Below are positions 1 through 64,000 of a stretch of 64,000 nucleotides of DNA, in pieces. The notes beneath the pieces were generated by a model. It worked only from the letters and a program-made list of their open reading frames with translations, did not search any database and had not been told where the DNA came from. The stretch comes from Spirochaetes bacterium RBG_16_49_21 (GTDB taxonomy: Bacteria; Spirochaetota; UBA4802; UBA5550): NCBI GenBank assembly GCA_001829495.1, contig MIBJ01000068.1:46560-110559 (forward strand), given 5' to 3'. A program made the position numbers and the translations under genes. Position 1 is the stretch's first letter; the number at the start of each line of letters is the position of its first letter.

Positions 1-748
1 CCTCGGCCATCTGGCTGCGCGCGCTGTTGTGCACGCAGAGGAAGAGGACTCCGCGGATATTTTTCTTCGCGCTTTCAAGCGATTCCCGATGGCGCACGTC
101 CCTGCCCCTGGTCATGTAGATGACGAGCTCGGCCAGGTTTTTCACGTGATCGCCCATGCGCTCGATGTTTTTTATCACCGCCTGTATATTCATCGCCTCG
201 AAGGTGTCGGCGGGATCGTTCTCGATGATCTTAAGGGAGGCGCGGAATATCTCCGCGTAATGAGCGTCAAGCAACGCGTCGCGCTCGATTATCTTTTCGG
301 CAAGAACCGCGTCTCCGCCGACAAAAGCCGTCCTCGCGTCGTCGAGCATGGAGCGCAGGATGTCGCCCATCGCGAGTAAATCGTCGGGCAAACGCCGGCC
401 GCCGTGACTCGCACATTCCCCGGCTCTCTTGCAGATGGTAACCGCGTGATCGCCGATCCGCTCGATGTTCGGAACAAGCTTGAGGACCGCCACGAGAAAA
501 CGCAGGTCCGACGCCACGGGCTGCTGCTTGGCGAGCACCGATACGCAGAGGTCGTCGATCTCGAGCTCCAATTCATTGACCTCCTCTTCCAGGCGCATCG
601 TTTTTTTCGCGAGCGGGATATCATTATTGATGAAGGCGCGGATGCCGTCGGACACCATTGCCGCGGCCTTTTCCGTCATGGTGATCATCCGGTCCCGTAT
701 CATGTTGAGCTGGGCCTGATATTCGCGGTCCGTATGCTGGTATGCCAT
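1..748 (-). CDS. phoU: PhoU phosphate-signalling protein fused in frame to a C-terminal ArsC/LMW-PTP domain (3' end outside window)
   Basis: Missing from the ORF track because it has no stop codon. Manual translation from ATG 748 gives MAYQHTDREY...QQPVASDLRFL...IERIGDHAVTI...IERMGDHVKNLAELVIYM (two PhoU repeats), continuing without a stop into NIRGVLFLCVHNSARSQMAE (CX5R P-loop). Last gene of the pst operon. Confidence 0.93.
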   Translation of the reverse strand, partial: MAYQHTDREYQAQLNMIRDRMITMTEKAAAMVSDGIRAFINNDIPLAKKTMRLEEEVNELELEIDDLCVSVLAKQQPVASDLRFLVAVLKLVPNIERIGDHAVTICKRAGECASHGGRRLPDDLLAMGDILRSMLDDARTAFVGGDAVLAEKIIERDALLDAHYAEIFRASLKIIENDPADTFEAMNIQAVIKNIERMGDHVKNLAELVIYMTRGRDVRHRESLESAKKNIRGVLFLCVHNSARSQMAE

Positions 749-782
749 ATACTATCCCCGTTTTTTATTATTTTCGGCCGTA

Positions 783-1619
783 TCATCCGAACCGGCCGGT
801 TATATAATCTTCTGTTCTCGTTTTATGGGGCGACTTGAACAGAGTATCCGTATCGCAATATTCCACGAGCTCTCCCATATAAAAGAACGCGGTGTAATCC
901 GACACCCGTGCGGCCTGCTGCATGTTGTGCGTGACTATGATGATCGTGATGCCCCCGCGCAGGGAGTGAATGAGGTCCTCTATTTTCGCGGTTGCGATGG
1001 GATCGAGGGCCGAACAGGGCTCGTCCATGAGCAGAATCTCGGGCTCTATGGCGAGCGCCCGCGCTATGCAAAGCCGCTGCTGCTGTCCTCCCGAGAGGCT
1101 CGTCCCTGGTTTGTCGAGAACGTCCTTTACCTCGTCCCACAGCGCGGCCTGCCGGAGCGAGCGCTCCAGCACGTCGTCGCCGGCGCTCCCCCGCGTTCCC
1201 TGAAGCGGTATCCCGGCGAGAACGTTATCCTTCACCGACATCATGGGAAAGGGATTGGGCTTCTGAAACACCATGCCGATCCTTCTGCGAAGCATGACGG
1301 GATTGACCTTCGGGTCATATATGTCTTGTCCCGCGAAATACACGGATCCGGATACGCGCGCGCCGGGTACGCCCTCGTGCATGCGGTTGAGGGTTCGTAT
1401 GAACGTAGATTTTCCGCATCCCGACGGGCCGATGATCGCCGTGACCGCGCCCGCGGCAATTAAAATATCAACGCCCTTGAGCGCCATCAGGGAGCCGAAC
1501 CAGGCGCGCAGAGCAACGGTTTTTATAACCGCGGCCCCGTCCCGGATGCCGGTATAATCGCGGCGGTCTTCGTCCCCTCCTTTCTCTTTATGACCTGATA
1601 TCGGTTCGATTGTTTCCAT
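783..1619 (-). CDS. pstB: Phosphate ABC transporter ATP-binding protein PstB
   Basis: Walker [10 protein letters not shown], signature [24 protein letters not shown]-terminal [10 protein letters not shown] typical of PstB. Confidence 0.97.
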
Positions 1620-1644
1620 GGAACAACCCCTTCTCCGTCCGGTT

Positions 1645-2526
1645 TTAATCGATTCTCCTCTGCAGCCTGTATCTCAACGCTATGGCAAGGCTGTTCATAA
1701 GAATCATGATAACGAGCAATACTATTATACCCGCCGCGGCATTGACGTGAAAATCGCTCTGAGGGCGCGAAATCCAGTTGAATATCTGCACCGGCAGGGC
1801 GGTGAACGGGCTCATAACGGAATCGGGCAGAAAGGCCACATAGGTAAGCGCCCCTATCGTGATAATGGGCGCTGTCTCGCCGATTGCCCTGGACAGGGAC
1901 AGGATGACGCCCGTGAGAATTCCGGGAAGGCTTAAGGGGAGTACGATTTTCCGAATCGTCGTCCATTTGTCGGCGCCCAGGGCATAGGCTGCTTCGCGAA
2001 GGTCCCCGGGCACCATGCGCATCGATTCCCTGGCGGCCATGATTATCATGGGAAGCACCATGAGGGAGAGCGTTGCCGCTCCGGCAAGGAGGCTTCGCCC
2101 CATGTTCATGAACCGCACGAAGAGCCCCAGGCCGAGAAGGCCGTAAATAATGGAAGGAACGCCCGCCAGGTTGCTGATGTTTATTTCGATGAAGGCCGTG
2201 ACCGCGTTTTTCCCTGCGTATTCCTCCAGGTAGATCGCGGCCCCGATTCCCAAGGGCAGGGCTATCGCGGCGGTAAGGATCATGAGAATCGCGCTTCCCG
2301 CAAGGGGGGAGAGTATCCCGGCCCGGGCGGCGAAGCGCGAGGGAAAGCCTGTCAGAAAATCCCACCCCAATCTGGGTAATCCGTCGACGGCCGTGTCGAT
2401 GAGCAGCACCGCCAGTATCACGAAGGGAACCATGACCGCCAGCGCCATGATCGCCTTAAAGGCTTTTTCGATCTTCTCATCCATCGCCCGGAAGGAGAGG
2501 TCCTGCGCGATTCCTTTTTTTCTCAT
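1645..2526 (-). CDS. pstA: Phosphate ABC transporter permease PstA
   Basis: [26 protein letters not shown] loop, SRAIGETAP; operon position. Confidence 0.95.
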
Positions 2527-3434
2527 TACAATGCTCCTTTTAGGAGTTTCCTGCGAAGATAGAGCGCAAGAAGATTAAAAGCCAGCGTCATGACGAACAG
2601 CATCGCTCCCACGGCGAAGATCGTGTTGTATTCCAGCGTCCCGTGGGGAGTGTCGCCGAGGCTCACCTGCACGATGTAGGCGGTCATGGTCTCTATGGGG
2701 ACCCGCGGGTCCAGCGTGAGAACCGGCTGCTGGCCGGCGGCGATGGCAACGATCATGGTTTCGCCTATGGCGCGCGATATTCCCAGGATAAAAGAGGCGG
2801 CGATTCCCGAGAATGCGGTGGGGAGTATGACGTGCCGGATGGCTCGGAGCCTGTTGCTCCCGAGGGCGATCGCTCCCTCGCGGAGGGAGGCGGGCACCGA
2901 GTATATGGCGTCCTCGCTCAAGGAGGCGACGATGGGGGTGATCATGATCCCCATCACCAGACCGGGACTCAGGGAGTTAAAGCCGGCCAGCTCCGGGATG
3001 AATCCCTGCAGCAGGGGCGTCACAAAAGTGAGAGCGAAATAGCCGTACACGACGGTGGGAACGCCGGCGAGCACCTCGAGTACGGGCTTTAATATCCTCC
3101 TTAGCCTCTCCGGCGCGAACTCGCTTAGAAAAATCGCGATCAGTATCCCCATGGGTACCGCGACTATCATTGCGAAGAAACTGGTGAGCGCGGTGCCGGC
3201 AATGAGCGGCCATATTCCGAAATGCTTTTGATCAAACAGCGGCGTCCATTGCGTGTCGAAAAAAAACTCGCTTAAGGGAACCTGCCTGAAAAATTCAACG
3301 GTCTCGAAGAAGAGCACCATGATAATTCCCGCAGTGACGGCAACGGACATCGCCGCGCACGCGAAAAGCGCGGCGGATATCCATCGTTCCGTAAGAGAGC
3401 GGCTCTGGAGCAGATCCGGTTTGCGGTTGTCCAT
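2526..3434 (-). CDS. pstC: Phosphate ABC transporter permease PstC
   Basis: [25 protein letters not shown]; operon position. Confidence 0.95.
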
Positions 3435-3447
3435 GATCTATTCCGGT

Positions 3448-4455
3448 TTATTTCTTTTTAAGGAGCTCCTCAACGGTAACGCCCACCTTCGATCCCGAAA
3501 ACACCGTACCCGTTACACGGTCGCTTACGCGCTTTGCCGCCAGTTGATAGGCGCCCTGGGGAAGGGGAATATAACCCACCTGCTTTGCGAGCTGCGGCAC
3601 GTTTTTCAAATAGAACTCGACAAAGGCCCGTACCTCCGGTTTTTTCTCCATGGATTCCTTTCGGACATAAATAAAAAGCGGACGTGAGAGGGGCTGATAA
3701 GTGCCCTTTCTAACGGTTTCCTGCGAAGGCCGTATCGGGCCCCTGCCGTTTCCAGGCTTGCCGTCGTCTACCGCCACCAGCTTCAGCTTGTCCCTGTTCT
3801 CCTCATAATACGCCAGCCCAAAAAATCCCAGCGCGAACTTGTCGCCGGCGATACCCTGGACCAGGACATTGTCGTCCTCACTTGCAGTGAAGTCACCGCG
3901 GCTGGAATGCTCCTTGCCCACGATAGCTTCGGTGAAATAATCATAGGTGCCGCTGTCGGCCCCTGCTCCGTAAAGATGGATGTCTTTATCCGGCCATCCC
4001 GGGCGGACCTGGCTCCATTTCATGATCCTTCCCTGCGCCTCCGGCTCCCAGAGCTTCTTAAGCTCGGCGACGGTCATGTAATCGCACCAGTCGTTCTGCG
4101 GGTTTATCAAAACCGCCAGACCGTCATACGCCACCGGTATTTCGATGTACTCGATTCCCTTTTCAACGCACCTGTCCTGCTCGGTTTTTTTTATCGGGCG
4201 CGACGCGTCGGAAATATCGGTCTCCGCCCCGCAGAATTTTTTGAATCCGCCGCCGGTGCCCGATATGCCCACGGTGACGCGTATACCTTTGTTCGATTTC
4301 TGGAATTCCTCCGCCACCGCTTCGGTGATGGGATACACGGTGCTCGACCCGTCGATCGAAATCGTGGCGGCCGGATTTTTCCCGCACGCTACGGCGAAAA
4401 GCGCTGCAAACGCAATATTGATCGTCATTGAAATTCTAAGCGGTCTTTTTTGCAT
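3448..4455 (-). CDS. pstS: Phosphate-binding lipoprotein PstS
   Basis: Lipobox [44 protein letters not shown]. Confidence 0.95.
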
Positions 4456-4741
4456 AAGGCAACCTCCATAGAAATTTATTTAAGATATCACACTATTTCG
4501 CCCCACAACGAAATGATATGATAATATACCGATAATTCCCGGAGATCAAATCTTTATAAAGGATTTGTTAAGATAATATAAATATCTTGCAATCCACTGC
4601 TAAAAATGATCCAGCCTGTCATTGCGTCTAATATGAAAACCGCATAAAGTTATATCGTCAACAAATAAAAACTCCGCGGCTTGCCGCTCTGCTTTTTATT
4701 ACTTGACCTTGCGCCGCGCAAAGGAATAAATTTTTGTTAAT

Positions 4742-5986
4742 ATGATTGAGAATATGATGAAAATTAAGAAAGGAGGGCCAGGCCGCTGGATCGGTCTTGC
4801 CGAGGCCCGCGCAATCTGCTTCGATAAAACGCCGCTTATTGATAAAGAAGAGGTGCACATTATCGATTGTTCCGGAAGAGTCGCGTTCTGCGATATGACC
4901 GCCATAGTCAATTCTCCATCCGTCACCGCCTCACTCAAAGACGGATACGCCGTACATTCATCTGATGTCGCTGCCGCCTCGCGGCAAAACCCGATAAGGC
5001 TTGTCCTCTCCGGTACTTCGGCGGCGGGCGACTCGGGAACAGGACCGCTGGCCACTGGCTGCTCGGCCCGAATACTTACCGGCGCGCCGCTGCCCCAGGT
5101 GGCCGATGCGGTCGTTTCTCAGGAATTCGTCAATGTACAAGACGGATTCGCACTATTCACCGCCGATGCGGATCCCGGCAGGAACGTGCTGGTGGAGGGC
5201 GCCGACGTGCGAATCGGCGAAATAATTCTTCGCAGGGGAGAAATCCCGACTCCCGGGCGTATAGGCTTGCTGGCGGCGGCAGGCGTATCAACCCTGCCGG
5301 TATACCGCATGCCGCGAATACTTCTTATAGCCACAGGCGATGAGATCGTGGAACCGGGCACGCCGCTGAAAAAAGGGGGGCTCTACGCAAGCAACCTGGT
5401 GACGCTTGCTTCATACAGCGTTTCGCGCGGACTTCATGCGGACATGCGAATAGTGAGCGACTCGCCTGAATATCTGAAACAAGCCATCACCGGTGCGAAT
5501 GGGCCCTACGACGCTCTCTGTATCATAGGCGGGGCCTGGGACGGTGACAGGGACTTTACCATGTCGACGCTCGATGAACTCGGATGGGAGCCGTATTTCA
5601 GAAGGGTGCGCATGGGGCCTGGAAAGGCGGTGTCATTCGGCCGTTTGGGAGGCAAACCGGCATTCAGCCTGCCCGGAGGTCCGCCGTCGAACCATATCGC
5701 ATTTCTTCAACTGGTACTGCCGTCCCTTTTGCACATGGGAGGGCATATGCCGCCATATCTTCCTCTCGTGCGGGCGACTCTTACCGAAGAGGTCTCCGGT
5801 CAGGAAGACTGGACCCAATTTATTCACGCAAAGCTTTCCAGTGAAGAGGGTGAATTGAAAGTAACGCCCCTCCGCTCGAAAAGCCGGCTCCGGGACATGG
5901 CGGATTGCGACTCTCTCATTGAAATTCCGGAAGGAAAGACACGCATTGAGCGGGCAAGCATTATTGATGTTCAAAGGATAGTGTAA
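4742..5986 (+). CDS. moeA: Molybdopterin molybdotransferase MoeA
   Basis: SLKDGYAV, RILTGAPLP, ATGDEI, MGPGK...SLPGGP motifs of the MoeA/gephyrin-E family. Confidence 0.92.
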   Translation: MIENMMKIKKGGPGRWIGLAEARAICFDKTPLIDKEEVHIIDCSGRVAFCDMTAIVNSPSVTASLKDGYAVHSSDVAAASRQNPIRLVLSGTSAAGDSGTGPLATGCSARILTGAPLPQVADAVVSQEFVNVQDGFALFTADADPGRNVLVEGADVRIGEIILRRGEIPTPGRIGLLAAAGVSTLPVYRMPRILLIATGDEIVEPGTPLKKGGLYASNLVTLASYSVSRGLHADMRIVSDSPEYLKQAITGANGPYDALCIIGGAWDGDRDFTMSTLDELGWEPYFRRVRMGPGKAVSFGRLGGKPAFSLPGGPPSNHIAFLQLVLPSLLHMGGHMPPYLPLVRATLTEEVSGQEDWTQFIHAKLSSEEGELKVTPLRSKSRLRDMADCDSLIEIPEGKTRIERASIIDVQRIV

Positions 5987-6014
5987 GGTATGAAGGAACC
6001 GATTAGGGAGACCG

Positions 6015-6497
6015 TCATTTATCTTCAATCGATATGATGATCTCTTGCGCGTCGGTGCACTCTTTCAGGGAGGTAATCATACCTTTGACTGCATTGGAAA
6101 GCATATTTGCGATAAATGGCTTCAGCGGCACCGCTCTGCCGTTCACGCAAAGCCGGATAGATTGACCCGGTCGTGACCCGAGAAAGCGCTCCTCAATGAG
6201 ACCTGCGAGCCCTGCGGCGTCGTTTATAGAAAACTGGGGAACATTGATGTCGTGCCGGGAATCGGTGGCGATAGCGATCAGATTGTCGTTTTCTCCGCAG
6301 AGGAGGTCATCATATACCGCGCCGCGAAAAACCTCGATTTTAGGCTTTGAATTGCGTTTGTAGCCTTCAGTCAGAATGATATCGACGCCGTGGATGAAAC
6401 GCGCGGCGATATCGTCAATATCGAGTTCCTCGTAAAGCCCGTCAATATGAGCGACTTATCCTCCCCGAACCTTTTGCTCATGCCTCCTGCCAATACG
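6015..6497 (-). pseudogene. Chimeric remnant: ~18 codons of the MobA N-terminus joined out of frame to the C-terminal half of MobB
   Basis: The minus strand directly after the 6498 stop reads VLAGGMSKRFGEDKSL (MobA/NTP-transferase N-terminal motif). Another frame, 6434-6015, reads YEELDIDDIAARFIHGVDIILTEGYKRNSKPKIEVFR...VPLKPFIANMLSN...IEDK*, clearly paralogous to the intact MobB at 62751 but with no start codon or P-loop. Confidence 0.8.
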
Positions 6498-7808
6498 TCA
6501 GAAATAATACCGTGCGCGTAGATCCCACCGATGGTCGGCCGGTTTTTCACCGAATTCAGAATTCCTGCCTCCCCACAAAAATGCATATCTGAATCGAAGC
6601 TCGAGATTATTTACTCCTGTATAAAGCAATTCAGGCGTCAGGCTGAAACTCAAATCGTCTATGTTGAACATCACGGTAAGCGCTGGGGTAAAGTAGAGAA
6701 TGTCAAAGGGCTCCTTCTGGCTGACGCGCAAATACAGATAGTTTTTCATGGGAGTGAATCTACCGTAGGCGCCTTCAGTCAGCGCCTCGGCCGCTCTGAA
6801 CGGCAATTCTTTTAGAGTAGCGCGATATGTATAATAAGCCTCATTAATCAGGAAATAATAACTGCGCATCTCGGACACCGACATGCCGGATGCATTATGA
6901 TAATATTCGATGATGACGGTGGTCTCTATCTCCGTCAGATAGCGTATGCCCCCAAGAGCGGCGATTGCGTTGATTTTCCGTTTTCGCGCCATGCCCGTAG
7001 TTCCAAGGGAAAGCTTTGTTATTCCGGGCAGATATGCGAATTCTCCGTGAACCTCCAAATTGGTCGTGATGTTCCTCGACACGTCGATCCCCAACCTGTA
7101 GTTATTCTCCAACCCAGTAAAAAAAAGAAAGTCGATGTCCGTATCGAAAAACAGGAGATAGAGCTTGCCTGCAAAATACCAATGCCCGGCCCCGCCGAAA
7201 TTTTCATTAATACCCTTGTAAACGGGCACGACAACGGGTGTAAAAGAAAGGGTTTTAAGGGGCCCGGTGAAGCTGGCGATGAAGTCCGCGGTCGCGACCG
7301 TGTATCCCTCATACGCGAGCTCCGGATCGTCCGGGTTTTTCGGCCGGTCAACGAAGGCGACCGGATTCCAGGCGTATCCCTTCCCCCATTTCAGTGTCTT
7401 TTTGCCCGCGTCGATAACCACATGCTGGTTCGGCTTGAGAGAAGCGTATCCTTCATAGAGACGCAAATCAAACGGCCACCGGCGGTTTGAATATCCAAAT
7501 GCTTCGTATGCCCTGGCAAACGCCTTGAATATGCCCTTTTCAAACGTTAATTCCGGCTGAAGTCTTAAATACGCGTCCGCGTATGGACTGCCGGGATTGT
7601 TCTGGTAATATTTTAAACGAAAAAGCGCGCTCTTCAAATCGGCTATATACAGCGAGGGGAATAATTCAACATACCCGCCGATCGAAAAGGGTTTTTTTTC
7701 GACCTCAGATTCTTCGAATTTGAATTCATTATCATCTTCAGCGTAAATTCTTAATGCCATGCCCGCCAGCGCCGCGCAGCCTAAAGTAAGAATAATGAGA
7801 AGCCTCAT
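6498..7808 (-). CDS. Exported outer-membrane beta-barrel-like protein accompanying the ABC/LolA-like module
   Basis: Signal peptide, GKKTLKWGKGYAWNPVAFVD motif, amphipathic strands, C-terminal RYYF (BAM-type terminal Phe). Confidence 0.7.
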   Translation of the reverse strand: MRLLIILTLGCAALAGMALRIYAEDDNEFKFEESEVEKKPFSIGGYVELFPSLYIADLKSALFRLKYYQNNPGSPYADAYLRLQPELTFEKGIFKAFARAYEAFGYSNRRWPFDLRLYEGYASLKPNQHVVIDAGKKTLKWGKGYAWNPVAFVDRPKNPDDPELAYEGYTVATADFIASFTGPLKTLSFTPVVVPVYKGINENFGGAGHWYFAGKLYLLFFDTDIDFLFFTGLENNYRLGIDVSRNITTNLEVHGEFAYLPGITKLSLGTTGMARKRKINAIAALGGIRYLTEIETTVIIEYYHNASGMSVSEMRSYYFLINEAYYTYRATLKELPFRAAEALTEGAYGRFTPMKNYLYLRVSQKEPFDILYFTPALTVMFNIDDLSFSLTPELLYTGVNNLELRFRYAFLWGGRNSEFGEKPADHRWDLRARYYF

Positions 7809-7811
7809 GGA

Positions 7812-8543
7812 TCACCTGAGTGAATCCACGCGGGGCATGAATGTCAGGGTGAACACCTCATCTCCGACCGATCGCTTCTTTATTTTCGAAAAAATCATTA
7901 TTGAGCGATAACCCTTGTACAGGGGGCTCACGGTCTCAATGACCGACGGCCGGACGATCCCGCCGGTGAAGTCTTTTATATTTTTGAAATTGAGGGTCTT
8001 GATAAGCATGTTTTTCTCGGTAAGGCAGTCGATCCTGACGGGTATCTTTCTCTGTTTTTCGGCCCGGAGGCGGATCCGGTCATACGCAACGCTCCTGTTC
8101 CTGGCCTTGAGGTGAAGAAGATATTCACCGCCTTTTATTTCAAGCTTTTCAACTTTATATTCAGCGCTGTAATCGAGAGCCAGAATATCCGCGTTATTGA
8201 ATACCCCCCCGATAACCGATTGAAGAGAAGTAATCCGGATCGGTTTTCCCACGTTGGGCACGTACAGCCACATATTGTCTCCAAGCCGGAGCGTGCTCCT
8301 TCCCTTGTCGCTCGCGGGAGCAAGAAAGAGCGCGATCAACTTGTCCACCCCTTTTTTAAGGCTGAAGAGCACATATTCCTTCTTGCGGCCGTCCGGTTCG
8401 ATATTGATGATCTTTCTATATGATTCATACGATTCCGGGTTCAGGTTCCGGTCGATCTCGCGCAAGAGCCGGTCCGGCTCCTCTTCGCCCGCATAACCGG
8501 CCGTAAAAAACAGCAGAATGAAAACCATCAATAATCGTTTCAT
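7812..8543 (-). CDS. Outer-membrane lipoprotein-sorting (LolA-like) periplasmic protein
   Basis: Start moved to MKRLLMVF (RBS GGAGG), signal peptide; FLAPASDKGRSTLRLGDNMWLYVP motif typical of the LolA_like family. Confidence 0.8.
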   Translation of the reverse strand: MKRLLMVFILLFFTAGYAGEEEPDRLLREIDRNLNPESYESYRKIINIEPDGRKKEYVLFSLKKGVDKLIALFLAPASDKGRSTLRLGDNMWLYVPNVGKPIRITSLQSVIGGVFNNADILALDYSAEYKVEKLEIKGGEYLLHLKARNRSVAYDRIRLRAEKQRKIPVRIDCLTEKNMLIKTLNFKNIKDFTGGIVRPSVIETVSPLYKGYRSIMIFSKIKKRSVGDEVFTLTFMPRVDSLR

Positions 8544-8565
8544 GTCATCCTCCGGTATCGATTTT

Positions 8566-9802
8566 CTATACGTGCCTGAGCGCTTCCACCGGCTCCATCC
8601 GCGACGCTTTATATGCGGGATAGAACCCGGCCGCAAGGGACACGGCGAGCACCGTGATCGTTATCGCCACGGTTTCCGGCGCGCTCAATGACGCCCTCAG
8701 TACAAGCCCCTGCTGCATTCCGAAATTAAAGGTGATCCCCGCCGCATTGACGATGATGATGATAATGGCCCCGATAACGACTCCCGCGATCGACCCGGCC
8801 GCGCCGAGAAGGAACCCCTCGGTAATGTACATGTACAGAATCTTTTCGGGAAGCGTCCCGATAGCGGCGATCGTACCGATTTCACGGATGCGCTCATACA
8901 CCGCCATCATCATCACGTTCATGATGCTAATGAGCACGATGGCGACCAGCATTATTCTGACAAACTGGGTCATCACGTCGATCATTTTTGCGATATTCAC
9001 GAAAGGAGAAAGCCCCTCCCATGTATGCACCTCATAAACCGGTTTTCCCCCGCTCGATAAACCGGCTAACTCCTTTTTGATGCTTTTTTCAAACGAGCCG
9101 AGCTTGTCAAAATTTTTTACGCGAACGGCCACCTCGCTCACCTCGGCTTTTTCCATGCGAAGAAGCTCGACCGCATCGTCAAAATTAATATATCCGTCCC
9201 TGCCGCCGGGCCCGACCACGCTGCTTAAGATCCCCGACACGGTGAATTGCATGCCGTTGACCGAGCCGTCCCTGTTGGTCGCGACAATAACCACGGCATC
9301 GCCCGTCTTGACGCGCATGCCCTGCGCCAAAAGCTCGGGCACCAGTATTTCCCCTCTTTTGAGAGAGTCGCTTCCCGCTGTTATCCTTTTTGTCAGCAGC
9401 GGCGTTGTTTTATATTCTTTGTCGGGATACACGCCGTTTAAACGAATATTGGTCGTTTCCGCGAAATTGCTGAACATACCGGCGAACTTGATGCGGTGAG
9501 AATATGCCTCCACCGCCCTGTTCTTTCGTAAAACCGTTTCAACTTGCATAAACTGCTCCATGCTCAGCGTGAGATTGAGCGGCAGATTTTCTATGGAGGC
9601 GACGTATCCCTTTCGGTGGATCTGCGCGTGGCCCGAGCATCGAATCCGTGATCTGCCCGACAATCATGTTTTTAAACGATCCCGAGACGGCAACATAGAC
9701 CACGACAAAAACGACCCCCAGGGTAATGAGGGACGACGTCAAAAGGGTCCGCCGTTTGTACCGTATCAGGTTGCGTACGGCAATTTTAATTATGCTTCGC
9801 AT
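8566..9802 (-). pseudogene. FtsX/LolE-like ABC permease with a single +1 frameshift at ~9633 (possible sequencing error)
   Basis: The 5' part (IAVRNLIRYKRRTLLT...ITDSMLG) and 3' part (HAQIHRKGY...ERIREIGTIAAIG...PAYKASRMEPVEALRHV) are in different frames. Removing one G from CTCGGGCCAC joins them. Confidence 0.8.
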
Positions 9803-10520
9803 GGGCTTTCCCCCTTTTCGTTTTTGCGCGCTTCTTTATCGTTTTCCTTTGTGTTATCAGGCCGTCCTCCAGCGAATATATGATTTCGGCCTCTCCCACG
9901 ATCTTCTGATCATGCGTGGAGAAAATAAACGAGGTCCCGAATTCGTCCCTCATCTTTCTCATGATCGCTATGACGCGGTACGCGGTGTCATGATCGAGGT
10001 TCGCCGTGGGCTCGTCCGCCAGCACGATCTTCGGATTCGTCGCCAGGGCTCGGGCGATGGCAACCCGCTGCTTCTGCCCGCCGGATATCTGGTCCGGATA
10101 CTTCCCCTTCTGGTCTTCCATGCCGACTTCGGCGATGAGCCTTCTCACGCGCTCCCTCCTCCTGGCGGGCGGAATGTTCTGAACCATCATCAGGGGGTAT
10201 TCGATGTTCTCAAAGACTGTCAGAACCGGTATCAGGTTAAAATCCTGAAAAATGAAACCTATCCGCTCGCCGCGAAACGCCGCCCGCTCCCTTCTGGTGA
10301 GCTTCGATATGTCGGTTCCCTCGATTATGACGCTGCCTCCGGTGGGCACGTCGAGGCATCCGAGAATGTTCAGCAAGGTCGTCTTTCCGCTTCCGGACGG
10401 CCCGATGAAGGAAATAAACGACGACGGGTCGATTGTGAAGGTCAGTCCCTTGAGCGCCGGCACGGTTATCTCTCCGGCCGTATAGTTCTTTTGCACGTTA
10501 TCGGCGGTAATAAGTTTCAT
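9786..10520 (-). CDS. ABC transporter ATP-binding protein (LolD/MacB-like)
   Basis: [37 protein letters not shown]. Confidence 0.93.
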
Positions 10521-10567
10521 AATCTCTCCCGTTAGAGCGGCTTACAGCCTGCGCTTTCATACTTTTC

Positions 10568-11239
10568 TCATTTGCTTTGGTTCCTGAGGCGCTCCATAAT
10601 CTCCTTCGCTCTTTTTACCGCTTCCTGTTCTTTTTCATCAGACGGCACGCACCATGGTTGGGTGACCTGCCATGTCAGCGAACCGGAGAGAGGGGGTTCC
10701 GGGTAAGCGCCGGCATCATGCACCGTGTAGCCCATGAATTCCACGGGATTCTCCTGGAAGCATGACCATACCGCCTTTCGCATGATTTCCGGGTCGCCCT
10801 GAAACTGGAGATCGATGAGCATCACCTGTTTTCTGAACCGCTCGATGAATTCCGCCGGAACATTGTACAGGAACGGATGAAGGGCGTCGGTGCCGATGAT
10901 CTTCTTCTTTTCGTCGACGCCATTTGCCATAAGGGCCTTTAGCGCTTGTCCGGTCTGATGGCCCTCGGATTCCGGTCCGCCAAGAATTAAATATCTGATA
11001 TTCGGATTGGCCACGACGTTGCAGATAATTTTTTCGAAGCCGATATTGGGCGTCTGCAGCGTGCCGGAGAGGGCAGCGCCGCTTTCCGCGCCAGCACGGA
11101 CCAGGCGCTCGATCTCAGGCGGGATTTTATCCGCATCGGTGTTGAGGATGATCGCAACCGCGACCGGGGAAAAATCGTTTCCCCGGATGTACCTCCCCTC
11201 TTCCGGGGGATAATCGGGATGCGGCTTTACTTTTAACAT
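10568..11239 (-). CDS. Stand-alone MtrA/MtxA-family corrinoid-binding protein (soluble, no C-terminal membrane anchor)
   Basis: YPPEEGRY..GNDFSPVAV, GTLQTPNIGFEKIICNVVANPNIRYLILGGPESEGHQTGQALKALMANGVD...IIG...FIERFRKQV matches the methanogen MtrA core, including the cobalt-ligating His (GHxTGQ). Confidence 0.85.
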   Translation of the reverse strand: MLKVKPHPDYPPEEGRYIRGNDFSPVAVAIILNTDADKIPPEIERLVRAGAESGAALSGTLQTPNIGFEKIICNVVANPNIRYLILGGPESEGHQTGQALKALMANGVDEKKKIIGTDALHPFLYNVPAEFIERFRKQVMLIDLQFQGDPEIMRKAVWSCFQENPVEFMGYTVHDAGAYPEPPLSGSLTWQVTQPWCVPSDEKEQEAVKRAKEIMERLRNQSK

Positions 11240-11241
11240 GG

Positions 11242-12285
11242 TTATGAAAAAAATCTCCTCCTGAAAAAAAGCGCCACGTTCACAAGCCCGATAAGCACCG
11301 GCACCTCCACCAGGGGCCCTATGACCGCGGCAAAGGCAACTCCGGAACCGATGCCGAAAACCGCGACCGCGACCGCGATGGCAAGCTCGAAGTTATTACT
11401 CGCGGCAGTGAACGATAGCGTCGCGGAAACGCAGTAGTCCGCGCCTATTTTTTTGCTCATGTAAAAGCTCAGCAAAAACATGACCACAAAATAGATGAGA
11501 AGCGGTATGGCGATCCGTACGACATCGAGCGGTATCTTTACAATGTACTCGCCCTTCAGGCTGAACATGACCAGGATCGTAAAGAGAAGCGCGATTAGGG
11601 TCATGGGGCTGATCTTCGGGACGAACCTCGTCTGGTACCATTCCTTGTTTTTAAGCTTGATAAGCGCGAAACGGGTTATTATGCCTGCAATAAACGGTAT
11701 GCCTAGGTAGATGAACACGCTTTCTGCTATCTGGCCGATCGTTACGTCCACCAGTACGCCCCTCAGGCCGAAAAGCGGAGGGAGCACGGTTATGAAAAAC
11801 CAGGCATACACGCTGAAAAAGAGCACCTGGAATATGCTGTTGAAGGCCACGAGCCCGGCCGCGTATTCAGCGTCACCGCAGGCCAGGTCGTTCCACACGA
11901 TTACCATGGCGATGCACCGCGCCAGGCCGATCATGATAAGGCCCACCATGTATTCCGGATATCCGGCGAGGAACAGGATCGCGAGGAAAAACATGAGCAC
12001 CGGGCCGATGACCCAGTTCTGAACAAGGGAGAGCCCGAGGACCTTCCAGTTTTTAAACACGTCGCCCAGCTCTTCGTATTTGACCTTGGCCAGGGGAGGA
12101 TACATCATGAGAATGAGGCCGATGGCAATGGGAATGTTGGTAGTGCCGACCTGAAACCGGTTCCAGAACCCTGCCACGCCCGGATAGAAATAGCCCATGC
12201 CCACGCCAATGGCCATAGCCAGGAATATCCAGAGGGTGAGAAACCGGTCGATAAAAGATAGCTTTTTACCTTTCGCTTCAGACAT
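11242..12285 (-). CDS. acr3: Arsenite efflux transporter Acr3
   Basis: [58 protein letters not shown]: diagnostic Acr3 motifs. Confidence 0.97.
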
Positions 12286-12345
12286 GACAGCCTCCTCAAA
12301 AGTAAAAATTTATGGCCTGACCAATATTGTGCCCTTCCTTAATCC

Positions 12346-13047
12346 TCACGGTAAAAAAACAAGATATAGTCCGCCCAGGATCACGAGCACACCGCAGGCT
12401 TTTTTGAGAATGACCGCGCCCCGCGATTTTTCGTTCCAGTTAAGATACCGTTGAACTACCTCGGTGAAGGTGCCCGCGAGCACTATGACCGAGCAATGCC
12501 CCGCCGCGTAAGCCAAGATGAGGGATATCGCGAAGACGACTTTCGTGTGCGCTACGCTGAACACAATGCCGAGCATGGGCGCCATGTAGGCGAAGGTGCA
12601 GGGCCCGAGAGCGATGCCGAAGACGAGGCCCAGAATGAGCGCAGCGAAAAGGCCCTTTTTCTTAAAATTCGGATTGGCGCTCCTTTCAAGAAAAGGCAGA
12701 GGAATGACGCCCAACAGGTGGAGCCCGACAATGAAAAATACTACAGCCACGATATAGTTGCCCCATCCGCCGATATCGCCCATCATGCGGCCCATGAGGC
12801 CGGTGATGAGGCCGATAATGCCGATGGTAACAAGAATTCCGACGGCGAACAGGAGCGCCAGAATAAAGGCCCGTTTCGTACTCATGCTTCCCTGCTCGTC
12901 GATGAACCCGATGATGAGGGGTATACTCGCCAGATGGCAGGGCGAGAGCAGGATGCCCGCGATCCCCCAGAGGAAGGAGCCTGCCAGGGCGATGCCCGGC
13001 GAGGACGAGAGCATGGCGCTCATTGCGTTGAAAAAATCGGCAAGCAT
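12346..13047 (-). CDS. ccdA: CcdA/DsbD-family transmembrane electron transporter
   Basis: Six TM segments with LSPCH and GPCT redox cysteines. Confidence 0.88.
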   Translation of the reverse strand: MLADFFNAMSAMLSSSPGIALAGSFLWGIAGILLSPCHLASIPLIIGFIDEQGSMSTKRAFILALLFAVGILVTIGIIGLITGLMGRMMGDIGGWGNYIVAVVFFIVGLHLLGVIPLPFLERSANPNFKKKGLFAALILGLVFGIALGPCTFAYMAPMLGIVFSVAHTKVVFAISLILAYAAGHCSVIVLAGTFTEVVQRYLNWNEKSRGAVILKKACGVLVILGGLYLVFLP

Positions 13048-13565
13048 CAGCGGACGCCTCCTTTTTCAAGCACCTGCTCCAACTCCTCAAAGGGGAAGTA
13101 TCCGAGGTGCCGAAAATACTCCTTCCCGTTCCGGTCAAGGAAGACCTGGGTGGGTATAGCCTGTATACCGTATTTCTGGCCGTAGGGCCTTCCTTCCGGG
13201 GTCCAGATATCGTAAAATATTACCTTGACCCGGCTTCCGTATTTTTGCTCGATTCGCCGCATCACCGGCTGCATCATTCTGCAGGGGATGCAGTTGACTG
13301 AGCCGATTTCGATAAACGTCACCATGACGCCCGGTGCGGCGCCTTTTGTGTCCCCGTGCCCGGTATTTTCATGTTTGGTCGAATTCTCGTCCACCGCCGC
13401 CGGGCCGGTCGGAGCCTTTTCCCCGCCGCAGCCGAAAACGCCGCCGAAAAAAGCGAGAGGAAGCGTCAATGCGCCGCTTTCGCAAGGGCAGTTTCGCGCC
13501 CTGCCCCAGATCATCGCTGCGGCAGCGATCACAGCGAGAATTATAAGCCTTTTAGCGAGCTTCAT
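13047..13565 (-). CDS. Exported or membrane-anchored thioredoxin-fold protein
   Basis: Start at MKLAKR (RBS GGAGGAG); hydrophobic N-terminus with CPC and FGC; CIPC active site and cis-Pro motif AIPTQVF. Confidence 0.85.
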   Translation of the reverse strand: MKLAKRLIILAVIAAAAMIWGRARNCPCESGALTLPLAFFGGVFGCGGEKAPTGPAAVDENSTKHENTGHGDTKGAAPGVMVTFIEIGSVNCIPCRMMQPVMRRIEQKYGSRVKVIFYDIWTPEGRPYGQKYGIQAIPTQVFLDRNGKEYFRHLGYFPFEELEQVLEKGGVR

Positions 13566-13582
13566 GCGCGTATCTCCTCCCC

Positions 13583-13794
13583 CTACACGACGCCGACACG
13601 TTTCAAGTTCTTCCGCGCGCATGCAATGGGACACCCGTCCAGGTGATGTTCACTTCCACTCCCGCAAGACAGGTCTTTTGCGCGAAGCCTTCCTTCCATA
13701 GTTTCCGCATCGCCCTATCTGCCAGTTCCCCCACGTCAGCCGCGCCTGAACATGAATACAAAAGTCTAACTCCTTCGTAACAGCAATCAGCCAT
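13583..13794 (-). pseudogene. DGC-domain (zinc-binding) protein, frameshifted and shortened
   Basis: MADCC...LLYSCSGAADVGELADRAMRKL...TCLAG; after a 1-nt shift near 13642 it continues DGCPIACARKNLKRVGVV*. The linker before DGC and the C-terminal third appear to be missing. Confidence 0.75.
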
Positions 13795-13822
13795 GATTCT
13801 TCCCCATAAAATAATTTTAGTT

Positions 13823-14923
13823 TTAATAAATCAGATTAAACACATATCCTACGATCATGATGCCGACGGCGACGACACTGACGAATATGAAAATTAAGGG
13901 CAATTTAAGTACTTTTTTCAATATAATCATCTCCGGCAGTGAGAGACCTATGACCGACATCATAAAGGCAAGGGTGGTTCCGAGCGAGGCCCCCTTTTCA
14001 AGAAGGGCCTGAACGACCGGAATGATGCCCGCCGCGTTAGAGTACATGGGCACGCCGATAATGACCGCCAGTGGAATTGACCACCACGCCGATTTGCCCA
14101 TGATGGACGCCATGAAATTCTCCGGCACATAGCCGTGAATGCCTGCGCCGACGCCGATCCCGATCACTATATAAATCCAGACCTTTGATACAATCTCAAT
14201 AACTGCGACATATCCGGCCTGAATCCTTTCGGTAAAAGTCGTTTTTCTTTCTTCTATTTCAAGTTTGCCCGCTTTTATTTCATGTACCCATTCTTCGACA
14301 AAGCGTTGGACTTTAAGCTTACCAATGATCCAGCCGGAGAAAATTGCGATAATAAGGCCGGTGGAGGCATATAAGAAGGCGGTTTGCCAGCCGAAAAGGC
14401 CGAAGAGGAGCACGAGAGCGACCTCATTAATCATAGGGGCGGCCACCAAAAAAGAGAAGGTGACGCCCAGGGGGATTCCGCTTTCCATGAAGCCCAGGAA
14501 TAGCGGTATCGCAGAACAGGTACAGAAGGGCGTTACGATCCCGAGCGTGCTCGCCATGATATTCCCGACGAGCAGGGGCTTTCCTTCGAGGGCCCTGCGT
14601 GTTTTTTCAGGTGAAAAATAAGAGCGGATGATCCCGACGATGAATACAATGAACGTCAGAAGAATAAGCACCTTGGGAACTTCAAACATAAAAAAGCGGA
14701 TCGCCTCGGTGAGATGGGAATTTTTATCCATACCCAGCATGGAATACATGATATAGTTGACGCCGCTTTCAAGAAAAATATAAAGAACGATCCCGATGGG
14801 AGCGAGCAGCAGCGGTAATACAGTCCTGATTTTAATATTTTTCCTCCCGGTTTGCGGGACCGCATTTAAGTCTATATTATTTTGAACATAATATTCATTC
14901 ATGAATAAATTCCCGGTGTTCAT
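13823..14923 (-). CDS. arsP: ArsP-family (DUF318) permease
   Basis: LGIVTPFCTCSAIPLF, LVAAPMINE, GVPMYSNAAG, GLSLPEMIIL; located in an ars cluster. Confidence 0.88.
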   Translation of the reverse strand: MNTGNLFMNEYYVQNNIDLNAVPQTGRKNIKIRTVLPLLLAPIGIVLYIFLESGVNYIMYSMLGMDKNSHLTEAIRFFMFEVPKVLILLTFIVFIVGIIRSYFSPEKTRRALEGKPLLVGNIMASTLGIVTPFCTCSAIPLFLGFMESGIPLGVTFSFLVAAPMINEVALVLLFGLFGWQTAFLYASTGLIIAIFSGWIIGKLKVQRFVEEWVHEIKAGKLEIEERKTTFTERIQAGYVAVIEIVSKVWIYIVIGIGVGAGIHGYVPENFMASIMGKSAWWSIPLAVIIGVPMYSNAAGIIPVVQALLEKGASLGTTLAFMMSVIGLSLPEMIILKKVLKLPLIFIFVSVVAVGIMIVGYVFNLIY

Positions 14924-14927
14924 TGTA

Positions 14928-15173
14928 TCAGGTCGGTTGCCCGACGCTGATCCATTTTTTTATTTCATCTTTGGCCGGAAGTTTCCCCGCAACCTTCACC
15001 ACGCCGTCAACTACAAGGGCTGGGGTTGCCATAACACCATAGTTCATGGTGGACTGTATGTCAGTGACGTGATTTATATGGGCTTCTATGCCCGTTTCAT
15101 GAACCGCCTCTCTGGTCAAGGCTTCCAGCTTGTGGCACTTGGCGCAACCGCTGCCTAATATCTCGAGTAACAT
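14928..15173 (-). CDS. Small redox-active disulfide protein (thioredoxin-like, MTH895 type)
   Basis: EILGSGCAKC...YGVMATPALVVDG; typical ArsP partner. Confidence 0.9.
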   Translation of the reverse strand: MLLEILGSGCAKCHKLEALTREAVHETGIEAHINHVTDIQSTMNYGVMATPALVVDGVVKVAGKLPAKDEIKKWISVGQPT

Positions 15174-15280
15174 AATTTGTTCTCCTTAAATTATTTTATT
15201 CATTATGCAATGAATCGCATTCCTTAATTAATATTAATTATCTTTTCTCCTCTCAATACGGGCACACTATTAGTTTTATA

Positions 15281-15304
15281 ATATTTGAAAAAATTGCCAA
15301 ATAT
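15281..15304. promoter_or_regulatory. Putative ArsR operator 2
   Basis: ATATTTG-N10-CAAATAT inverted repeat between arsR and the thioredoxin gene; shares ATTGCCAAATAT with the reverse complement of the site at 15676. Confidence 0.6.
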
Positions 15305-15317
15305 TACAAACAAATAA

Positions 15318-15677
15318 TCACCGTTTCGTTTTACAGGCCAAAAGTATCTCACCCTGCTGCCTCGCGTTTGACTCAATGACATCCTCCAAACAGCCGAAAA
15401 ATCCGAGGATACAGGGCGTCCGTAAATAATAAAAAATATTGTTCCCCGATCTCTTGTCGCCGATCAGGCCCGCGTTTTTCAGCACCGAAAGATGCTTCGA
15501 GACCGTTGATACGTCCGCTCCGATCATGTCGGTGAGATCGTTCACGCACCGCTCTCCCTTCTCGAGCTCTTCGATGATAAAGAGCCGCGAGGGATGGGCA
15601 ATGGCTTTTATGATCTTAGCCCGCGCCTCGTACTGCATCTTTTGCGTCGCCGTAAGCTGGCTTTTTAATATTTTCAT
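15318..15677 (-). CDS. arsR: ArsR/SmtB-family repressor
   Basis: KAIAHPSRLFI..ERCVNDL..STVSKHLSVLKNAGL HTH; C-terminal PCILGFFGC cysteine pair; start at 15677 follows a -35/-10 pair. Confidence 0.9.
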   Translation of the reverse strand: MKILKSQLTATQKMQYEARAKIIKAIAHPSRLFIIEELEKGERCVNDLTDMIGADVSTVSKHLSVLKNAGLIGDKRSGNNIFYYLRTPCILGFFGCLEDVIESNARQQGEILLACKTKR

Positions 15678-15713
15678 ATTTGGCAATATGGCAAAATATC
15701 CAAACATTGTCAA
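15676..15713 (-). promoter_or_regulatory. Leaderless arsR promoter overlapped by operator 1
   Basis: Minus strand TTGACA-17-CATATT-7nt-ATG; imperfect palindrome ATATTTGGCAATATGGCAAAATAT at 15676-15699. Confidence 0.65.
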
Positions 15714-15740
15714 GGCATTTTTCAGATTTTTTTAACAGCC

Positions 15741-15772
15741 CCGTAAGGGCGCATCATGATGCGCCCTTACGG
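15741..15772. repeat. REP-like perfect 32-bp palindrome, copy 1
   Basis: CCGTAAGGGCGCATCA|TGATGCGCCCTTACGG; a related copy lies at 16192. Confidence 0.75.
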
Positions 15773-15957
15773 CCACCGGGTATTTACGCACTGCAATAAA
15801 AAAAATTATTTTAAAAAAATTTTTTGACATCACGGTCTTATTATCGTTATCATTGACTTTTTCTATGGCAGATTCCCGAAATATTTAACGTCTCCCGATG
15901 ATCCGGATCAGTTGAATCGAAGGCGAAATACAACAAAAATACACAAAGGAGAAAATA

Positions 15958-16119
15958 ATGCAGAAATATCAATGCATGGTATGCGGCTATATCTATGATC
16001 CGTCCGCGGGGGACCCGGACAGCGGCGTCAAGCCGGGCACCAAATTCGAAGACATACCCGACGACTGGGTGTGCCCCTTATGCGGAGCGCCGAAGAGCGA
16101 TTTTGAGCCGGTCGATTGA
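15958..16119 (+). CDS. Rubredoxin
   Basis: Below the ORF-track size cut-off: [53 protein letters not shown]; RBS AAGGAG. Confidence 0.97.
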
Positions 16120-16191
16120 TCCGATTTGCAATTCCGGAGAGAAAAAATATATCTGAGTTATATATTAGACGTGTTGCAAAACTAAATCAGC

Positions 16192-16225
16192 ACAGCAGGG
16201 GCGCACCATGATGCGCCCCTGCTGT
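16192..16225. repeat. REP-like palindrome, copy 2
   Basis: ACAGCAGGGGCGCACCA|TGATGCGCCCCTGCTGT, with the same GGGCGCA.CATGATGCGCCC core as 15741. Confidence 0.7.
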
Positions 16226-16243
16226 AGATAAAGAGGAGGATGC

Positions 16244-16429
16244 ATGAAAGCAAAAGTTGACCCGGATACCTGCACAGGATGTGAATTGTGCACCCAAACA
16301 TGCCCTGAGGTCTTCAAAATGGAAGGGGATGTGGCGGTTGCGTATGTCAATCCGGTGCCCAAAGAGTATGAAGATCTGGCGAAACAGGCGGCTGATGAGT
16401 GCCCCGTCGAAGCTATTTCGATTGAATAG
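16244..16429 (+). CDS. Single-cluster ferredoxin
   Basis: CTGCELC...CP and distal ECPVEAI; RBS GAGGAGG. Confidence 0.93.
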   Translation: MKAKVDPDTCTGCELCTQTCPEVFKMEGDVAVAYVNPVPKEYEDLAKQAADECPVEAISIE

Positions 16430-16458
16430 CTCGAAAACCCCTGGAGCTATGCAGTAAC

Positions 16459-16486
16459 CCCCCAACCCCGCCGGCGGGGTTGGGGG
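16459..16486. terminator. GC-rich hairpin between convergent ferredoxin and bfr genes
   Basis: Perfect palindrome CCCCCAACCCCGCC|GGCGGGGTTGGGGG; no clear U tract. Confidence 0.5.
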
Positions 16487-16504
16487 CGGATTTGTCAGGC
16501 ACTC

Positions 16505-16969
16505 TTAAACCTTCGTCGACAGGAACATCTGCAGTCCCATCTGGCCAACCTGGTCCTGCATCTCTTCAATATCGTCGATATGGCCGTCTTCATCCTTGAG
16601 TATGGACTCCAGAATCTCCCGTGTCGCGAAATCCGCCACGTCCCCGCCAAGCTTTATGGCTTCATTATACGCCTTGATTGCGTCGCGCTCAGCCGTATGA
16701 TCGTTTGCAAGCTGCTTCGGCACGTCGGCTCCGATATTGATCTTCCTGAGTTCGTTGACAACGGGCACCCCTTCCAGAAAGAGGATACGGCCGATCAGCT
16801 TTTCCGCGTGCTTCATTTCGACGATTGCGCGTTTTTCAATATCCTCATGAAGCTTGTCATAGCCCCAGTTCGCGCACATCTCCGAGTGCACCATGTATTG
16901 ATTGATCGCGGTCAGCTCGTCTGCGAGAAGCGAATTAAGGGCTTGTATGAGTTTATCGTTACCTTTCAT
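16505..16969 (-). CDS. bfr: Bacterioferritin
   Basis: MKG..LNSLLADELTAINQY..H, EMKHAEKLIGRILFLEG (haem-ligand Met), ferroxidase DEDGH. Confidence 0.95.
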   Translation of the reverse strand: MKGNDKLIQALNSLLADELTAINQYMVHSEMCANWGYDKLHEDIEKRAIVEMKHAEKLIGRILFLEGVPVVNELRKINIGADVPKQLANDHTAERDAIKAYNEAIKLGGDVADFATREILESILKDEDGHIDDIEEMQDQVGQMGLQMFLSTKV

Positions 16970-17039
16970 TGAAAACCTCCATATGGCATAATAAATTTGT
17001 TGAATGACTAATTATAATAATATATCCGGAAGCCTGCCG

Positions 17040-17477
17040 TCACAACGCGACGTCGGCCATCCAGTATCCGTGTATGTTGCAATTTTCCACCACCGTGATC
17101 TTGCCGCTCACGTTTTTAAGGTGAAAGCAGCCGGCAGGGTTCACGCTCAAGGGCGTAAACATAACGCGGGATATATATTTGTCGTTCTGATAGCAATCGA
17201 CAAACATGATATAGTGCTTTTCTTCCATAGGATGCATGGTTTTTCCAATCCGGACCAGGATATCAACGCAGGGAGTTTCCGGAATAAGGCCGCACTGCTT
17301 GTTAACTATAATCAAAGGCACATGCTTTACCTCAGCCTCAGGGCTTTTTTCCCTCGATTCTTTAAAAATCGAATCTTTCTGAGCATATTTGTCTTTCGGA
17401 GAAAGACAAACGGGACACTTGTCCGGAATCGCATTGAACTCAAGGTGGCCGCATACCTGGCAGATGTAAATTTTCAT
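17040..17477 (-). CDS. Superoxide reductase (desulfoferrodoxin catalytic domain) with N-terminal rubredoxin-like domain
   Basis: CQVCG...CPVC at the N-terminus; KHVP, HPMEEKHYI and CNIHG SOR iron ligands. Confidence 0.88.
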   Translation of the reverse strand: MKIYICQVCGHLEFNAIPDKCPVCLSPKDKYAQKDSIFKESREKSPEAEVKHVPLIIVNKQCGLIPETPCVDILVRIGKTMHPMEEKHYIMFVDCYQNDKYISRVMFTPLSVNPAGCFHLKNVSGKITVVENCNIHGYWMADVAL

Positions 17478-17555
17478 GATGTTAACCTCCGATTCTAATT
17501 ATATCTTACATCAGGCTAAATGGTTACGTATAAAAATGTCAAGATTAATAATAGA

Positions 17556-18215
17556 TCAGTCATCTTCGTCGCATGAAAATGAACCGGCCCTGGCCTTTTC
17601 TATCGCCTCCCTCCCCTCCCGGTACGCGAACCAGGCTATACCCAAACCTCCCATGATATCGATATAGTTGATCCGCAGCAATTCATACATTACGCTTGAT
17701 GCAAGAAGAATTAGCGACAGATAAAAGCAGGTCTTGGTGCAGTAGGCGTCCGCTATAATAGGCTCTGATTGAAGCTTTCTGCCGACTTTCATTTTATACG
17801 AGTACAAGGCCCACATGGTCATGATCGATACAGCCGATATGATCGCCCCCGGAACCGTTGTCGAGGGACGCACTTGATATATAACGTCCAGGGCGGAGCC
17901 GACCACGAGCCCGGCAACGAGGATAAAAAAGCTTATGCCGGTGACGTATAAGGCCTGGCGTTCGAACCTGTCCCGCTCATTCACCGGGCTTCGCTTCATC
18001 CTCCATACCATGTGCAGTATCCCGATGCCTGAAAGGACTTCCACAAAACTGTCAACGCCGAATCCAAAGAGGGCTATGGTCTCATCCTGGTATCCAAAAA
18101 TGGTTGATACGATACCTTCAGCCGTGTTGTACACGATCGTGATTATACTCAGAATGAAGGCGATTTGAAGTAGTTTTGCCGTGTCCCTATCGCTTGCAAA
18201 AGGCTGGTTGTTCAT
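17556..18215 (-). CDS. Cation-efflux (CDF-like, TM domain only) metal transporter
   Basis: YNTAEG..ALFGFGVDSFVEV..IIADAYCTKTC..REGREA..C family signature. Confidence 0.75.
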   Translation of the reverse strand: MNNQPFASDRDTAKLLQIAFILSIITIVYNTAEGIVSTIFGYQDETIALFGFGVDSFVEVLSGIGILHMVWRMKRSPVNERDRFERQALYVTGISFFILVAGLVVGSALDVIYQVRPSTTVPGAIISAVSIMTMWALYSYKMKVGRKLQSEPIIADAYCTKTCFYLSLILLASSVMYELLRINYIDIMGGLGIAWFAYREGREAIEKARAGSFSCDEDD

Positions 18216-18244
18216 TATTTCCTCCTTGAAAGGGTACGTCAGGA

Positions 18245-18814
18245 TCACCCCGATGTATGTTCCACCACGATTTTTATGCCGATGGCGATGAGCATAACTC
18301 CACCGACGGCTTCAGCGCGTTTGCCCGCCAGGGAACCGACCCTGTTTCCGATGGCGATTCCGATTATTGAAAAGGACGCACAAACCACGCCGATAACAGC
18401 GCTGGGGAGAAGAATAGGCCGGTTCAGGATCCCGAGGGACAGGCCTACCGCCAGGGCGTCTATGCTGGTTGCCACGGCGAAGAGCAACAGCGACCATCCC
18501 CGCGTGGGATCATTCGGGCATGCATTTTGTTCATCTTTTTTGCGCGCACCTGCCTCCCGGATCATTTTGAGTCCGATGAAGACGAGAATGCCGAATGCGA
18601 TCCAATGATCATAAGACTCGATATAGCTCCCCAGGTAGATCCCGCCGAAGTAGCCGATGACGGGCATCATGAACTGAAACAGGCCGAAATGAAAAGCAAG
18701 GCGAAAGTAGTGCCGGAAGCCCGGATCGGGGATTATCATGCCGCATGAAATGCACACGGAAAAAGCGTCCATGGCCAGGGCTACGGCGATGATGAATATT
18801 GAGATCATATCCAT
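18245..18814 (-). CDS. mntP: Manganese efflux pump MntP
   Basis: ALAMDAFSV, FGLFQFMMP, DHWIAF, ATSIDALAVG. Confidence 0.92.
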   Translation of the reverse strand: MDMISIFIIAVALAMDAFSVCISCGMIIPDPGFRHYFRLAFHFGLFQFMMPVIGYFGGIYLGSYIESYDHWIAFGILVFIGLKMIREAGARKKDEQNACPNDPTRGWSLLLFAVATSIDALAVGLSLGILNRPILLPSAVIGVVCASFSIIGIAIGNRVGSLAGKRAEAVGGVMLIAIGIKIVVEHTSG

Positions 18815-18877
18815 AGGTCTAGTGTAGTTATAAACTCAGATATTGTCCATTAAAATAAAACGCGGGATTATGCAGCA

Positions 18878-18909
18878 GATTGCTTCGTCGCAGCGCTCCT
18901 CGCAATGAC
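18878..18909. repeat. Half of a GTCATTGCGAG-type intergenic palindromic element
   Basis: GATTGCTTCGTCGCAGCGCTCCTCGCAATGAC resembles a widespread miniature repeat family (recognised from memory). Confidence 0.55.
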
Positions 18910-19033
18910 AATTATTTTTACGGCTAATTAAAACACGAGAAAAAATATATATGGTGCCCGTGCGTATAAATCCTTGACAAAGTTATTCCAATATCTACGG
19001 GTATTTTAAATCTGAAGACACAGGAAATTCAAC

Positions 19034-20140
19034 ATGCCGGAGACTTCACCATTAAAATCGAAAGGCGCCGTCGTTCTCATTACCGGAGGCTCCGGGTTCC
19101 TGGGCGCAGCACTGGTGCGGGAGCTTCTCAAAGAAAGCCATGAATCCCCCATCAGGGCTAAGGATATCCGCCTATTCGACATCAGGCCGCCGGATCATAT
19201 TCATGACGGGCGGGTACAATACATTTCGGGCGACATCCGCTCGCTTGAGGCTCTGAAAAAGGCTTGCAGGGATGTTGATATAGTATTTCACGCAGGAGCG
19301 CTCATCGACTGGGGGCAGCGCCCGCGTACTCTCTTGTATGACGTGAACGTCAACGGCACGAACCGGGTGATTGCCGCGGCGAAGGCCTCAAGGGTCAAAG
19401 CGCTGGTCTATACGAGCACGATGGACGTCCTCTATGCGGGCCGGCCCATCATAAACGGCGATGAACGAGCCCCCTTGCCCAAAAGATACACGATGGCATA
19501 TGCGGAGACAAAAGCGCTTGCGGAGTGGGCGGTGCTTGCGGCGAATGCTCCGGTTCATGATACCAGCGGGCAAAAGAAAACCGGGTCTCTGCGCACCTGC
19601 GCGATCCGGCCCTGCGGCATGTTCGGCGAAGGCGACCCGTATCATGTAAGCTCGTTTTTACGAATGGCGCAGAAGGGGAGGCTTTCCTTCCGCATCGGCA
19701 ATGGAAAGGCTCTGTTCCAGCACGTTTATGTCGGCAATGTCGCGCATGCGCACCTGCTCGCCGCCAAATCCCTTCTTGAGCAGGGGGGAATCGCGGCGGG
19801 AAGGGTATATTTCATCACCGACTTTGAGGCGAAAAATTTCTTTGATTACCTGGAGCCGATAATCAGCGGCATAGGCTATTCGATGCCTCCAAAAGGGAGA
19901 AGCCTGCCGATGCCCCTCGTATACGCCATAGCATGGATAGTCGATTGGACGTCAAAAATATCCCGGCCCCTGTTTCGCTTTTATCCTCAACTGAACCGGA
20001 CAAGCGTGGCAATGGTCAGCAGGGACCTCACCTTCACCGGCGAAAGGGCGCGCGCCGAGCTCGGATACCGTCCCCTCTATACCGAAGAGGAGGCAATCGC
20101 CCGGACTATTGAATACTTCAAATCCCACGGTCCGGTATGA
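19034..20140 (+). CDS. Extended SDR, 3-beta-hydroxysteroid dehydrogenase/NAD-dependent epimerase family
   Basis: TGGSGFLG Rossmann motif, catalytic YAETK, IRPCGMFGEGD, YVGNVAHAHLLAA. Confidence 0.85.
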   Translation: MPETSPLKSKGAVVLITGGSGFLGAALVRELLKESHESPIRAKDIRLFDIRPPDHIHDGRVQYISGDIRSLEALKKACRDVDIVFHAGALIDWGQRPRTLLYDVNVNGTNRVIAAAKASRVKALVYTSTMDVLYAGRPIINGDERAPLPKRYTMAYAETKALAEWAVLAANAPVHDTSGQKKTGSLRTCAIRPCGMFGEGDPYHVSSFLRMAQKGRLSFRIGNGKALFQHVYVGNVAHAHLLAAKSLLEQGGIAAGRVYFITDFEAKNFFDYLEPIISGIGYSMPPKGRSLPMPLVYAIAWIVDWTSKISRPLFRFYPQLNRTSVAMVSRDLTFTGERARAELGYRPLYTEEEAIARTIEYFKSHGPV

Positions 20141-20292
20141 AATTTTACTTGAAAAACCGAATTCAGGCTTAATAATGACTTGTCAAGGCGGGAGCATCGC
20201 CTTTTTATGCCGATACCGGCGGCTGATCATGGTGCTCATACCAAAAGCTCCCGATTGGAAAGGGGCTTTATGCGAGAGATTGCAAGAATACA

Positions 20293-20658
20293 ATGACGCG
20301 AAACGGAAAATTAGCTGAAGATAATATCGTCAACAGCATTATCGGAGAAGGCTCGGATTTCAAGGGGGAATTCAAAATCAACGGCCTCCTGAGGATCGAC
20401 GGGAATTTCCAGGGCACGATCGAGACCGACGGCAAGGTCCTCATCGGCCAGAGCGGCAGCGCGGTCACGGACATCAAAGCGCGCCTTGTCGTCGTCGGCG
20501 GATCGGTCCGGGGGAACATCTTCGCCACCGAGCGGGTCATCTTTCTGTCAACAGGAGTCATAAAAGGAAACATCATCACGCCGAGCCTCATCATGGAGGA
20601 AGGCGTGAAATTTGAGGGCAACTGCACCATTAATAAAAAAATAGACGGGATACAATGA
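20293..20658 (+). CDS. Bactofilin (polymer-forming cytoskeletal protein)
   Basis: NSIIGEGSDFKG..LRIDG..G..EEGVKFEGNC beta-helix repeats. Confidence 0.9.
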   Translation: MTRNGKLAEDNIVNSIIGEGSDFKGEFKINGLLRIDGNFQGTIETDGKVLIGQSGSAVTDIKARLVVVGGSVRGNIFATERVIFLSTGVIKGNIITPSLIMEEGVKFEGNCTINKKIDGIQ

Positions 20659-21101
20659 TCGAGATCACGAACACACGCTCAAAAAAAGACGAGCAGGAAA
20701 AAGTGACCAAAAAGGGAAAGCTCGCGTCGGTCAAGAGGGGAGGCAAAACCTTTTCTTCACACCTGTCCAAGATCATTGACCTTGAATTCCAGGGCAGTAT
20801 TGAAGAGCTTCTGGAAGACCTGAAAGATCAGGAGAAGCGCTTTTTAGACCAGCAGACGGGCCATGAACTCGACCGGTACAAGGCTCTCCTGCATACAATC
20901 ATCAAGTCCATACTGGCCGAGGGACTGCGCGAAAAAACGCTGAAGCGCAAGAAAAAAAACTGGGGGGATTTCGTCGTTATCGAGAAGATCAACGCCAAGC
21001 TCCTGGAGATCACCGGCGCCATAACCAGGCAGAACAAGGCCTTCAATCTCCTGAAAACAATCGAGGAGATCCGGGGCCTCATCCTTGATTTGATATACTG
21101 A
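20655..21101 (+). CDS. YaaR/DUF327 family protein
   Basis: C-terminal IEEIRGLILDL signature; lies between bactofilin and holB. Confidence 0.8.
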   Translation: MIEITNTRSKKDEQEKVTKKGKLASVKRGGKTFSSHLSKIIDLEFQGSIEELLEDLKDQEKRFLDQQTGHELDRYKALLHTIIKSILAEGLREKTLKRKKKNWGDFVVIEKINAKLLEITGAITRQNKAFNLLKTIEEIRGLILDLIY

Positions 21102-21118
21102 TTCGTCCCCGTACCCGC

Positions 21119-22117
21119 ATGAACACCACCGGCATAATCGGTCATAAACGACAGCTCGATACCTTAAGCCTGCTCTTATGGAATAATACCGTCCCGCACA
21201 CCATGCTGTTCACGGGAATAGCCGGCATCGGGAAAAAGCTCGTCGCCCGGCGCTTTCTCGCCGCACTGTTCTGCCCCGGCCAGGAGCCTCCCTGCCTCCA
21301 ATGCCCCGCGTGCATTCAGGCTGCGGGGAAAACCCTGCCGGACATGATAGAGCTTCACCCGGACGAGAAGGGAACCATTCCGATCGGCGGCGCCGACCGG
21401 GTCGAAGAGGGGAGCGTGCGGTGGCTCATCGGCCGCCTCTCGAAAAAATCGATGTCCGGGAAATACGGCGTGCTCATCAATGGAGCCGAGGCAATCTCCA
21501 TACCCGGACAGAACGCGTTATTAAAAACCATCGAGGAGCCGCAGGCAGGCGCGCACATCATTATCATCGCCTCCAATAAATCGCTCGTCCTGCCCACCAT
21601 CCAATCCCGCTGCATGGTGCTGCCCTTCAATCCGCTCGGCAGCGACGAGATGAAACAGATACTGGCGAATGCGTCCGGGTCATCCGATCCGGAGCTCATA
21701 GCGGAGCTGTCGGGCGGCTCCATGGAGATAGCGATCATACTGTCGCAGGACGGCATGCTGGAAGTCATCGCCGGCATCTGCCGCGATATCACCCGGCATC
21801 TAAATGCGGGAGCCGTCCTCACTTTGGATTTCTCCGCATTACAAAAAAAAATCAACATGGACGTCCTCCTCTCCATTCTCCTCAACATTTACCGCAGCAT
21901 CCTCGCTCCGGAAATCATGAGCGCGCCGCTTCATCCCTATCTGGCGGATCTGAGAATCCCCCAAATACAAAAGTTGAGGAAATTAATTAAAATTCTGCTT
22001 GCCCTCAAGAAAGGACTCGCAAATAATTTAAACATCCGAAATGCCCTGAAGGGATTGTTGTATTCCATTGAGCGGTTTGACGGATTCGGCCTGCCGAAGC
22101 TTGATTCTACCATATAA
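21119..22117 (+). CDS. holB: DNA polymerase III delta' subunit
   Basis: PHTMLFTGIAGIGK, zinc C-x-PCLQCPAC, QNALLKTIEEP, LPTIQSRC. Confidence 0.9.
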   Translation: MNTTGIIGHKRQLDTLSLLLWNNTVPHTMLFTGIAGIGKKLVARRFLAALFCPGQEPPCLQCPACIQAAGKTLPDMIELHPDEKGTIPIGGADRVEEGSVRWLIGRLSKKSMSGKYGVLINGAEAISIPGQNALLKTIEEPQAGAHIIIIASNKSLVLPTIQSRCMVLPFNPLGSDEMKQILANASGSSDPELIAELSGGSMEIAIILSQDGMLEVIAGICRDITRHLNAGAVLTLDFSALQKKINMDVLLSILLNIYRSILAPEIMSAPLHPYLADLRIPQIQKLRKLIKILLALKKGLANNLNIRNALKGLLYSIERFDGFGLPKLDSTI

Positions 22118-22127
22118 GGTGATTGCG

Positions 22128-23000
22128 ATGGAAATATCAGCGGTGAAATTGCGGAACAGCTTTCAAATAAATTACGTGGCTACGAACAATCTGTTCGTCA
22201 AGCAGGGAGCGCTGTGCCTGGTCGAGACCGAGCACGGGGTTGATATCGGTTACGTGTTCAAGTGCAGAAGATTCCGGCATGATCCCGGCGTCGAGGTGAA
22301 GGGAAAGCTCCTCAGGATCACGTCGCCGGACGACCTGAAGCAGGTTCCGGAGATCGAGGCGATCGAAAAAAACGCCTTTGCTCAGTGCAATGAAAAGGCC
22401 GGGGCTAAAAAGCTCCAGATGAAACTCATCTCGGTAAAATGCCTCTTTGACCGGACCAAAATAATATTCTATTTCGTCGCGGAAAACCGGATAGATTTTC
22501 GGGAGCTCGTACGCGAGCTCGCCTCGATTTTCAGGACCAGAATCGAGATGCGTCAGATCGGGGTGAGGGACGAGGCGCGGCTCGTGGGCGGATACGGGCC
22601 GTGCGGCAAACAGCTCTGCTGCGTGCACCAGAAGGATGAATTCGAGCCCGTATCCATAAAGATGGCAAAGGAGCAGAGCCTCAATCTCAACTCCCTCAAG
22701 ATATCGGGGATGTGCGGCCGCCTCCTCTGCTGCCTGGGCTATGAATACAAGCTGTACAAGGAGACAAATGACCGGATGCCCCGGCTGGGAGCTGAAATCC
22801 GGGCAGGGGATGCAACATACGTCATAACCGGGATCGACACCCTGAAGGAAACCATACAGATGCGGCACGAGGGCCGCACCGTGGAGGTGCTGAATTCGGA
22901 CGTTGAACTGGAGAGCGACGCCTATATCCTCAGGAAGGATATCGTCACTAAAATCGAGAACGCGGACGACGACCATGAAGAGGACGCGTATAAACTGTAA
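22128..23000 (+). CDS. PSP1/YaaT (RicT) family protein
   Basis: RIDFRELV..RIEMRQIGVRDEA..GPCGKQLCC..ISGMCGRLLCCLGYE. Confidence 0.92.
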   Translation: MEISAVKLRNSFQINYVATNNLFVKQGALCLVETEHGVDIGYVFKCRRFRHDPGVEVKGKLLRITSPDDLKQVPEIEAIEKNAFAQCNEKAGAKKLQMKLISVKCLFDRTKIIFYFVAENRIDFRELVRELASIFRTRIEMRQIGVRDEARLVGGYGPCGKQLCCVHQKDEFEPVSIKMAKEQSLNLNSLKISGMCGRLLCCLGYEYKLYKETNDRMPRLGAEIRAGDATYVITGIDTLKETIQMRHEGRTVEVLNSDVELESDAYILRKDIVTKIENADDDHEEDAYKL

Positions 23001-23092
23001 CCGGCACCGATCGAGACCGGTAAATATACCCCCCCACGGGAACGAAGTCAGCCCCCCCCCGGGGGGTTGGAGGGCTTTAAAAGGAAGATTTC

Positions 23093-25048
23093 ATGCAAGA
23101 GAGATTCTACGTCACTACGCCCATATACTACGTAAATGCCGAGCCGCACATCGGGCATGCCTATACCACGATCCTCGCCGATTTTATGAGCAGGTTTTAC
23201 GCCATGCTGGGGTACGACTCCTATTTCCTCACCGGAACCGACGAGCATGGCGATAAGATTTACCAGGCCGCGAAGGCCCATAACACCACTCCCCAGAAAT
23301 ATGCGGACAGAATCAGCGGTATTTTCAGAAAGACCTGGACGGATATGGGAATCCGTTACGATGACTTCATTCGAACCTCGGAAAAACGACATATCGCCGT
23401 TGTACAGGAAATTCTCAAAAGGGTGTACGAGAACGGCGATATCTATTTCGGCAGCTACGGCGGCTTCTACTGCGTGGGATGCGAGCGGTTTTTGACCGAG
23501 AAGGAAATGGTCAACGGCGCATGCCCGGATCACGGCATCACCCTCAATTATATAGAAGAAAAGAACTACTTCTTCAAGATGAGCAGATACCAGGACTGGC
23601 TCATGGCCCATATCGGGAAAAATCCTGATTTCATCAGACCCGAGCGGTATCGGAACGAGGTCATGGCCCTGCTGAAGAGCGAGGTTCTGGAGGACCTGTG
23701 CATCTCCCGGCCCAAGTCGCGGCTGCAGTGGGGGATCACCCTCCCCTTTGATGAAAACTACGTCACGTATGTCTGGTTCGACGCCCTCATAAACTACGTG
23801 AGCGCCCTGGGCTATCCGGACGGGGAGAAATTTATCAAATACTGGCCCGTTGTGGAGCACATCATAGCCAAGGACATCGTGAAGCCGCACGGCATTTTCT
23901 GGCCGACCATGCTTAAGGCGGCCGGCATCCAGCAGTACCGCCATCTGAACGTGCACGGCTATTGGAACATGCAGGAGGCGAAGATGTCCAAGAGCCTGGG
24001 TAACGTGGTGACTCCACAGGCTCTCATCGACCGGTACGGCAACGACCAGATCCGCTATTTTTTTTTACGCGAGATGAATTTCGGCAACGACGCCAAATTC
24101 AGCGAAGAGGTGATCGTCGACCGCATCAACTACGATCTTGCCAATGATTTGGGGAACCTGGTGAACCGGGTCTGCACCATGACGATCCGGTACTTCGACG
24201 GCCGCATCCCGGCGTTTCATCCGGAAGAGCCGGCCGGGCGAAACGATCTGGTGGACCGCTTCACTGCGTCCATGGAGGAATACCGGGCAGCCGTGAAAAA
24301 TTTTCAGACGAGCACCGGCCTGGAAAAGCTGTGGGAATTCATCCGCCACCTGAATAAATACGTGGACGCGAACAAGCCCTGGCAGCTCGCCAAGGAAAAC
24401 GGCTCCGCCCTCCTCTCATCCGTCATGAGGAATCTCCTGGAGGGGGTGCACGGGATTTCCGTGCTCCTGTCGCCGGTGCTCGTCCAGTCCAGCGCGACGG
24501 TCATCCGCGCCCTCAAGGCTCAGACAACAACGCGGGATATAGCGAGCCTTGGAACCTTCAACCTCCTCGCGGAGGGGGAAAAAATATCCGATCCGGGAAT
24601 TCTCTTCCCCCGGCTGGAGCGGAGAGCCGGGGAAGCGGATACCCGGCAGAATGAAAAATCAGAAAAAACGGGAGGCGCACCCATGACACCAGATCAACCA
24701 TCAAGCCAAAAGGGAGAAGGGCTCATCGATATTTCCGAATTTGGGCGGATCGATATCCGGGTGGCAAAGATTCTCACAGCAGCCAGGATCGAAGGCTCGG
24801 AAAAGCTCCTGGAGCTTACGGTCGATTCCGGCCTGGACGAGCGCACCATAGTCGCCGGCATAGCCCCGTGGTACGCTCCCGAGCAAATCGTCGGCAAAAA
24901 TATCCTCCTCGTGGCCAATCTCAAGCCGGCCACGCTTTTCAAGAGAACGTCGCACGGGATGCTTCTGGCGGCTAAAGCCGCCGGCTCTGAGCGGCCTGTC
25001 CTGATCATGATCGACGATTCAATTCCGGCGGGGGCAAAGCTCGGCTAG
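23093..25048 (+). CDS. metG: Methionine--tRNA ligase with C-terminal tRNA-binding domain
   Basis: TTPIYYVN..PHIGH, YVWFDAL, KMSKSLGN, C-terminal OB fold. Confidence 0.98.
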   Translation: MQERFYVTTPIYYVNAEPHIGHAYTTILADFMSRFYAMLGYDSYFLTGTDEHGDKIYQAAKAHNTTPQKYADRISGIFRKTWTDMGIRYDDFIRTSEKRHIAVVQEILKRVYENGDIYFGSYGGFYCVGCERFLTEKEMVNGACPDHGITLNYIEEKNYFFKMSRYQDWLMAHIGKNPDFIRPERYRNEVMALLKSEVLEDLCISRPKSRLQWGITLPFDENYVTYVWFDALINYVSALGYPDGEKFIKYWPVVEHIIAKDIVKPHGIFWPTMLKAAGIQQYRHLNVHGYWNMQEAKMSKSLGNVVTPQALIDRYGNDQIRYFFLREMNFGNDAKFSEEVIVDRINYDLANDLGNLVNRVCTMTIRYFDGRIPAFHPEEPAGRNDLVDRFTASMEEYRAAVKNFQTSTGLEKLWEFIRHLNKYVDANKPWQLAKENGSALLSSVMRNLLEGVHGISVLLSPVLVQSSATVIRALKAQTTTRDIASLGTFNLLAEGEKISDPGILFPRLERRAGEADTRQNEKSEKTGGAPMTPDQPSSQKGEGLIDISEFGRIDIRVAKILTAARIEGSEKLLELTVDSGLDERTIVAGIAPWYAPEQIVGKNILLVANLKPATLFKRTSHGMLLAAKAAGSERPVLIMIDDSIPAGAKLG

Positions 25049-25051
25049 CGT

Positions 25052-25543
25052 ATGAAAATCGGCATTCTCTCCGACACTCACAACAATATCGAGGTGACAA
25101 AAAAAGCGATCGGCATTTTCATCGAAAACAAGGTCGATCTCATCGTTCATGCCGGGGACATCACCTCGCCCAGAATGCTTCGGCTGTTCAAGGGGCTCGA
25201 ATGCAAATTCGTGCTGGGGAACGGGGACATCGATGTCGAGGACCTGAATGCCGAATCCCAAAAGCTCGGTTTCGGAAACATCGAAAATTCCTGCATCTTC
25301 ACGACCGGCGACAAGAAAATCATCGTATTCCACGGCTACGACGTCCCCCAGTTCCGCAGGGCTCTGGCGTCAGGCGAATTCAACTACGTCATCAAAGGCC
25401 ATACCCATTTTTTCGAAAACTATGTGTCCAACAAAAGCCGGGTAATCAATCCCGGATCGCTCTACGGCACTGAAGAGTTTTCCGTGGCGATCCTCGATAC
25501 GGAGAGCGGGAGGGTGCAACGAATAGTGATCGAACCCGAATGA
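25052..25543 (+). CDS. YfcE-family metallophosphoesterase
   Basis: SDTH, HAGD, GNGD, FHG, GHTH, INPGS. Confidence 0.9.
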   Translation: MKIGILSDTHNNIEVTKKAIGIFIENKVDLIVHAGDITSPRMLRLFKGLECKFVLGNGDIDVEDLNAESQKLGFGNIENSCIFTTGDKKIIVFHGYDVPQFRRALASGEFNYVIKGHTHFFENYVSNKSRVINPGSLYGTEEFSVAILDTESGRVQRIVIEPE

Positions 25544-25554
25544 ATCCTGCCGGC

Positions 25555-25875
25555 TCACGCCGTGTCGTCCTTGTAACAATACCTGCACCCATGGATAAGA
25601 ATTTTCCTCTTCCCGTTCTCCTCAACCTCTGAGGCATAGAGCGCCTCGTATTTAGTAAGCTCCTTCCCGCACAGCGGGCAGAGCCGCGCACCCGGCGGCC
25701 GCTTAATGTTGAAGTAATCGACGAAATCGGGGTTTACGACGGGGGTGGTGGCCGGCGGTTTTTTGCGTGCCCGGAAGGCGTCGATCTTGTCCCTGCCCGA
25801 CCGGTAGGCTGAATAGAGATAGATAAAAACCGCAACCCCGATAATAAAGCCGATGAGATAGAGCAGTGCGGACAT
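25555..25875 (-). CDS. Hypothetical membrane-anchored zinc-ribbon protein
   Basis: N-terminal TM helix; CPLC...GCRYC. Confidence 0.65.
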   Translation of the reverse strand: MSALLYLIGFIIGVAVFIYLYSAYRSGRDKIDAFRARKKPPATTPVVNPDFVDYFNIKRPPGARLCPLCGKELTKYEALYASEVEENGKRKILIHGCRYCYKDDTA

Positions 25876-26603
25876 TACGATCTCCTGGCGACGAAATTTA
25901 TCATGACGGTGTCATCCCCCGGCGGCAGAAAGGTATAATCGCCGAAAATGCCGAGAAGGGAAAAACCGCTCTCGGACAGGAGCCGCTTTATCTCATCCAC
26001 CGAATAAATCCTCTGGACATGCTCTTCGACCGATATTTTTTCCCTCCGCTCGATTGTGATCCTCGAGCTGACCATCTTCCGGGCAGGGTCGTAGCTGTTG
26101 CTCCATTCCACGGAGCTGTCTTGTATCTGATACTTAGCCGTCTTCCCGTCAAAATTTTTGTAAATGTTATGCTCCGTGGTGACATCAAACATGAAGACGC
26201 TCGCCGCGTGCATGGCATCCCTCGCGCAGCAAAGCATCTTCCGGATGTCGGCATCCGCAAGCAGGTAGTTTATCGTATCGTGCACGGAGAAGATGAAGTC
26301 GATTTTTTTCGCAACATGAAAATTCGTCATGTCCGCGCACAGGATCCGGAAATTGAAGAACGCCCTGTTTTTGGCGACCCTGAGCATGTCAAGGGATTTG
26401 TCGATGCCGAAGACCGCATACCCGTCATTGGAGAATTTAGATCCGAACCTGCCCGTGCCGCACCCGAGCTCCAGAATGTAGTTCGGCCGCTCGATGTAGC
26501 GCTTCATGAGGGACACGATGTATTCGTACCACTCCTGGTAGTCCACGTGACGGAGGAGGGAGTCGTAGAACGGAGCGATGTCGGTGTAAGGCTCATTTCT
26601 CAT
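25875..26603 (-). CDS. Class I SAM-dependent methyltransferase
   Basis: YD...VDY, LELGCGTG, DTINYL; start moved to MRNEPY (RBS GGAGG). Confidence 0.88.
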   Translation of the reverse strand: MRNEPYTDIAPFYDSLLRHVDYQEWYEYIVSLMKRYIERPNYILELGCGTGRFGSKFSNDGYAVFGIDKSLDMLRVAKNRAFFNFRILCADMTNFHVAKKIDFIFSVHDTINYLLADADIRKMLCCARDAMHAASVFMFDVTTEHNIYKNFDGKTAKYQIQDSSVEWSNSYDPARKMVSSRITIERREKISVEEHVQRIYSVDEIKRLLSESGFSLLGIFGDYTFLPPGDDTVMINFVARRS

Positions 26604-26696
26604 GGCCTCCCGACCGGTACCGCCCGCCCGCTTTTTTGTCAAATATTAATCGAGTGGATTCATCGGCCGCCCGATGGTCGAGGAGGCCGTTTTTAT

Positions 26697-26735
26697 ATTT
26701 GACAAATATAAAGTTTAATTTTATATTTGTCAAAT
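26697..26735 (+). promoter_or_regulatory. Leaderless promoter embedded in a perfect 16-bp-arm inverted repeat
   Basis: ATTTGACAAATATAAA-7-TTTATATTTGTCAAAT contains TTGACA-17-TATATT-6nt-ATG (26734). Confidence 0.7.
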
Positions 26736-27936
26736 GATTAAAAGAAACATATCCTCGTTTATCAAGAAGTACTCCTCCCAATATCCCGTGATCGCTATCG
26801 TTGGCCCGCGGCAGAGCGGGAAGACCACTCTTTCCCGCTCCCTGTTTCCCGGTTACAAGTACCTATCGCTGGAGAATCTGGACCTCCGCCGGCGCGCTTC
26901 CGATGACCCCCGGGGCTTTCTCGACGATTACGGCGCAAACCTCATCCTGGATGAAATCCAGCGCGCTCCCGAGCTCTTTTCTTACCTCCAGGAAAGGGTC
27001 GACTTTGCCGATAAACCCGCCCAGTACGTAGTAACGGGATCGCAGCAATTCTTACTCATGGAAAGCGTGACGCAGTCTCTTGCCGGAAGGATCATCCTCG
27101 CGCGCCTTTATCCCTTCACTCTCAACGAATTATGGGAGGACGTCCGCGATACGGATACGGAGTCGATATTCAAGCTGAAAATTAAAAGGGCGTCCCCTCC
27201 TCCTTCGAAAATCGATCAAATACTATTCTCGGGCATGTATCCCCGCATACACGACAAAAAACTGGACCCGGTAAAATGGATTGAAAATTATATTTTAACC
27301 TATATTGAAAGGGACATACGGTCGCTGGTGAACGTTGATAACCTGCGCCTTTTCGAAAACTTCATAAAAGTATGCGCGTCGAATTCCGGCCAGGTTCTGA
27401 ATTACGCCTCTATTTCCGGTTCCACCGGCGTCTCTCAGCCGACCGTCAAGAAATGGATATCCCTTTTAGAAACCAGCGGCATACTTTTTCTTCTTCCGCC
27501 GCATCACGCGAATTTCAGGAAGCGGGTCATTAAAACTCCCAAGCTTTATTTTATTGATACGGGAGTGCTCTGTTTCCTCCTCGCCATCAGAAAGCCCGAT
27601 GAGCTGACCGGACATCCGCTTTATGGAAATATATTCGAGACGTTCATCATCAGCGAGCTGTACAAGCGGATTTCGCATACCGGCGAAATCCCGCCGCTTT
27701 ATTTCTGGAGGGATAAAACCGGAAATGAGATCGACCTGCTGGTTGATTTCGGCTCCAAGCTTTATCCGGTCGAGATTAAAAGCTCAAAGACCTTTAATAA
27801 GGATTTCACTTCAGGCATACGTAAATGGTTTGATCTCCCGGGCAACGAAAACTCCTCCGGACTGGTTATTTACGGCGGAGACGAGGTTGCCGGGAAATCT
27901 TCATCTATAGCGACAGTTCCCTGGTGGTATTTGTGA
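26734..27936 (+). CDS. AAA+ ATPase with DUF4143 / PD-(D/E)xK-like C-terminus
   Basis: GPRQSGKTT, LDEIQ, TGSQ..SLAGR, TPKLYFIDTG, EIDL...PVEIKS. Confidence 0.9.
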   Translation: MIKRNISSFIKKYSSQYPVIAIVGPRQSGKTTLSRSLFPGYKYLSLENLDLRRRASDDPRGFLDDYGANLILDEIQRAPELFSYLQERVDFADKPAQYVVTGSQQFLLMESVTQSLAGRIILARLYPFTLNELWEDVRDTDTESIFKLKIKRASPPPSKIDQILFSGMYPRIHDKKLDPVKWIENYILTYIERDIRSLVNVDNLRLFENFIKVCASNSGQVLNYASISGSTGVSQPTVKKWISLLETSGILFLLPPHHANFRKRVIKTPKLYFIDTGVLCFLLAIRKPDELTGHPLYGNIFETFIISELYKRISHTGEIPPLYFWRDKTGNEIDLLVDFGSKLYPVEIKSSKTFNKDFTSGIRKWFDLPGNENSSGLVIYGGDEVAGKSSSIATVPWWYL

Positions 27937-27978
27937 AAAAGCATATTTAAATTTTTTGGCTCATTCCAGAATAGACGC

Positions 27979-28395
27979 TCATTTCCAGGGATTGAGTATC
28001 TGTACGGTCATATTCGCGAAATCGGAGATGTTTCTTGTAACGAGTATATAGTTGTGCTCCGATGCCGTGCAGGCGATCAAACCGTCTATGACGGGGATAT
28101 GAATTCCGCGGTGTTTACGCCGCGCCCGCTCTTTTCCCCAGCGTATGCATATGTTGTCCGTTATGGGGAGCGTCGCATCTTTGTAAACTTCTTGGAAGTC
28201 GTTAAACCAGACGAGCAGGTCATTTTTCTTTTTGCTTTCCGGCAGTATTCCGATTCCATAATGAAGCTCGCCGATAGTGAGGCAGCTTATATACATCTGA
28301 TCTTCTTCGCACTGATTAAACCATTTCAGCACGCGCCCGTCGGGTTTTTGTTTCGTCAGTTCGGAAATGACGCAAGTGTCCAATAAGTAACTCAT
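27979..28395 (-). CDS. vapC: VapC-type PIN toxin
   Basis: YLLDTCVISE, GEL, DGLIA, LVTRN..DF. Confidence 0.92.
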   Translation of the reverse strand: MSYLLDTCVISELTKQKPDGRVLKWFNQCEEDQMYISCLTIGELHYGIGILPESKKKNDLLVWFNDFQEVYKDATLPITDNICIRWGKERARRKHRGIHIPVIDGLIACTASEHNYILVTRNISDFANMTVQILNPWK

Positions 28396-28652
28396 AACGG
28401 TACTTCCCTTCCCGCCTCACCGCTTCTCTCGATGGATATCTTAATATCCTTATGAGGCCTGTTAAGGAGAATCGATTTTTTTGATTTTTTTCCATGAGCA
28501 AATCTCTTGTTGTACATGTCCACATCAATAACATATACCACGGGCTTGCTGTTCTTCGTGACCAGCTGTGGAGCTCCCGCGGATGCTTTTTTCACGAGCT
28601 CGGAAAAACGGTTCTTAGCGTTTTGCAGTTGCCATACCACCGCATTCTTCAT
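28392..28652 (-). CDS. Phd/YefM-family antitoxin
   Basis: WQLQNAKNRFSELV..A..PQLVTK; overlaps the toxin start. Upstream TTGACA-17-TATATT with a TGTCTAG repeat operator at 28669-28687. Confidence 0.9.
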   Translation of the reverse strand: MKNAVVWQLQNAKNRFSELVKKASAGAPQLVTKNSKPVVYVIDVDMYNKRFAHGKKSKKSILLNRPHKDIKISIERSGEAGREVPL

Positions 28653-28826
28653 TTTCATCTCCTTAATATGTCTAGTCTGTCTAGACAGAATATAGTGGGT
28701 GGGTTGGTTTTTGTCAATATATTTTTCCGGCGTTAACGCCACCGATAAGGCGTTACGGCCTGCGGCTCATAGCGGACGTGGCATATTTATTATTGACACG
28801 CACCGCCCTCCTCTCCTAATACCTCC

Positions 28827-29834
28827 ATGGCGTCAACGCTTCGAAATTGCACGCTCGTTATAGCGCTCTGCAGCGCTGCGATATTTCCTGGATCGGGTCC
28901 GGTACGCGCTGATCACGCAACCGTGCGGAACTACCGCCCTTTCACCACCGAGTTGTATACGAAGGACAAAAAACTGGCCCGCATCGCCCTGCGAAGGTTC
29001 ATCGGGAAGGGGAAAGAATACTATCTTGCCGTAAATCCCGATACCCTGGAGTCTGAGCTGGCTCCCGTGGGCAAATATCTGTTCCTGAAACGATCCCTGG
29101 GTGAGATGCGGGAAGAACACGGAAACCGTGCCTATTTCAAGGCCCTGGCGTTTTCCGAGCGGAATTCCCGTAATCTGCAGAATGCCGGAATCACGCATAT
29201 ATCCGGGCATGGCGCGGCGGTTTATCTGACCGCGGACCTGTGCCCCACGCGGCGGCCGCTCGACCGCGCGTTGTTTATGCGGATCATGAATGAATACGGC
29301 AACTATCATAAGCCGGTGCCCGTCGCCCTTTCGATAACCGGCCGCTGGATGGAGAAGCATTCCGCGGATCTGCGATGGCTTATTGACCTGGAAAAGAATA
29401 AAATCATATCGATCGTATGGATCAATCACACCTACACCCACCTCTATAAAAAGAACCTGCCCCTGAGCAAAAATTTTCTGTTGAATAAAACAGCAGGCAT
29501 CGACGAGGAGATTTTACACAATGAGATTGCCATGATAGAGTCAGGACTCATCCCTTCGGTCTTTTTCCGCTTTCCCGGATTGATCTCAAACAGGGAGGCG
29601 TTTTTGAAAATAACGGGCCTCGGGCTCATTCCGGTGGGGAGCGATGCCTGGCTCGGAAAGAACCAATGGCCGAAGCAAGGAAGCATCATTCTGGTGCACG
29701 CAAACAACCAGGAGTTGGTGGGTATGAAACGGCTTGCAGGGCTAATAAACGCGAAACAAAAAGCCATCGCTGCCGGAGAATGGATGCTGCGTGATATTCG
29801 CGCCGGCATTGTTGAATACATGAAAATGTATTGA
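28827..29834 (+). CDS. Exported polysaccharide deacetylase-like protein
   Basis: Signal peptide; YLTADLCP, WINHTYTH and FFRFPGL NodB-like motifs. Confidence 0.7.
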   Translation: MASTLRNCTLVIALCSAAIFPGSGPVRADHATVRNYRPFTTELYTKDKKLARIALRRFIGKGKEYYLAVNPDTLESELAPVGKYLFLKRSLGEMREEHGNRAYFKALAFSERNSRNLQNAGITHISGHGAAVYLTADLCPTRRPLDRALFMRIMNEYGNYHKPVPVALSITGRWMEKHSADLRWLIDLEKNKIISIVWINHTYTHLYKKNLPLSKNFLLNKTAGIDEEILHNEIAMIESGLIPSVFFRFPGLISNREAFLKITGLGLIPVGSDAWLGKNQWPKQGSIILVHANNQELVGMKRLAGLINAKQKAIAAGEWMLRDIRAGIVEYMKMY

Positions 29835-29848
29835 CACAGGGATATGTT

Positions 29849-29910
29849 TTATATGCGGTGTAATAGAAGGCGGGGATATGCATCCCCGCCTTCTATTACA
29901 CCGCATATAA
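29849..29910. repeat. Perfect inverted repeat with 29-bp arms immediately upstream of valS
   Basis: TTATATGCGGTGTAATAGAAGGCGGGGAT-atgc-ATCCCCGCCTTCTATTACACCGCATATAA. Confidence 0.9.
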
Positions 29911-29925
29911 TTAATAAAAAAACCC

Positions 29926-32571
29926 ATGGAACTCTCTTCATCATACGAACCGAAATCGGTTGAGGAAAAATGGTACCGTATCTGGGAACAGGGAGGATAC
30001 TTTCATGCCCGCGAGGATGACGGCAAGGAGCCGTATTGCATCATGATTCCCCCGCCGAACGTCACCGGCAACCTCCATATGGGCCACGCCTTGAACAATA
30101 CCCTTCAGGATATACTTATCCGCTGGCAGCGTATGCTCGGAAAATCAGCCCTCTGGATGCCGGGGATGGACCACGCGGGCATCGCAACGCAGAATGTGGT
30201 GGAGCGGATTCTTTCTGAGGAGGGCAGGTCAAAAAATGACCTGGGCAGGGAAAAATTCGAGAAAAGGGTCTGGGAGTGGAAGGAGCATTCAGGAGGCCGC
30301 ATCCAGAACCAGCTCAGGCGGCTCGGGTGCTCGTGCGACTGGGAGCGGGAGCGTTTCACCCTTGACCAGGGCCTCTCCCGCGCGGTGCAAACGGTCTTCG
30401 CCTCCCTGTATAAAGAAGGTCTCATCTACCAGGGTTACCGGATAATCAACTGGTGCCCGCGGTGCGGAACAGCCCTGTCCGATATCGAAACCGAGTACCG
30501 CGAGGTGGAGGGCCGCCTCTGGTACATCAAGTATCCGATCGTCGGTTCACGAGACTCTATCGTGGTTGCAACAACGCGGCCCGAGACCATGCTCGGCGAC
30601 ACCGGAGTTGCAGTGAACCCTGAAGACGAACGCTATGCGCACCTCATTGGGAAAAAGGTCATCCTGCCGCTCATGAACAGGGAGATACCCGTGTTTGCCG
30701 ACGATTTCGTGGACAAGGAATTCGGCACCGGGCTGGTCAAGGTGACGCCGGCGCATGATCCCAACGACTTTGAAATGGGCAAGCGCCACGGCCTCAAGGA
30801 AATCAACATACTGGATGAAGCCGCAGTCATCAACGAAAACGGCGGCCCGTATAAAGGCCTTTCCCGCTTCGATGCGCGTGCAAAGGTTGTGGAAGACCTG
30901 GAAAAGCAGGGCTTGCTCGTCAAGATTGAGAAGCATATCCATTCAGTAGGCCACTGCTACCGGTGCCACACCATTATCGAGCCGTATCTCTCGAAGCAGT
31001 GGTTCGTGAAGATAACGCCGCTTGCACAAACAGCCATCAAGGCGGTGGAAGACGGCAGGATACGCTTTGTTCCGAAGAACTGGGAGAAGACCTATTTCGA
31101 ATGGATGCGGAACATACGGGACTGGTGCATATCCCGGCAGCTCTGGTGGGGCCACCGGATACCCGCCTTCTATTGCGGCGACTGCGGCCATATTACCGTC
31201 GGCGCCGGCGATCCCTCACGGTGCGAGAAGTGCAATTCGAATAACATCCGGCAGGACGATGACGTGCTGGACACCTGGTTCTCATCCGGACTCTGGCCCT
31301 TTTCCACCCTCGGCTGGCCGGACGCGACCCCGGCGCTGGACAAATATTATCCCACGAGCGTGCTCGTGACCGCTTTCGACATCATCTTCTTCTGGGTCGC
31401 GCGCATGATTATGCTGGGACTCAAGTTCATGGGCGATGTGCCGTTCCGCGACGTCTACATCCATGCGCTCATCCGGGACGAACAGGGCGCCAAGATGAGC
31501 AAGTCCAGGGGAAACGTCATTGATCCTCTTGTCGTGATGGACCAGTACGGCACCGACGCGCTCCGCTTTACCCTGGCGATGCTGGCCTCATCGGGAAGGG
31601 ATATCGTTCTGTCGGAAAAACGGATAGAGGGATACCGCACCTTTTGCAACAAGGTGTGGAACGCCTCGCGCTTCATTCTCATGAATCTCGAAAGCGAATT
31701 TAGAGAGCAGCCGCTTGAGGCGGGAGAGCTCGATCACTTCGACAAATGGATACTCCACCGGCTGAACGAAGCCATCCGCTCCATACAATCGGCCCTGTCG
31801 GAATACCGGTTCAATGATGCCGCACAATCGATCTACTCCTTCTGGTGGCATGAGTTCTGCGACTGGTACATCGAGCTTACCAAGCAGCGCTTATATTCAA
31901 CCGCACCCGAATCGGGGAAGAGCTCTGAAACGGCGAGGCAGGTGCTGTTCCACGTATTGAAAAAATCAATCAGACTCCTCCACCCCTTCATGCCCTTCAT
32001 CACCGAAGAGATATGGAACAAGATAAAGGGCGAATCGGAAGACCTCGTTATCGTGTCCGGCTGGCCTGCCGCGGATGAGGAATTTGACTTCACGGCCGAA
32101 TCCGAAGAGGCTCTCATTTTCCAGCAGATCGTGTACCGGATCAGAAACATCCGCGGCGAGATGAATATCCCCCCGGACAAGAAGGCACCGGTCATATTCA
32201 AGACCGGCAGCGATAAAATGGCGTCTATCATTAAAAGGGAAAAGATGCAGATACAGGCGCTGGCCAAGGTCGAATCAATCGCCCTGGACCCGCACTATAT
32301 GCCGGGCAGCACCGACGCCTCAGCGGTGATGACCGATATAGAGATCTACGTGCCCCTCCGAAATCTCATCGATATCGACAAGGAGCGCGCCCGGATCGAC
32401 AAGGAAATCGAAAAAACCGGTGCGGATCTCGCCCGGGTTGAGAAGAAGCTGTCCGATCATAACTTTACCAGCAGGGCGCCGAAGCATGTTATAGAAAAAG
32501 AAAGGGCCAAGCAGGACGACTTCAAGGAAATCCTCTCCAAGCTTGAATCAACCAGAAGGAAGCTTGGCTAA
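29926..32571 (+). CDS. valS: Valine--tRNA ligase
   Basis: PPPNVTGNLHMGH, DWCISRQLWWGH, KMSKS, C-terminal coiled coil. Confidence 0.98.
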   Translation: MELSSSYEPKSVEEKWYRIWEQGGYFHAREDDGKEPYCIMIPPPNVTGNLHMGHALNNTLQDILIRWQRMLGKSALWMPGMDHAGIATQNVVERILSEEGRSKNDLGREKFEKRVWEWKEHSGGRIQNQLRRLGCSCDWERERFTLDQGLSRAVQTVFASLYKEGLIYQGYRIINWCPRCGTALSDIETEYREVEGRLWYIKYPIVGSRDSIVVATTRPETMLGDTGVAVNPEDERYAHLIGKKVILPLMNREIPVFADDFVDKEFGTGLVKVTPAHDPNDFEMGKRHGLKEINILDEAAVINENGGPYKGLSRFDARAKVVEDLEKQGLLVKIEKHIHSVGHCYRCHTIIEPYLSKQWFVKITPLAQTAIKAVEDGRIRFVPKNWEKTYFEWMRNIRDWCISRQLWWGHRIPAFYCGDCGHITVGAGDPSRCEKCNSNNIRQDDDVLDTWFSSGLWPFSTLGWPDATPALDKYYPTSVLVTAFDIIFFWVARMIMLGLKFMGDVPFRDVYIHALIRDEQGAKMSKSRGNVIDPLVVMDQYGTDALRFTLAMLASSGRDIVLSEKRIEGYRTFCNKVWNASRFILMNLESEFREQPLEAGELDHFDKWILHRLNEAIRSIQSALSEYRFNDAAQSIYSFWWHEFCDWYIELTKQRLYSTAPESGKSSETARQVLFHVLKKSIRLLHPFMPFITEEIWNKIKGESEDLVIVSGWPAADEEFDFTAESEEALIFQQIVYRIRNIRGEMNIPPDKKAPVIFKTGSDKMASIIKREKMQIQALAKVESIALDPHYMPGSTDASAVMTDIEIYVPLRNLIDIDKERARIDKEIEKTGADLARVEKKLSDHNFTSRAPKHVIEKERAKQDDFKEILSKLESTRRKLG

Positions 32572-33062
32572 TTGCACTCCCTATCCGCCCTTATGCGTTT
32601 TTCCTGCCCCTTTTCAGCAAGCCGGCGCTTGCGTCGTTCAAGGGCTTCACGGTTGCGCCTCTTTTCATCCTCAGTTTCAAAGGCGATCGGCGGGACCGGG
32701 ACCGGTTTTCCATGCTCATCAAGGCTCACATAGGTGAGATACGCCGAGGCGGTGTGCCTCGCTTCGCCGGTCCTGACATTTTCAGCCTCCACCCTTACCC
32801 CTATCTCCATGGATGTTTTCCCTACAAAATTTATGCCGGCGGTCACGCGCAGCAGGTCGCCGATAAAGACCGGGCAGTGAAAATCAAGGCGGTCTATGGA
32901 CGCGGTCACCGTCTGCCTGCCGGTATGGCGGACGGCAACAATGCCCGCCGTGTTGTCGATGAGCTTCATGATGGTGCCGCCGTGCACGTTGCCGGCGAGA
33001 TTCGCGTCCTGCTGCGTCATCTGCTGGACAACGGTGATGCTGGAGTCTTTGACCTTTTTCAT
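32568..33062 (-). CDS. Acyl-CoA thioesterase (hotdog fold)
   Basis: DANLAGNVHGG..LID, VTAS, GKTSMEIGV. Confidence 0.9.
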   Translation of the reverse strand: MKKVKDSSITVVQQMTQQDANLAGNVHGGTIMKLIDNTAGIVAVRHTGRQTVTASIDRLDFHCPVFIGDLLRVTAGINFVGKTSMEIGVRVEAENVRTGEARHTASAYLTYVSLDEHGKPVPVPPIAFETEDEKRRNREALERRKRRLAEKGQEKRIRADRECN

Positions 33063-33082
33063 ACTGCGCTCCTTTTTACCCG

Positions 33083-34027
33083 CTATCTGCAGCACGGGCC
33101 TGAGCCCGTGCATATCCTGATATTTTCAACCTGCAGCGTCGTATGCCGTATCCCGTACCGGTCTTCAAGCATTGAATTCACGCTGCGTATGATCGCGTCG
33201 GAATCGGCTTCCTTTTCAGCGCCATCGACGCAGATGTGGCATGAAAGAAAAACCTCGGACGAATTGACGGACCATATATGCAGGCCATGAACGCTTCCCA
33301 CATGCTCCATGCCGGCTATAGCGCGGAACACCTCGTCGGCATTGATATGCAGCGGAGTCCCCTGTAAAAATATTCTCATCGATTCGCGGATGATCGAAAG
33401 GGAGCTTCCGATTATCATGGCGACGATCAGGATGCTCACGAAAAGGTCGACGATAAGCATGCCGGTATAGTAGAGGAGGATGCCGGCCCCGATGACGGCG
33501 ATGGATGACACGGTGTCGTAGAACAGATGCAGGAACGCCGCCTTCATGTTCAGGTTGTGGTGTCGCTCCTTCATGAGGAGCAGCATTGAAAACAGGTTGC
33601 CCGCGAGTCCAATCGCGCCGACGGGAATCATGACGCCGATGTTGATCGGCACCGGATGCATGTAGCGCGCCGCCGCTTCGTATACGATATAGATGCCGAT
33701 GCCCAGGAGGCTCAGGGCGTTGACCAGGGCAACCATCACCTCGAAGCGCTTGAGGCCGAAGCTGAATTTTTTATCCGGCTCCTTGTCAGAAACCCTCTCC
33801 CCCGCGTATCCGAGCATAAGGGCGAGCACATCCGAAAAATTGTGGCCCGCGTCCGAAATCAGGGCGAGGCTTCCGGAGAAGAGCCCGCCGAGGTATTCGG
33901 CAACGGTTATCGCCGTATTGAAGAAAATGACGAAGATAAATTTCTTTCCGGCTGCGGGTGCGTGGCTGCGGTGATCGTGCCGCACTTCCCCGTGTGCGCA
34001 TCCCTGTTCATCGCGATATGAATTCAT
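33083..34027 (-). CDS. CDF-family Zn/Co/Cd efflux transporter (CzcD/ZitB-like)
   Basis: His-rich N-terminus, SGSLALISDAGHNFSD, NMKAAFLHLFYD, HGLHIWS, HTTLQVE. Confidence 0.92.
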   Translation of the reverse strand: MNSYRDEQGCAHGEVRHDHRSHAPAAGKKFIFVIFFNTAITVAEYLGGLFSGSLALISDAGHNFSDVLALMLGYAGERVSDKEPDKKFSFGLKRFEVMVALVNALSLLGIGIYIVYEAAARYMHPVPINIGVMIPVGAIGLAGNLFSMLLLMKERHHNLNMKAAFLHLFYDTVSSIAVIGAGILLYYTGMLIVDLFVSILIVAMIIGSSLSIIRESMRIFLQGTPLHINADEVFRAIAGMEHVGSVHGLHIWSVNSSEVFLSCHICVDGAEKEADSDAIIRSVNSMLEDRYGIRHTTLQVENIRICTGSGPCCR

Positions 34028-34133
34028 AGCACCTTCCGCAGCCCTTGATTCAGTTGTTTTGCGAGCCATTTGCCGCATATCATCTTTTATTAAACATCAG
34101 TCAAAAATAGGGGAGAGTCAAGAAATTTTTAGA

Positions 34134-34172
34134 CTCCCCCTCTCCTTGAGGAGAGGGGGCCGGGGGGTGAGG
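34134..34172. repeat. CCCTCTCC..GGAGAGGG..GGGGTGAGG intergenic palindromic element
   Basis: Hairpin-forming; same family as the doublet at 42380-42470. Confidence 0.6.
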
Positions 34173-34311
34173 TCGAGGAGGATTCAGGTGTCCGAAGAGC
34201 TTGATTTAAAGATGGGGAGCCGGACAGGGTGTAGCATTGCAATGAACTCATAAAAGAATTGCGCAGCACGATGCTTGTAATTATAGTGCCGTGCTGAAAG
34301 AGAAAATTGAC

Positions 34312-35532
34312 ATGAAAAAAGGAATCGCATCCATAAGCTTCGCAATTATAATGGCCGGAGCGATTGTTCCGGCCGCAGCCGGCCGCACGGATGCGGCGAA
34401 AAAGAGTCTCCTCGGCCGCAACCGGGTCGCCGTGATTAAAAGCAGGTATGACATGGTGGACGCGGTCCTGGATAATTTTCATATCCCCTATGACATTCTG
34501 AAATTCAGGGATCTGGAAAATCCCGGTATCATAAACAGATACCGGGCCGTATTCGTCCCGAGCGGCATTGACACGCCGCTGGAAGAAAGCCTTGATATCT
34601 TCGCGAATGCCGTCCGGTACAAATCCGTAGCGCTCAAACCGGACTTCTACGAGGTGGACGAGGAAAAGGTTGCGAAAACGATACGGCAGTTCGTTAAAGG
34701 CGGCGGATCAGCCTATTTTTCCGGATATTCGTTTGAATATCTACAAAAGGCGTTCAATATATTCGAATATTTCGACAACTTTCCCTATATGGGCATGCCG
34801 GCGCGGGTGGAGGCGGTTCTCGATCATGATCTATCCCGCTTCAGCATGAAGAACAGAATGGCGCTCTACCTGGATCATCCGGGTTGGATCACCATCAAAT
34901 CCGTTGAGGATTCCGAGGTCATAGCCTACGGTACTTTTGAGACCCCGCGGGGCGTCCGCACCGGCCCGATCAGCATCACTGCGCGGCGCGGCAGCGGCGA
35001 GATTCTGTACACGAGCTACGACGGAACGCTGTTCAGCGCGTTCAGAAGGTTCAACATCTACCGCATCGCGGGCGCGTATCTACTAAAATCCCTTGAGAGC
35101 GCGGCTTGGAAATGGAATCAGCGGGTCACCGGCCGGCTTGTCGATTCACTTCATAGGCTCGAATTCGCCGGAATGCACCGGATCGATCTCGAAGAAGGGG
35201 AAAATACCATCTATTTTCACTCCGGCAGGGATTGTTATCAAATCGACATTATTGATAAGGATCAATCCCTTATCGAATCGCGCGATCTGTTCAAGAGGGA
35301 TCAGATCTTCTCCATTAGGTCGCCGTCGAAAGGCTATTGCTACATCAAGCTCTATCCGTCCGCGGCGGCCCGGTACGGCATGTACGCGGTCGTATCAGCC
35401 GCGGGTATGAGGATATTCCCCTATTTTTATCAGTTCATCGGAGCCATGATCGGCGTGCTGGCGGTCGGAGCCGCTGTCAAAGTATACCGGCTTTTTTTAA
35501 TCAAGGGGTATTCGGGCAGATGGCGGGGATGA
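34312..35532 (+). CDS. Hypothetical exported protein with C-terminal TM anchor
   Basis: Long ORF, signal peptide, C-terminal hydrophobic helix followed by a basic tail. Confidence 0.65.
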   Translation: MKKGIASISFAIIMAGAIVPAAAGRTDAAKKSLLGRNRVAVIKSRYDMVDAVLDNFHIPYDILKFRDLENPGIINRYRAVFVPSGIDTPLEESLDIFANAVRYKSVALKPDFYEVDEEKVAKTIRQFVKGGGSAYFSGYSFEYLQKAFNIFEYFDNFPYMGMPARVEAVLDHDLSRFSMKNRMALYLDHPGWITIKSVEDSEVIAYGTFETPRGVRTGPISITARRGSGEILYTSYDGTLFSAFRRFNIYRIAGAYLLKSLESAAWKWNQRVTGRLVDSLHRLEFAGMHRIDLEEGENTIYFHSGRDCYQIDIIDKDQSLIESRDLFKRDQIFSIRSPSKGYCYIKLYPSAAARYGMYAVVSAAGMRIFPYFYQFIGAMIGVLAVGAAVKVYRLFLIKGYSGRWRG

Positions 35533-35549
35533 GCGCAGCGGATCCCGAT

Positions 35550-36104
35550 TCATCTCTTTTTCACGAAATTCACGAACTGGGCATAAAATTCTTTCAGCTC
35601 GTCATTCTTACGCAGCTCGCGAAGGTCGGGGTCTGCGCCGGAAAGGATATCCTGTATATGCCTGGTGAGGACATAAATGGGGCCGGATATCCTATTGGTC
35701 AGACGGATGAGATAGATGTAGAGAAAAACCCCGAGTAAAATGCCCGTGGCTATCATAATGGTGATAAGTACCAGGTTCTGATAAATGGTTTTTTGCAGAT
35801 GCAGGATGGTTGTGTGCATGAGCGATACTGTTTCAAGGTGATCGTCGATAAGCTTCCCGTCTTTCCGGTCCAGATATGCGTCGCGTTTATCCCTGGCGGA
35901 TTCAAATAATACTTCAACGGTCTTTTTTTCCTTATCAATGGAACGATTAAGATCCGATATGGCTGCGGAGATCTTTCTATTGTTATCGGTTGATACGATT
36001 CCCGTTACCGCAATGATGAAGATGAACGCGATGATGATTATCCCGATGATGCGGAACGTCGTTTTCAGCTGGAATTTTTTATCGATCAGCAATCTTCTTC
36101 TCAT
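35550..36104 (-). CDS. Hypothetical two-TM protein with HAMP-like C-terminus
   Basis: RRRLLIDKKFQLK, two TM helices, TNRISGPIYV...LRKNDELKE. Confidence 0.65.
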   Translation of the reverse strand: MRRRLLIDKKFQLKTTFRIIGIIIIAFIFIIAVTGIVSTDNNRKISAAISDLNRSIDKEKKTVEVLFESARDKRDAYLDRKDGKLIDDHLETVSLMHTTILHLQKTIYQNLVLITIMIATGILLGVFLYIYLIRLTNRISGPIYVLTRHIQDILSGADPDLRELRKNDELKEFYAQFVNFVKKR

Positions 36105-36312
36105 AGGCACCCCGTTGTGATAAAAGGGCCGAGTATGGAAATTAATATTCATGCCCGGTTCTCCCATGCTGTCAAGCAGAATTAGTGGGTATCGAGTCTC
36201 TCGGCCCCCTAAATCCCCCGGAGGGAGACCCCGACAGCATGGCAATACGGAGAAAAGTAGTTGCAATCAGGCGCCTTTCTCCAATACATTAATTCTGATC
36301 TCGGAGCATTGC

Positions 36313-37074
36313 ATGGGAAGAGTTATATCGGTTTCCAACCAGAAGGGGGGCGTAGGCAAAACAACCACCGCGGTCAACCTGGCGGCTTTTATCGCCGAGA
36401 GAGGGAAGCGGGTGCTCATTATCGACATCGACCCCCAGGCGAACGCCGGATACGGGCTCGGGATTAATGCCGAGAGCGGGCATCAGACGATTTACGAAGT
36501 CCTGATCGGATCAATCCCGATCAGGGAAGCGATTATACGGACCGCTATCGAAGGCCTGCATATCGTGCCGTCAAATATACATCTGGCCGGCGCTCAGGTC
36601 GACCTGCTCGATATCGAGGAAAGGGAATTCATCCTCCGCAACGCGGTCAAGGATATCAGGGAGGAGTTTGATTACATATTCATTGACTGCCCCCCTTCGC
36701 TCGGGATCCTGACGCTCAACAGCCTGGTCGCCGCGGACTCGGTGATCATCCCCCTGCAGTGCGAATACTATGCGCTCGAGGGATTAAGCCAGCTTCTCCG
36801 GATCATCGCCATGGTGCAGGAAAATTTGAACCGGCGTCTCGCGATCGAAGGCCTTGTTCTTACGATGTACGATTCGCGAACGAACCTGTCGCAGCAGGTG
36901 GTGACCGACGTGAGGGAGTATTTCAGCGACAGGGTTTTTAAGACGATCATCCCGCGCAACGTGCGGCTGTCGGAGGCGCCCTCGTTCGGCCAGCCGATCG
37001 GTCTCTACGACCGGGCGAGCATCGGCAGCACGACGTATGAGAATCTGGCAGAAGAGGTTTTGAAGCATGACTAA
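36313..37074 (+). CDS. parA: Chromosome partitioning ATPase ParA/Soj
   Basis: NQKGGVGKTT, DIDPQAN, DCPPSLG, QCEYYALEG, PRNVRLSEAPS. Confidence 0.96.
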   Translation: MGRVISVSNQKGGVGKTTTAVNLAAFIAERGKRVLIIDIDPQANAGYGLGINAESGHQTIYEVLIGSIPIREAIIRTAIEGLHIVPSNIHLAGAQVDLLDIEEREFILRNAVKDIREEFDYIFIDCPPSLGILTLNSLVAADSVIIPLQCEYYALEGLSQLLRIIAMVQENLNRRLAIEGLVLTMYDSRTNLSQQVVTDVREYFSDRVFKTIIPRNVRLSEAPSFGQPIGLYDRASIGSTTYENLAEEVLKHD

Positions 37075-37930
37075 GAAAGCCCTGGGGAAAGGTCTCTCCG
37101 CGATCATATCCTCGTCCCCGAAGCCGGTTGAGGCCCTGGAAAGCGGCATAGCCCGGAACGCGGAGCTCATCGTGGAACTCGACGTCGACGATCTCTCACC
37201 CAATCCCGACCAGCCCCGGACGCGCTTCGACGAGTCCGACTTAACGGGACTGGCCGCATCCATTCAGGCCGTCGGGCTGCTGCAGCCGATCATCGTGCGC
37301 AAGTCCGGCGCAGCCCATTTCGTGATCGCGGGCGAGCGGAGGCTCAGGGCGGCCAGGCAGGCGGGCCTGAAAAGGATCAAGGCAATCGTCATCGAGGCAG
37401 ACGAGGCAAAGAACCTGACCCTTGCGCTCATCGAAAACATCCAGCGGACCAATCTCAACCCGGTGGAGGAGGCGGAGGCATACAAGGTTCTCATCAACCG
37501 CTTCAACCTTAAACAGCACGATATAGCCGCCCAGGTGGGCAAGGACCGGGCGACGATCGCAAACATGCTCCGCCTTTTACAGCTCCCCCCCGAGATCAAG
37601 GAGGCCCTGGCTGAAGGAAGCATAAGCACCGGACACGCAAAGATTCTGCTGTCGGTAAGCGGCAAAAGACAGATGGAGTTTTTCAGAAGGCTTATAGACA
37701 AATCCGTATCCGTGCGCTCTCTGGAAAAGATGGCGCAGGAGGAGAGCAAGCCGAAAAAATATTCCAAGACAGGGGCGCTTAAAAACGCGCAGATACGGAA
37801 GATGGAGGAGGAGATCGCAGCCATACTGGGAACCAAGGTTGAGATCCGGCATGGGAACGGCAAGGGGAAAATCGAGATTACCTATTATTCGCTGGATGAT
37901 TTCGAAAGGATTGTCGATCTGATACGATAG
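37067..37930 (+). CDS. parB: Chromosome partitioning protein ParB/Spo0J
   Basis: ALGKGLSA, NPDQPR, IAGERRLRA, ENIQR..LNPVEEA, HTH. Confidence 0.96.
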   Translation: MTKKALGKGLSAIISSSPKPVEALESGIARNAELIVELDVDDLSPNPDQPRTRFDESDLTGLAASIQAVGLLQPIIVRKSGAAHFVIAGERRLRAARQAGLKRIKAIVIEADEAKNLTLALIENIQRTNLNPVEEAEAYKVLINRFNLKQHDIAAQVGKDRATIANMLRLLQLPPEIKEALAEGSISTGHAKILLSVSGKRQMEFFRRLIDKSVSVRSLEKMAQEESKPKKYSKTGALKNAQIRKMEEEIAAILGTKVEIRHGNGKGKIEITYYSLDDFERIVDLIR

Positions 37931-37983
37931 CGCCCGGCCTTGTATCGTACAACGGCGCAATCCACCGGCTTAAGGTTGATGCG

Positions 37984-38532
37984 ATGAACAGAGATGACGG
38001 CGCACGAACATATTTCGAAAAACTGAAAATCGTGGAAAAATTCTGTTCCGGCGATATTGAGACGGCCAAAAGGATATTAAAAGGAGAGTTCCCGGACATC
38101 ATAGCCTTAAAGGGCCGGTTCAAGGATGATGCCGATGATTATTTCGGACTCTTCCTCGTGTTCATCAGCAGAATATCCGGATCAGTCATCCACAGCATCT
38201 CCGTGATTTCCCATACCGCTTCGGTATATCACAATAAGCCGTTTGAAAACTGGAAGGTTTTTTTCAACAAGGTCGAGAGGGAGATCAAGGAGGCCCAGAT
38301 CGACGTCGAACGGACAAGGGTCCTGAACGAGGTATTATGCCGGCTCGACGAGCTCAAGCTGTTCAACAATTTTTTTGAATGGGTCGCGCACAACGATATC
38401 ATGAACCTCACCGAAAAATTCCAAAAGATCGTCTGCAATGTCCTCAAGATCGAAAATTCCCATGTGGTGCTCGATTTCGAGAACATCACCTCCATCGTAC
38501 TGTACGAAGAAAAAGGGATAAAGCCGGTATAG
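37984..38532 (+). CDS. Hypothetical protein
   Basis: 182-aa ORF with normal codon usage; no recognised motif. Confidence 0.6.
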   Translation: MNRDDGARTYFEKLKIVEKFCSGDIETAKRILKGEFPDIIALKGRFKDDADDYFGLFLVFISRISGSVIHSISVISHTASVYHNKPFENWKVFFNKVEREIKEAQIDVERTRVLNEVLCRLDELKLFNNFFEWVAHNDIMNLTEKFQKIVCNVLKIENSHVVLDFENITSIVLYEEKGIKPV

Positions 38533-38534
38533 GC

Positions 38535-38735
38535 TCTCACCGCACCGTGAAGGCGATGCGCATGTATACCGAGCTCTTCTTCGGCCTTAAAGACACGATC
38601 GCGGCAACGGCGGACCAGCACAAAAGGCTTCTGGCCGCGATGGCCAAGCGCGATGCCGGAAAAGCAATGGCGGTTATGAAAGAGGCGCTTGATTACGGCG
38701 GCCGGAAAATCCGGGAAGCCCTATCGGCGTTATAA
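38535..38735 (+). pseudogene. 3' remnant of a GntR/FadR (FCD-domain) regulator
   Basis: ADQHKRLLAAMAKRDAGKAMAVMKEAL resembles the FCD C-terminal helices; the N-terminal HTH is absent and the fragment begins right at the previous stop. Confidence 0.55.
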
Positions 38736-38746
38736 CATAAATAAAT

Positions 38747-38933
38747 TAATTTTCCACCCACACTTGTGTAAGAAAAGGGGATGAGGAGATAGAAGAGATT
38801 GCAGAGATATGTTTTCGATGAAAAAATGCTAAAAATGAATAGGGGAAGAACAATCTATCACAAACAATAAAATCATCCCCTATTTTAAATCTCCCTATCC
38901 CCTTTTCTTACACACATTTGTGGGTAGAAATTA
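38747..38933. mobile_element. MITE-like ~187-bp element with ~45-bp imperfect terminal inverted repeats
   Basis: Left end TAATTTTCCACCCACACTTGTGTAAGAAAAGGGGATGAGGAGAT versus reverse complement of right end TAATTTCTACCCACAAATGTGTGTAAGAAAAGGGGATAGGGAGAT; no ORF inside. Confidence 0.65.
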
Positions 38934-39014
38934 GCCCTTTGATTGGAAAAAAAGCAAGAAGCGTTAACAAAATTTGCTTAAGTCGAGCAAATTAAGTCAT
39001 GAGGAGGAACACCA

Positions 39015-41414
39015 ATGCAACAAAACGGCACGTCCCCTGCAAAAATGCTCTGGAATCCGGCCGAGAGCCTTCCCCCCCGGATCAAGCGGCTCCGTGAGGA
39101 ATTTTATTCTTTTTACGAACGTGATTATTTTCGCAACGAGGTAATGGCCTTCACCACGGGCAAACCATGGGATAGTGTATATTCCCCCCATAACTGGGGC
39201 GTGGTGCCCGAAGTCTTCCTTTTCTTCGAGTGTTACAGCCAATCCCTTCTGGCAGACGCGGCCGTGGTTGAGCTGCCTCCCTCATTCTGGAAAGAGCCGC
39301 TTCCGAAGCGGCGCGCTCTTTTTTTCAGGAAGGTTGTGGAGAGCCATCTTCCCGTCCGGATTTTACAGGGAGAGCTCGTAGTCGGAGGACAATTCAATAC
39401 CGCTCTCTCGCGCTCCCTCACGAAAAGAGAGGCGGCCGCATGGAAGAGGATGGAGTCCGGATATGTAAAACTCTTAAAGGCGGCGGATGAGTCCGGGATC
39501 GGTAACGGCGGCGCGACTCCCGGACATCTTATCCCGGATTACCGGACGGTTCTGGAGATCGGGTTCAAGGGGCTTGTCAAACGGTTCAATGAACTATTGT
39601 CCACGGCAACCAATAAAAAAGCGAGAGCGGCTCTTGAGGCGATGATCATCAGCGCCGAAGCCCCCTGCATCTTGGCAAACCGATACTCAGAGGAGTTGGG
39701 AAAACGTGCCGCAGACGAGACCGACCCGCTGCGTAAACGGGAGCTTGAGCGGATGGCAACCATCTGCTCCCGCGTTCCCTGGGAGCCGGCTCAAAACTAC
39801 TGGGAGGCGCTCCAGTCCCTCTGGTTTACACATATGCTGGTAATGGCGGCCGAGTCGTATCCCGGCGCCGGCCTCTCGTACGGCCGCTTCGACCAGCTCC
39901 TGTATCCCTATTACAAAAAAGATATTGATGCCGATTCCCTCACGCCCGATTTCGCCAAGGAGCTGCTGATGTGCTTCTTCATTAAGCATAATTATGCCTA
40001 TGACTTTCAGGGAAGGGTCGGCACCAATCAGGGAATCAATTCCGGTTTCGGTCAGCTCATCACCCTGAGCGGCATGGGGAAAAATGGTGAGGACCTGACC
40101 AATGATTTTACCTATCTGTGCCTTGAGGTGATCCAGGAGCTCAACATGCTCGAGCCCAAACCGAACGTGAGGCTTCATCGCGGCAGCCCCCACCGCCTTC
40201 TCGCGCGTGTTTCCGACATCATAGCGCACGCGCAGGGAGCGCCCTTTCTCCTTAATTTCGACGAGCAGAGCATACGGGCGCTCAGGTGGATCGGCCTCCC
40301 GGAGGAGGAGCTCTGGGACTACGCTCCGGTCGGATGCCTTGAAAATACCCTGCAGGGCAACGACCGCTCGGGCACGGTGGACGTGAATATCAACCTCGCC
40401 AAGGCGGTTGAGCTCGTTCTTTTCAACGGCAGGGACCAGCAGACGAGGCTGCAGAAGGGCCCCAAGTCCGGCGACCCGCGCTCGTTTGAAACCTTCGATG
40501 ATTTTATGTCCGCCTATCGCCGCCAGACGGACTATTGCATGAAAACGCTCATTGAGCTCTACAACATCTCCGATGAGATACGGGCCCGGTTCGAGCCGAC
40601 GCCCTATCTGTCAACGCTGGTGCGCGGATGCGCGGAAAAGGGAAAGGATATAACCGAGGGCGGCGCGCACTACAACTTCATCACCATGGAGGGAGTTGCA
40701 CTGGGCACGACCATCGATTCGCTCCTTGCAATAAAAAAGCTCGTTTACGAAGACGGACGCGTCTCCATGGACGAGCTCGCCGGCGCGATTGACGTAAACT
40801 TTGAAGGCAGGGAGCCGCTGAGACAATTGCTCGTCAACCGCGCGCCCAAGTTCGGAAACGACGACCAATACGCCGATTCGCTCGCCAGGGAGGTGTCGAA
40901 CTACTGGACCATGGAAGTGACGAAGTACCGATCGCCCTATACCGGACGGCGCTACCGGGCCGGGTACCTCTCCTGGAACTACTGGATAAGCTACGCGCCC
41001 AAGACATCCGCGACGCCCGATGGCAGGAAGCGGGGCTCGTATCTTTCGAACGGGCTCTGCCCGGTCAACGGCGCGGACCGGCACGGCCCCACGGCGATGA
41101 TAAAGTCCGTGGGCAACCTCGGCCTGGACACGGTCCCCAACGGAGGATCCCATACCTTCAGCCTCTCGCCGTCCCTGGTGCGCGACCGGGAGCACATCGA
41201 CAAGCTCGCCGCGCTCCTGCGCTCGTATACCGAGCATGGCGGAACCGCGCTTCAGATCAACATCATCGACGCGGACACCTTGCGTGCGGCCCAGAAAAAT
41301 CCGGATGAATACCGCAACCTGCTCGTCCGCATCACCGGGTATAACGCTTATTTCGTGATGATCGGGAAGGAGATACAGGACGAAATCATCGCGCGCGAGT
41401 CGCACCGAATATGA
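39015..41414 (+). CDS. Glycyl radical enzyme (PFL2/eliminase-like, unassigned subfamily)
   Basis: GRFDQ, finger loop APVGCLE (single Cys plus Glu), ATPDGR, C-terminal NLLVRITGYN glycyl motif. Confidence 0.93.
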   Translation: MQQNGTSPAKMLWNPAESLPPRIKRLREEFYSFYERDYFRNEVMAFTTGKPWDSVYSPHNWGVVPEVFLFFECYSQSLLADAAVVELPPSFWKEPLPKRRALFFRKVVESHLPVRILQGELVVGGQFNTALSRSLTKREAAAWKRMESGYVKLLKAADESGIGNGGATPGHLIPDYRTVLEIGFKGLVKRFNELLSTATNKKARAALEAMIISAEAPCILANRYSEELGKRAADETDPLRKRELERMATICSRVPWEPAQNYWEALQSLWFTHMLVMAAESYPGAGLSYGRFDQLLYPYYKKDIDADSLTPDFAKELLMCFFIKHNYAYDFQGRVGTNQGINSGFGQLITLSGMGKNGEDLTNDFTYLCLEVIQELNMLEPKPNVRLHRGSPHRLLARVSDIIAHAQGAPFLLNFDEQSIRALRWIGLPEEELWDYAPVGCLENTLQGNDRSGTVDVNINLAKAVELVLFNGRDQQTRLQKGPKSGDPRSFETFDDFMSAYRRQTDYCMKTLIELYNISDEIRARFEPTPYLSTLVRGCAEKGKDITEGGAHYNFITMEGVALGTTIDSLLAIKKLVYEDGRVSMDELAGAIDVNFEGREPLRQLLVNRAPKFGNDDQYADSLAREVSNYWTMEVTKYRSPYTGRRYRAGYLSWNYWISYAPKTSATPDGRKRGSYLSNGLCPVNGADRHGPTAMIKSVGNLGLDTVPNGGSHTFSLSPSLVRDREHIDKLAALLRSYTEHGGTALQINIIDADTLRAAQKNPDEYRNLLVRITGYNAYFVMIGKEIQDEIIARESHRI

Positions 41415-42349
41415 GATCAGATGCATCGCGGGGAATGATATTTAGCATCCAGAAGTTCTCAACCGAGGACGGGCCCGGCATACGGACCACCGTATTTCTC
41501 AAAGGCTGCCCGCTCCGCTGCCTCTGGTGCCACAATCCCGAAAGCATATCCCGGAATCCTCAGCTGGTATGGCACTCCCCGCGATGCATCGGCGATCTGG
41601 CATGTATCGGCGCCTGCCCTCGAGGCGCGCTTTCCGGAGATGAGAAAGGCGTTGCCGTGAACAGGGAGGCGTGCGAAAGCTGCGGCAACTGCGCCGCGGT
41701 TTGCCCGACCGGCGCTCTTGAAGTCATCGGCAGGGAGATGGCGGCGGATGAAGTTATGTCCGAGATACTGAAAGACGCCCTGTTCTACCGCCAATCAGGG
41801 GGCGGCGTTACCTTTTCGGGCGGCGAACCGACCCTCCAGCACGAGTTCCTCCTCACGCTTCTGGCCGCGTGCCGAAATGCGGGTATTCATACTGCCCTCG
41901 ATACCTGCGGTTACAATCGACGGGAAATTTTCAGGTCACTGGTGCCATATATTGACCTCTTTCTCTACGATCTGAAAAGCCTTGACGACGAGCTGCACAA
42001 GCGCGCCACCGGTGTCGGAGTCGATCTCATCATCGGCAACCTGAAATACCTTGATTCTACCGGCATACCCCTATGGCTCCGGACGCCGGTGATTCCCGGT
42101 TATACGGAGCGCGGAGAAAACATTCGGCAGATAGCCCGCTTCATCAGGGATGAGCTCACCAACGTGAAGCGATACGACCTCCTGCCTTTCAGCAATCTGT
42201 GCGCGTCAAAGTACGATGAGCTGGGGATTGAATTCAGCCTGGCCGGCGCCCCCCTCATGAAGGAGGAGGAGATGAAGGAGCTCGAAGCGATCACCCGCGG
42301 CGAGGGCCTGGATAATGTCGTCATTTCAGGATTAATGAGTCGGAAGTAA
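41411..42349 (+). CDS. Glycyl-radical activating enzyme with ferredoxin insert
   Basis: DGPGIRTTVFLKGCPLRCLWCHNPES; auxiliary CIGDLACIGACP and CESCGNCAAVCP; GGVTFSGGEP. Confidence 0.95.
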   Translation: MRSDASRGMIFSIQKFSTEDGPGIRTTVFLKGCPLRCLWCHNPESISRNPQLVWHSPRCIGDLACIGACPRGALSGDEKGVAVNREACESCGNCAAVCPTGALEVIGREMAADEVMSEILKDALFYRQSGGGVTFSGGEPTLQHEFLLTLLAACRNAGIHTALDTCGYNRREIFRSLVPYIDLFLYDLKSLDDELHKRATGVGVDLIIGNLKYLDSTGIPLWLRTPVIPGYTERGENIRQIARFIRDELTNVKRYDLLPFSNLCASKYDELGIEFSLAGAPLMKEEEMKELEAITRGEGLDNVVISGLMSRK

Positions 42350-42356
42350 CTAGTCA

Positions 42357-42498
42357 AGTTAGGCGAAAATGATTTAAGAACTCCCTCCCCCTTAATGGGG
42401 GAGGGCCGGGGTGGGGGTAAGAAAAGTCAATGTCATCACCCTCCCCTGACCCCTCCCATCAAGGGAGGGGGATGACTTTAATTAAAAATCGCCTAACT
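42357..42498. repeat. REPIN/MITE-like element: inverted doublet of CCCTCCC/GGGAGGG hairpins bounded by AGTTAGGCGA...TCGCCTAACT
   Basis: 10-bp perfect terminal inverted repeats around two internal palindromic units. Confidence 0.65.
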
Positions 42499-42527
42499 GC
42501 TCAAGTATATTCCAAAAGGAGACAGCC

Positions 42528-43322
42528 ATGAAAACGCTCAGCGACAAACTTTTTGAGGCTCTGAAAGGAGAAATGACTCCGAAATTCCTGGCCACTTCGG
42601 ACGGCTCCATTCCCAACGTAGTACCGGTGATTTCAATTGAACCGTATGATCATCGGACTCTTATTTTCGGCGATTTTCTCATGTGGAAGACGGAAAAAAA
42701 CCTCAATAGATATACCAAGGTAACCGTGGCGGTCATCACCGAAAAACTCCACGGCGCCGTCATCCGGGGAGAGTTCCTCGGATTCCAGAAGACCGGCGAG
42801 TACGTGGACCGCATAAACGCGACGAAGAACTTCAGATATAATGCGTACACCGGAATCCGCTGCGCCGGCTCCATCGCCGTCACGGATATCACCGATCCTT
42901 TTCAACTGACCCCGCTTGATGTGCTGAGCGGGAACCTCCTGTCGATGATCGGCAAAGGAAGGGCCATGCGCTTTTCCGAAGGCAGGAGTGTAATGAACCG
43001 GGTTGTGGCCGAAAAGTACGGCAGGCTCAAGGCGGTGAAAGTGCTTTCTTTCATGGACCCGCGGGGATATCCCTTTGCCGTTCCGATCATGTCCATACAG
43101 CCCGCAGCCGGAGACCTGCTCATATTCAGGAAAAGCCCCATGACGCGATACCTGGGAGATCTCAGGGACGGCGCCGCGGCTGCCGTTTCGGTGATCACGT
43201 TCGACCCCGTCGCGTTTCAGGTGAAGGGGGTATACCGCAATATTGATAAAAAATACGGAGCAGTTGCGGTAAGCGAGGCCTATCACGCCTCCCCGCCCCT
43301 TCCGGGCAGAAAAATAGCCTGA
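42528..43322 (+). CDS. Tandem pyridoxamine-5'-phosphate-oxidase-like (flavin split-barrel) protein
   Basis: Two similar halves (KFLATSDGSIPNVVPVISI / KVLSFMDPRGYPFAVPIMSI...FQVKG); RBS AAGGAG. Confidence 0.75.
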   Translation: MKTLSDKLFEALKGEMTPKFLATSDGSIPNVVPVISIEPYDHRTLIFGDFLMWKTEKNLNRYTKVTVAVITEKLHGAVIRGEFLGFQKTGEYVDRINATKNFRYNAYTGIRCAGSIAVTDITDPFQLTPLDVLSGNLLSMIGKGRAMRFSEGRSVMNRVVAEKYGRLKAVKVLSFMDPRGYPFAVPIMSIQPAAGDLLIFRKSPMTRYLGDLRDGAAAAVSVITFDPVAFQVKGVYRNIDKKYGAVAVSEAYHASPPLPGRKIA

Positions 43323-43333
43323 ATTTTTAATGA

Positions 43334-43369
43334 GGCTCTGACCCCATATTACTTTCGGGGGTCAGAGCC
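43334..43369. terminator. Hairpin after the PNPOx-like gene
   Basis: GGCTCTGACCCC-12-GGGGTCAGAGCC; may instead be a REP-like element. Confidence 0.5.
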
Positions 43370-43545
43370 GAATATCGTCTGGAAGAGCTAATTTTAGTAA
43401 CTACTCCGGTATAATAATGGAACCGCCGATGGACGCAGATGAACGCAGATGAGAATAGGTAAAAACTTAATTGACTCAAGGCATACGGGATACGCATAAT
43501 CTGATGCGGTGCGTATTCTGTTTATTTTGCTTATCGCAATCCACT

Positions 43546-45096
43546 ATGAATAAAAAAAATCAATCAGGCAAAACTAGATCAAAACGCCGTATTTATTTCA
43601 TAACCCCTCTCAATCCCGACAACTTCTGGACCATGCAGAGCTCGGTAAAGGCGGTCGGCGCAAAGACATTGATGCCCAACAACACCCTGGCGACCCTTAT
43701 CGCGCTCATCCCGAAGGATCTGGATATTGAATGTGCGTATTGCGACGAAAACATAGCGAACATCGACTTTGATATGGATTGCGATCTGGTCGCAATAACC
43801 GGCTTCACCGTGCACGCGCACCGGATCAGGGAGATCAGCGGCCGGTTCAGGGAAAAAAAGATACCCGTGGCCCTCGGGGGTCCTTTCGCTACCCTGTACC
43901 CGGATGAAGGGAAAAAGGTTTCAGACCACCTGTTTATTCATGAAGCGGAATACACCTGGCCCCGGTTCTTACGGGAATGGATGGACGGCAAAGCCCGGCC
44001 CCTGTACGAGCAGAAGAGCTTTATCGACATGGCTGACAGCCCGCCGCCGGATTGGTCCCGCATTAAAGGAAAGGATTATCTCTATTTCTCGGTCCAGACC
44101 AGCCGCGGCTGCCCGAACAATTGCGATTTCTGCGACGCGATCCGTCTCGTCGGGCGGCGGTACCGGACCAAAAGGATCGGACAGATCATGACCGAGATAA
44201 AAAACGCCTACAGCGCCGGCGCGGAGACGATCTTCTTTTCCGAGGATAACTTCTTTGTGAAAAAGGAGTTCACCAGGGAATTGCTGACGGAAATCATCAG
44301 ATGGAACTCTTCGCTGACGATACCCGTATCATTCGCGGCCCAGGCTACGATAATGATCGGAAGCGACGAGGAGATATTGAAGCTGCTCGCGGACGCGCGC
44401 TTTTCAGTGGTCTTCCTGGGGGTTGAAAGCATCCGAAAAGAGTGCCTGGCTGAAGTGAACAAGGGGCACCTGCTGAAATACGATCCCTTCCATGCGGTCA
44501 CGCGGCTTTCGCGGTACGGAATTCTTCCCTTTATAGGCTTTATCGTCGGATTCGATAACGACGGCCCCGGCACCTTTGCCGAGGTAGAAGAATTTTTAAA
44601 CAGGAGCGGAAGCCCCCTCGCGTCGATCAGCATCCTCAACGCCCCGGAGAACACGACGCTCTACAATCGAATGAAGAGCCGCGGCCGCATCGACGAAAAT
44701 TTCAAGGGATTGTGGCACCTCTCGACCAATATAATTCCCGTGTCCATGAGCATCCATGAGCTCCTCGAAAACCACCGCAGCCTGTTCCGGAGACTGTACC
44801 AGCCGGAGAATTTCGAAAAAAGGGCCCTGGACTGGCTCTCCAACATTGAATACGTTTCACCTCTGTATAAACATTCAAGAATGAGCTTTTCAAAATTCTT
44901 CAAGCTGTTTAAAATAATGAACTACTACCTTTTTCATGAACCGAAGCAGGTGAGAAGGCTGTTCTTCCGGATGCTTAAAAATTCATGGAAGATGAGCCCG
45001 CGACTGTTCAAAAAGGCGATCATGGTCATGTCCCAGTACTGCCACTACTATGATTTTTCGCATAATGACGCGTGGCAGTCGTATAAAAAAATCTAA
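43546..45096 (+). CDS. B12-binding radical SAM protein (class B-like, DUF4070-type C-terminus)
   Basis: B12-domain-like DLVAITG..VALGGPFAT, QTSRGCPNNCDFC, GFIVGFDND. Confidence 0.88.
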   Translation: MNKKNQSGKTRSKRRIYFITPLNPDNFWTMQSSVKAVGAKTLMPNNTLATLIALIPKDLDIECAYCDENIANIDFDMDCDLVAITGFTVHAHRIREISGRFREKKIPVALGGPFATLYPDEGKKVSDHLFIHEAEYTWPRFLREWMDGKARPLYEQKSFIDMADSPPPDWSRIKGKDYLYFSVQTSRGCPNNCDFCDAIRLVGRRYRTKRIGQIMTEIKNAYSAGAETIFFSEDNFFVKKEFTRELLTEIIRWNSSLTIPVSFAAQATIMIGSDEEILKLLADARFSVVFLGVESIRKECLAEVNKGHLLKYDPFHAVTRLSRYGILPFIGFIVGFDNDGPGTFAEVEEFLNRSGSPLASISILNAPENTTLYNRMKSRGRIDENFKGLWHLSTNIIPVSMSIHELLENHRSLFRRLYQPENFEKRALDWLSNIEYVSPLYKHSRMSFSKFFKLFKIMNYYLFHEPKQVRRLFFRMLKNSWKMSPRLFKKAIMVMSQYCHYYDFSHNDAWQSYKKI

Positions 45097-45166
45097 TTTT
45101 TGCCTTGAAAGTGCCTGAAAGGGGACATCCTAATTTAATTTTTTGAGGTTCCCTTATATTTAACTT

Positions 45167-45277
45167 CTATTTCTTTATCTTGATTTTTTCTTTAAAAAAA
45201 TTCCGGCCGGTTTTTCTGGTCTTTTCGTCATCGTTTTGTTTCAGTTCCCGGCGGATTTTATTAACTATGCTGCTCAT
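45167..45277 (-). pseudogene. 5' fragment of an AlkD-like DNA alkylation repair gene
   Basis: MSSIVNKIRRELKQNDDEKTRKTGRNFFKEKIK* resembles AlkD N-termini (recognised from memory); truncated after 36 aa. Confidence 0.45.
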
Positions 45278-45305
45278 ATATATGCTTTTTAACCCCTTTC
45301 TTTGT

Positions 45306-45340
45306 ATCCCGGCGTGCGGAACTACCGCACCGGGCTCCTC
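45306..45340 (-). ncRNA. Group II intron domain V remnant
   Basis: Minus strand GAGGAGCCCGGTGCGGTAGTTCCGCACGCCGGGAT: AGC triad, AC bulge and DV pairing; domain VI and the RT ORF are missing. Confidence 0.7.
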
Positions 45341-45425
45341 AAGAATGCTCGCTTCCGCATAATGGTCAAGACCATTTTAAGTCCAACTGGTTTGTATTGA
45401 TATAGGTTAAAAGACTGTAGTGCAT

Positions 45426-45752
45426 TTAGTCTAATTCAAATGCGATTAATAAAGCCTTATTCAATTGACTTTGTTTTTGATCAGATAATGCGCCGATATA
45501 ATCAGTTAATAAAAATTTCGGTATGCTAATAATTTCATCACAATAAATACAGCTTTCATGTTTTAATCCTTCATCAATTCCAACAGGAACTTGCGTTGAA
45601 ATTCCATGATAGTTTGAATAAACGGGAGCACAAATGACTGTAGAAAATTTAGAATCAATCAAGGCTTGTCTGCTAACAACAACAAAAACACGATAATTTT
45701 TTGAATCGTGTTTAGACCCTTTGTGCACTCTATAAAGATCACCGCGTTTCAA
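45426..45752 (-). CDS. MazF/PemK-family endoribonuclease toxin
   Basis: [33 protein letters not shown]; AT-rich. Confidence 0.9.
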
Positions 45753-45979
45753 ATATTAACCTGATAAGACAAAATATCTTCAGCTTCCTTATTCAATTCA
45801 TCAGCGGAACGATTAATTATATCTAAATCGTTTTTATTTCTTAAATTACGTTTTTTTTGCATTAAATAATTCTTAATAGCTTCCTCAATAAAAAGAGAGC
45901 GATTACCTGATTTAGAGATAATTAAATCAATTTCTTTAAGCAGGTTTTTTGATAAGGTTATTGAAGTTTTTACCTTCAT
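45749..45979 (-). CDS. Ribbon-helix-helix antitoxin
   Basis: [19 protein letters not shown]; overlaps the toxin start. Leaderless promoter TTGACA-16-TATATT-6-ATG with TACTACT repeats (45980-46013). Confidence 0.85.
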
Positions 45980-46048
45980 ACTACTAATATACTACTTTAG
46001 TAATACTTGTCAAGATTTTATGATAAAATTATTTTTTATTAAGGGCGA

Positions 46049-46207
46049 ATGGCGCAGCCACGGCGGATTGCCGGTTACCCGGCCTACTATATGCTCAAGT
46101 TTTTTTCATGGCTCCGCATCGTAAAAAACCTGAAGCCTTTGCCGGAGCGCATACGGGATAAAGACCGCATAGCGGATACCGACCCGTCAGAGGGAAAAAA
46201 ATTTTAA
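46049..46207 (+). pseudogene. Possible 3' remnant of an acyl-CoA (delta-9-type) desaturase gene
   Basis: YYMLKFFSWLRIVKNLKPLPERIR resembles the conserved C-terminal segment of bacterial desaturases; His boxes are absent. Confidence 0.4.
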
Positions 46208-46420
46208 GTCACCGTTTCCTTTCGTAATGGCTTTTTACGAGTCCGTTAGCAGCAGACCATAAAAACAAACCACCGGCGCAGCACCGGCCATTACAAACAA
46301 ACAGGATGAGATTGCATCGTATCCCGTTTTACGGGAATCTAATTCATACTCCAAATAATTTTACGTCTAATTCCGCACTTCAGATTGACAAAACAGGCAT
46401 TTGGTACGTCAAATGCCTGC

Positions 46421-47644
46421 ATGATACGAGTCAATGAAAACTACCTGAAGCTCAGGGCTTCATACCTGTTTTCCGATATAGCGCGGCGGGTAGCGGATTA
46501 CGCGGCTAAAAATCCGGATAAGGAAATAATCAGGCTCGGGATCGGGGACGTGACCTGTCCCCTGCCCCCTGCCTGCATAAGCGCCTTCCACAAGGCGGTC
46601 GGGGAGATGGGGTCGAAAGAGACCTTCCGCGGGTACGGCCCGGAGCAGGGCTACGAATTCCTGCGCGAGGCAATAGCCCGATCCGACTTCCAGGCGCGCG
46701 GGGTACGAATCGAGCCCGATGAGATATTCGTGAGCGACGGCGCCAAGTGCGACACCGGCAACTTCCAGGAGCTCTTCTCCCGCGAGATTGCCGTGGCGGT
46801 TCCCGACCCGGTCTATCCCGTGTACGTGGACACCAATGTTATGGCGGGCAGGAGCGGCGAAAACTGCGGCAACCGGTACCGGGGGCTTATATATTTAGAG
46901 TGCACGGAAGAAAACGGCTTCGTCCCGGACGTCCCGAAGGAGCGGGCGGACCTGATCTACCTCTGCTTCCCCAACAACCCCACCGGGGCCACGGCCGCGA
47001 AGCAAAAGCTCGCCGAATGGGTCCGGTACGCGCATGAAAACCGGTCGCTCATCCTGTTCGACGCAGCGTATGAGAGCTTCATCCGCGACGACGGGCTCGC
47101 CCACAGCATCTTCGAGATCGAGGGCGCTTCCGAGGTGGCAGTCGAATTCCGCAGCTTCTCCAAGACCGCGGGCTTCACCGGAACGCGCTGCGCCTTTACA
47201 GTAATACCGAAGAAATGCAACGCCTTTACCGAAAGCGGCGAGCCGGTGCCTCTCCGGGAGCTCTGGCTCAGGCGGCAGACGACCAAGTTCAACGGCGTAT
47301 CCTACCCGGTACAGCGCGCAGCCGAGGCGGTTTACTCTGAGGAGGGGAGACGGCAGGTGAGAGAGCTCGGGGATTATTACCTGAAAAACGCCCGCCTCAT
47401 CAAGGAGCGTCTCGGCGGAATCGGATTTCCCTGCTTCGGCGGCGAAAACGCTCCCTATATCTGGGTCAAAGGCGGGAAGGACTCGTGGGCCTTTTTCGAT
47501 GAGCTTCTTGAGCGGGCGGGCGTTGTATGCACGCCCGGCGCAGGCTTCGGCTCATGCGGCGAGGGATATATACGATTAAGCGCCTTTAATACCCATGAAA
47601 ACGTGGAGAGGGCGCTCGATCGCATTGAAAAGGCTTTTAAATAA
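46421..47644 (+). CDS. dapL: LL-diaminopimelate aminotransferase
   Basis: [46 protein letters not shown]. Confidence 0.97.
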
Positions 47645-47703
47645 TACCTCGGAACGAATTGCGCAGATAAGTATCCTATCCATATCAGCAAGAGCGAGGT
47701 TTG

Positions 47704-49962
47704 ATGCTGTTTAACTGGTTTATGGAAAATTCCGGCCCGGTTTTTTTGGTTTACGGGTTGACGTATATCATCATCGCCACCGCGGTGCTGGGCCACAATA
47801 AGAAAGGAAGCGAATACGGCCTTGCGGGTGTACTGTGGCTTTTCGCCGCCTATGCCCTGCTGCACGCGCCCGGCGATTTCATCGACATGTGGCAGGCGAT
47901 TTCCCGCAATACGGATCAGGGCTTGAAGAATGTCGGCGTTTATATGACCTACCTTTCATATCTGTTTCTTTTTGAATTCGGCAGAAGGGTGCTGAAGTTA
48001 GCTTTTCCTGATTCATTGCTTCTTCGGGACTATCTGACACCCGTGGTGTCGGTCATGGTGCCGGCAGCGTCTGCGTTTTCCGGTGATTTCTGGAACAATC
48101 TCGATCCGTTCATCGGATACATTTTAAGGTTCCCGGGAGGAATCATGGCCGGCGCGGGTATAATCCTCTATTATGAGAACCTTCCGGCCTCGATGAAAGT
48201 CGTCCGCATGAGAAAATACTTTTACCTGTTCGGCATCGCCCTTGTTCTGTGGGCGGTCTTTTGCGGACTTATAAGGGCGAAGGGTTCTGTTTTTCCGTCG
48301 ACGCTCTTCAATATTGATTCGTTCTTCAGTTTTACGCATATTCCCGTGTACGTTTTCAGGTCGCTGTGCGGTCTTTCAGCCGTCTGGTCGATAATCGGCA
48401 TGTTGAATGTTTTCAACCATGAAAAGCAGATGCGCATCAAGGCTGCGCTGGACGGGGAGCGCAAGACAAGGGAATACCTCGCCAGGGTCATCGCGAATAT
48501 CACCGACCCGCTGGTTGTCACCGACGGTGCGGGCAGGATCGTGATGACGAACCGGGCCCTCGTATCGATGATCGGCCGGGAGGAAAGCGATCTCCTGGGC
48601 GATCATGTCAAATCCATCATTCACGCGGACGACTGGGAGGGAATAATTCTTCCGGTCTTCAGGTCCGGAGAGACCTTTGAAGGCGAGGTTCAATTAAGAA
48701 AGCCGGACGGAGAAAAAATACACGCGGTATATTCCATAACGCCGATCATCAACGCGGGCGACGGAAGCATCGACGGTTTTGTCGGAATCGCGAAGGAAAC
48801 AAGCATCAGGAAAAGGATCGAGGCGGCGCTTGGCTCTATGGCGCTGCAGGCCAATGCATCCGCCCGGAATCCGGATTCCCGTGACTCGTCGAACGATACC
48901 TTTCGAGTGGAAAACGTCAAGCGCAACGTGGTCGACCTGGCCCTGCTCGACTCCTACCAGTTTCTCCAGACGATCATCGACAGCGTGGACGACGAGGTGA
49001 TCGTACGAAACAGGGCGAACCGGGTGGAGATGATGAATTACGCCGCCAGGAAGCGCATGCTGGACCGCGACCGGTACGAGGCATGTTGCGTGAACGTACT
49101 TGACGGCGCCGCTTATCCCTGCGATGATTGCGGCACGGGGGACCTGGTCTCCGTCGTGAAGGCGGCGGAGAAGACGGTCTTTTTCGAAAGGAATTTCACT
49201 CTCGCGGAAAAGAAGCGGACGTTCGAGGTTTCGGCGAGCCCGCTTTTCGGCGATAACGGCGAATTCGTCGGAATCGTAGAGGTGGGAAGGGACGTGACCG
49301 AGCGAAGGGCCCTGGAGCGGGACGTCCTGAAGGTCTACGAAACGGAGCGGCAGCGCATCGGCCAGGACCTCCATGACGACCTGATGCAGAACCTGATCGG
49401 CATCGACGTGCTGCTGAAAATGGTAACGAATTCCCTGAAACAGAAAAACGCGTCCGGAGTCGTCCTTGATGAGGAGTCCGCTAGGCTGAAGGAAGTCACG
49501 CATTTCCTTGGAAATGCTGTATCGAAGTCGCGCCGCCTCGCGAGGGGATTGTGCCCTGTCGATATGAACTGCGAAGGCTTTCTGCCGGCGATCAGGCAGA
49601 TGGCCGAGGAAATCACCGGTATCTACAATATAGACTGCTCGGTGGAAATCGAGGAGGAAATGCCCGGCTTGGACGAACTGACCATGCGGCATATCTATTA
49701 TATAATCCGGGAGGCGGTCACCAACGCGGTCAAACATAGCGGCGCCACCGGAATAGATGTCGAGCTCCTGAAGGAAGGAAGCGGACTGGCAATAGCGGTG
49801 AGGGACAACGGCAACGGCTGCGGGGGAATACACGACTGCGGTAACGGGCTCGGGCTGCGCATCATGAAATATAGGGCGGACATTATCGGCGCCGAGCTTA
49901 AAATCGAGAGCGCTTCAACGGGTACCTCCGTCAAATGCCTGCTAAAAAAGCAAGACGATTGA
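47704..49962 (+). CDS. Membrane sensor histidine kinase (7-TM, two PAS domains, HisKA_3 type)
   Basis: ERQRIGQDLHDDLMQ H-box, EAVTNAVKH, DNGNG, GLGL; the second PAS has a CC..C..C cysteine cluster. Confidence 0.92.
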   Translation: MLFNWFMENSGPVFLVYGLTYIIIATAVLGHNKKGSEYGLAGVLWLFAAYALLHAPGDFIDMWQAISRNTDQGLKNVGVYMTYLSYLFLFEFGRRVLKLAFPDSLLLRDYLTPVVSVMVPAASAFSGDFWNNLDPFIGYILRFPGGIMAGAGIILYYENLPASMKVVRMRKYFYLFGIALVLWAVFCGLIRAKGSVFPSTLFNIDSFFSFTHIPVYVFRSLCGLSAVWSIIGMLNVFNHEKQMRIKAALDGERKTREYLARVIANITDPLVVTDGAGRIVMTNRALVSMIGREESDLLGDHVKSIIHADDWEGIILPVFRSGETFEGEVQLRKPDGEKIHAVYSITPIINAGDGSIDGFVGIAKETSIRKRIEAALGSMALQANASARNPDSRDSSNDTFRVENVKRNVVDLALLDSYQFLQTIIDSVDDEVIVRNRANRVEMMNYAARKRMLDRDRYEACCVNVLDGAAYPCDDCGTGDLVSVVKAAEKTVFFERNFTLAEKKRTFEVSASPLFGDNGEFVGIVEVGRDVTERRALERDVLKVYETERQRIGQDLHDDLMQNLIGIDVLLKMVTNSLKQKNASGVVLDEESARLKEVTHFLGNAVSKSRRLARGLCPVDMNCEGFLPAIRQMAEEITGIYNIDCSVEIEEEMPGLDELTMRHIYYIIREAVTNAVKHSGATGIDVELLKEGSGLAIAVRDNGNGCGGIHDCGNGLGLRIMKYRADIIGAELKIESASTGTSVKCLLKKQDD

Positions 49963-49972
49963 GGGGGCTTGC

Positions 49973-50644
49973 ATGAGCACGGTAGGAGGATTGAAAAGGA
50001 AAAAAATATTCATTGTCGACGACCATCCCGTTTTCCGATACGGGCTTTCCCAGCTCATCAACCTCGAAATGGGTATGACGGTCTGCGGCGAGGCGGATAG
50101 CGCGGAAAAGGCGCTGCCGATGATACGGGAGCTGAAGCCGGACCTCGTTATCGTCGATATCGGGCTCGAGGGGCAAAGCGGCCTTGAGCTCACGAAAGAC
50201 ATCGCCTCCCTCGGCGGGAACCTTCCGGTGCTGATCGTTTCGATGTACGACGAGACCCTGTACGCCGAGCGCGCCCTGAGGCAGGGGGCCCGCGGGTACG
50301 TCATGAAGCAGAAGACCTATGAGACCGTGATCACCGCCATCAGACGGATCCTTGAGGGCGGCATATACCTCAGCGACCAGGTCTCGGAGAAAATCATCAC
50401 AAAGGCCGTCACCGTCGGAAGCGCGAAAGAGAAAACGCCCCTCGCGGAGCTCACCGACAGAGAGATCGAGGTACTGCGCCTGATCGGAAACGGTAAGAGC
50501 ACCCGTGAAATATCGACGACCCTTAACCTGAGCGTGAATACCATCAACACCTACCGGGAGCGCATCAAGGTGAAACTCAATTTAAAAAACCACCTGGAGC
50601 TGCAGAAGTTCGCGATCCACTGGACGGATAAAAAAGAAATGTAA
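49973..50644 (+). CDS. NarL/LuxR-family response regulator
   Basis: VDDHP, DI (phospho-acceptor Asp), LTDREIEV..G.STREI HTH. Confidence 0.95.
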   Translation: MSTVGGLKRKKIFIVDDHPVFRYGLSQLINLEMGMTVCGEADSAEKALPMIRELKPDLVIVDIGLEGQSGLELTKDIASLGGNLPVLIVSMYDETLYAERALRQGARGYVMKQKTYETVITAIRRILEGGIYLSDQVSEKIITKAVTVGSAKEKTPLAELTDREIEVLRLIGNGKSTREISTTLNLSVNTINTYRERIKVKLNLKNHLELQKFAIHWTDKKEM

Positions 50645-50676
50645 TATTTATCGCCGGCTGACGCCCGCGACCCAAA

Positions 50677-50997
50677 CGGACTAATCCTTTTTCCAGCCGT
50701 CCTGTGGTCGGACGTACCACGTAATAAAAACAGAATAGACCACACAAAAATAAACAATCATGCGATTGCGTTTCCCGCCGTATCGTGTATTATACCCCCA
50801 TATCTTTGTTTAATCGCTCCTGTCAGGAGTGCGGCCCGGCCGTTTTGCCGGAATTTGATGAAAAATTTATTAATCCAACTCCAGTGTATTACGCGCCATG
50901 AGGAAGGAGGAGTCATAATGACAAAGAAAAAAACAAAGACCACGCCAACTCAACGCGACGGCGATACGTCGGCAAAAGACGCCGGAAAAAACATATC
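50677..50997 (+). repeat. ~320-bp direct repeat, copy 1 (promoter region plus first 27 codons)
   Basis: Near-identical to 55635-55957, differing by scattered substitutions and one 2-nt indel. Confidence 0.95.
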
Positions 50998-51802
50998 GGT
51001 TTTGGATCGAAAAGATTTTATTTCCAAACTTTTTAAGACGGGAGCCGGAACTCTGGCCACAACTATTGTAGGAAACGGAATGCTCAAATCCGTCTCTTCG
51101 CTGTATGCACAAAGCAAAGATAACAGAGCCGTTAAAAGAAAATTCCGCTACGGGATGGTCATTGATACCCGCCGTTGTGTAGGCTGCCGTTCTTGTGTGT
51201 TAGCTTGCAAGGCAGAAAACAAGACGCCATCAGGTGTTTCTTACACGGTTGTATTTGAAGAAATTTTAGAAAACCGTCCCAATGACAAACCGGTTTTTAT
51301 GACTAAACCTTGTTTTCATTGTGAACATCCTCCCTGCACAGATGTTTGTCCTGTTTCTGCAACATTCAAGCGAGAACGGGATGGAATTGTTGTTGTGGAT
51401 TATGAGAGATGTATCGGATGTCGCTATTGTATGACTGCTTGTCCTTATTCAGCACGCTGGTTTGATTTTGGTGAAAATTATCCTGCTATTGAACAAAATA
51501 CTCCCTGGGCTCAGGTTCCTTCTCCCGAGTACAAACAATTCAGAAAAAGGAAAAACAAACAATCTCCTGTTGGAAATGTTCGTAAATGTACATTTTGCTT
51601 ACATCTTCAGGATGAGGAGGGTAAATACAATAAAGAAGAAGGGCGCTGGCCGGCTTGCGCTAAAACCTGTACAGGAAAAGCCATTCACTTTGGAGATCTT
51701 AATGATCCAAACAGCGAAGTCACTGTTCTGCTTCGTGAACGGCAGTATATGCGTTTAAAGGAAGAACTCGGTACAAGCCCTAATTGTTATTATCTAATAT
51801 AG
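50918..51802 (+). CDS. 4Fe-4S electron-transfer subunit (PsrB/TtrB/DsrO-like), operon 1
   Basis: CVGCRSCVLAC, CFHCEHPPC..VCP, CIGCRYCMTACP, KCTFC..PAC..TC; Tat-like DRKDFI. Confidence 0.92.
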   Translation: MTKKKTKTTPTQRDGDTSAKDAGKNISVLDRKDFISKLFKTGAGTLATTIVGNGMLKSVSSLYAQSKDNRAVKRKFRYGMVIDTRRCVGCRSCVLACKAENKTPSGVSYTVVFEEILENRPNDKPVFMTKPCFHCEHPPCTDVCPVSATFKRERDGIVVVDYERCIGCRYCMTACPYSARWFDFGENYPAIEQNTPWAQVPSPEYKQFRKRKNKQSPVGNVRKCTFCLHLQDEEGKYNKEEGRWPACAKTCTGKAIHFGDLNDPNSEVTVLLRERQYMRLKEELGTSPNCYYLI

Positions 51803-51813
51803 TGGAGATAAAA

Positions 51814-53076
51814 ATGAGCTTACTACAGGAATATTTTAATGACAGAAATAAAGTTGTGAAAAACCTTAAGCTGATTTTCTGGACTGCCTGTGCACTTTCA
51901 TTGCTTATCGGTTTTTACGGCTGGTTTGTAAGAATTGTTGACGGGCATATTAAAGCGAATTACGGAAGCATTGTTACCTGGGGATTATGGGTTGCCGGAT
52001 ATATTTATTTTATCGGGCTTTCCGCAGGTTCATTTCTTGTGTCATCTCTCGTTTATGTCTTTAACTACAAAAAGTTTGAACGAATCGGGAAACTGGCCGT
52101 ATTTACTGCACTTGTTACTTTATTGATGGCTTTACTCTCTATCTGGGCAGATCTCGGTCATATGGGAAGAGCATGGCATGTAATAGTTTTTCCCAACTTT
52201 AAATCCCCGATGGCATGGATGATTTATCTTTATTCCCTTTATATGCTTCTGATTGCTGTTGAAATTTACTTTCTGCTGCGATATGATTTTGCAACTGGTG
52301 CTAACAATTCAACATTTAAAGGAAAAATATATAAACTTCTTTCTCTTGGTTCTAAAGATTCTACTGAAGAATCAAAGCAGCGAGATAAAAAAGTTGTCAA
52401 ACGATTAGCTACCGCAGGAATTCCGATTGCGATTTTATTTCATGGCGGCGTTGGCGCTTTATTCGGAGTTGTATCAGCGCGTCCGCACTGGCATAGCGGC
52501 TTATTCCCCATCTTATTTTTACTATCGGCTTTAGTCAGCGGCGGAGCTTTATTAACATTGATTTCATCAATCTTTCAGCAAGGGTGGTCTAAAAATAAGG
52601 GTGTTATTATAGAACTCGGTAAAATGGTTTTAGCCTTACTTTTATTAGATGTTTTATTTCAGGTATCGGAGTTTCTTGTAGCATACAGAGGCGGAATCCC
52701 CGGCCACACTGCGGGATTCGATCTGGTTCTATCCGGTCCCTACGCATGGGTTTTCTGGGGATGGCAGGGTTTAATAGGAACGGTTATCCCTATCCTTCTT
52801 CTAATCTTCCCGACAAGGAAATCTCCCCTCTGGGTCGCGCTTGCCGGGTTATTAATTGCGGCGGGAATTTTCGGACTTCGGCTCAATATTGTAATTCCGG
52901 GGCTGGCAGTTGAAGAAATTCACGGGTTAACATCCGCTATTTATTCTCACAGAGTAGATCCTCATTACTTTCCGAGTATTTCCGAGTGGGCGCTTACTAT
53001 GGGAATAGTCGGTTTTGGAATGCTTCTGTTTGGACTTGGAGAATATTTCCTTCCTAAACATGAAGAAAAAACATGA
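51814..53076 (+). CDS. NrfD/PsrC-family quinol-interacting membrane subunit, operon 1
   Basis: WGLWVAGYIYFIGLSAG, DLGH, SPMAW, ARPHW. Confidence 0.92.
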   Translation: MSLLQEYFNDRNKVVKNLKLIFWTACALSLLIGFYGWFVRIVDGHIKANYGSIVTWGLWVAGYIYFIGLSAGSFLVSSLVYVFNYKKFERIGKLAVFTALVTLLMALLSIWADLGHMGRAWHVIVFPNFKSPMAWMIYLYSLYMLLIAVEIYFLLRYDFATGANNSTFKGKIYKLLSLGSKDSTEESKQRDKKVVKRLATAGIPIAILFHGGVGALFGVVSARPHWHSGLFPILFLLSALVSGGALLTLISSIFQQGWSKNKGVIIELGKMVLALLLLDVLFQVSEFLVAYRGGIPGHTAGFDLVLSGPYAWVFWGWQGLIGTVIPILLLIFPTRKSPLWVALAGLLIAAGIFGLRLNIVIPGLAVEEIHGLTSAIYSHRVDPHYFPSISEWALTMGIVGFGMLLFGLGEYFLPKHEEKT

Positions 53077-53130
53077 AAAAAATGAAACCGGATTATTATC
53101 AAAACCGCAATCTTAAGGAGTGGAATACAA

Positions 53131-55632
53131 ATGGCTTATATATTTGATGAAAAAATCGGAAGAAGAAAATTTATTAAAGGTTTAATAGCAACAGCCGCCG
53201 GCGCCACTGTATTGGGTGGTACCGGCTGCGCAACCTACGGTTCGAAAGAAAGAGCATTAAAAACAAACGCGGCCGGATTAAAGGAATGGGGCCGCCGGTC
53301 CGGCGAATGGATTCCCTCCTGCTGTAGTATGTGCGGCGGTCAATCCGGCATTTTAGTTCACGTTGTAAACGGCGTTGTCGAAAAAATTGAACCCAATCAT
53401 TGGAATCCGAATAACTATTCTAATGTTTCAGATGATTTCTTTAATGGATATACGAAAGAATATGGTTGCCTGGAAGGCGGCGCCATTTGTCCTAAAGGTC
53501 ATGCCGGAATTATGGCCCTGTATGATCCGGACAGAATAAAAAACCCATTGAAAAGAAAAAATCCCGAACGAGGTTTGGATATTGATCCTCAATGGGAAGA
53601 AATATCCTGGGAACAATCCCTTAATGAAATATCATCTAAATTAAAAAAACTAAAAGATAACCGTGAAGCGCATAAATTACTCTGGATGAGTGAAGACCAT
53701 TCGTTCACGCACATTCAGGCGGATTTTTGCAAACTGTACGGTACGCCGAATTATTCCATGCATTCCAACCTTTGTGATGTAGCCAGAAAAGCCTCGTTCA
53801 AAACAGTGATGGGAGACGAAAGACCGTTAGCGGATTTTATTCATTCAAAATACATTTTACTCTTTGGCTGGAACCCAACGAGCGCAATCAAATGGGTTTA
53901 TCTTCCCCGTATTTTAACAAGAGCAATTGAAAGAGGTGCGCGGCTTGTGGTTGTTGACCCATATCTATCTGATACGGCGGCAAAAGGACACGACTGGCTG
54001 GCGATCAAACCGGGAACCGACGGAGCGCTTGCGCTTGCCCTGGCTCACTGCATTATCAGAGACAAATTGTATAATAAAGATTTCATTACGAAATGGACAG
54101 TCGGTTTTAATCAATACGCCGATTATGTAAAAGACAAAACTCCCGAATGGGCAGAAAAGATTACGGGTATACCCGCAAATAAAATGGAGGAAGTCGCCCG
54201 CGATCTGGCAACAATAAAACCGGCCTGTGTTGATGCCTGGAGCGGACCCGGCCAGCATACAAACGGCGTTCAGGGCGGCAGAGCAATAGCCCTTCTTACC
54301 GCGCTAATCGGAGGATATGACAGACCGGGTACTCTGCTAATCCCCAACACAGGCGGTAATAAGCATATAGAGGTTGAACCGGATGAATCTGCTAAACAAA
54401 CTTTGAAAATGCCCCGCTTCGATGAACTTAATAAATTTCCGCTTGGACATAAATCCGGCGTCTATACACAAATATTTAATAACATTGTTAACGGTAAAGG
54501 ACCTTATGGCGCAAAGATGCTCTTTTGTGTTTTCCAAAATCCCGTTATGAGTGTTCCCGGTGGAACTAAGACCGTTGCAGAGGCATTCAGTAAACTGGAA
54601 ATGAGCGTTGTGATTGATACAATGATGAGTGAAACGGCATTGCTTGCCGATTATGTTTTACCCGGCACCGTGTATCTCGAAAGATACGATCTGAACACAC
54701 ACTGGGTAACCTGGCCCGCTCTCGGCTTACGGCAGCCCGTGGTTAAACCTTTATTCAACCAGCTCGCTGAATATGAAACCGTTACGGCTCTTGGAAGAAA
54801 ATTAAAATTAACCTCCAAAGACGGGAAAAAAAATTTTGAGGTTAGTCCGTTAACCGGCGGTAAAGTTGAGAACCTGACGAAATGGTATGAAGATTATCTT
54901 TCCAAAGAATTACTTGAAGGTAAACCCAAAATAACTCTTGAACAATTAAAAGAATTGCCCGGCGCGGTCTGGTTCGATAAAAAAGGAACTGAATACGAAA
55001 AATATGCAAAAGAAATTCCTGCCGAAAAACTTGGAAACGCTTATTATGACGGTCGAGCAATTTATGATAAACCAAAAAATAAAGGCGGCAAGAGAATCGG
55101 AACAATTATTAATGGCAGGGCAGTTCGCGGGTTCTTCACCAATTCAGGTAAAGTAGAATTTTATTCCGAATCATTGGCTAAAAAGAAGGATGCAATTGGA
55201 AATTCAATTGATCCTTTACCTGTGTACAAGCCAAGAGATTGGCAGCCCGATGATAATTATCCTCTGTACTTAATTAACTGGAAGGAAGCCAGCCACACGC
55301 ATACGCGAACTCAGAACAATTCCTGGTTATTGGAAATAAAAGGTTACAATCCTATAATCATGAATCCGGCAACAGCAGCGAAATATGGAATTGAAGATGG
55401 CGATGAAATCTGGCTCGAATCCCCTCATGGAAAAGTAAAAGGCAAGGTTAAATTGACTGAGAGAATACATCCGGAAGTAATCGGCGCTCAGCACGGATTC
55501 GGACATGAAGCTTTAGGAAAAAATGCCAGAGGCACCGGAACAAATACGGGAATTCTGAACATCACAAAGAGTGATCCTCTTTCGGGTATGGCTGTGCACA
55601 AGGAAATCTGTGTTAAAGTCTATAAAGCCTAA
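53131..55632 (+). CDS. Mo/W-bisPGD oxidoreductase catalytic subunit, Psr/Phs/Arr-superclade-like, substrate unknown
   Basis: Tat motif RRKFIKG plus lipobox GGTGC; CCSMCGGQS...ICPKG FS0 region; HSNLC Mo-ligand region; ADYVLPGTVYLER; C-terminal MGD-binding domain. Confidence 0.9.
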   Translation: MAYIFDEKIGRRKFIKGLIATAAGATVLGGTGCATYGSKERALKTNAAGLKEWGRRSGEWIPSCCSMCGGQSGILVHVVNGVVEKIEPNHWNPNNYSNVSDDFFNGYTKEYGCLEGGAICPKGHAGIMALYDPDRIKNPLKRKNPERGLDIDPQWEEISWEQSLNEISSKLKKLKDNREAHKLLWMSEDHSFTHIQADFCKLYGTPNYSMHSNLCDVARKASFKTVMGDERPLADFIHSKYILLFGWNPTSAIKWVYLPRILTRAIERGARLVVVDPYLSDTAAKGHDWLAIKPGTDGALALALAHCIIRDKLYNKDFITKWTVGFNQYADYVKDKTPEWAEKITGIPANKMEEVARDLATIKPACVDAWSGPGQHTNGVQGGRAIALLTALIGGYDRPGTLLIPNTGGNKHIEVEPDESAKQTLKMPRFDELNKFPLGHKSGVYTQIFNNIVNGKGPYGAKMLFCVFQNPVMSVPGGTKTVAEAFSKLEMSVVIDTMMSETALLADYVLPGTVYLERYDLNTHWVTWPALGLRQPVVKPLFNQLAEYETVTALGRKLKLTSKDGKKNFEVSPLTGGKVENLTKWYEDYLSKELLEGKPKITLEQLKELPGAVWFDKKGTEYEKYAKEIPAEKLGNAYYDGRAIYDKPKNKGGKRIGTIINGRAVRGFFTNSGKVEFYSESLAKKKDAIGNSIDPLPVYKPRDWQPDDNYPLYLINWKEASHTHTRTQNNSWLLEIKGYNPIIMNPATAAKYGIEDGDEIWLESPHGKVKGKVKLTERIHPEVIGAQHGFGHEALGKNARGTGTNTGILNITKSDPLSGMAVHKEICVKVYKA

Positions 55633-55634
55633 CC

Positions 55635-55957
55635 CGGACTAATCCTTTTTCCAGCCGCCCTGTGGTCGGACGACCCACGTAATAAAAACAGAATAGACCA
55701 CACAAAAATAAACAATCATGCGATTGCGTTTCCCGCCGTATCGTGTAATATACCTTAATATCTTTGTTTAATCGCTTTTCCGTCAGGAGTGCGGCCCGGC
55801 CGTTTTGCCGGAATTTGATGAAAAATTTATTAATCCAATTACACTGTATGACGCGCCATGAGTAAGGAGGAGTCATAATGACAAAGAAAAAAACAAAGAC
55901 CACGCCAACGCAACGCGACGGCGATATGTCGGCAAAAGACGCCGGAAAAAACATATC
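55635..55957 (+). repeat. ~320-bp direct repeat, copy 2
   Basis: Begins 2 nt after the operon-1 stop; matches 50677-50997. Confidence 0.95.
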
Positions 55958-56843
55958 ACCGGAAGAAGCGTATTCCTTTTCGCCGGTCGACAGGAAGCGC
56001 GCCATTTCGCTGATCGGCGCTGCAATAGGCCTTGGAGCTATTTCCACAATCATATCGCGAATCGTCCCGCCCCCGGCCGTTCCGGAGGGGGACGGCACCA
56101 TCCGTAATCTCCCCCAACTGAAGAGCGGGGGAACGGAAGGCAATTCCGATAACCTTATCCGGATGCAAAACGAGCTGCGCCGGGCCATGGCGAAACCGAT
56201 GGAGAGCCGGCGCTGGCTCATGGTAATCGACACCAGAAAATGCGTGGGCTGCCATGCCTGCACGGTGGCGTGCATGGCGGAGAACAGGCTCCCGCCGGGG
56301 GTCGTGTATCGTCCGGTCATTACCGACCAGCAGGGAAGGTATCCCCGGCAGATAACCCGTTTTTTCCCCCGTCCCTGTATGCAGTGCGACAATCCGTCCT
56401 GCGTGCCGGTATGTCCGGTCCGGGCCACCTGGAAGCGGCCCGACGGCGTGGTCATCGTCGATTATGACAAGTGCATAGGGTGCCGGTACTGCCTCACGGC
56501 GTGCCCTTACGGCGCGCGCACCAGCGATTTCGGCAGCTATTACACGGAGCATACGCCGGAGATACAGCCATACGAACAACAGCCGACAAATGAATACAAC
56601 AAGTCGTGGAGCCGCGAGGACCACGGCTCGCCCGTGGGCAACGCGCGCAAGTGCCACTTCTGCCTCCACCGGCTCGAGCAGGGTCTGCTGCCCCAGTGCG
56701 TCAGCACCTGCATCGGGCGGGCGAACTATTTCGGCGACGCCAATGACGCTACCAGTCTCGCGGCGGAAATGGCGAGGTCCGGCAATCAGGTCAGGCTGCT
56801 TGAAGAGAAGGGCACAAAGCCTTCGGTTATCTATCTTGTGTGA
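55878..56843 (+). CDS. 4Fe-4S subunit (TtrB/SrdB-like), operon 2
   Basis: [49 protein letters not shown]. Confidence 0.92.
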
Positions 56844-56851
56844 GGTGCGTA

Positions 56852-58054
56852 ATGATAGAAAAACTTGGATCATTAATCGAAAGATTTAAAAAGGAAACGC
56901 TTATCAATAAGCTTAAAATGCTGTGGCTTCTTTTCTTTATTCCCGGCCTCACCGGCATAATAATTAGGGCCGTCTCCGGCGAGCGCCTGGCAGGATACGG
57001 GAGCTATGTCCCCTGGGGACTCTGGATCGCCGTGTATTTCCATGCCGTCGGCATATCGGGCGGCGCCTTCGCCGTTGGCGTTATCGGCTACCTGCGGGGC
57101 GTGCGGGGGCTTAAGGAAAACCTGAGGACCACCCTGATCGTTTCGGCAGTGAGCCTCATGACGGGACTCCTGGCGATCTGGCTCGACCTCGGGCGTCCCT
57201 TCAGGGCGTACAAGATTCTTGTCTCTCCGAACTTCGGCTCCATGCTCGATTTCAACGCCTGGATGTACGGTATTTTCCTGGCCCTTGTGGGATTGGTTTT
57301 TTACCTGAGCCTCAATAAAAGCGGCGAGGAAAAAACGAATGACCGCAGCGGATGGCTGGTGCCGATTCTTTCGCTGGGCGTTTTCCTGTCAATTGCCTAC
57401 CCCAGCCAGAGCGGCGCATTTTTCGGCGTCGTGGACGCAAAGCCCTTTTGGAGCTCCGCCATCCTCCCCGTACTTTTCCTCACCTCGGCCGTGACCTCCG
57501 GCGCGTCCGCCATGCTCCTCGTTCACTATTACCTGCTCGGCGATTCGGCGAATTCCGCGGGCCCTGATGAAGAACCGTTCCCCTATCTCCGCAAAATCAT
57601 CCTGGCGGGCATAGTCGTCTATTTCCTGGGCGAGTTCAGCGAGTACAGCCTGGCGCTCTGGTCGCCCATATCGCACATCAAGGAAACCATTTTGCTGATT
57701 ATGTTCGGCCGCTTCTGGTGGGTGTTCTGGATAATCCACATAGGCGGCGCGCTGGCGGGCTTTTATTTGTTGTTCAGGTCCCGGTCCCTTAACCGGCTGG
57801 CGGCGGGGGCGCTGATCATCGTGACGTCGTTTATATCGACCCGGTTGAATATACTCATACCGGGACAGTCCATTCCCGAGATCAGGGGCCTTAACGAGGC
57901 GTTCACCCATCCCCGTCTCAGCTTCAGCTATACGCCGACGGCGGTCGAGTATCTTGTCGCCCTGTTCGTGATCTCCTTCGGCCTGGCCCTGTTTCATTTC
58001 AGCCGGCGGTTACTCGCGACTTTTATTGAAAAAAACAACGGGAGGCGTCAATGA
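56852..58054 (+). CDS. NrfD/PsrC-family membrane subunit, operon 2
   Basis: VPWGLWIAVYF, DLGRP, KPFW. Confidence 0.9.
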   Translation: MIEKLGSLIERFKKETLINKLKMLWLLFFIPGLTGIIIRAVSGERLAGYGSYVPWGLWIAVYFHAVGISGGAFAVGVIGYLRGVRGLKENLRTTLIVSAVSLMTGLLAIWLDLGRPFRAYKILVSPNFGSMLDFNAWMYGIFLALVGLVFYLSLNKSGEEKTNDRSGWLVPILSLGVFLSIAYPSQSGAFFGVVDAKPFWSSAILPVLFLTSAVTSGASAMLLVHYYLLGDSANSAGPDEEPFPYLRKIILAGIVVYFLGEFSEYSLALWSPISHIKETILLIMFGRFWWVFWIIHIGGALAGFYLLFRSRSLNRLAAGALIIVTSFISTRLNILIPGQSIPEIRGLNEAFTHPRLSFSYTPTAVEYLVALFVISFGLALFHFSRRLLATFIEKNNGRRQ

Positions 58055-61000
58055 AGAACAAGAAATTAACGCGACGCAGTTTTGTAAAGGGCGCAACCGG
58101 AACGCTGCTGGGCGGCGGTATCGCGGCCCTGGCGGGTATACCGGGATGCGGCGGGGGCGACAACGCCGTCCTGAAAAGCAGCCGTCCGGATTCACCGTCG
58201 GTGCTGAACAATCCCGAGAACATCATATACACGGCCTGCCTTAACTGCAACACGGGATGCGGCATTAAAGTGAAGATACAGAACAACGTCGGCGTAAAAA
58301 TAGACGGCAATCCATATAACCCATTCAACCTTGTCCCCAATATCCCCATGTCTTCTTCACTCGATGAAGCGGCGGCTATCGACGCCCCCCTCTGCCCGAA
58401 GGGCCAGGCGGGAGTCCAGACCGTGTACGATCCTTACCGGATCATGAAGGTGCTGAAGCGCGACGGCAGCAGGGGGCACAACCGGTGGAAAAGCATTCCC
58501 TTTGCCCGGGCGGTGAAGGAGATCGTTGAGGGCGGCAGACTCTTCGCGCACGTTGAGGGCGAGGAAAACCGCACGGTGGAAGGCTTACGGTCGATCATGG
58601 CCTTCAGGGACGAGGGGGCCTCAAAGGAGATGGCAGGGGATATCCAGAAATACTGGGACGAGAAGGACGCCGCGCGGAAAACCCAATTCCTTGATGCGTT
58701 CAGGAGAAAATACGCCCGGCATCTCGGTGCGTTCATCGATCCCAATCATCCCGACCTGGGGCCCAAAAATAACCAACTGGTTATAGCCTGGGGAAGGCTC
58801 AAGGGCGGAAGAAGCGACTTCATCAAGCGATTCGGCGCGGGATTCGGGACAACTAATCTCCACGGCCATACCACGGTGTGCCAGGGCTCCCTCTATTTCA
58901 CCTGCAAGGCCATAAGCGAGCAGTACGTCGACGGCAAGTTCAAGGACGGGCAGAAGTTCTACTGGCAGACGGACCTCGAGCACGCCCGGTACGTGCTCTT
59001 CGTCGGGGCGAACCTCTTTGAGGCGAATTACGGCCCGACCAACCGGGCGGCCCGGCTCACTGCCAATCTCGCCGACGGCAGCACAAAAATCTCCGTGGCG
59101 GACCCGCGATTTTCAAAACTCGCTTCCAAGGCGCACAAGTGGCTCCCGGTGAAGCCGGGCGAGGATGCCGCCCTGGCCATGGCGGTAATCCGGTGGATCA
59201 TCGACAACAGGCGGTATGACGAGCGCTTTCTGCGCTGCGCGAACAAGGCCGCGGCCAAGGCGAGCGGCGAGAAATCGTGGTCGAACGCAACCTGGCTCGT
59301 GGAGATCAAGGACGGCAAGCCGGGAAAGATGGTCCGGGGCGAAGGGAATACGCTCTGCGTGTCTCAAAACGGCGGGCTGGTTTTTTTCGATCCCAACAGC
59401 GAGGCCGTACCCGTGTATGGCGACCTGTTCGTCGACCGCCGGATCGAACATGGCGGAAAGACGGTGGCGGTCAAATCGTCGCTCCAGCTCCTTAAAGAAT
59501 CCGCGGGAAAGAACGCGTTTCGGAAATGGTGCGAGATCGCCGGCATTGAGCCGCGCGACATCGAGGAGGTTGCAAGGGAGCTCACGTCATACGGGAAGCG
59601 AGCCTCGGTGGACATCCATCGCGGTCCCGCCCAGCACACCAACGGGTTTTACAACGTGCTGTCATGGATGTCCGTCAACATGCTGCTCGGGAATTTCGAC
59701 TGGAAGGGCGGCATGATCGCCGCGAGCGCCTACGGATACGACGGCAAGAAGGGCGGCCCCTTCGATCTCACCAAGGTCAAGGGGAAAATCGAGGCCTTCG
59801 GCGTGAGCTCCATTCGCCACGGCATCGCCTATGAAAAGACGTCCCTTTTTCAGGGATACCCGGCGAAGCGCAACTGGTATCCGCTGTCCAGCGACGTGTA
59901 CGAGGAGATCGTCCCGAGCATCGGCGACGCCTATCCCTATCCCGTGAAGGCCCTTATTCTCTACATGGGCACTCCGGCCTACTCGCTGCCGGCCGGACAC
60001 ACCAACATCGAAGTGCTCGCGGACGTGAAAAGGCTGCCGCTCTTCATAGCCAATGACATCACCATCGGCACCTCGTCGATGTACGCCGATTATATCTTCC
60101 CCGATCTTTCGTACCTGGAGCGCTGGGAGTTCCAGGGCTCCCATCCCAATATGCCGGACAAGGTGCAGCCGGTCCGCCAGCCTTCAATCGCCCCCATCCC
60201 CGAGACCGTGCGCGTATACGGTGGAAGCATGCCGATCAGCCTCGAGGCCATGCTCATGGCCTTTGCCGAGGCGCTCGGGCTCAAGGCTTTCGGCGCCGAT
60301 GCGTTGGGGAACGGCCTTCACCTGAAGCGGCCCGAGGATCTTTACCTGCGCGGCGTAGCGAATGTGGCAGTGGGTGATGCTCCCGGAAAAGAAGTGCCCG
60401 ACGCGGACGAGAGGGAGATAAAACTCTTCGTACGGTCGCGCCGCCACCTTCCCCCGTCGGTATTCGACGCGGGAAAATGGGAGGCCGTGTGCGGCCCGCA
60501 CTGGAAAAAGGCGGTGTACGTGCTGAACCGCGGAGGCCGTTTTGAGGACCACGCCAAGGTCTATGACGGCGATCAGGTGAAACACGCTTACGGGAAGCTG
60601 CTCAACCTCTACCAGGAAAAAACCGCGGGCAACAAGTACTCCGGGAGCGGAAAATCGTACCCCGGAATCGCCACTTACCTTCCCCAGCTCAATTACAAGG
60701 GCGAAACGCTGGACGCACTGAGCAAGGGCTATGATCTCCATCTGATTACGAATAGAACAGTAACGCAAACGAAATCGCGTACGACTGCCAATTACTGGCT
60801 GAAGCCGTTCATGCCCGAGAACGGCATCATCATCAACCGCATCGACGCGGAGCGTCTCGGGCTGGACGGCGACGACATCGTTAAAGTGGTGAGCGCCACC
60901 AATCCGGCGGGCGAATGGGACCTCAAAAACGGCACGAAAAAGACCATGAAGGGCCGCGTCGTCATCACCGAGGACATACGGCCCGGCGTCATCAGCTTCG

Positions 61001-61209
61001 TGCTGGGATTCGGGCACTGGGCCACCGGCGCCGCCGACATGATGATCAACGGCGAAAAAATAGCCGGCGATCCCCAGAGGGGGACCGGGATCCACGCCAA
61101 CGCGGCGATGTGGACCGACCCGACGCTGCGCAACAACACCTGCCTCATCGACCCGGTCGGCGGGAGCGTGTCGTTTTACGACACCAAGGTAAGGCTGATT
61201 AAGGTGTAA
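58051..61209 (+). CDS. TtrA/SrdA-clade Mo-bisPGD reductase catalytic subunit (tetrathionate/selenate reductase-like)
   Basis: 1052 aa; Tat motif TRRSFVKG plus lipobox IPGC; CLNCNTGC...DGNPYNP...LCPKG; HTTVC; GFGHW; BCA gene order as in ttrBCA/srdBCA. Confidence 0.88.
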   Translation: MKNKKLTRRSFVKGATGTLLGGGIAALAGIPGCGGGDNAVLKSSRPDSPSVLNNPENIIYTACLNCNTGCGIKVKIQNNVGVKIDGNPYNPFNLVPNIPMSSSLDEAAAIDAPLCPKGQAGVQTVYDPYRIMKVLKRDGSRGHNRWKSIPFARAVKEIVEGGRLFAHVEGEENRTVEGLRSIMAFRDEGASKEMAGDIQKYWDEKDAARKTQFLDAFRRKYARHLGAFIDPNHPDLGPKNNQLVIAWGRLKGGRSDFIKRFGAGFGTTNLHGHTTVCQGSLYFTCKAISEQYVDGKFKDGQKFYWQTDLEHARYVLFVGANLFEANYGPTNRAARLTANLADGSTKISVADPRFSKLASKAHKWLPVKPGEDAALAMAVIRWIIDNRRYDERFLRCANKAAAKASGEKSWSNATWLVEIKDGKPGKMVRGEGNTLCVSQNGGLVFFDPNSEAVPVYGDLFVDRRIEHGGKTVAVKSSLQLLKESAGKNAFRKWCEIAGIEPRDIEEVARELTSYGKRASVDIHRGPAQHTNGFYNVLSWMSVNMLLGNFDWKGGMIAASAYGYDGKKGGPFDLTKVKGKIEAFGVSSIRHGIAYEKTSLFQGYPAKRNWYPLSSDVYEEIVPSIGDAYPYPVKALILYMGTPAYSLPAGHTNIEVLADVKRLPLFIANDITIGTSSMYADYIFPDLSYLERWEFQGSHPNMPDKVQPVRQPSIAPIPETVRVYGGSMPISLEAMLMAFAEALGLKAFGADALGNGLHLKRPEDLYLRGVANVAVGDAPGKEVPDADEREIKLFVRSRRHLPPSVFDAGKWEAVCGPHWKKAVYVLNRGGRFEDHAKVYDGDQVKHAYGKLLNLYQEKTAGNKYSGSGKSYPGIATYLPQLNYKGETLDALSKGYDLHLITNRTVTQTKSRTTANYWLKPFMPENGIIINRIDAERLGLDGDDIVKVVSATNPAGEWDLKNGTKKTMKGRVVITEDIRPGVISFVLGFGHWATGAADMMINGEKIAGDPQRGTGIHANAAMWTDPTLRNNTCLIDPVGGSVSFYDTKVRLIKV

Positions 61210-61257
61210 AAAAATGGAACGGAAAAGGCCGATAAAGGCGAATCGGAAGCGGCGGCG

Positions 61258-61869
61258 ATGAACAATGCCAGGCGGAACCGATACCGGGAAACGATCTACC
61301 GGAGGCTCTCGGAAAGCTATTATCCGCCCGACGCGGCGATAATGGAGAAGGTGGGCGATATGAACGATTGTGTCTGCGAAATCTACCCCGAGCTCGTGAG
61401 GTACCTGCCGAACGGCTCTGAAGGACTCGCCGAGCTTCAGAGCGATTACAACAGGCTTTTCGTCGGCCCCGTACGGCCCCTGGCGCCTCCTTACGGATCA
61501 ATCTATCGTGAAAGCCCGGGAAGGGTGATGAGAAATTCGTCCTACGAGGTGCTTGATCTCTGCGGGAAGGCGGGGTTTTCCGCGGATGATGTTCTGATTC
61601 CCGACCATATCGCTTTCCTGCTTGAGTTTGCGGAGTACCTGCTTCGGCGCGGGAATTCATGCCTCGAAAGCGGCGACGCGCGGGACGCCGCGCGATTCGC
61701 GGATATTTTCATGGAATTGGTAACCGCGCATCTCGCACGGTGGGCGCGTGACTTTTCGCAGCGCGTCTCCGAGCGGTCGGACACGGCGTTTTACCGAGAC
61801 CTTGCTCTCTTTACAGACCTGTTCATCCACGAGGAAGCAGACTGGCTCGCGAAATCACGGGAGCGATGA
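61258..61869 (+). CDS. TorD/DmsD-family maturation chaperone
   Basis: YNRLFVGP..APPYGSIY, PDHIAFLLEF, HLARW. Confidence 0.9.
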   Translation: MNNARRNRYRETIYRRLSESYYPPDAAIMEKVGDMNDCVCEIYPELVRYLPNGSEGLAELQSDYNRLFVGPVRPLAPPYGSIYRESPGRVMRNSSYEVLDLCGKAGFSADDVLIPDHIAFLLEFAEYLLRRGNSCLESGDARDAARFADIFMELVTAHLARWARDFSQRVSERSDTAFYRDLALFTDLFIHEEADWLAKSRER

Positions 61870-61897
61870 CGCGGATTATTGGAATGAGGTGATGATC

Positions 61898-62701
61898 ATG
61901 GGTGATACGATATTCCTGATGCTGACGTTCTTCATTATTTCCCTGGTATATTCCTCCATAGGGTTCGGGGGCGGTTCCAGCTACCTCGCGGTGATGGCCC
62001 TCTGCGCAGTCCCCCTGTATCTCATGCCCCGGTTCGCACTGGCATGCAACATCATCGTGGTGCTGGGGGGATGCTGGGTCTATTACCGGTCGAAGCACCT
62101 CGATATTAAAAGGGCCCTGCCGTTCATCCTGGGGAGCATTCCCCTGTCCTTCATCGGCGGGATGATACCGGTCAATAGAACCGTTTTCCTGACGCTGCTC
62201 GCCATCACCCTGATCGCCGCTTCGCTCAACATGATTTTTTTCAGCAGTTCGGGCAGGAAGAAGCTGAAGGAGGATTTTTTCAAAAGACGCACCGGAGCCG
62301 ATGCCGCCGGTCCGCGGATCACCGGCTGGTACCGGTGTTCGATGGATCTCGGGATCGGGGGCTGCCTCGGCTTCGTCTCGGGACTCGTCGGAATCGGCGG
62401 CGGGATTTTCCTCGCTCCCCTGCTTCACGCGGTGCGCTGGGGCTACGCGAAACAGATAGCCGCGACGGCGAGCCTGTTCATCCTGCTCAATTCGATCGCG
62501 GGCCTTGCGGGCCAGCTGTCGAAAGGGGGCGTCGATGCGGCGCACTTGGGGGTGGTGCCGCTGGCCCTCGCGGTCCTCGCGGGAGGACAGGTCGGCTCGA
62601 GGCTCGGGGCCTTCAGGCTGTCTGAGCTCTTCGTGAAAAACGCCACCGCGGGAATGGTGATGTTTGCAGGGCTCCGAATTATGTTCAAGGTATACCTGTA
62701 A
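61898..62701 (+). CDS. TauE/SafE-family sulfur-compound exporter
   Basis: SSIGFGGGSSY, SGLVGIGGGIFLAP duplicated Gly-rich motifs. Confidence 0.88.
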   Translation: MGDTIFLMLTFFIISLVYSSIGFGGGSSYLAVMALCAVPLYLMPRFALACNIIVVLGGCWVYYRSKHLDIKRALPFILGSIPLSFIGGMIPVNRTVFLTLLAITLIAASLNMIFFSSSGRKKLKEDFFKRRTGADAAGPRITGWYRCSMDLGIGGCLGFVSGLVGIGGGIFLAPLLHAVRWGYAKQIAATASLFILLNSIAGLAGQLSKGGVDAAHLGVVPLALAVLAGGQVGSRLGAFRLSELFVKNATAGMVMFAGLRIMFKVYL

Positions 62702-62750
62702 CGGGAGACGGGGCGTAAGAACGCTACTTATCAATCGGGAGGCATGCGTC

Positions 62751-63443
62751 ATGACAGACATAGTTATTTCAATCGTGGGCAGGTCGGATACGGGGAAGAC
62801 CACGTTGATCGAAAAGCTCGTGGCAGAGCTGACGGGACGGGGTTACCGGGTCGGCACGATCAAGCACGACGCGCACGGGTTCGACATCGACAGGGAAGGC
62901 AAGGACAGCTGGCGTCACAAAAACGCGGGCGCGGCGATGACCATCCTATCATGCCCCACGAAAATTGCCATTATTAAAGATGTCGACCATGACGCCGAGA
63001 TAGACCACCTTATGGCGCGCTATGTCGACGACGTCGACATAGTCCTTACGGAAGGGTATAAAAGCTCAAAGAAACCGAAAATCGAGGTGTTCAGGAAAGC
63101 GGCCTGCGACGACCTCCTGTGCTCCGGAGATGAGAATCTTATCGCCATCGCGACGGACGCAAGGCACGACCTGGATGTCCCCCAGTTCGACATCAACGAC
63201 GCGAAAGGACTTGCCGATTTTATCGAAGAAAGATTCCTCGGCGAGAGGAACCGGGAGTTGATCGCCCTTGAGGTCGACGGCGAGCCCGTGAGCATGAAGC
63301 CCTTCCTGCGCACCATGCTGACCAACTCGATATCGGGCATGATAAGCGCGCTCCGGGGATGCTCGGAGCCGGATACTATAATCATTAAAATCGAAACCGG
63401 CGCCGGCCGCGCCGCAAGGCCTGCGCCGGCGGGTAAGTTTTAA
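62751..63443 (+). CDS. mobB: Molybdopterin-guanine dinucleotide biosynthesis protein MobB
   Basis: VGRSDTGKTT, IKHDAHGFDIDREGKDSWRH, TEGYK..PKIEV. Confidence 0.93.
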   Translation: MTDIVISIVGRSDTGKTTLIEKLVAELTGRGYRVGTIKHDAHGFDIDREGKDSWRHKNAGAAMTILSCPTKIAIIKDVDHDAEIDHLMARYVDDVDIVLTEGYKSSKKPKIEVFRKAACDDLLCSGDENLIAIATDARHDLDVPQFDINDAKGLADFIEERFLGERNRELIALEVDGEPVSMKPFLRTMLTNSISGMISALRGCSEPDTIIIKIETGAGRAARPAPAGKF

Positions 63444-63471
63444 TTTCAACTAAATTTATTGGGAGGTTTTT

Positions 63472-64000
63472 ATGTTCAAGAGGATATTTTTATCCGCTCT
63501 CGCTTTCACTATCCTGGCCGGTACGTCGGTTATGGCGCAGGAGAAGGGAAAAGAGGGCGAATACAAGGATGACAAAAAAATCGAGGAGGCGATAAAAGAT
63601 ATCTATCGCCGGCTGGACATCGGCGTGAGGATTTACATGGACTGGTTTGGTCACTGGGGCCACAACAGCAACAGTTTCGATCGCATTGCCAATTATGAGA
63701 ATAGCGCATCGGAAACCAAGACCAAGAACAACAATGAATTCAGGATCAACCGGGCGTACCTGGACATAAAGTATAAAATCAGCGACATCTTCTACGCCCG
63801 GTTGACGAGCGACGTTGACGGCACGGTCACGCCAGCGGCAGGATCGGGACAAAACCCGGCGTTCCACATATACCTTAAATATGCCTATGTTGAGGCCAAA
63901 AAGGATCTGGGGCCGGTTTCGCTTTCCCTGTCCGGCGGCCAGATCGAGACCCCCCTCATAGGCTGGTTCGACAATCTCTCCGATTTGCGGTGGGTCACCC
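63472..64000 (+). CDS. Outer-membrane porin-like protein (partial, 3' end outside window)
   Basis: Missing from the ORF track; RBS GGAGG; MFKRIFLSALAFTILAGTSVMAQ signal, NEFRINRAYLDIK..ARLTSDV..YLKYAYVE beta-strands like anion-selective porins. Confidence 0.7.
   Translation, partial: MFKRIFLSALAFTILAGTSVMAQEKGKEGEYKDDKKIEEAIKDIYRRLDIGVRIYMDWFGHWGHNSNSFDRIANYENSASETKTKNNNEFRINRAYLDIKYKISDIFYARLTSDVDGTVTPAAGSGQNPAFHIYLKYAYVEAKKDLGPVSLSLSGGQIETPLIGWFDNLSDLRWVT

Follow-up and report, generated by a model that had tools for sequence, protein, structure and literature searches.

A PhoU-ArsC fusion protein encoded after pstSCAB and inside the ars operon of a spirochaete

Introduction

What does an arsenate-reductase-like domain do on the end of a protein that regulates phosphate uptake? 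The question is raised by the left edge of the window, by which we mean the whole stretch of 64,000 nucleotides of Spirochaetes bacterium RBG_16_49_21 DNA that was analysed (G000:C68:46560-110559, with 46 kb more contig to its left). A sequence-only reading had seen there, at the end of pstSCAB, a frame that passes from the second PhoU repeat via RESLESAKKNIRG into VLFLCVHNSARSQMAE, an intact CX5R P-loop of the ArsC/LMW-PTP fold. It pointed to a nearby ars operon with acr3 and no arsC, and suggested that this fusion of PhoU to an ArsC/LMW-PTP domain could dock an arsenate reductase at the Pst transporter, so that mis-imported arsenate is reduced on entry, or else adds a phosphatase or oxyanion sensor to Pho signalling.

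Arsenate is most dangerous to the cell under phosphate scarcity, when Pst is induced. The ArsR-controlled defences respond to arsenite, which appears only after reduction; arsenite is the form that ArsR senses and that Acr3 exports. The PhoU protein of E. coli binds PstB. PhoU is described as connecting PstSCAB and PhoR (PMC9239213; PMC13577022), arsenate as entering via phosphate transporters (10.1101/870428), and thioredoxin-coupled ArsC as acting by relayed thiol-disulfide exchange (PMC6193951). Here we describe the complete fusion gene, its active site, its relatives and its genomic surroundings, and weigh what the fusion may do.

Results

A complete fusion gene after pstSCAB

The features of the locus are collected in Table 1. 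The gene order on the minus strand is pstS-pstC-pstA-pstB, followed by the fusion. In the source contig the fusion frame is free of stops beyond the window edge and encodes a complete protein of 366 residues; a stop or frameshift just beyond the window, the outcome against which the sequence-only reading had warned, is not present. The minus-strand ORF translation follows the same path through the two segments that had been described. By itself the window fragment matches PhoU in Pfam (E 1.7e-45) and reaches 15.4 bits on LMWPc, under the 23.2 cut-off; the full protein is over that cut-off, with 66.4 bits (E 4.1e-18), and carries the resolving cysteine pair and the Asp-Pro loop, so that the domain, whose completeness had been put up for checking, is whole.

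The junction between the two domains was compared with other public data. A 553-nt contig of a different run (X4 record 17, L001 1303-1855) bridges the PhoU/ArsC junction and matches it without a single difference or gap, and thus holds no stop between the domains, the sequences used in this check being assembled contigs rather than raw reads and one run possibly being the genome's own source. None of the 4 public runs compared with the fusion locus shows an insertion or deletion there. The fusion is not an assembly artefact, because independent genomes encode the same fusion.

Table 1 Features of the fusion gene, the pst operon and the ars operon. Positions are those of the window unless another frame is given.
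Feature	Position	Strand	Evidence or remark
phoU::arsC fusion gene, first 249 codons	1..748 (ORF 2..748)	-	ATG start; 3' end open at window edge
Whole phoU::arsC gene	G000:C68:46207-47307 (L001 1148..2248)	-	366 aa (P0001); ends 351 nt past the window's left edge
PhoU module, residues 1-220	89..748	-	two PhoU repeats, six-helix bundle
Inter-domain linker, residues 221-232	53..88	-	variable, lower model confidence
Start of ArsC (LMW-PTP fold) domain	2..52	-	first strand and P-loop CVHNSARS (Cys238, Arg244)
Rest of ArsC domain (Cys311, Cys316, Asp331-Pro332)	outside window	-	full-length protein
pstB, single ATPase gene, 278 aa	783..1619	-	TIGR00972, 365.6 bits vs 343.2 cut-off; PF00005
pstA permease	1645..2526	-	PF00528
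pstC permease	2526..3434	-	PF00528
pstS phosphate-binding protein	3448..4455	-	TIGR02136, 310.1 bits vs 206.6 cut-off
ars operon	10568..15713	-	family matches
mtrA-like	10568-11239	-	ars operon
acr3	11242-12285	-	455 bits vs 282.8 cut-off
DsbD_TM	12346-13047	-	ars operon
Thioredoxin-like	13047-13634	-	ars operon
DGC-domain ORF	13603-13794	-	ars operon
ArsP-type permease	13823-14923	-	ars operon
arsR	15318-15713	-	ars operon

A stand-alone arsC next to the fusion

Just outside the window, 16 nt after the fusion stop, begins a stand-alone arsC ORF of 153 aa with a TTG start; a contig of another run (X2 record 9) spans the fusion stop and the arsC start without difference. The product, 42% identical to the fused ArsC domain, has CTGNSCRS as its canonical loop, a cysteine pair in TLCGHAAEQCP, and FEDP. 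The fusion and this arsC are the only LMWPc-family genes in the genome, which is 94.7% complete and gave no match to the glutaredoxin-type ArsC (PF03960). In G030 and G040, two other genomes that carry the fusion, there are two additional ArsC-like genes apiece.

Inside the window the ars operon does have acr3 and lacks arsC, as the sequence-only reading said, but the absence is apparent, because the window edge cuts just before arsC. The idea that the fusion replaces a missing arsC is rejected, because the gene beside it is a canonical arsC, the one resident in the genus and here separated from acr3. What stands of the earlier interpretation is thus the complete fusion with a domain of the ArsC branch; the filling-in for an absent arsC falls.

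A scan for promoters and terminators around the fusion and arsC gave counts no higher than in shuffles, and no clear shared motif emerged when the sequences upstream of pstS were aligned between G000, the genome studied here, and G040. The GC content of the pst operon (0.55-0.60) is slightly, though not decisively, above that of its surroundings in window positions 1-20000.

The PhoU half and the linker

The N-terminal module is PhoU by sequence and by fold. It scores 152.2 bits on PF01895 (cut-off 23.5) in two stretches and is over the NCBIfam equivalog cut-off (TIGR02135, 186.3 bits vs 130.25). In the AlphaFold (AF2) model of the fusion, which has a mean pLDDT of 92.5 and a pTM of 0.80, this module matches the solved PhoU structures 1t72 and 4q25 with Foldseek TM values of 0.94-0.96. 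The residues E96, R97, D100, E196, R197, D200 and H201 of the ERIGD and ERxGDH motifs are invariant among the 120 homologues listed, and the acidic E/D-x-x-x-D motif, which we take to be metal-binding, is kept in each repeat. The linker that follows is modelled with a mean pLDDT of 63 (residues 221-230), and the Foldseek search found no solved chain that spans both a PhoU and an ArsC domain. Two further, plain PhoU genes are present in the genome, one of them adjoining phoB-phoR and a pst operon in which pstB occurs twice, which leaves room for the fused copy to be a specialised one.

The ArsC half and its active site

The nearest relatives of the C-terminal module, which is approximately 135 residues long, are the thioredoxin-type arsenate reductases. 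Its best solved relatives are all arsenate reductases, with B. subtilis ArsC (1jl3) at E 4.5e-25 by sequence and at a Foldseek TM of 0.88-0.90 with 40% identity, and with pI258 ArsC next. The LMW tyrosine phosphatases follow only at E 1.1e-4 to 3.6e-4 and at Foldseek rank 38 and lower, the Wzb model gives 21 bits vs 243, and the closest relatives do not place the domain among the phosphatases (Wzb/Ptp). The intact P-loop of the earlier reading is CVHNSARS, and the domain that it opens belongs to the ArsC branch of the fold.

Alignment to 1jl3 by HMMER pairs the P-loop Cys and Arg with Cys238 and Arg244, the cysteines of the disulfide cascade with Cys311 (in TLCG) and Cys316, and the Asp-Pro acid loop with Asp331-Pro332. 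Cys311 and Cys316 are the counterparts of Cys82 and Cys89 in the solved enzymes, and the one structural difference is in the resolving-Cys loop, C-X4-C, which is two residues shorter than in the solved enzymes aligned. On TIGR02691 (arsC_pI258_fam) the domain scores 101.3 bits. As this is under the equivalog cut-off of 174.3, the NCBI rule would make it an ArsC-like relative and not a certified equivalog; the neighbouring stand-alone ArsC, at 140.2 bits, is also under the cut-off. The genome has 4 thioredoxin matches over cut-off.

Spread and conservation of the fusion

The fusion is widespread and seemingly unstudied. All 120 homologues listed (42-68% identity, 330-381 aa) carry both Pfam domains, and labelled carriers include Burkholderiales, Deltaproteobacteria, Myxococcales, Phycisphaerae and Leptospira. 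That such fusions might already be in databases had been anticipated; they are there, and any name that a source gives them is simply 'PhoU'. The sequence-only reading knew of no functional study, and our full-text search of the literature outside subscription journals likewise found no paper describing a PhoU-ArsC fusion. The words 'fused' and 'fusion' are absent from PMC3834237 and 10.1101/870428.

Among the 120 listed homologues Arg244 is kept in all, Cys238 and Cys311 in 118 each, and Asn241, Asp331 and Pro332 in 117 each. Cys316 is kept in 100, and 12 more have a Cys one column earlier (315), which gives 112. In 106 of the 120 the five catalytic residues are all present at once. Mean pairwise identity across these homologues is 0.65 for the PhoU module, 0.59 for the ArsC module and 0.27 for the linker; the ArsC domain is constrained about as strongly as PhoU.

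Nearer relatives carry the fusion rarely. It occurs in none of the 16 other genomes of the genus, in 3 of 41 genomes when relatives were searched (G000 included; the others are G030 and G040), and in 4 of 301 phylum-sampled genomes at E <= 1e-42, the fourth being a dead variant in G121.

Live and dead forms

A search of 1.84 billion cluster representatives returned 148 matches at E <= 1e-30, and approximately 25 full-length two-domain proteins are among the 150 matches listed. Sorted by eye from the aligned motifs, 12 of the 25 full-length representatives keep the catalytic set (P0134 has Asn for Asp, and P0167 stops right after the Asp). Two are partial, P0122 being without Asp-Pro and P0133 without the Cys pair. 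The remaining 11 are degenerate, without the nucleophile and/or the Arg, or, in P0172, without Cys311 and Asp-Pro.

We built a quick maximum-likelihood tree of 30 full-length fusions, in which the window protein falls in a well-supported clade of six labelled live, P0134 among them. On well-supported branches alone at least 6 changes of the 'dead' label are required, with P0025 labelled live though it is without the second Cys. An AU test rejects the tree that holds the 11 dead forms as one clade (p-AU 4.4e-6), and catalysis was thus lost repeatedly while the ArsC domain was retained. In a tree of ArsC domains from fused, adjacent and apparently free forms, one of the 36 inner branches is well supported. 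The 'free' representatives P0144, P0178 and P0184 start inside the PhoU C-terminus and are probably fusion fragments.

Fused, split and kinase-linked loci

From the genome collection 80 loci were kept, chosen by either of two peptide patterns and thus not a random sample. Five have a fused phoU-arsC, 6 have phoU and then a separate arsC within 400 nt, 33 have PhoU only, 35 have ArsC only, and 1 is cut by a contig end. A pstB match lies within the locus in 10 of the 11 fused or adjacent cases, the exception being L016. In L044, L055 and L081 the reading frames of phoU and arsC overlap.

The neighbours of the fused gene differ among lineages. An ArsR-family gene shares 4 nt with the end of the fusion in G030 and G040, and in G040 a second arsR, arsD and arsA come next. 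In the proteobacterial loci L015 and L016 the fusion stands directly after a PhoR-like kinase rather than beside ars genes; in the L016 fusion Gly replaces the nucleophile, and a Ppx gene is nearby.

Placement inside the ars operon

Of the 16 other genomes of the genus, 12 have a counterpart that is 65-79% identical to the stand-alone ArsC. Seven of these loci were examined, and in 6 of them arsC comes just after acr3 or after acr3 and the mtrA-like gene, the full order in G003 being arsR, arsP, acr3, mtrA-like, arsC. Here approximately 10 kb (window 1-10567 and the end of the fusion gene beyond the window edge) separates the mtrA-like gene from arsC. This interval holds an ORF without assigned family, an FtsX-like gene, a LolA-like gene, moeA and the pst-fusion operon, and none of these intervening genes has a match of at least 40% identity in the 16-20 kb neighbourhoods of G003, G006 and G009. 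The pst-fusion module sits inside the genus's ars operon, and arsC is displaced from acr3. Two plus-strand ORFs in the operon (12451-13185 and 13225-13701) were set aside as familyless and probably spurious; the minus-strand ORFs there match the DsbD_TM and thioredoxin families.

The PstA encoded here is 85% identical (a partial match) to the G030 copy and 79% to the G040 copy, both in fusion operons, and at most 40% identical to any PstA of two genus-mates. For the housekeeping ValRS the ranking is reversed, with 80-84% in genus-mates and 67-70% in G030 and G040. Because the two proteins rank the relatives oppositely, the pst-fusion operon behaves as an accessory module, transferred in or lost by most relatives.

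Discussion

The protein is best read, with about even chances in our estimate, as an active arsenate reductase that is made with the Pst importer and is probably held at the importer via PhoU. We favour this reading because the residues of the reductase cycle are all kept, the constraint on the domain is PhoU-like, and ars genes are its neighbours in this order of bacteria.

Starting from the gene structure, the domain identity, the conservation of the catalytic residues and the genomic link to ars genes, all of which are observed, we infer enzyme activity, thioredoxin coupling, binding to PstB and a benefit of proximity in one bifunctional protein. Its PhoU module would be an accessory regulator of the adjoining PstSCAB and its C-module a thioredoxin-recycled arsenate reductase. 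By analogy with the B. subtilis and pI258 enzymes, Cys238 in the CX5R loop would attack arsenate, with Asp331 as the acid; Cys311 would free arsenite by forming a disulfide with Cys238; and Cys316 would take over that disulfide, to be reduced by thioredoxin. Because it is one chain with PhoU, the reductase would be made whenever the adjoining Pst system is made. If the PhoU module binds PstB as in E. coli, the reductase would sit at the cytoplasmic face of the importer, and arsenate slipping in with phosphate would be converted at once to the arsenite on which ArsR and Acr3 act. Against the reductase reading stand the TIGR02691 score under the cut-off and the shortened C-X4-C loop. The fusion is also not needed as sole reductase, given the other ArsC genes in G000, G030 and G040, almost half of the full-length representatives (11 of 25) are degenerate, and L015 and L016 have kinase neighbours instead of ars genes.

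Several of these points suit a different role, the main rival though unlikely in our view, in which the ArsC module serves chiefly as a sensor. A Cys311-Cys316 disulfide, formed on arsenate turnover or under oxidative stress, would alter the action of PhoU on PstB or PhoR, so that arsenate influx throttles Pst or retunes Pho signalling and catalysis serves signalling, not bulk detoxification. The retention of the domain after loss of the catalytic residues, in 11 of 25 representatives and in many lineages, would fit such a role: a dead domain is seemingly worth keeping without catalysis, which favours a non-enzymatic function, at least 6 changes of state are required on well-supported branches, and a single dead clade is rejected. 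The second option of the sequence-only reading, a sensor added to Pho signalling, gains weight from this repeated loss of catalytic residues. The other ArsC genes of the fusion-bearing genomes, the position of the L015 and L016 fusions directly after a PhoR-like kinase, and the two plain PhoU genes, one beside phoB-phoR, point the same way. The joint constraint on the five catalytic residues (106 of 120) argues against it, since these include an Asp acid that a mere redox switch does not need, and the 12-residue linker, poorly conserved and modelled with low confidence, does not suggest tight allosteric coupling. A speculative version, to which we attach a similarly low probability, makes PhoU-ArsC an arsenate- or redox-gated brake on phosphate import, in which every arsenate ion reduced would leave ArsC oxidised and this state, by way of PhoU, would shut Pst or reset PhoR for as long as thioredoxin has not reversed it. 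The many dead fusions would on this view be pseudoenzymes in which the regulatory contact alone survives, and PhoU would gain a defined ligand-responsive input.

It is improbable that the fusion is neutral, that is, that the halves work independently after an arsC behind phoU lost the intervening stop, with co-expression as the only result. The raw material for such an event exists, as the 6 of 80 loci with phoU and a separate arsC within 400 nt illustrate: some of these frames already overlap (L044, L055, L081), a small change could merge such genes, and the linker is short and variable. But the fused form persists down to 42% identity and across Burkholderiales, Myxococcales, Phycisphaerae, Deltaproteobacteria and Leptospira, and neutral co-expression leaves unexplained why catalysis-dead fusions still keep the domain.

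A phosphatase is not known to need resolving cysteines. That the C-domain acts as one, with a phosphorylated protein of Pho signalling or a small phosphate ester as its substrate, and so reinforces the negative role of PhoU, is highly improbable: the CX5R loop and Asp-Pro are common to LMW phosphatases, PF01451 is passed, some fusions lie beside PhoR-like kinases, and a Thermus thioredoxin-type ArsC is reported to be active as a phosphatase too (PMC8949286), but the domain resembles phosphatases far less than it does arsenate reductases (E ~1e-4 vs 4.5e-25, and the Foldseek ranks), the resolving cysteines, aligned with those of the solved reductases, are kept in 118 and 112 of 120 homologues, and the neighbours in this order of bacteria are ars genes.

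If it is an importer-linked reductase, an enzyme built into a Pst accessory protein would close the gap between arsenate entry and the arsenite-triggered defence, and would clearly exemplify the attachment of a detoxifying enzyme to the route by which its substrate enters. Environmental bacteria commonly carry the fusion, and its live, split and dead forms offer a natural experiment on PhoU function and on the change from enzyme to pseudoenzyme. Both halves are of well-known families, and sequence databases list their combination simply as 'PhoU'. The new elements are that the active site is intact, that a separate arsC directly follows the fusion, and that the complete module lies within the ars operon of the genus.

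Comparison with known systems

Structural and sequence comparison with the canonical PhoU proteins (A. aeolicus 1t72, P. aeruginosa 4q25; TIGR02135) finds the two repeats, the fold and the ERIGD motifs in common. Like them, the fusion is over the equivalog cut-off and is encoded directly after pstB; unlike them, it has an added domain of approximately 135 aa. Of the three PhoU genes in the genome, the fusion is not the one beside phoB-phoR. With the thioredoxin-coupled ArsC enzymes (B. subtilis 1jl3; S. aureus pI258 1ljl and 2cd7) the C-domain has the fold in common (TM 0.85-0.90, 35-40% identity), and its P-loop Cys and Arg, its two downstream cysteines and its Asp-Pro align with theirs. While the B. 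subtilis and pI258 enzymes are free proteins of approximately 130 aa, the domain here sits behind PhoU, and its P-loop has Ala where the wild-type enzymes have a second Cys.

The dead PhoU-ArsC-like fusions (P0123, P0125, P0147, P0237 and others; G121) have the domain order and length of the window protein and are also found at pst operons. What they lack is the nucleophilic Cys, the Arg, the paired cysteines or the Asp-Pro, whereas the window protein and its nearest clade keep all of these. A further parallel is offered by the arsenic islands of Li et al. 2013 (PMC3834237), which hold pst/pho genes beside ars and aio genes. As in those islands, pst genes are linked here to ars genes, with a pst operon inside an ars operon; in the islands described there the link is one of neighbouring genes, whereas here it is a single polypeptide.

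Genomic surroundings of the phoU::arsC fusion

In both relatives whose fusion retains intact catalytic residues in its ArsC domain (2/2), the end of the fusion gene is overlapped over 4 nt by a gene of the ArsR/SmtB family. In one of them, G040, this gene is followed by a second arsR, arsD and arsA. The PhoU-ArsC-like fusion of G121, a member of the same phylum, has the P-loop arginine replaced by threonine and is devoid of both the second cysteine and the Asp-Pro motif.

The source genome holds other phosphate systems. In the second system (contig C33), phoB-like and phoR-like genes share one strand; the opposite strand bears pstS-pstC-pstA, a tandem pair of pstB genes coding for 253 and 251 aa, and a gene for an unfused PhoU of 222 aa. 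On contig C9, a third phoU-pstB pair occurs at the contig edge.

Features of the fusion loci, the phosphate systems and the window
Feature	Location	Strand	Remark
ArsR/SmtB-family gene, 119 aa	L103 13205-13564	-	4-nt overlap with end of fusion gene
ArsR/SmtB-family gene, 119 aa	L104 11676-12035	+	4-nt overlap with end of fusion gene
PhoU-ArsC-like fusion of G121	L105 6472-7602	-	after pstCAB
Second phosphate system of source genome	L094 (contig C33) 120-7238	both	
mtrA-like gene	window 10568-11239	-	last in ars operon; NF002126, 200.2 bits (cut-off 161)
Unassigned ORF, FtsX-like, LolA-like, moeA, pst-fusion operon	window 1-10567 plus 351 nt to its left		between mtrA-like gene and arsC
DGC-domain ORF, thioredoxin-like protein, DsbD_TM protein	window 12346-13794	-	between ArsP-type permease and acr3
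PIN-domain gene, preceded by Phd/YefM antitoxin gene	window 27979-28742	-	

The ars operon and its separation from arsC

Comparison of gene order places arsC directly 3' of the mtrA-like gene or of acr3 in the genus relatives; in the source genome approximately 10 kb lie between the mtrA-like gene and arsC. The genes of this intervening stretch gave no match of at least 40% identity near the ars operons of the relatives G003, G006 and G009.

Farther along the window, the PIN-domain and Phd/YefM genes are an ordinary type II toxin-antitoxin pair.

The ars operon includes a DGC-domain ORF and two genes whose products are, respectively, thioredoxin-like and of the DsbD_TM family; it therefore has thiol-disulfide components of its own. 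The mtrA-like gene that ends the operon has a counterpart at the same place in G003, 80% identical; by its profile match, its product resembles subunit A of tetrahydromethanopterin S-methyltransferase (MtrA), here within a bacterial ars operon.

Follow-up and report, generated by a model that had tools for sequence, protein, structure and literature searches.

The window, the whole 64,000-nt stretch of DNA analysed here, carries a cluster of eight genes between positions 10568 and 15713, all on the minus strand and at the positions given in an earlier note on this DNA (Table 1). Profile matches bear out the gene set named in that note: arsR, a small CxxC thioredoxin, an ArsP-type permease, a DGC remnant, an exported thioredoxin, a CcdA-type protein, Acr3 and an MtrA-family protein. 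The first gene of the cluster is arsR. The ArsP_1 family is that of the methylarsenite exporter ArsP; all NCBIfam equivalogs scored below their cut-offs for the permease encoded here, and its assignment is to the family rather than to ArsP proper. Comparison with full-length homologues (tblastn) confirmed that the DGC gene is a remnant: the alignment covers only about the first 77 residues, the frame changes near position 13650, and the C-terminal half with the DGC motif is absent. The true start of the exported thioredoxin is probably a Met 23 codons in, directly before a hydrophobic N-terminal segment, and the CcdA-type protein shows weak, sub-threshold similarity to the ArsG family (NF040495, 46 bits against a cut-off of 200).

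Table 1. Genes of the arsenic cluster and the adjoining downstream gene.
Feature	Position	Strand	Evidence
arsR, ArsR/SmtB-family metalloregulator	15318..15713	-	PF01022 HTH_5, E 2.6e-13; NF033788, 80 bits (cut-off 55)
Small CxxC thioredoxin-like protein, MTH895/ArsE family	14928..15173	-	PF13192 Thioredoxin_3, E 9e-28; TIGR00412, 104 bits (cut-off 62)
ArsP_1-family permease, 366 aa	13823..14923	-	PF03773, E 8.3e-75
DGC-domain gene remnant, truncated and frameshifted, 63 aa	13603..13794	-	PF08859 DGC, profile positions 1-39 of 106
Exported thioredoxin, CIPC motif	13047..13634	-	Thioredoxin_2, E 6.4e-12; translation
CcdA/DsbD_TM-type membrane protein	12346..13047	-	PF02683, E 1.5e-11
Acr3 arsenite efflux permease	11242..12285	-	TIGR00832, 455 bits (cut-off 282.8)
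MtrA-family corrinoid protein, soluble, 223 aa	10568..11239	-	PF04208, E 1.1e-37; NF002126, 200 bits (cut-off 161)
ABC ATPase	9786..10520	-	PF00005, E 1.7e-34; 47 nt downstream of the MtrA-like gene

The ABC ATPase gene is followed by genes for an FtsX-type permease and a LolA-like protein. We found no terminator-like site in the gap at 10521-10567, and the ATPase gene is possibly co-transcribed with the MtrA-like gene. Its position beside the MtrA-like gene is not conserved across the family, since related loci show weak generic ABC matches only.

At the junction between the last two genes of the cluster, only two bases separate the acr3 stop codon TAA from the ATG of the MtrA-like gene. PF04208 is the only Pfam profile that its product matches, and the protein also matches PDB entry 5LAA, a cobalamin complex, with an E-value of 4.9e-34. 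An AF2 model (pLDDT 92.7) gave seven Foldseek matches at E<=0.001, all seven of them MtrA chains (best 5laa_B, TM 0.94). The protein contains both an NPNIRYL and a GHQTGQ motif, and in an HMMER alignment its His94, the predicted cobalt ligand, pairs with the ligand His84 of 5LAA. Conservation at this site is high: of 59 family members, 58 retain His94 and all retain Asn65 (Asn55 in 5LAA), while 43 have the equivalent of Glu54. The window's protein has Pro where the Glu of 5LAA hydrogen-bonds the ligand His (residue roles from the accessible part of PMC4915002), a point against the methyl-exchange reading developed below. Two cysteines are each present in 58 of the 59 members, Cys73, which is Ala in 5LAA, and Cys160, which is conserved in canonical MtrA too. 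The protein has a family-specific C-terminal extension, and its modelled C-terminus is a charged helix (residues 202-222) rather than a membrane anchor. The protein has no signal peptide. The earlier description of a soluble MtrA-fold protein that keeps the NPNIRYL motif and the ligand His and lacks the anchor therefore stands, and we infer that it is a soluble, His-ligated protein binding a cobamide (B12-type) cofactor.

The label "methanogen-type MtrA" given in the same note did not hold. The protein is not a methanogen MtrA, because it scores 122 bits on the mtrA equivalog, where the cut-off is 249, lacks a membrane anchor and comes from a 94.7%-complete genome in which MtrH, the mtr partner subunit searched for individually, was not found. 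In our tree its clade is set apart from membrane MtrA with an SH-like support of 99. This separate, highly conserved family comes from anaerobic bacteria and archaea, including Methanosarcina, Methanoregula and Methanolinea MAGs, with identities of 61-82% across phyla and domains. Its spread is patchy, with the gene in 19 of 401 genomes of the phylum and 6 of 13 of the genus. The sister form of the clade is long, about 425 aa.

We examined the gene neighbourhoods of the family for the enrichment next to acr3, arsP and arsR that the earlier note had proposed checking, and found strong, repeated linkage, which spans both domains and covers five or more phyla as well as methanogens. A specific ars marker (Acr3, ArsP_1, DGC, ArsE-type thioredoxin, LMWP ArsC, ArsA or ArsD) lies within five genes at 34 of 61 genome loci. 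The gene immediately upstream on the same strand encodes ArsP_1 at 10 of these 61 loci, Acr3 at seven, DGC at two and Trx3 at one; within the genus, the MtrA-like gene sits right behind acr3 at 8 of 15 acr3 loci. A metagenome set drawn independently contained 17 loci of the short form, at 51-61% identity; 12 of them were ars-linked, and the other five were on contigs of at most 4.9 kb. Gene order varies between loci, from ArsR-ArsD-x-ArsA-x-Acr3-[MtrA-like gene] (L003) to ArsR-ArsP-[gene]-ArsC-ArsM-Acr3-Trx3-DGC-Trx-CcdA (L193, metagenome), and the linkage has therefore outlived rearrangement. The long sister form is ars-linked at only 2 of 63 loci. In the window itself, chance adjacency of the MtrA-like gene, Acr3 and ArsP_1 is very unlikely, because the genome's single gene of each kind lies in this cluster.

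Counting against an arsenic function, 27 of the 61 genome loci (~40%) have no specific ars marker; many of these are on short contigs, and ORFs below 70 aa were uncalled. At 25 genome loci without any ars-type gene within five genes (ArsR, CcdA and Trx counted), no other conserved partner was found: the 72 nearby ORFs are led by MFS (4), radical SAM (3) and integrase (2) families. Overall, the MtrA-like protein is a recurrent, hitherto undescribed component of the arsenic-resistance gene clusters of anaerobes. The earlier note knew of no described ars-operon role for MtrA, and our literature searches likewise found no paper giving this family an ars function.

Three natural fusions within the clade join the MtrA-like domain to a 2x[4Fe-4S] ferredoxin (P0131), to the CFeSP-type FeS domain PF04060 (P0135) and, through a linker of its own, to an LMWP ArsC-type reductase (P0273). 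The earlier proposal that thioredoxin and CcdA supply the corrinoid reductant found no support. Pairs of an exported thioredoxin and a CcdA-type membrane protein are expected to carry reducing power outwards, and the MtrA-like protein lacks an export signal; moreover, across 63 loci exported-type thioredoxin (9) and CcdA-type proteins (8) are less constant neighbours than ArsP_1 (24) and Acr3 (21). The earlier interpretation is thus partly upheld, in its ars linkage and corrinoid-site conservation.

The rest of the host genome is rich in corrinoid functions, with 16 B12-binding-domain proteins above cut-off, one RACo activase gene, CFeSP genes with an adjoining pterin-binding gene that is probably a methyltransferase, and a separate arsR-hgcA-hgcB operon. 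Two LMWP ArsC-type genes lie about 10 kb from the cluster on the same contig. The earlier note's statement that arsM is lacking holds for the window (tblastn); an ArsM-like gene exists elsewhere in the genome, on contig C25 (194.5 bits against a cut-off of 263). RACo occurs in 17 of 19 genomes with the MtrA-like gene against 102 of 382 without it, an enrichment that is confounded by phylogeny (within the host family, 6 of 7 against 22 of 32). ArsM-like genes occur in 7 of the 19 against 81 of the 382, counts that show neither exclusion nor dependence, and share an operon with the MtrA-like gene at L060, L049, L192, L193, L200 and L205.

From these sequence comparisons, we read the MtrA-like protein as an accessory ars or organoarsenical-resistance gene product of a distinct clade in anaerobic bacteria and archaea. 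On balance we think it slightly more likely than not that the protein exchanges methyl groups with arsenic in one direction or the other; our preferred net direction, demethylation, we put forward only tentatively, as possible but somewhat doubtful. Cobalt would cycle between Co(I) and methyl-Co(III) in a direct methyl-cation exchange, CH3-Co(III) + As(III) <-> Co(I) + CH3-As(V), the reversible Challenger step. For demethylation, Co(I) would remove methyl groups from imported pentavalent methylarsenicals, an attack that we propose from our own reasoning on the chemistry. The resulting arsenite would be exported by Acr3, encoded 2 nt upstream, and the methyl group would be handed to the general C1 machinery of the cell (CFeSP with its adjoining pterin-binding gene, and RACo). 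A lone corrinoid domain normally requires two methyltransferase activities, and counting against methyl exchange, we recognised no dedicated partner of the MtrH, MtaA/B or MeTr type beside the MtrA-like gene. An ArsM-like gene in the same operon, as at the six or more loci above, would form a futile pair with a demethylase, which argues against that direction. According to the accessible parts of PMC10579292 and bioRxiv 10.64898/2026.08.27.747368, the enzyme of anaerobic arsenic demethylation is unidentified and the process has been connected with the corrinoid systems that methylotrophic methanogens use. The MtrA-like protein may be a missing enzyme that adds or removes methyl groups on arsenic without oxygen.

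If the net direction were the opposite, which we consider rather unlikely, the protein would methylate arsenic in the manner of HgcA and independently of ArsM: general C1 enzymes would make methyl-Co(III), As(III) or MAs(III) would take over the methyl group, and the methylated compound would leave via ArsP_1. ArsP_1 is indeed the most frequent gene immediately upstream (the 10 loci above, plus L193, L194, L198, L199 and L204-206), and a corrinoid protein with ferredoxin in an operon without a methyltransferase is closely analogous to HgcA with HgcB; the ferredoxin and FeS fusions of the clade also speak for this direction. His-on ligation, as predicted here, fits methyl-cation transfer to a nucleophile in established B12 chemistry. 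Methylcobalamin-dependent arsenic methylation is on record in methanogens, as an MtaA side reaction (cited in the accessible part of PMC13262295). Such a methylase would, however, be redundant with ArsM, in the operon at no fewer than six loci and elsewhere in the window's genome, which already has hgcA and hgcB; and translational coupling to Acr3, with ArsC adjacency or fusion, agrees no less well with a step that yields As(III). The fusions and the absence of a methyltransferase partner among nearby genes also agree with a cobamide-dependent role without methyl transfer, which we judge improbable: Co(I) might, for example, drive the reduction of pentavalent (organo)arsenicals, or the protein might bind and protect cobamides when thiol- and B12-dependent enzymes come under arsenic attack. 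The gene occupies the frequent arsC position behind acr3, LMWP ArsC is fused (P0273) or adjoining (L004, L037, L193, L194), the FeS-type fusions suggest electron input, and the host uses cobamides heavily. Against this stand the two ArsC-type genes nearby on the contig and the accessible part of PMC4915002, in which every characterised MtrA-fold protein discussed is a methyl carrier; nor are we aware of an earlier example of a corrinoid protein that reduces arsenate.

Loss of cobamide use, quite improbable in our view, would leave a protein that binds arsenite as a chaperone for Acr3 or ArsP_1, or that regulates these permeases, acting through the conserved cysteines as ArsD does for ArsA. Position directly behind a permease gene (17 of 61 loci), the near-invariance of Cys73 and Cys160, and the Pro found where 5LAA has the Glu that pairs with the ligand His are consistent with this; but the near-invariant ligand His, Asn65, NPNIRY and G-H-x-T-G would be hard to account for without a cofactor, most members retain the Glu, the conserved cysteines number only two, one of them (Cys160) shared with canonical MtrA, and a redox cofactor fits the ferredoxin and FeS fusions. 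Finally, the patchy, transfer-like spread and the 27 loci without a specific marker are what would be expected if the corrinoid protein served some unrelated part of C1 metabolism and rode along with mobile ars islands without acting on arsenic. We regard such hitch-hiking as very improbable indeed, given linkage that recurs in varied gene orders in two independent sets, the ArsC fusion, non-ars loci without an alternative conserved neighbour, and a start codon 2 nt past the acr3 stop.

The closest structural relatives are the cytoplasmic MtrA homologue of Methanothermus fervidus (5LAA), soluble like the window's protein, and the MtrA soluble domain of MtrA-H (5L8X, 8Q3V), with the same Rossmann-type fold (TM 0.92-0.94, 36-37% identity, Foldseek) and the same ligand His, Asn and NPNIR motif. 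The window's protein differs in some 11 residues inserted past the first long strand, in a conserved stretch of some 50 residues that lengthens the C-terminus and, relative to 5LAA, in Cys73 for Ala, Pro for Glu54 and His121 for Ile111. Unlike MtrA, it is encoded outside any mtr operon, in an ars operon, in a genome where MtrH was not found. We know of no use of tetrahydromethanopterin or coenzyme M by the bacterial hosts of the ars-linked family. The CFeSP/RACo system is similar in that its corrinoid carries methyl groups and must now and then be reactivated by reduction, and PF04060 occurs in clade member P0135; CFeSP has another corrinoid-binding fold, and the window's protein has no Fe-S domain.

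In the mercury-methylating pair, HgcA, likewise a corrinoid protein, works with the 2[4Fe-4S] ferredoxin HgcB, an arrangement echoed here by the P0131 fusion, and the two act on a toxic soft element from an operon without a methyltransferase. In the accessible parts of the sources, acr3, arsC, arsM and arsR flank hgcAB regions in diverse genomes (PMC7438021), and an arsenic-responsive ArsR-like regulator controls hgcAB (bioRxiv 10.1101/2022.10.17.512643). HgcA differs in its unrelated CFeSP/CdhD-type corrinoid domain, Cys ligand and membrane domain, compared with PF04208 and a predicted His ligand here. In its first half, our cluster has the domain set (PF01022, PF03773, PF13192, PF08859) of Pseudodesulfovibrio mercurii ND132 "operon C" (ArsR-ArsP-ArsE-DGC), reported to be up-regulated by arsenic; the accessible part of that report (bioRxiv 10.1101/2022.10.17.512643) mentions no MtrA-like gene there, and DGC is a remnant in our cluster. 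If methyl transfer is correct, the MtrA-like protein would, like ArsM, the SAM-dependent arsenite methyltransferase, be an ars-operon gene product handling methyl groups on arsenic; ArsM is unrelated in sequence and fold and uses SAM rather than a cobamide. Under the preferred reading of net demethylation, the protein would resemble the C-As lyase ArsI in turning methylarsenicals into arsenite for export. ArsI is an oxygen-dependent dioxygenase of wholly different fold and chemistry, whereas the present family comes from anaerobic lineages. The accessible part of PMC13262295 names ArsI as the sole known demethylase; if demethylation is true, the MtrA-like protein would be its oxygen-independent counterpart.

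Eight minus-strand genes, separated by short gaps or overlapping, run across window positions 10568-15713, and two bases lie between the acr3 stop and the ATG of the gene for the 223-aa MtrA-family protein. The earlier note, made from the sequence alone, had described the gene set, the DGC remnant and the mtrA-like gene 2 nt after acr3 correctly throughout. An MtrA-family gene, Acr3 and ArsP_1 each occur just once in the host genome (83 contigs, 94.7% complete), and all three lie in this cluster. The ArsP_1 permease reaches no NCBIfam equivalog cut-off (best SaoE, 139 versus 325 bits). Full-length homologues match the DGC gene over no more than their own first half, with a change of frame, and the half carrying the DGC motif is missing; the gene reads as a real remnant, and its truncation beside intact neighbours suggests that the DGC protein is dispensable in the host lineage. 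A tblastn search of the window with the genome's ArsM-like protein, which is encoded on another contig, gave no match, in agreement with the note's statement that no arsM is present in the window. Promoter and terminator scans returned counts near those of shuffled sequence (15 versus 9.7±3.2, and 14 versus 10.9±3.2), and the same scan found no terminator-like site in the 47-nt gap after the 223-aa protein gene.

Also on the minus strand of the window is a phosphate transporter operon, PstS-PstC-PstA-PstB-PhoU, followed on this contig by two genes of the LMWP (ArsC-type phosphatase/reductase) family, just beyond the left edge of the window. The operon, the LMWP genes and the ars cluster look like an arsenic/phosphate island of ~16 kb. 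The idea that the 223-aa protein gene replaces arsC is weakened by the two LMWP genes; a glutaredoxin-type ArsC was not found when arsC genes were sought. A 436-aa ORF that separates a LolA-like gene from a divergent moeA matched no Pfam family at E≤0.001.

Locations of the ars cluster genes and of other features discussed in the text
Feature	Location	Strand	Details
ArsR-family regulator	window 15318-15713	-	
Small CxxC thioredoxin-like protein, MTH895/ArsE family	window 14928-15173	-	
ArsP_1-family permease	window 13823-14923	-	366 aa; PF03773, E 8.3e-75
DGC fragment	window 13603-13794	-	63 aa; truncated and frameshifted
Exported thioredoxin	window 13047-13634	-	
CcdA/DsbD_TM protein	window 12346-13047	-	
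Acr3	window 11242-12285	-	TIGR00832, 455 bits versus cut-off 283
MtrA-family protein	window 10568-11239	-	223 aa; PF04208, E 1.1e-37
Phosphate transporter operon	window 2-4455	-	
436-aa ORF	window 6498-7808	-	
Two LMWP (ArsC-type) genes	host genome G000:C68:45783-46608		
arsR-like, hgcA-like and hgcB-like genes in a row	host genome G000 contig C45, L209:674-2365	-	116, 360 and 93 aa
ArsF-family gene	L001:8098-8514		NF040494, 104 bits versus cut-off 60
Radical SAM/SPASM pair and CoA-disulfide-reductase-like gene	L001:10685-14446; L003:6102-9871; L016:6006-7355		
Two MtrA-like copies on one metagenome contig	L127:497-1153 and 4963-5652		

The 223-aa protein belongs to the MtrA superfamily, yet is not an MtrA subunit. 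It matches PF04208 at 129.7 bits (cut-off 25) and the subfamily model NF002126 at 200.2 bits (cut-off 161), and its best solved relative is 5LAA, the cytoplasmic MtrA homologue of Methanothermus fervidus with cobalamin (E 4.9e-34). An AlphaFold2 model built from a 39-row alignment (mean pLDDT 92.7) has the MtrA Rossmann-type fold: all seven Foldseek matches at E≤0.001 are MtrA chains, the best being 5laa_B (E 2.2e-17, target-normalised TM-score 0.94). In the HMMER alignment to 5LAA, His94 falls on His84 and Asn65 on Asn55. Passages of PMC4915002 describe His84 of 5LAA as the cobalt ligand, Asn55 as bonding a propionamide, and Glu54 as the hydrogen-bond partner of the ligand His. The alignment is thus consistent with the note's identification of a cobalt-ligand His.

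Several results argue against a subunit of the methanogen complex. The protein scores below the cut-off of the mtrA equivalog TIGR01111 (122.4 versus 249.15 bits), and its C-terminus is modeled as a charged helix (residues 202-222) without a transmembrane anchor, in place of the hydrophobic tails of the canonical MtrA rows in the alignment. No match to MtrH (PF02007) was found in the 94.7%-complete host genome, and the neighbours of the gene are ars genes. Moreover, in a tree built with FastTree from 70 domain sequences (midpoint-rooted, with support values of the SH-like kind only), a 99-supported split parts the protein from the membrane-anchored MtrA rows, and the protein falls within a 97-supported group of 32 rows. 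The note had therefore seen rightly that the anchor is absent, and its proposed comparison with MtrA in a tree sets the protein apart; its label "methanogen-type MtrA" is wrong.

A word-indexed protein search for family members returned at least 3477 proteins at E≤0.001, the best 120 of which are 222-243 aa long and, the window's own protein aside, 74-83% identical; named sources among the matches listed are Spirochaetota, Anaerolineales and other MAGs. Searched exhaustively, the 50%-identity representatives gave 791 matches at E≤0.001, of which 54 reach E≤1e-30. With one genome per species, we collected 67 loci at 61-82% identity, from Spirochaetota, Chloroflexota (Anaerolineae, Dehalococcoidia), Actinomycetota, Desulfobacterota and Nitrospinaceae among bacteria, and from Methanosarcina, Methanoregula, Methanolinea and other Methanomicrobiales among archaea. 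The single isolate in this set, Desulfoferrobacter suflitae DRH4 (L061), has a copy without ars linkage. The gene is accessory and transfer-prone: 19 of 401 sampled genomes of the host phylum have it, and of 13 further genomes from the host genus, 6 do. A protein search of a plasmid collection gave only four distant matches (35-42% identity), none ars-linked; three are annotated as DUF4346-domain proteins and one lies in an unannotated record.

Across 59 aligned members, Asn65 is invariant, and His94, Cys73 and Cys160 are each kept in 58. His121, in place of Ile111 of 5LAA, is found in 52 of the 59. The position equivalent to Glu54 holds Glu in 43 members, Pro in 12 (the window's protein included) and Ala in 4; we therefore rejected the Glu-to-Pro change at position 64 as a family hallmark.

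We called and clustered ORFs in the 63 near-full-match loci, leaving out the four partial matches (L064-L067). Neighbour clusters in these 63 loci comprise ArsR (24), ArsP_1 (24), Acr3 (21), DGC (15), CcdA (9), exported thioredoxin (8), ArsE-type thioredoxin (8), radical SAM/SPASM (8) and LMWP ArsC-type phosphatase (6). Because ORFs were called from 70 aa upwards, the figures for small thioredoxins are too low; at L014, for example, an ArsE-type thioredoxin (Trx3) directly upstream is visible by tblastn only. For neighbour counts we used 61 loci, since L049 and L051 kept no ORF over the match. A specific ars marker lies within five genes in 34 of the 61 (Acr3 in 15, ArsP_1 in 23, both in 9), and the directly upstream same-strand gene is ArsP_1 in ten loci, Acr3 in seven, DGC in two and Trx3 in one. 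One Spirochaete locus reads ArsR-ArsD-(IscA-like)-ArsA-x-Acr3-[gene]. In the 25 loci without an ars-type gene within five genes (ArsR, CcdA and Trx counted), we found no alternative conserved partner: the commonest families among their 72 flanking ORFs are MFS (4), radical SAM (3) and phage integrase (2). Within the host genus, Acr3 is matched in 15 of 17 genomes. In 8 of the 15, the gene comes straight after acr3, sometimes with a small thioredoxin between, and in the other 7 the 1.5-kb flank lacks it; the gene is therefore an optional add-on to acr3.

ArsF-family genes (nitroreductase subunit) adjoin ArsE-type thioredoxins in L001, L002, L004, L194, L199, L204 and L205; the window has none. 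Downstream of the gene, its closest relatives carry a pair of radical SAM/SPASM paralogues and then a CoA-disulfide-reductase-like flavoprotein. The radical SAM/SPASM proteins score best with the tungsten-cofactor maturase model TIGR04317, at 270 bits, which falls short of the cut-off of 380. The CoA-disulfide-reductase-like gene occurs in three of the 63 loci, and neither type of gene is in the window.

For an independent sample, we used P0129, a distant relative of greater length (425 aa), to scan metagenome contigs and obtained 80 loci. The long form accounts for 63 of these (40 fused, 18 split, 5 partial), the split version being a ~213-aa domain with adjacent small Cys-rich ORFs. Only 2 of the 63 have any ars-like match, and none has Acr3 or ArsP_1. 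The other 17 loci encode stand-alone proteins of 227-246 aa, 51-61% identical to the window's protein, and 12 of these are embedded in ars clusters; the remaining five are on contigs of 1.0-4.9 kb. L193 reads ArsR-ArsP-[gene]-ArsC-ArsM-Acr3-Trx3-DGC-Trx-CcdA, and L194, L198, L199, L204 and L205 are similar. It is therefore the short stand-alone subfamily that is ars-linked, and this holds down to ~50% identity. Overall, the genome, genus and metagenome counts bear out the enrichment next to acr3, arsP and arsR that the note had proposed to look for.

In the long-form loci (L127-L189), a helical Cys-rich domain of ~120-145 aa without a Pfam match, present once or twice, is fused to the MtrA-like domain or follows it; these modules are compact, comprise two or three genes and are not ars-linked. 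An N-terminal TusA domain is sometimes present as well (P0126), and a protein search with the Cys-rich C-terminal domain of P0129 (residues 215-425) gave no usable match. The L127 contig carries two MtrA-like copies, and a 473-aa protein (P0271) contains the MtrA-like domain twice in tandem.

Within the 97-supported clade, the domain is fused to a 2x[4Fe-4S] ferredoxin (P0131), to the FeS domain PF04060 typical of CFeSP, a corrinoid iron-sulfur protein (P0135) and, through a linker, to an LMWP ArsC-type reductase (P0273; two contigs, four sources). An apparent second ArsC fusion, P0145 (LMWP plus MtrA-like), reads out of frame in its middle and is likely a frameshift or gene-call artefact, so that we draw on P0273 for the ArsC fusion. 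More distant MtrA-domain proteins (38-51% identity; P0162, P0165, P0177, P0179, P0181, P0191, P0209 and P0216) have thymidylate-synthase-like or DUF4346 "pterin-binding" domains as fusion partners, which points to further uncharacterised corrinoid/C1 enzymes.

The host has general equipment for corrinoid methyl transfer: one corrinoid activase (RACo), CFeSP genes with an adjoining pterin-binding gene, and 16 B12-binding-domain proteins above cut-off. RACo is found in 17 of the 19 phylum genomes with the gene versus 102 of the 382 without; we do not count this as support, because within the host family alone the figures are 6 of 7 versus 22 of 32, so that the co-occurrence is mostly phylogeny. 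An ArsM-like gene occurs in 7 of the 19 versus 81 of the 382, which indicates neither exclusion nor dependence and favours neither methylation nor demethylation. On another contig (C45), an arsR-like, an hgcA-like and an hgcB-like gene stand in a row. The hgcA-like product has a C-terminal membrane domain and the NVWCAAGK-type motif known from HgcA, and the hgcB-like product is a 2x[4Fe-4S] ferredoxin; this makes the host a putative methylator of mercury whose hgcAB is ArsR-linked.

By these results, the family is a conserved and newly recognised component of ars clusters that shows the fold and the ligand His expected of a His-on cobamide protein; the kind of protein, the MtrA fold, is known, and the functional setting is new. 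Set beside the cofactor site, a cofactor-free arsenite chaperone is quite improbable, and set beside the recurrent linkage, a hitch-hiker is very improbable. We lean slightly towards a protein that exchanges a methyl group directly with arsenic, in one direction or the other. Net demethylation of methylarsenicals is a tentative possibility: ArsI needs oxygen and could not act in the anaerobes that carry the family, which is present in methanogens too; translation of the gene is probably coupled to that of the arsenite pump Acr3, and the gene is adjacent or fused to ArsC; and its neighbours share an organoarsenical theme (ArsP_1 and ArsE, with ArsF in some loci). Net methylation of arsenic, which we regard as doubtful, would fit ArsP_1 as the most constant neighbour, the analogy with HgcAB and the documented chemistry of methylcobalamin on arsenite. 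Both directions have against them that a methyltransferase partner is not encoded nearby and that ArsM is in the same operon in several loci; a cobamide protein in a non-methyl role is unlikely. The fuller reading, a new ars gene whose protein-bound cobamide reacts directly with arsenic, removing methyl groups independently of O2 or adding them without ArsM, we judge to be evenly balanced. From the note's interpretation, the ars association and the predicted cofactor site stand, methyl transfer is a candidate activity, and the methanogen-type label falls; for reductant supply by thioredoxin/CcdA we found no support.

In searches of titles and abstracts, we found nothing on an MtrA-like or corrinoid gene in ars operons, which agrees with the note, whose author knew of no described ars operon function for MtrA. 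The passages of PMC9144182 that list ars genes (2022) likewise name no corrinoid protein. In parts of two sources, anaerobic arsenic demethylation is ascribed to methylotrophic methanogens and corrinoid-dependent methyltransferases, with the enzyme unidentified (PMC10579292; bioRxiv 10.64898/2026.08.27.747368). Passages of PMC13262295 describe methylcobalamin-dependent methylation by methanogens as a side reaction of MtaA and name ArsI as the only known demethylase.

In flooded soils, straighthead disease of rice and the arsenic content of grain depend on methylated arsenic, and a conserved, horizontally spread, predicted corrinoid protein in ars operons of anaerobes, including methanogens, is a concrete candidate for a demethylation enzyme and speaks directly to an unsolved problem of arsenic biogeochemistry. 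If this is true, the family would be the long-sought demethylating enzyme of anoxic soils, sediments and methanogens, carried by thousands of anaerobes under the misnomer "tetrahydromethanopterin S-methyltransferase subunit A", and a second corrinoid system dedicated to a toxic element, evolved independently of HgcAB. It would extend the ars repertoire by one gene, put right a widespread error of annotation and supply metagenomic surveys with a marker for arsenic methyl cycling.

The nearest precedent is HgcAB. Portions of PMC7438021 describe hgcAB regions flanked by acr3, arsC, arsM and arsR, and portions of bioRxiv 10.1101/2022.10.17.512643 place hgcAB of P. mercurii ND132 under an ArsR-like, arsenic-responsive regulator and report an arsenic-induced ArsR-ArsP-ArsE-DGC operon in that strain. 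By analogy, the parallel with this unexplained link between hgcAB and arsenic genes suggests that corrinoid chemistry on arsenic may be an old and general theme. The proteins themselves differ. ArsM has a SAM-dependent class I methyltransferase fold with conserved As-binding cysteines, a domain that the 223-aa protein lacks; HgcA combines a CFeSP/CdhD-type corrinoid domain with a Cys ligand and a membrane domain, whereas PF04208 is the only domain found in the 223-aa protein; and relative to canonical MtrA, the ars-linked family carries an insertion of ~11 residues and a conserved C-terminal extension.
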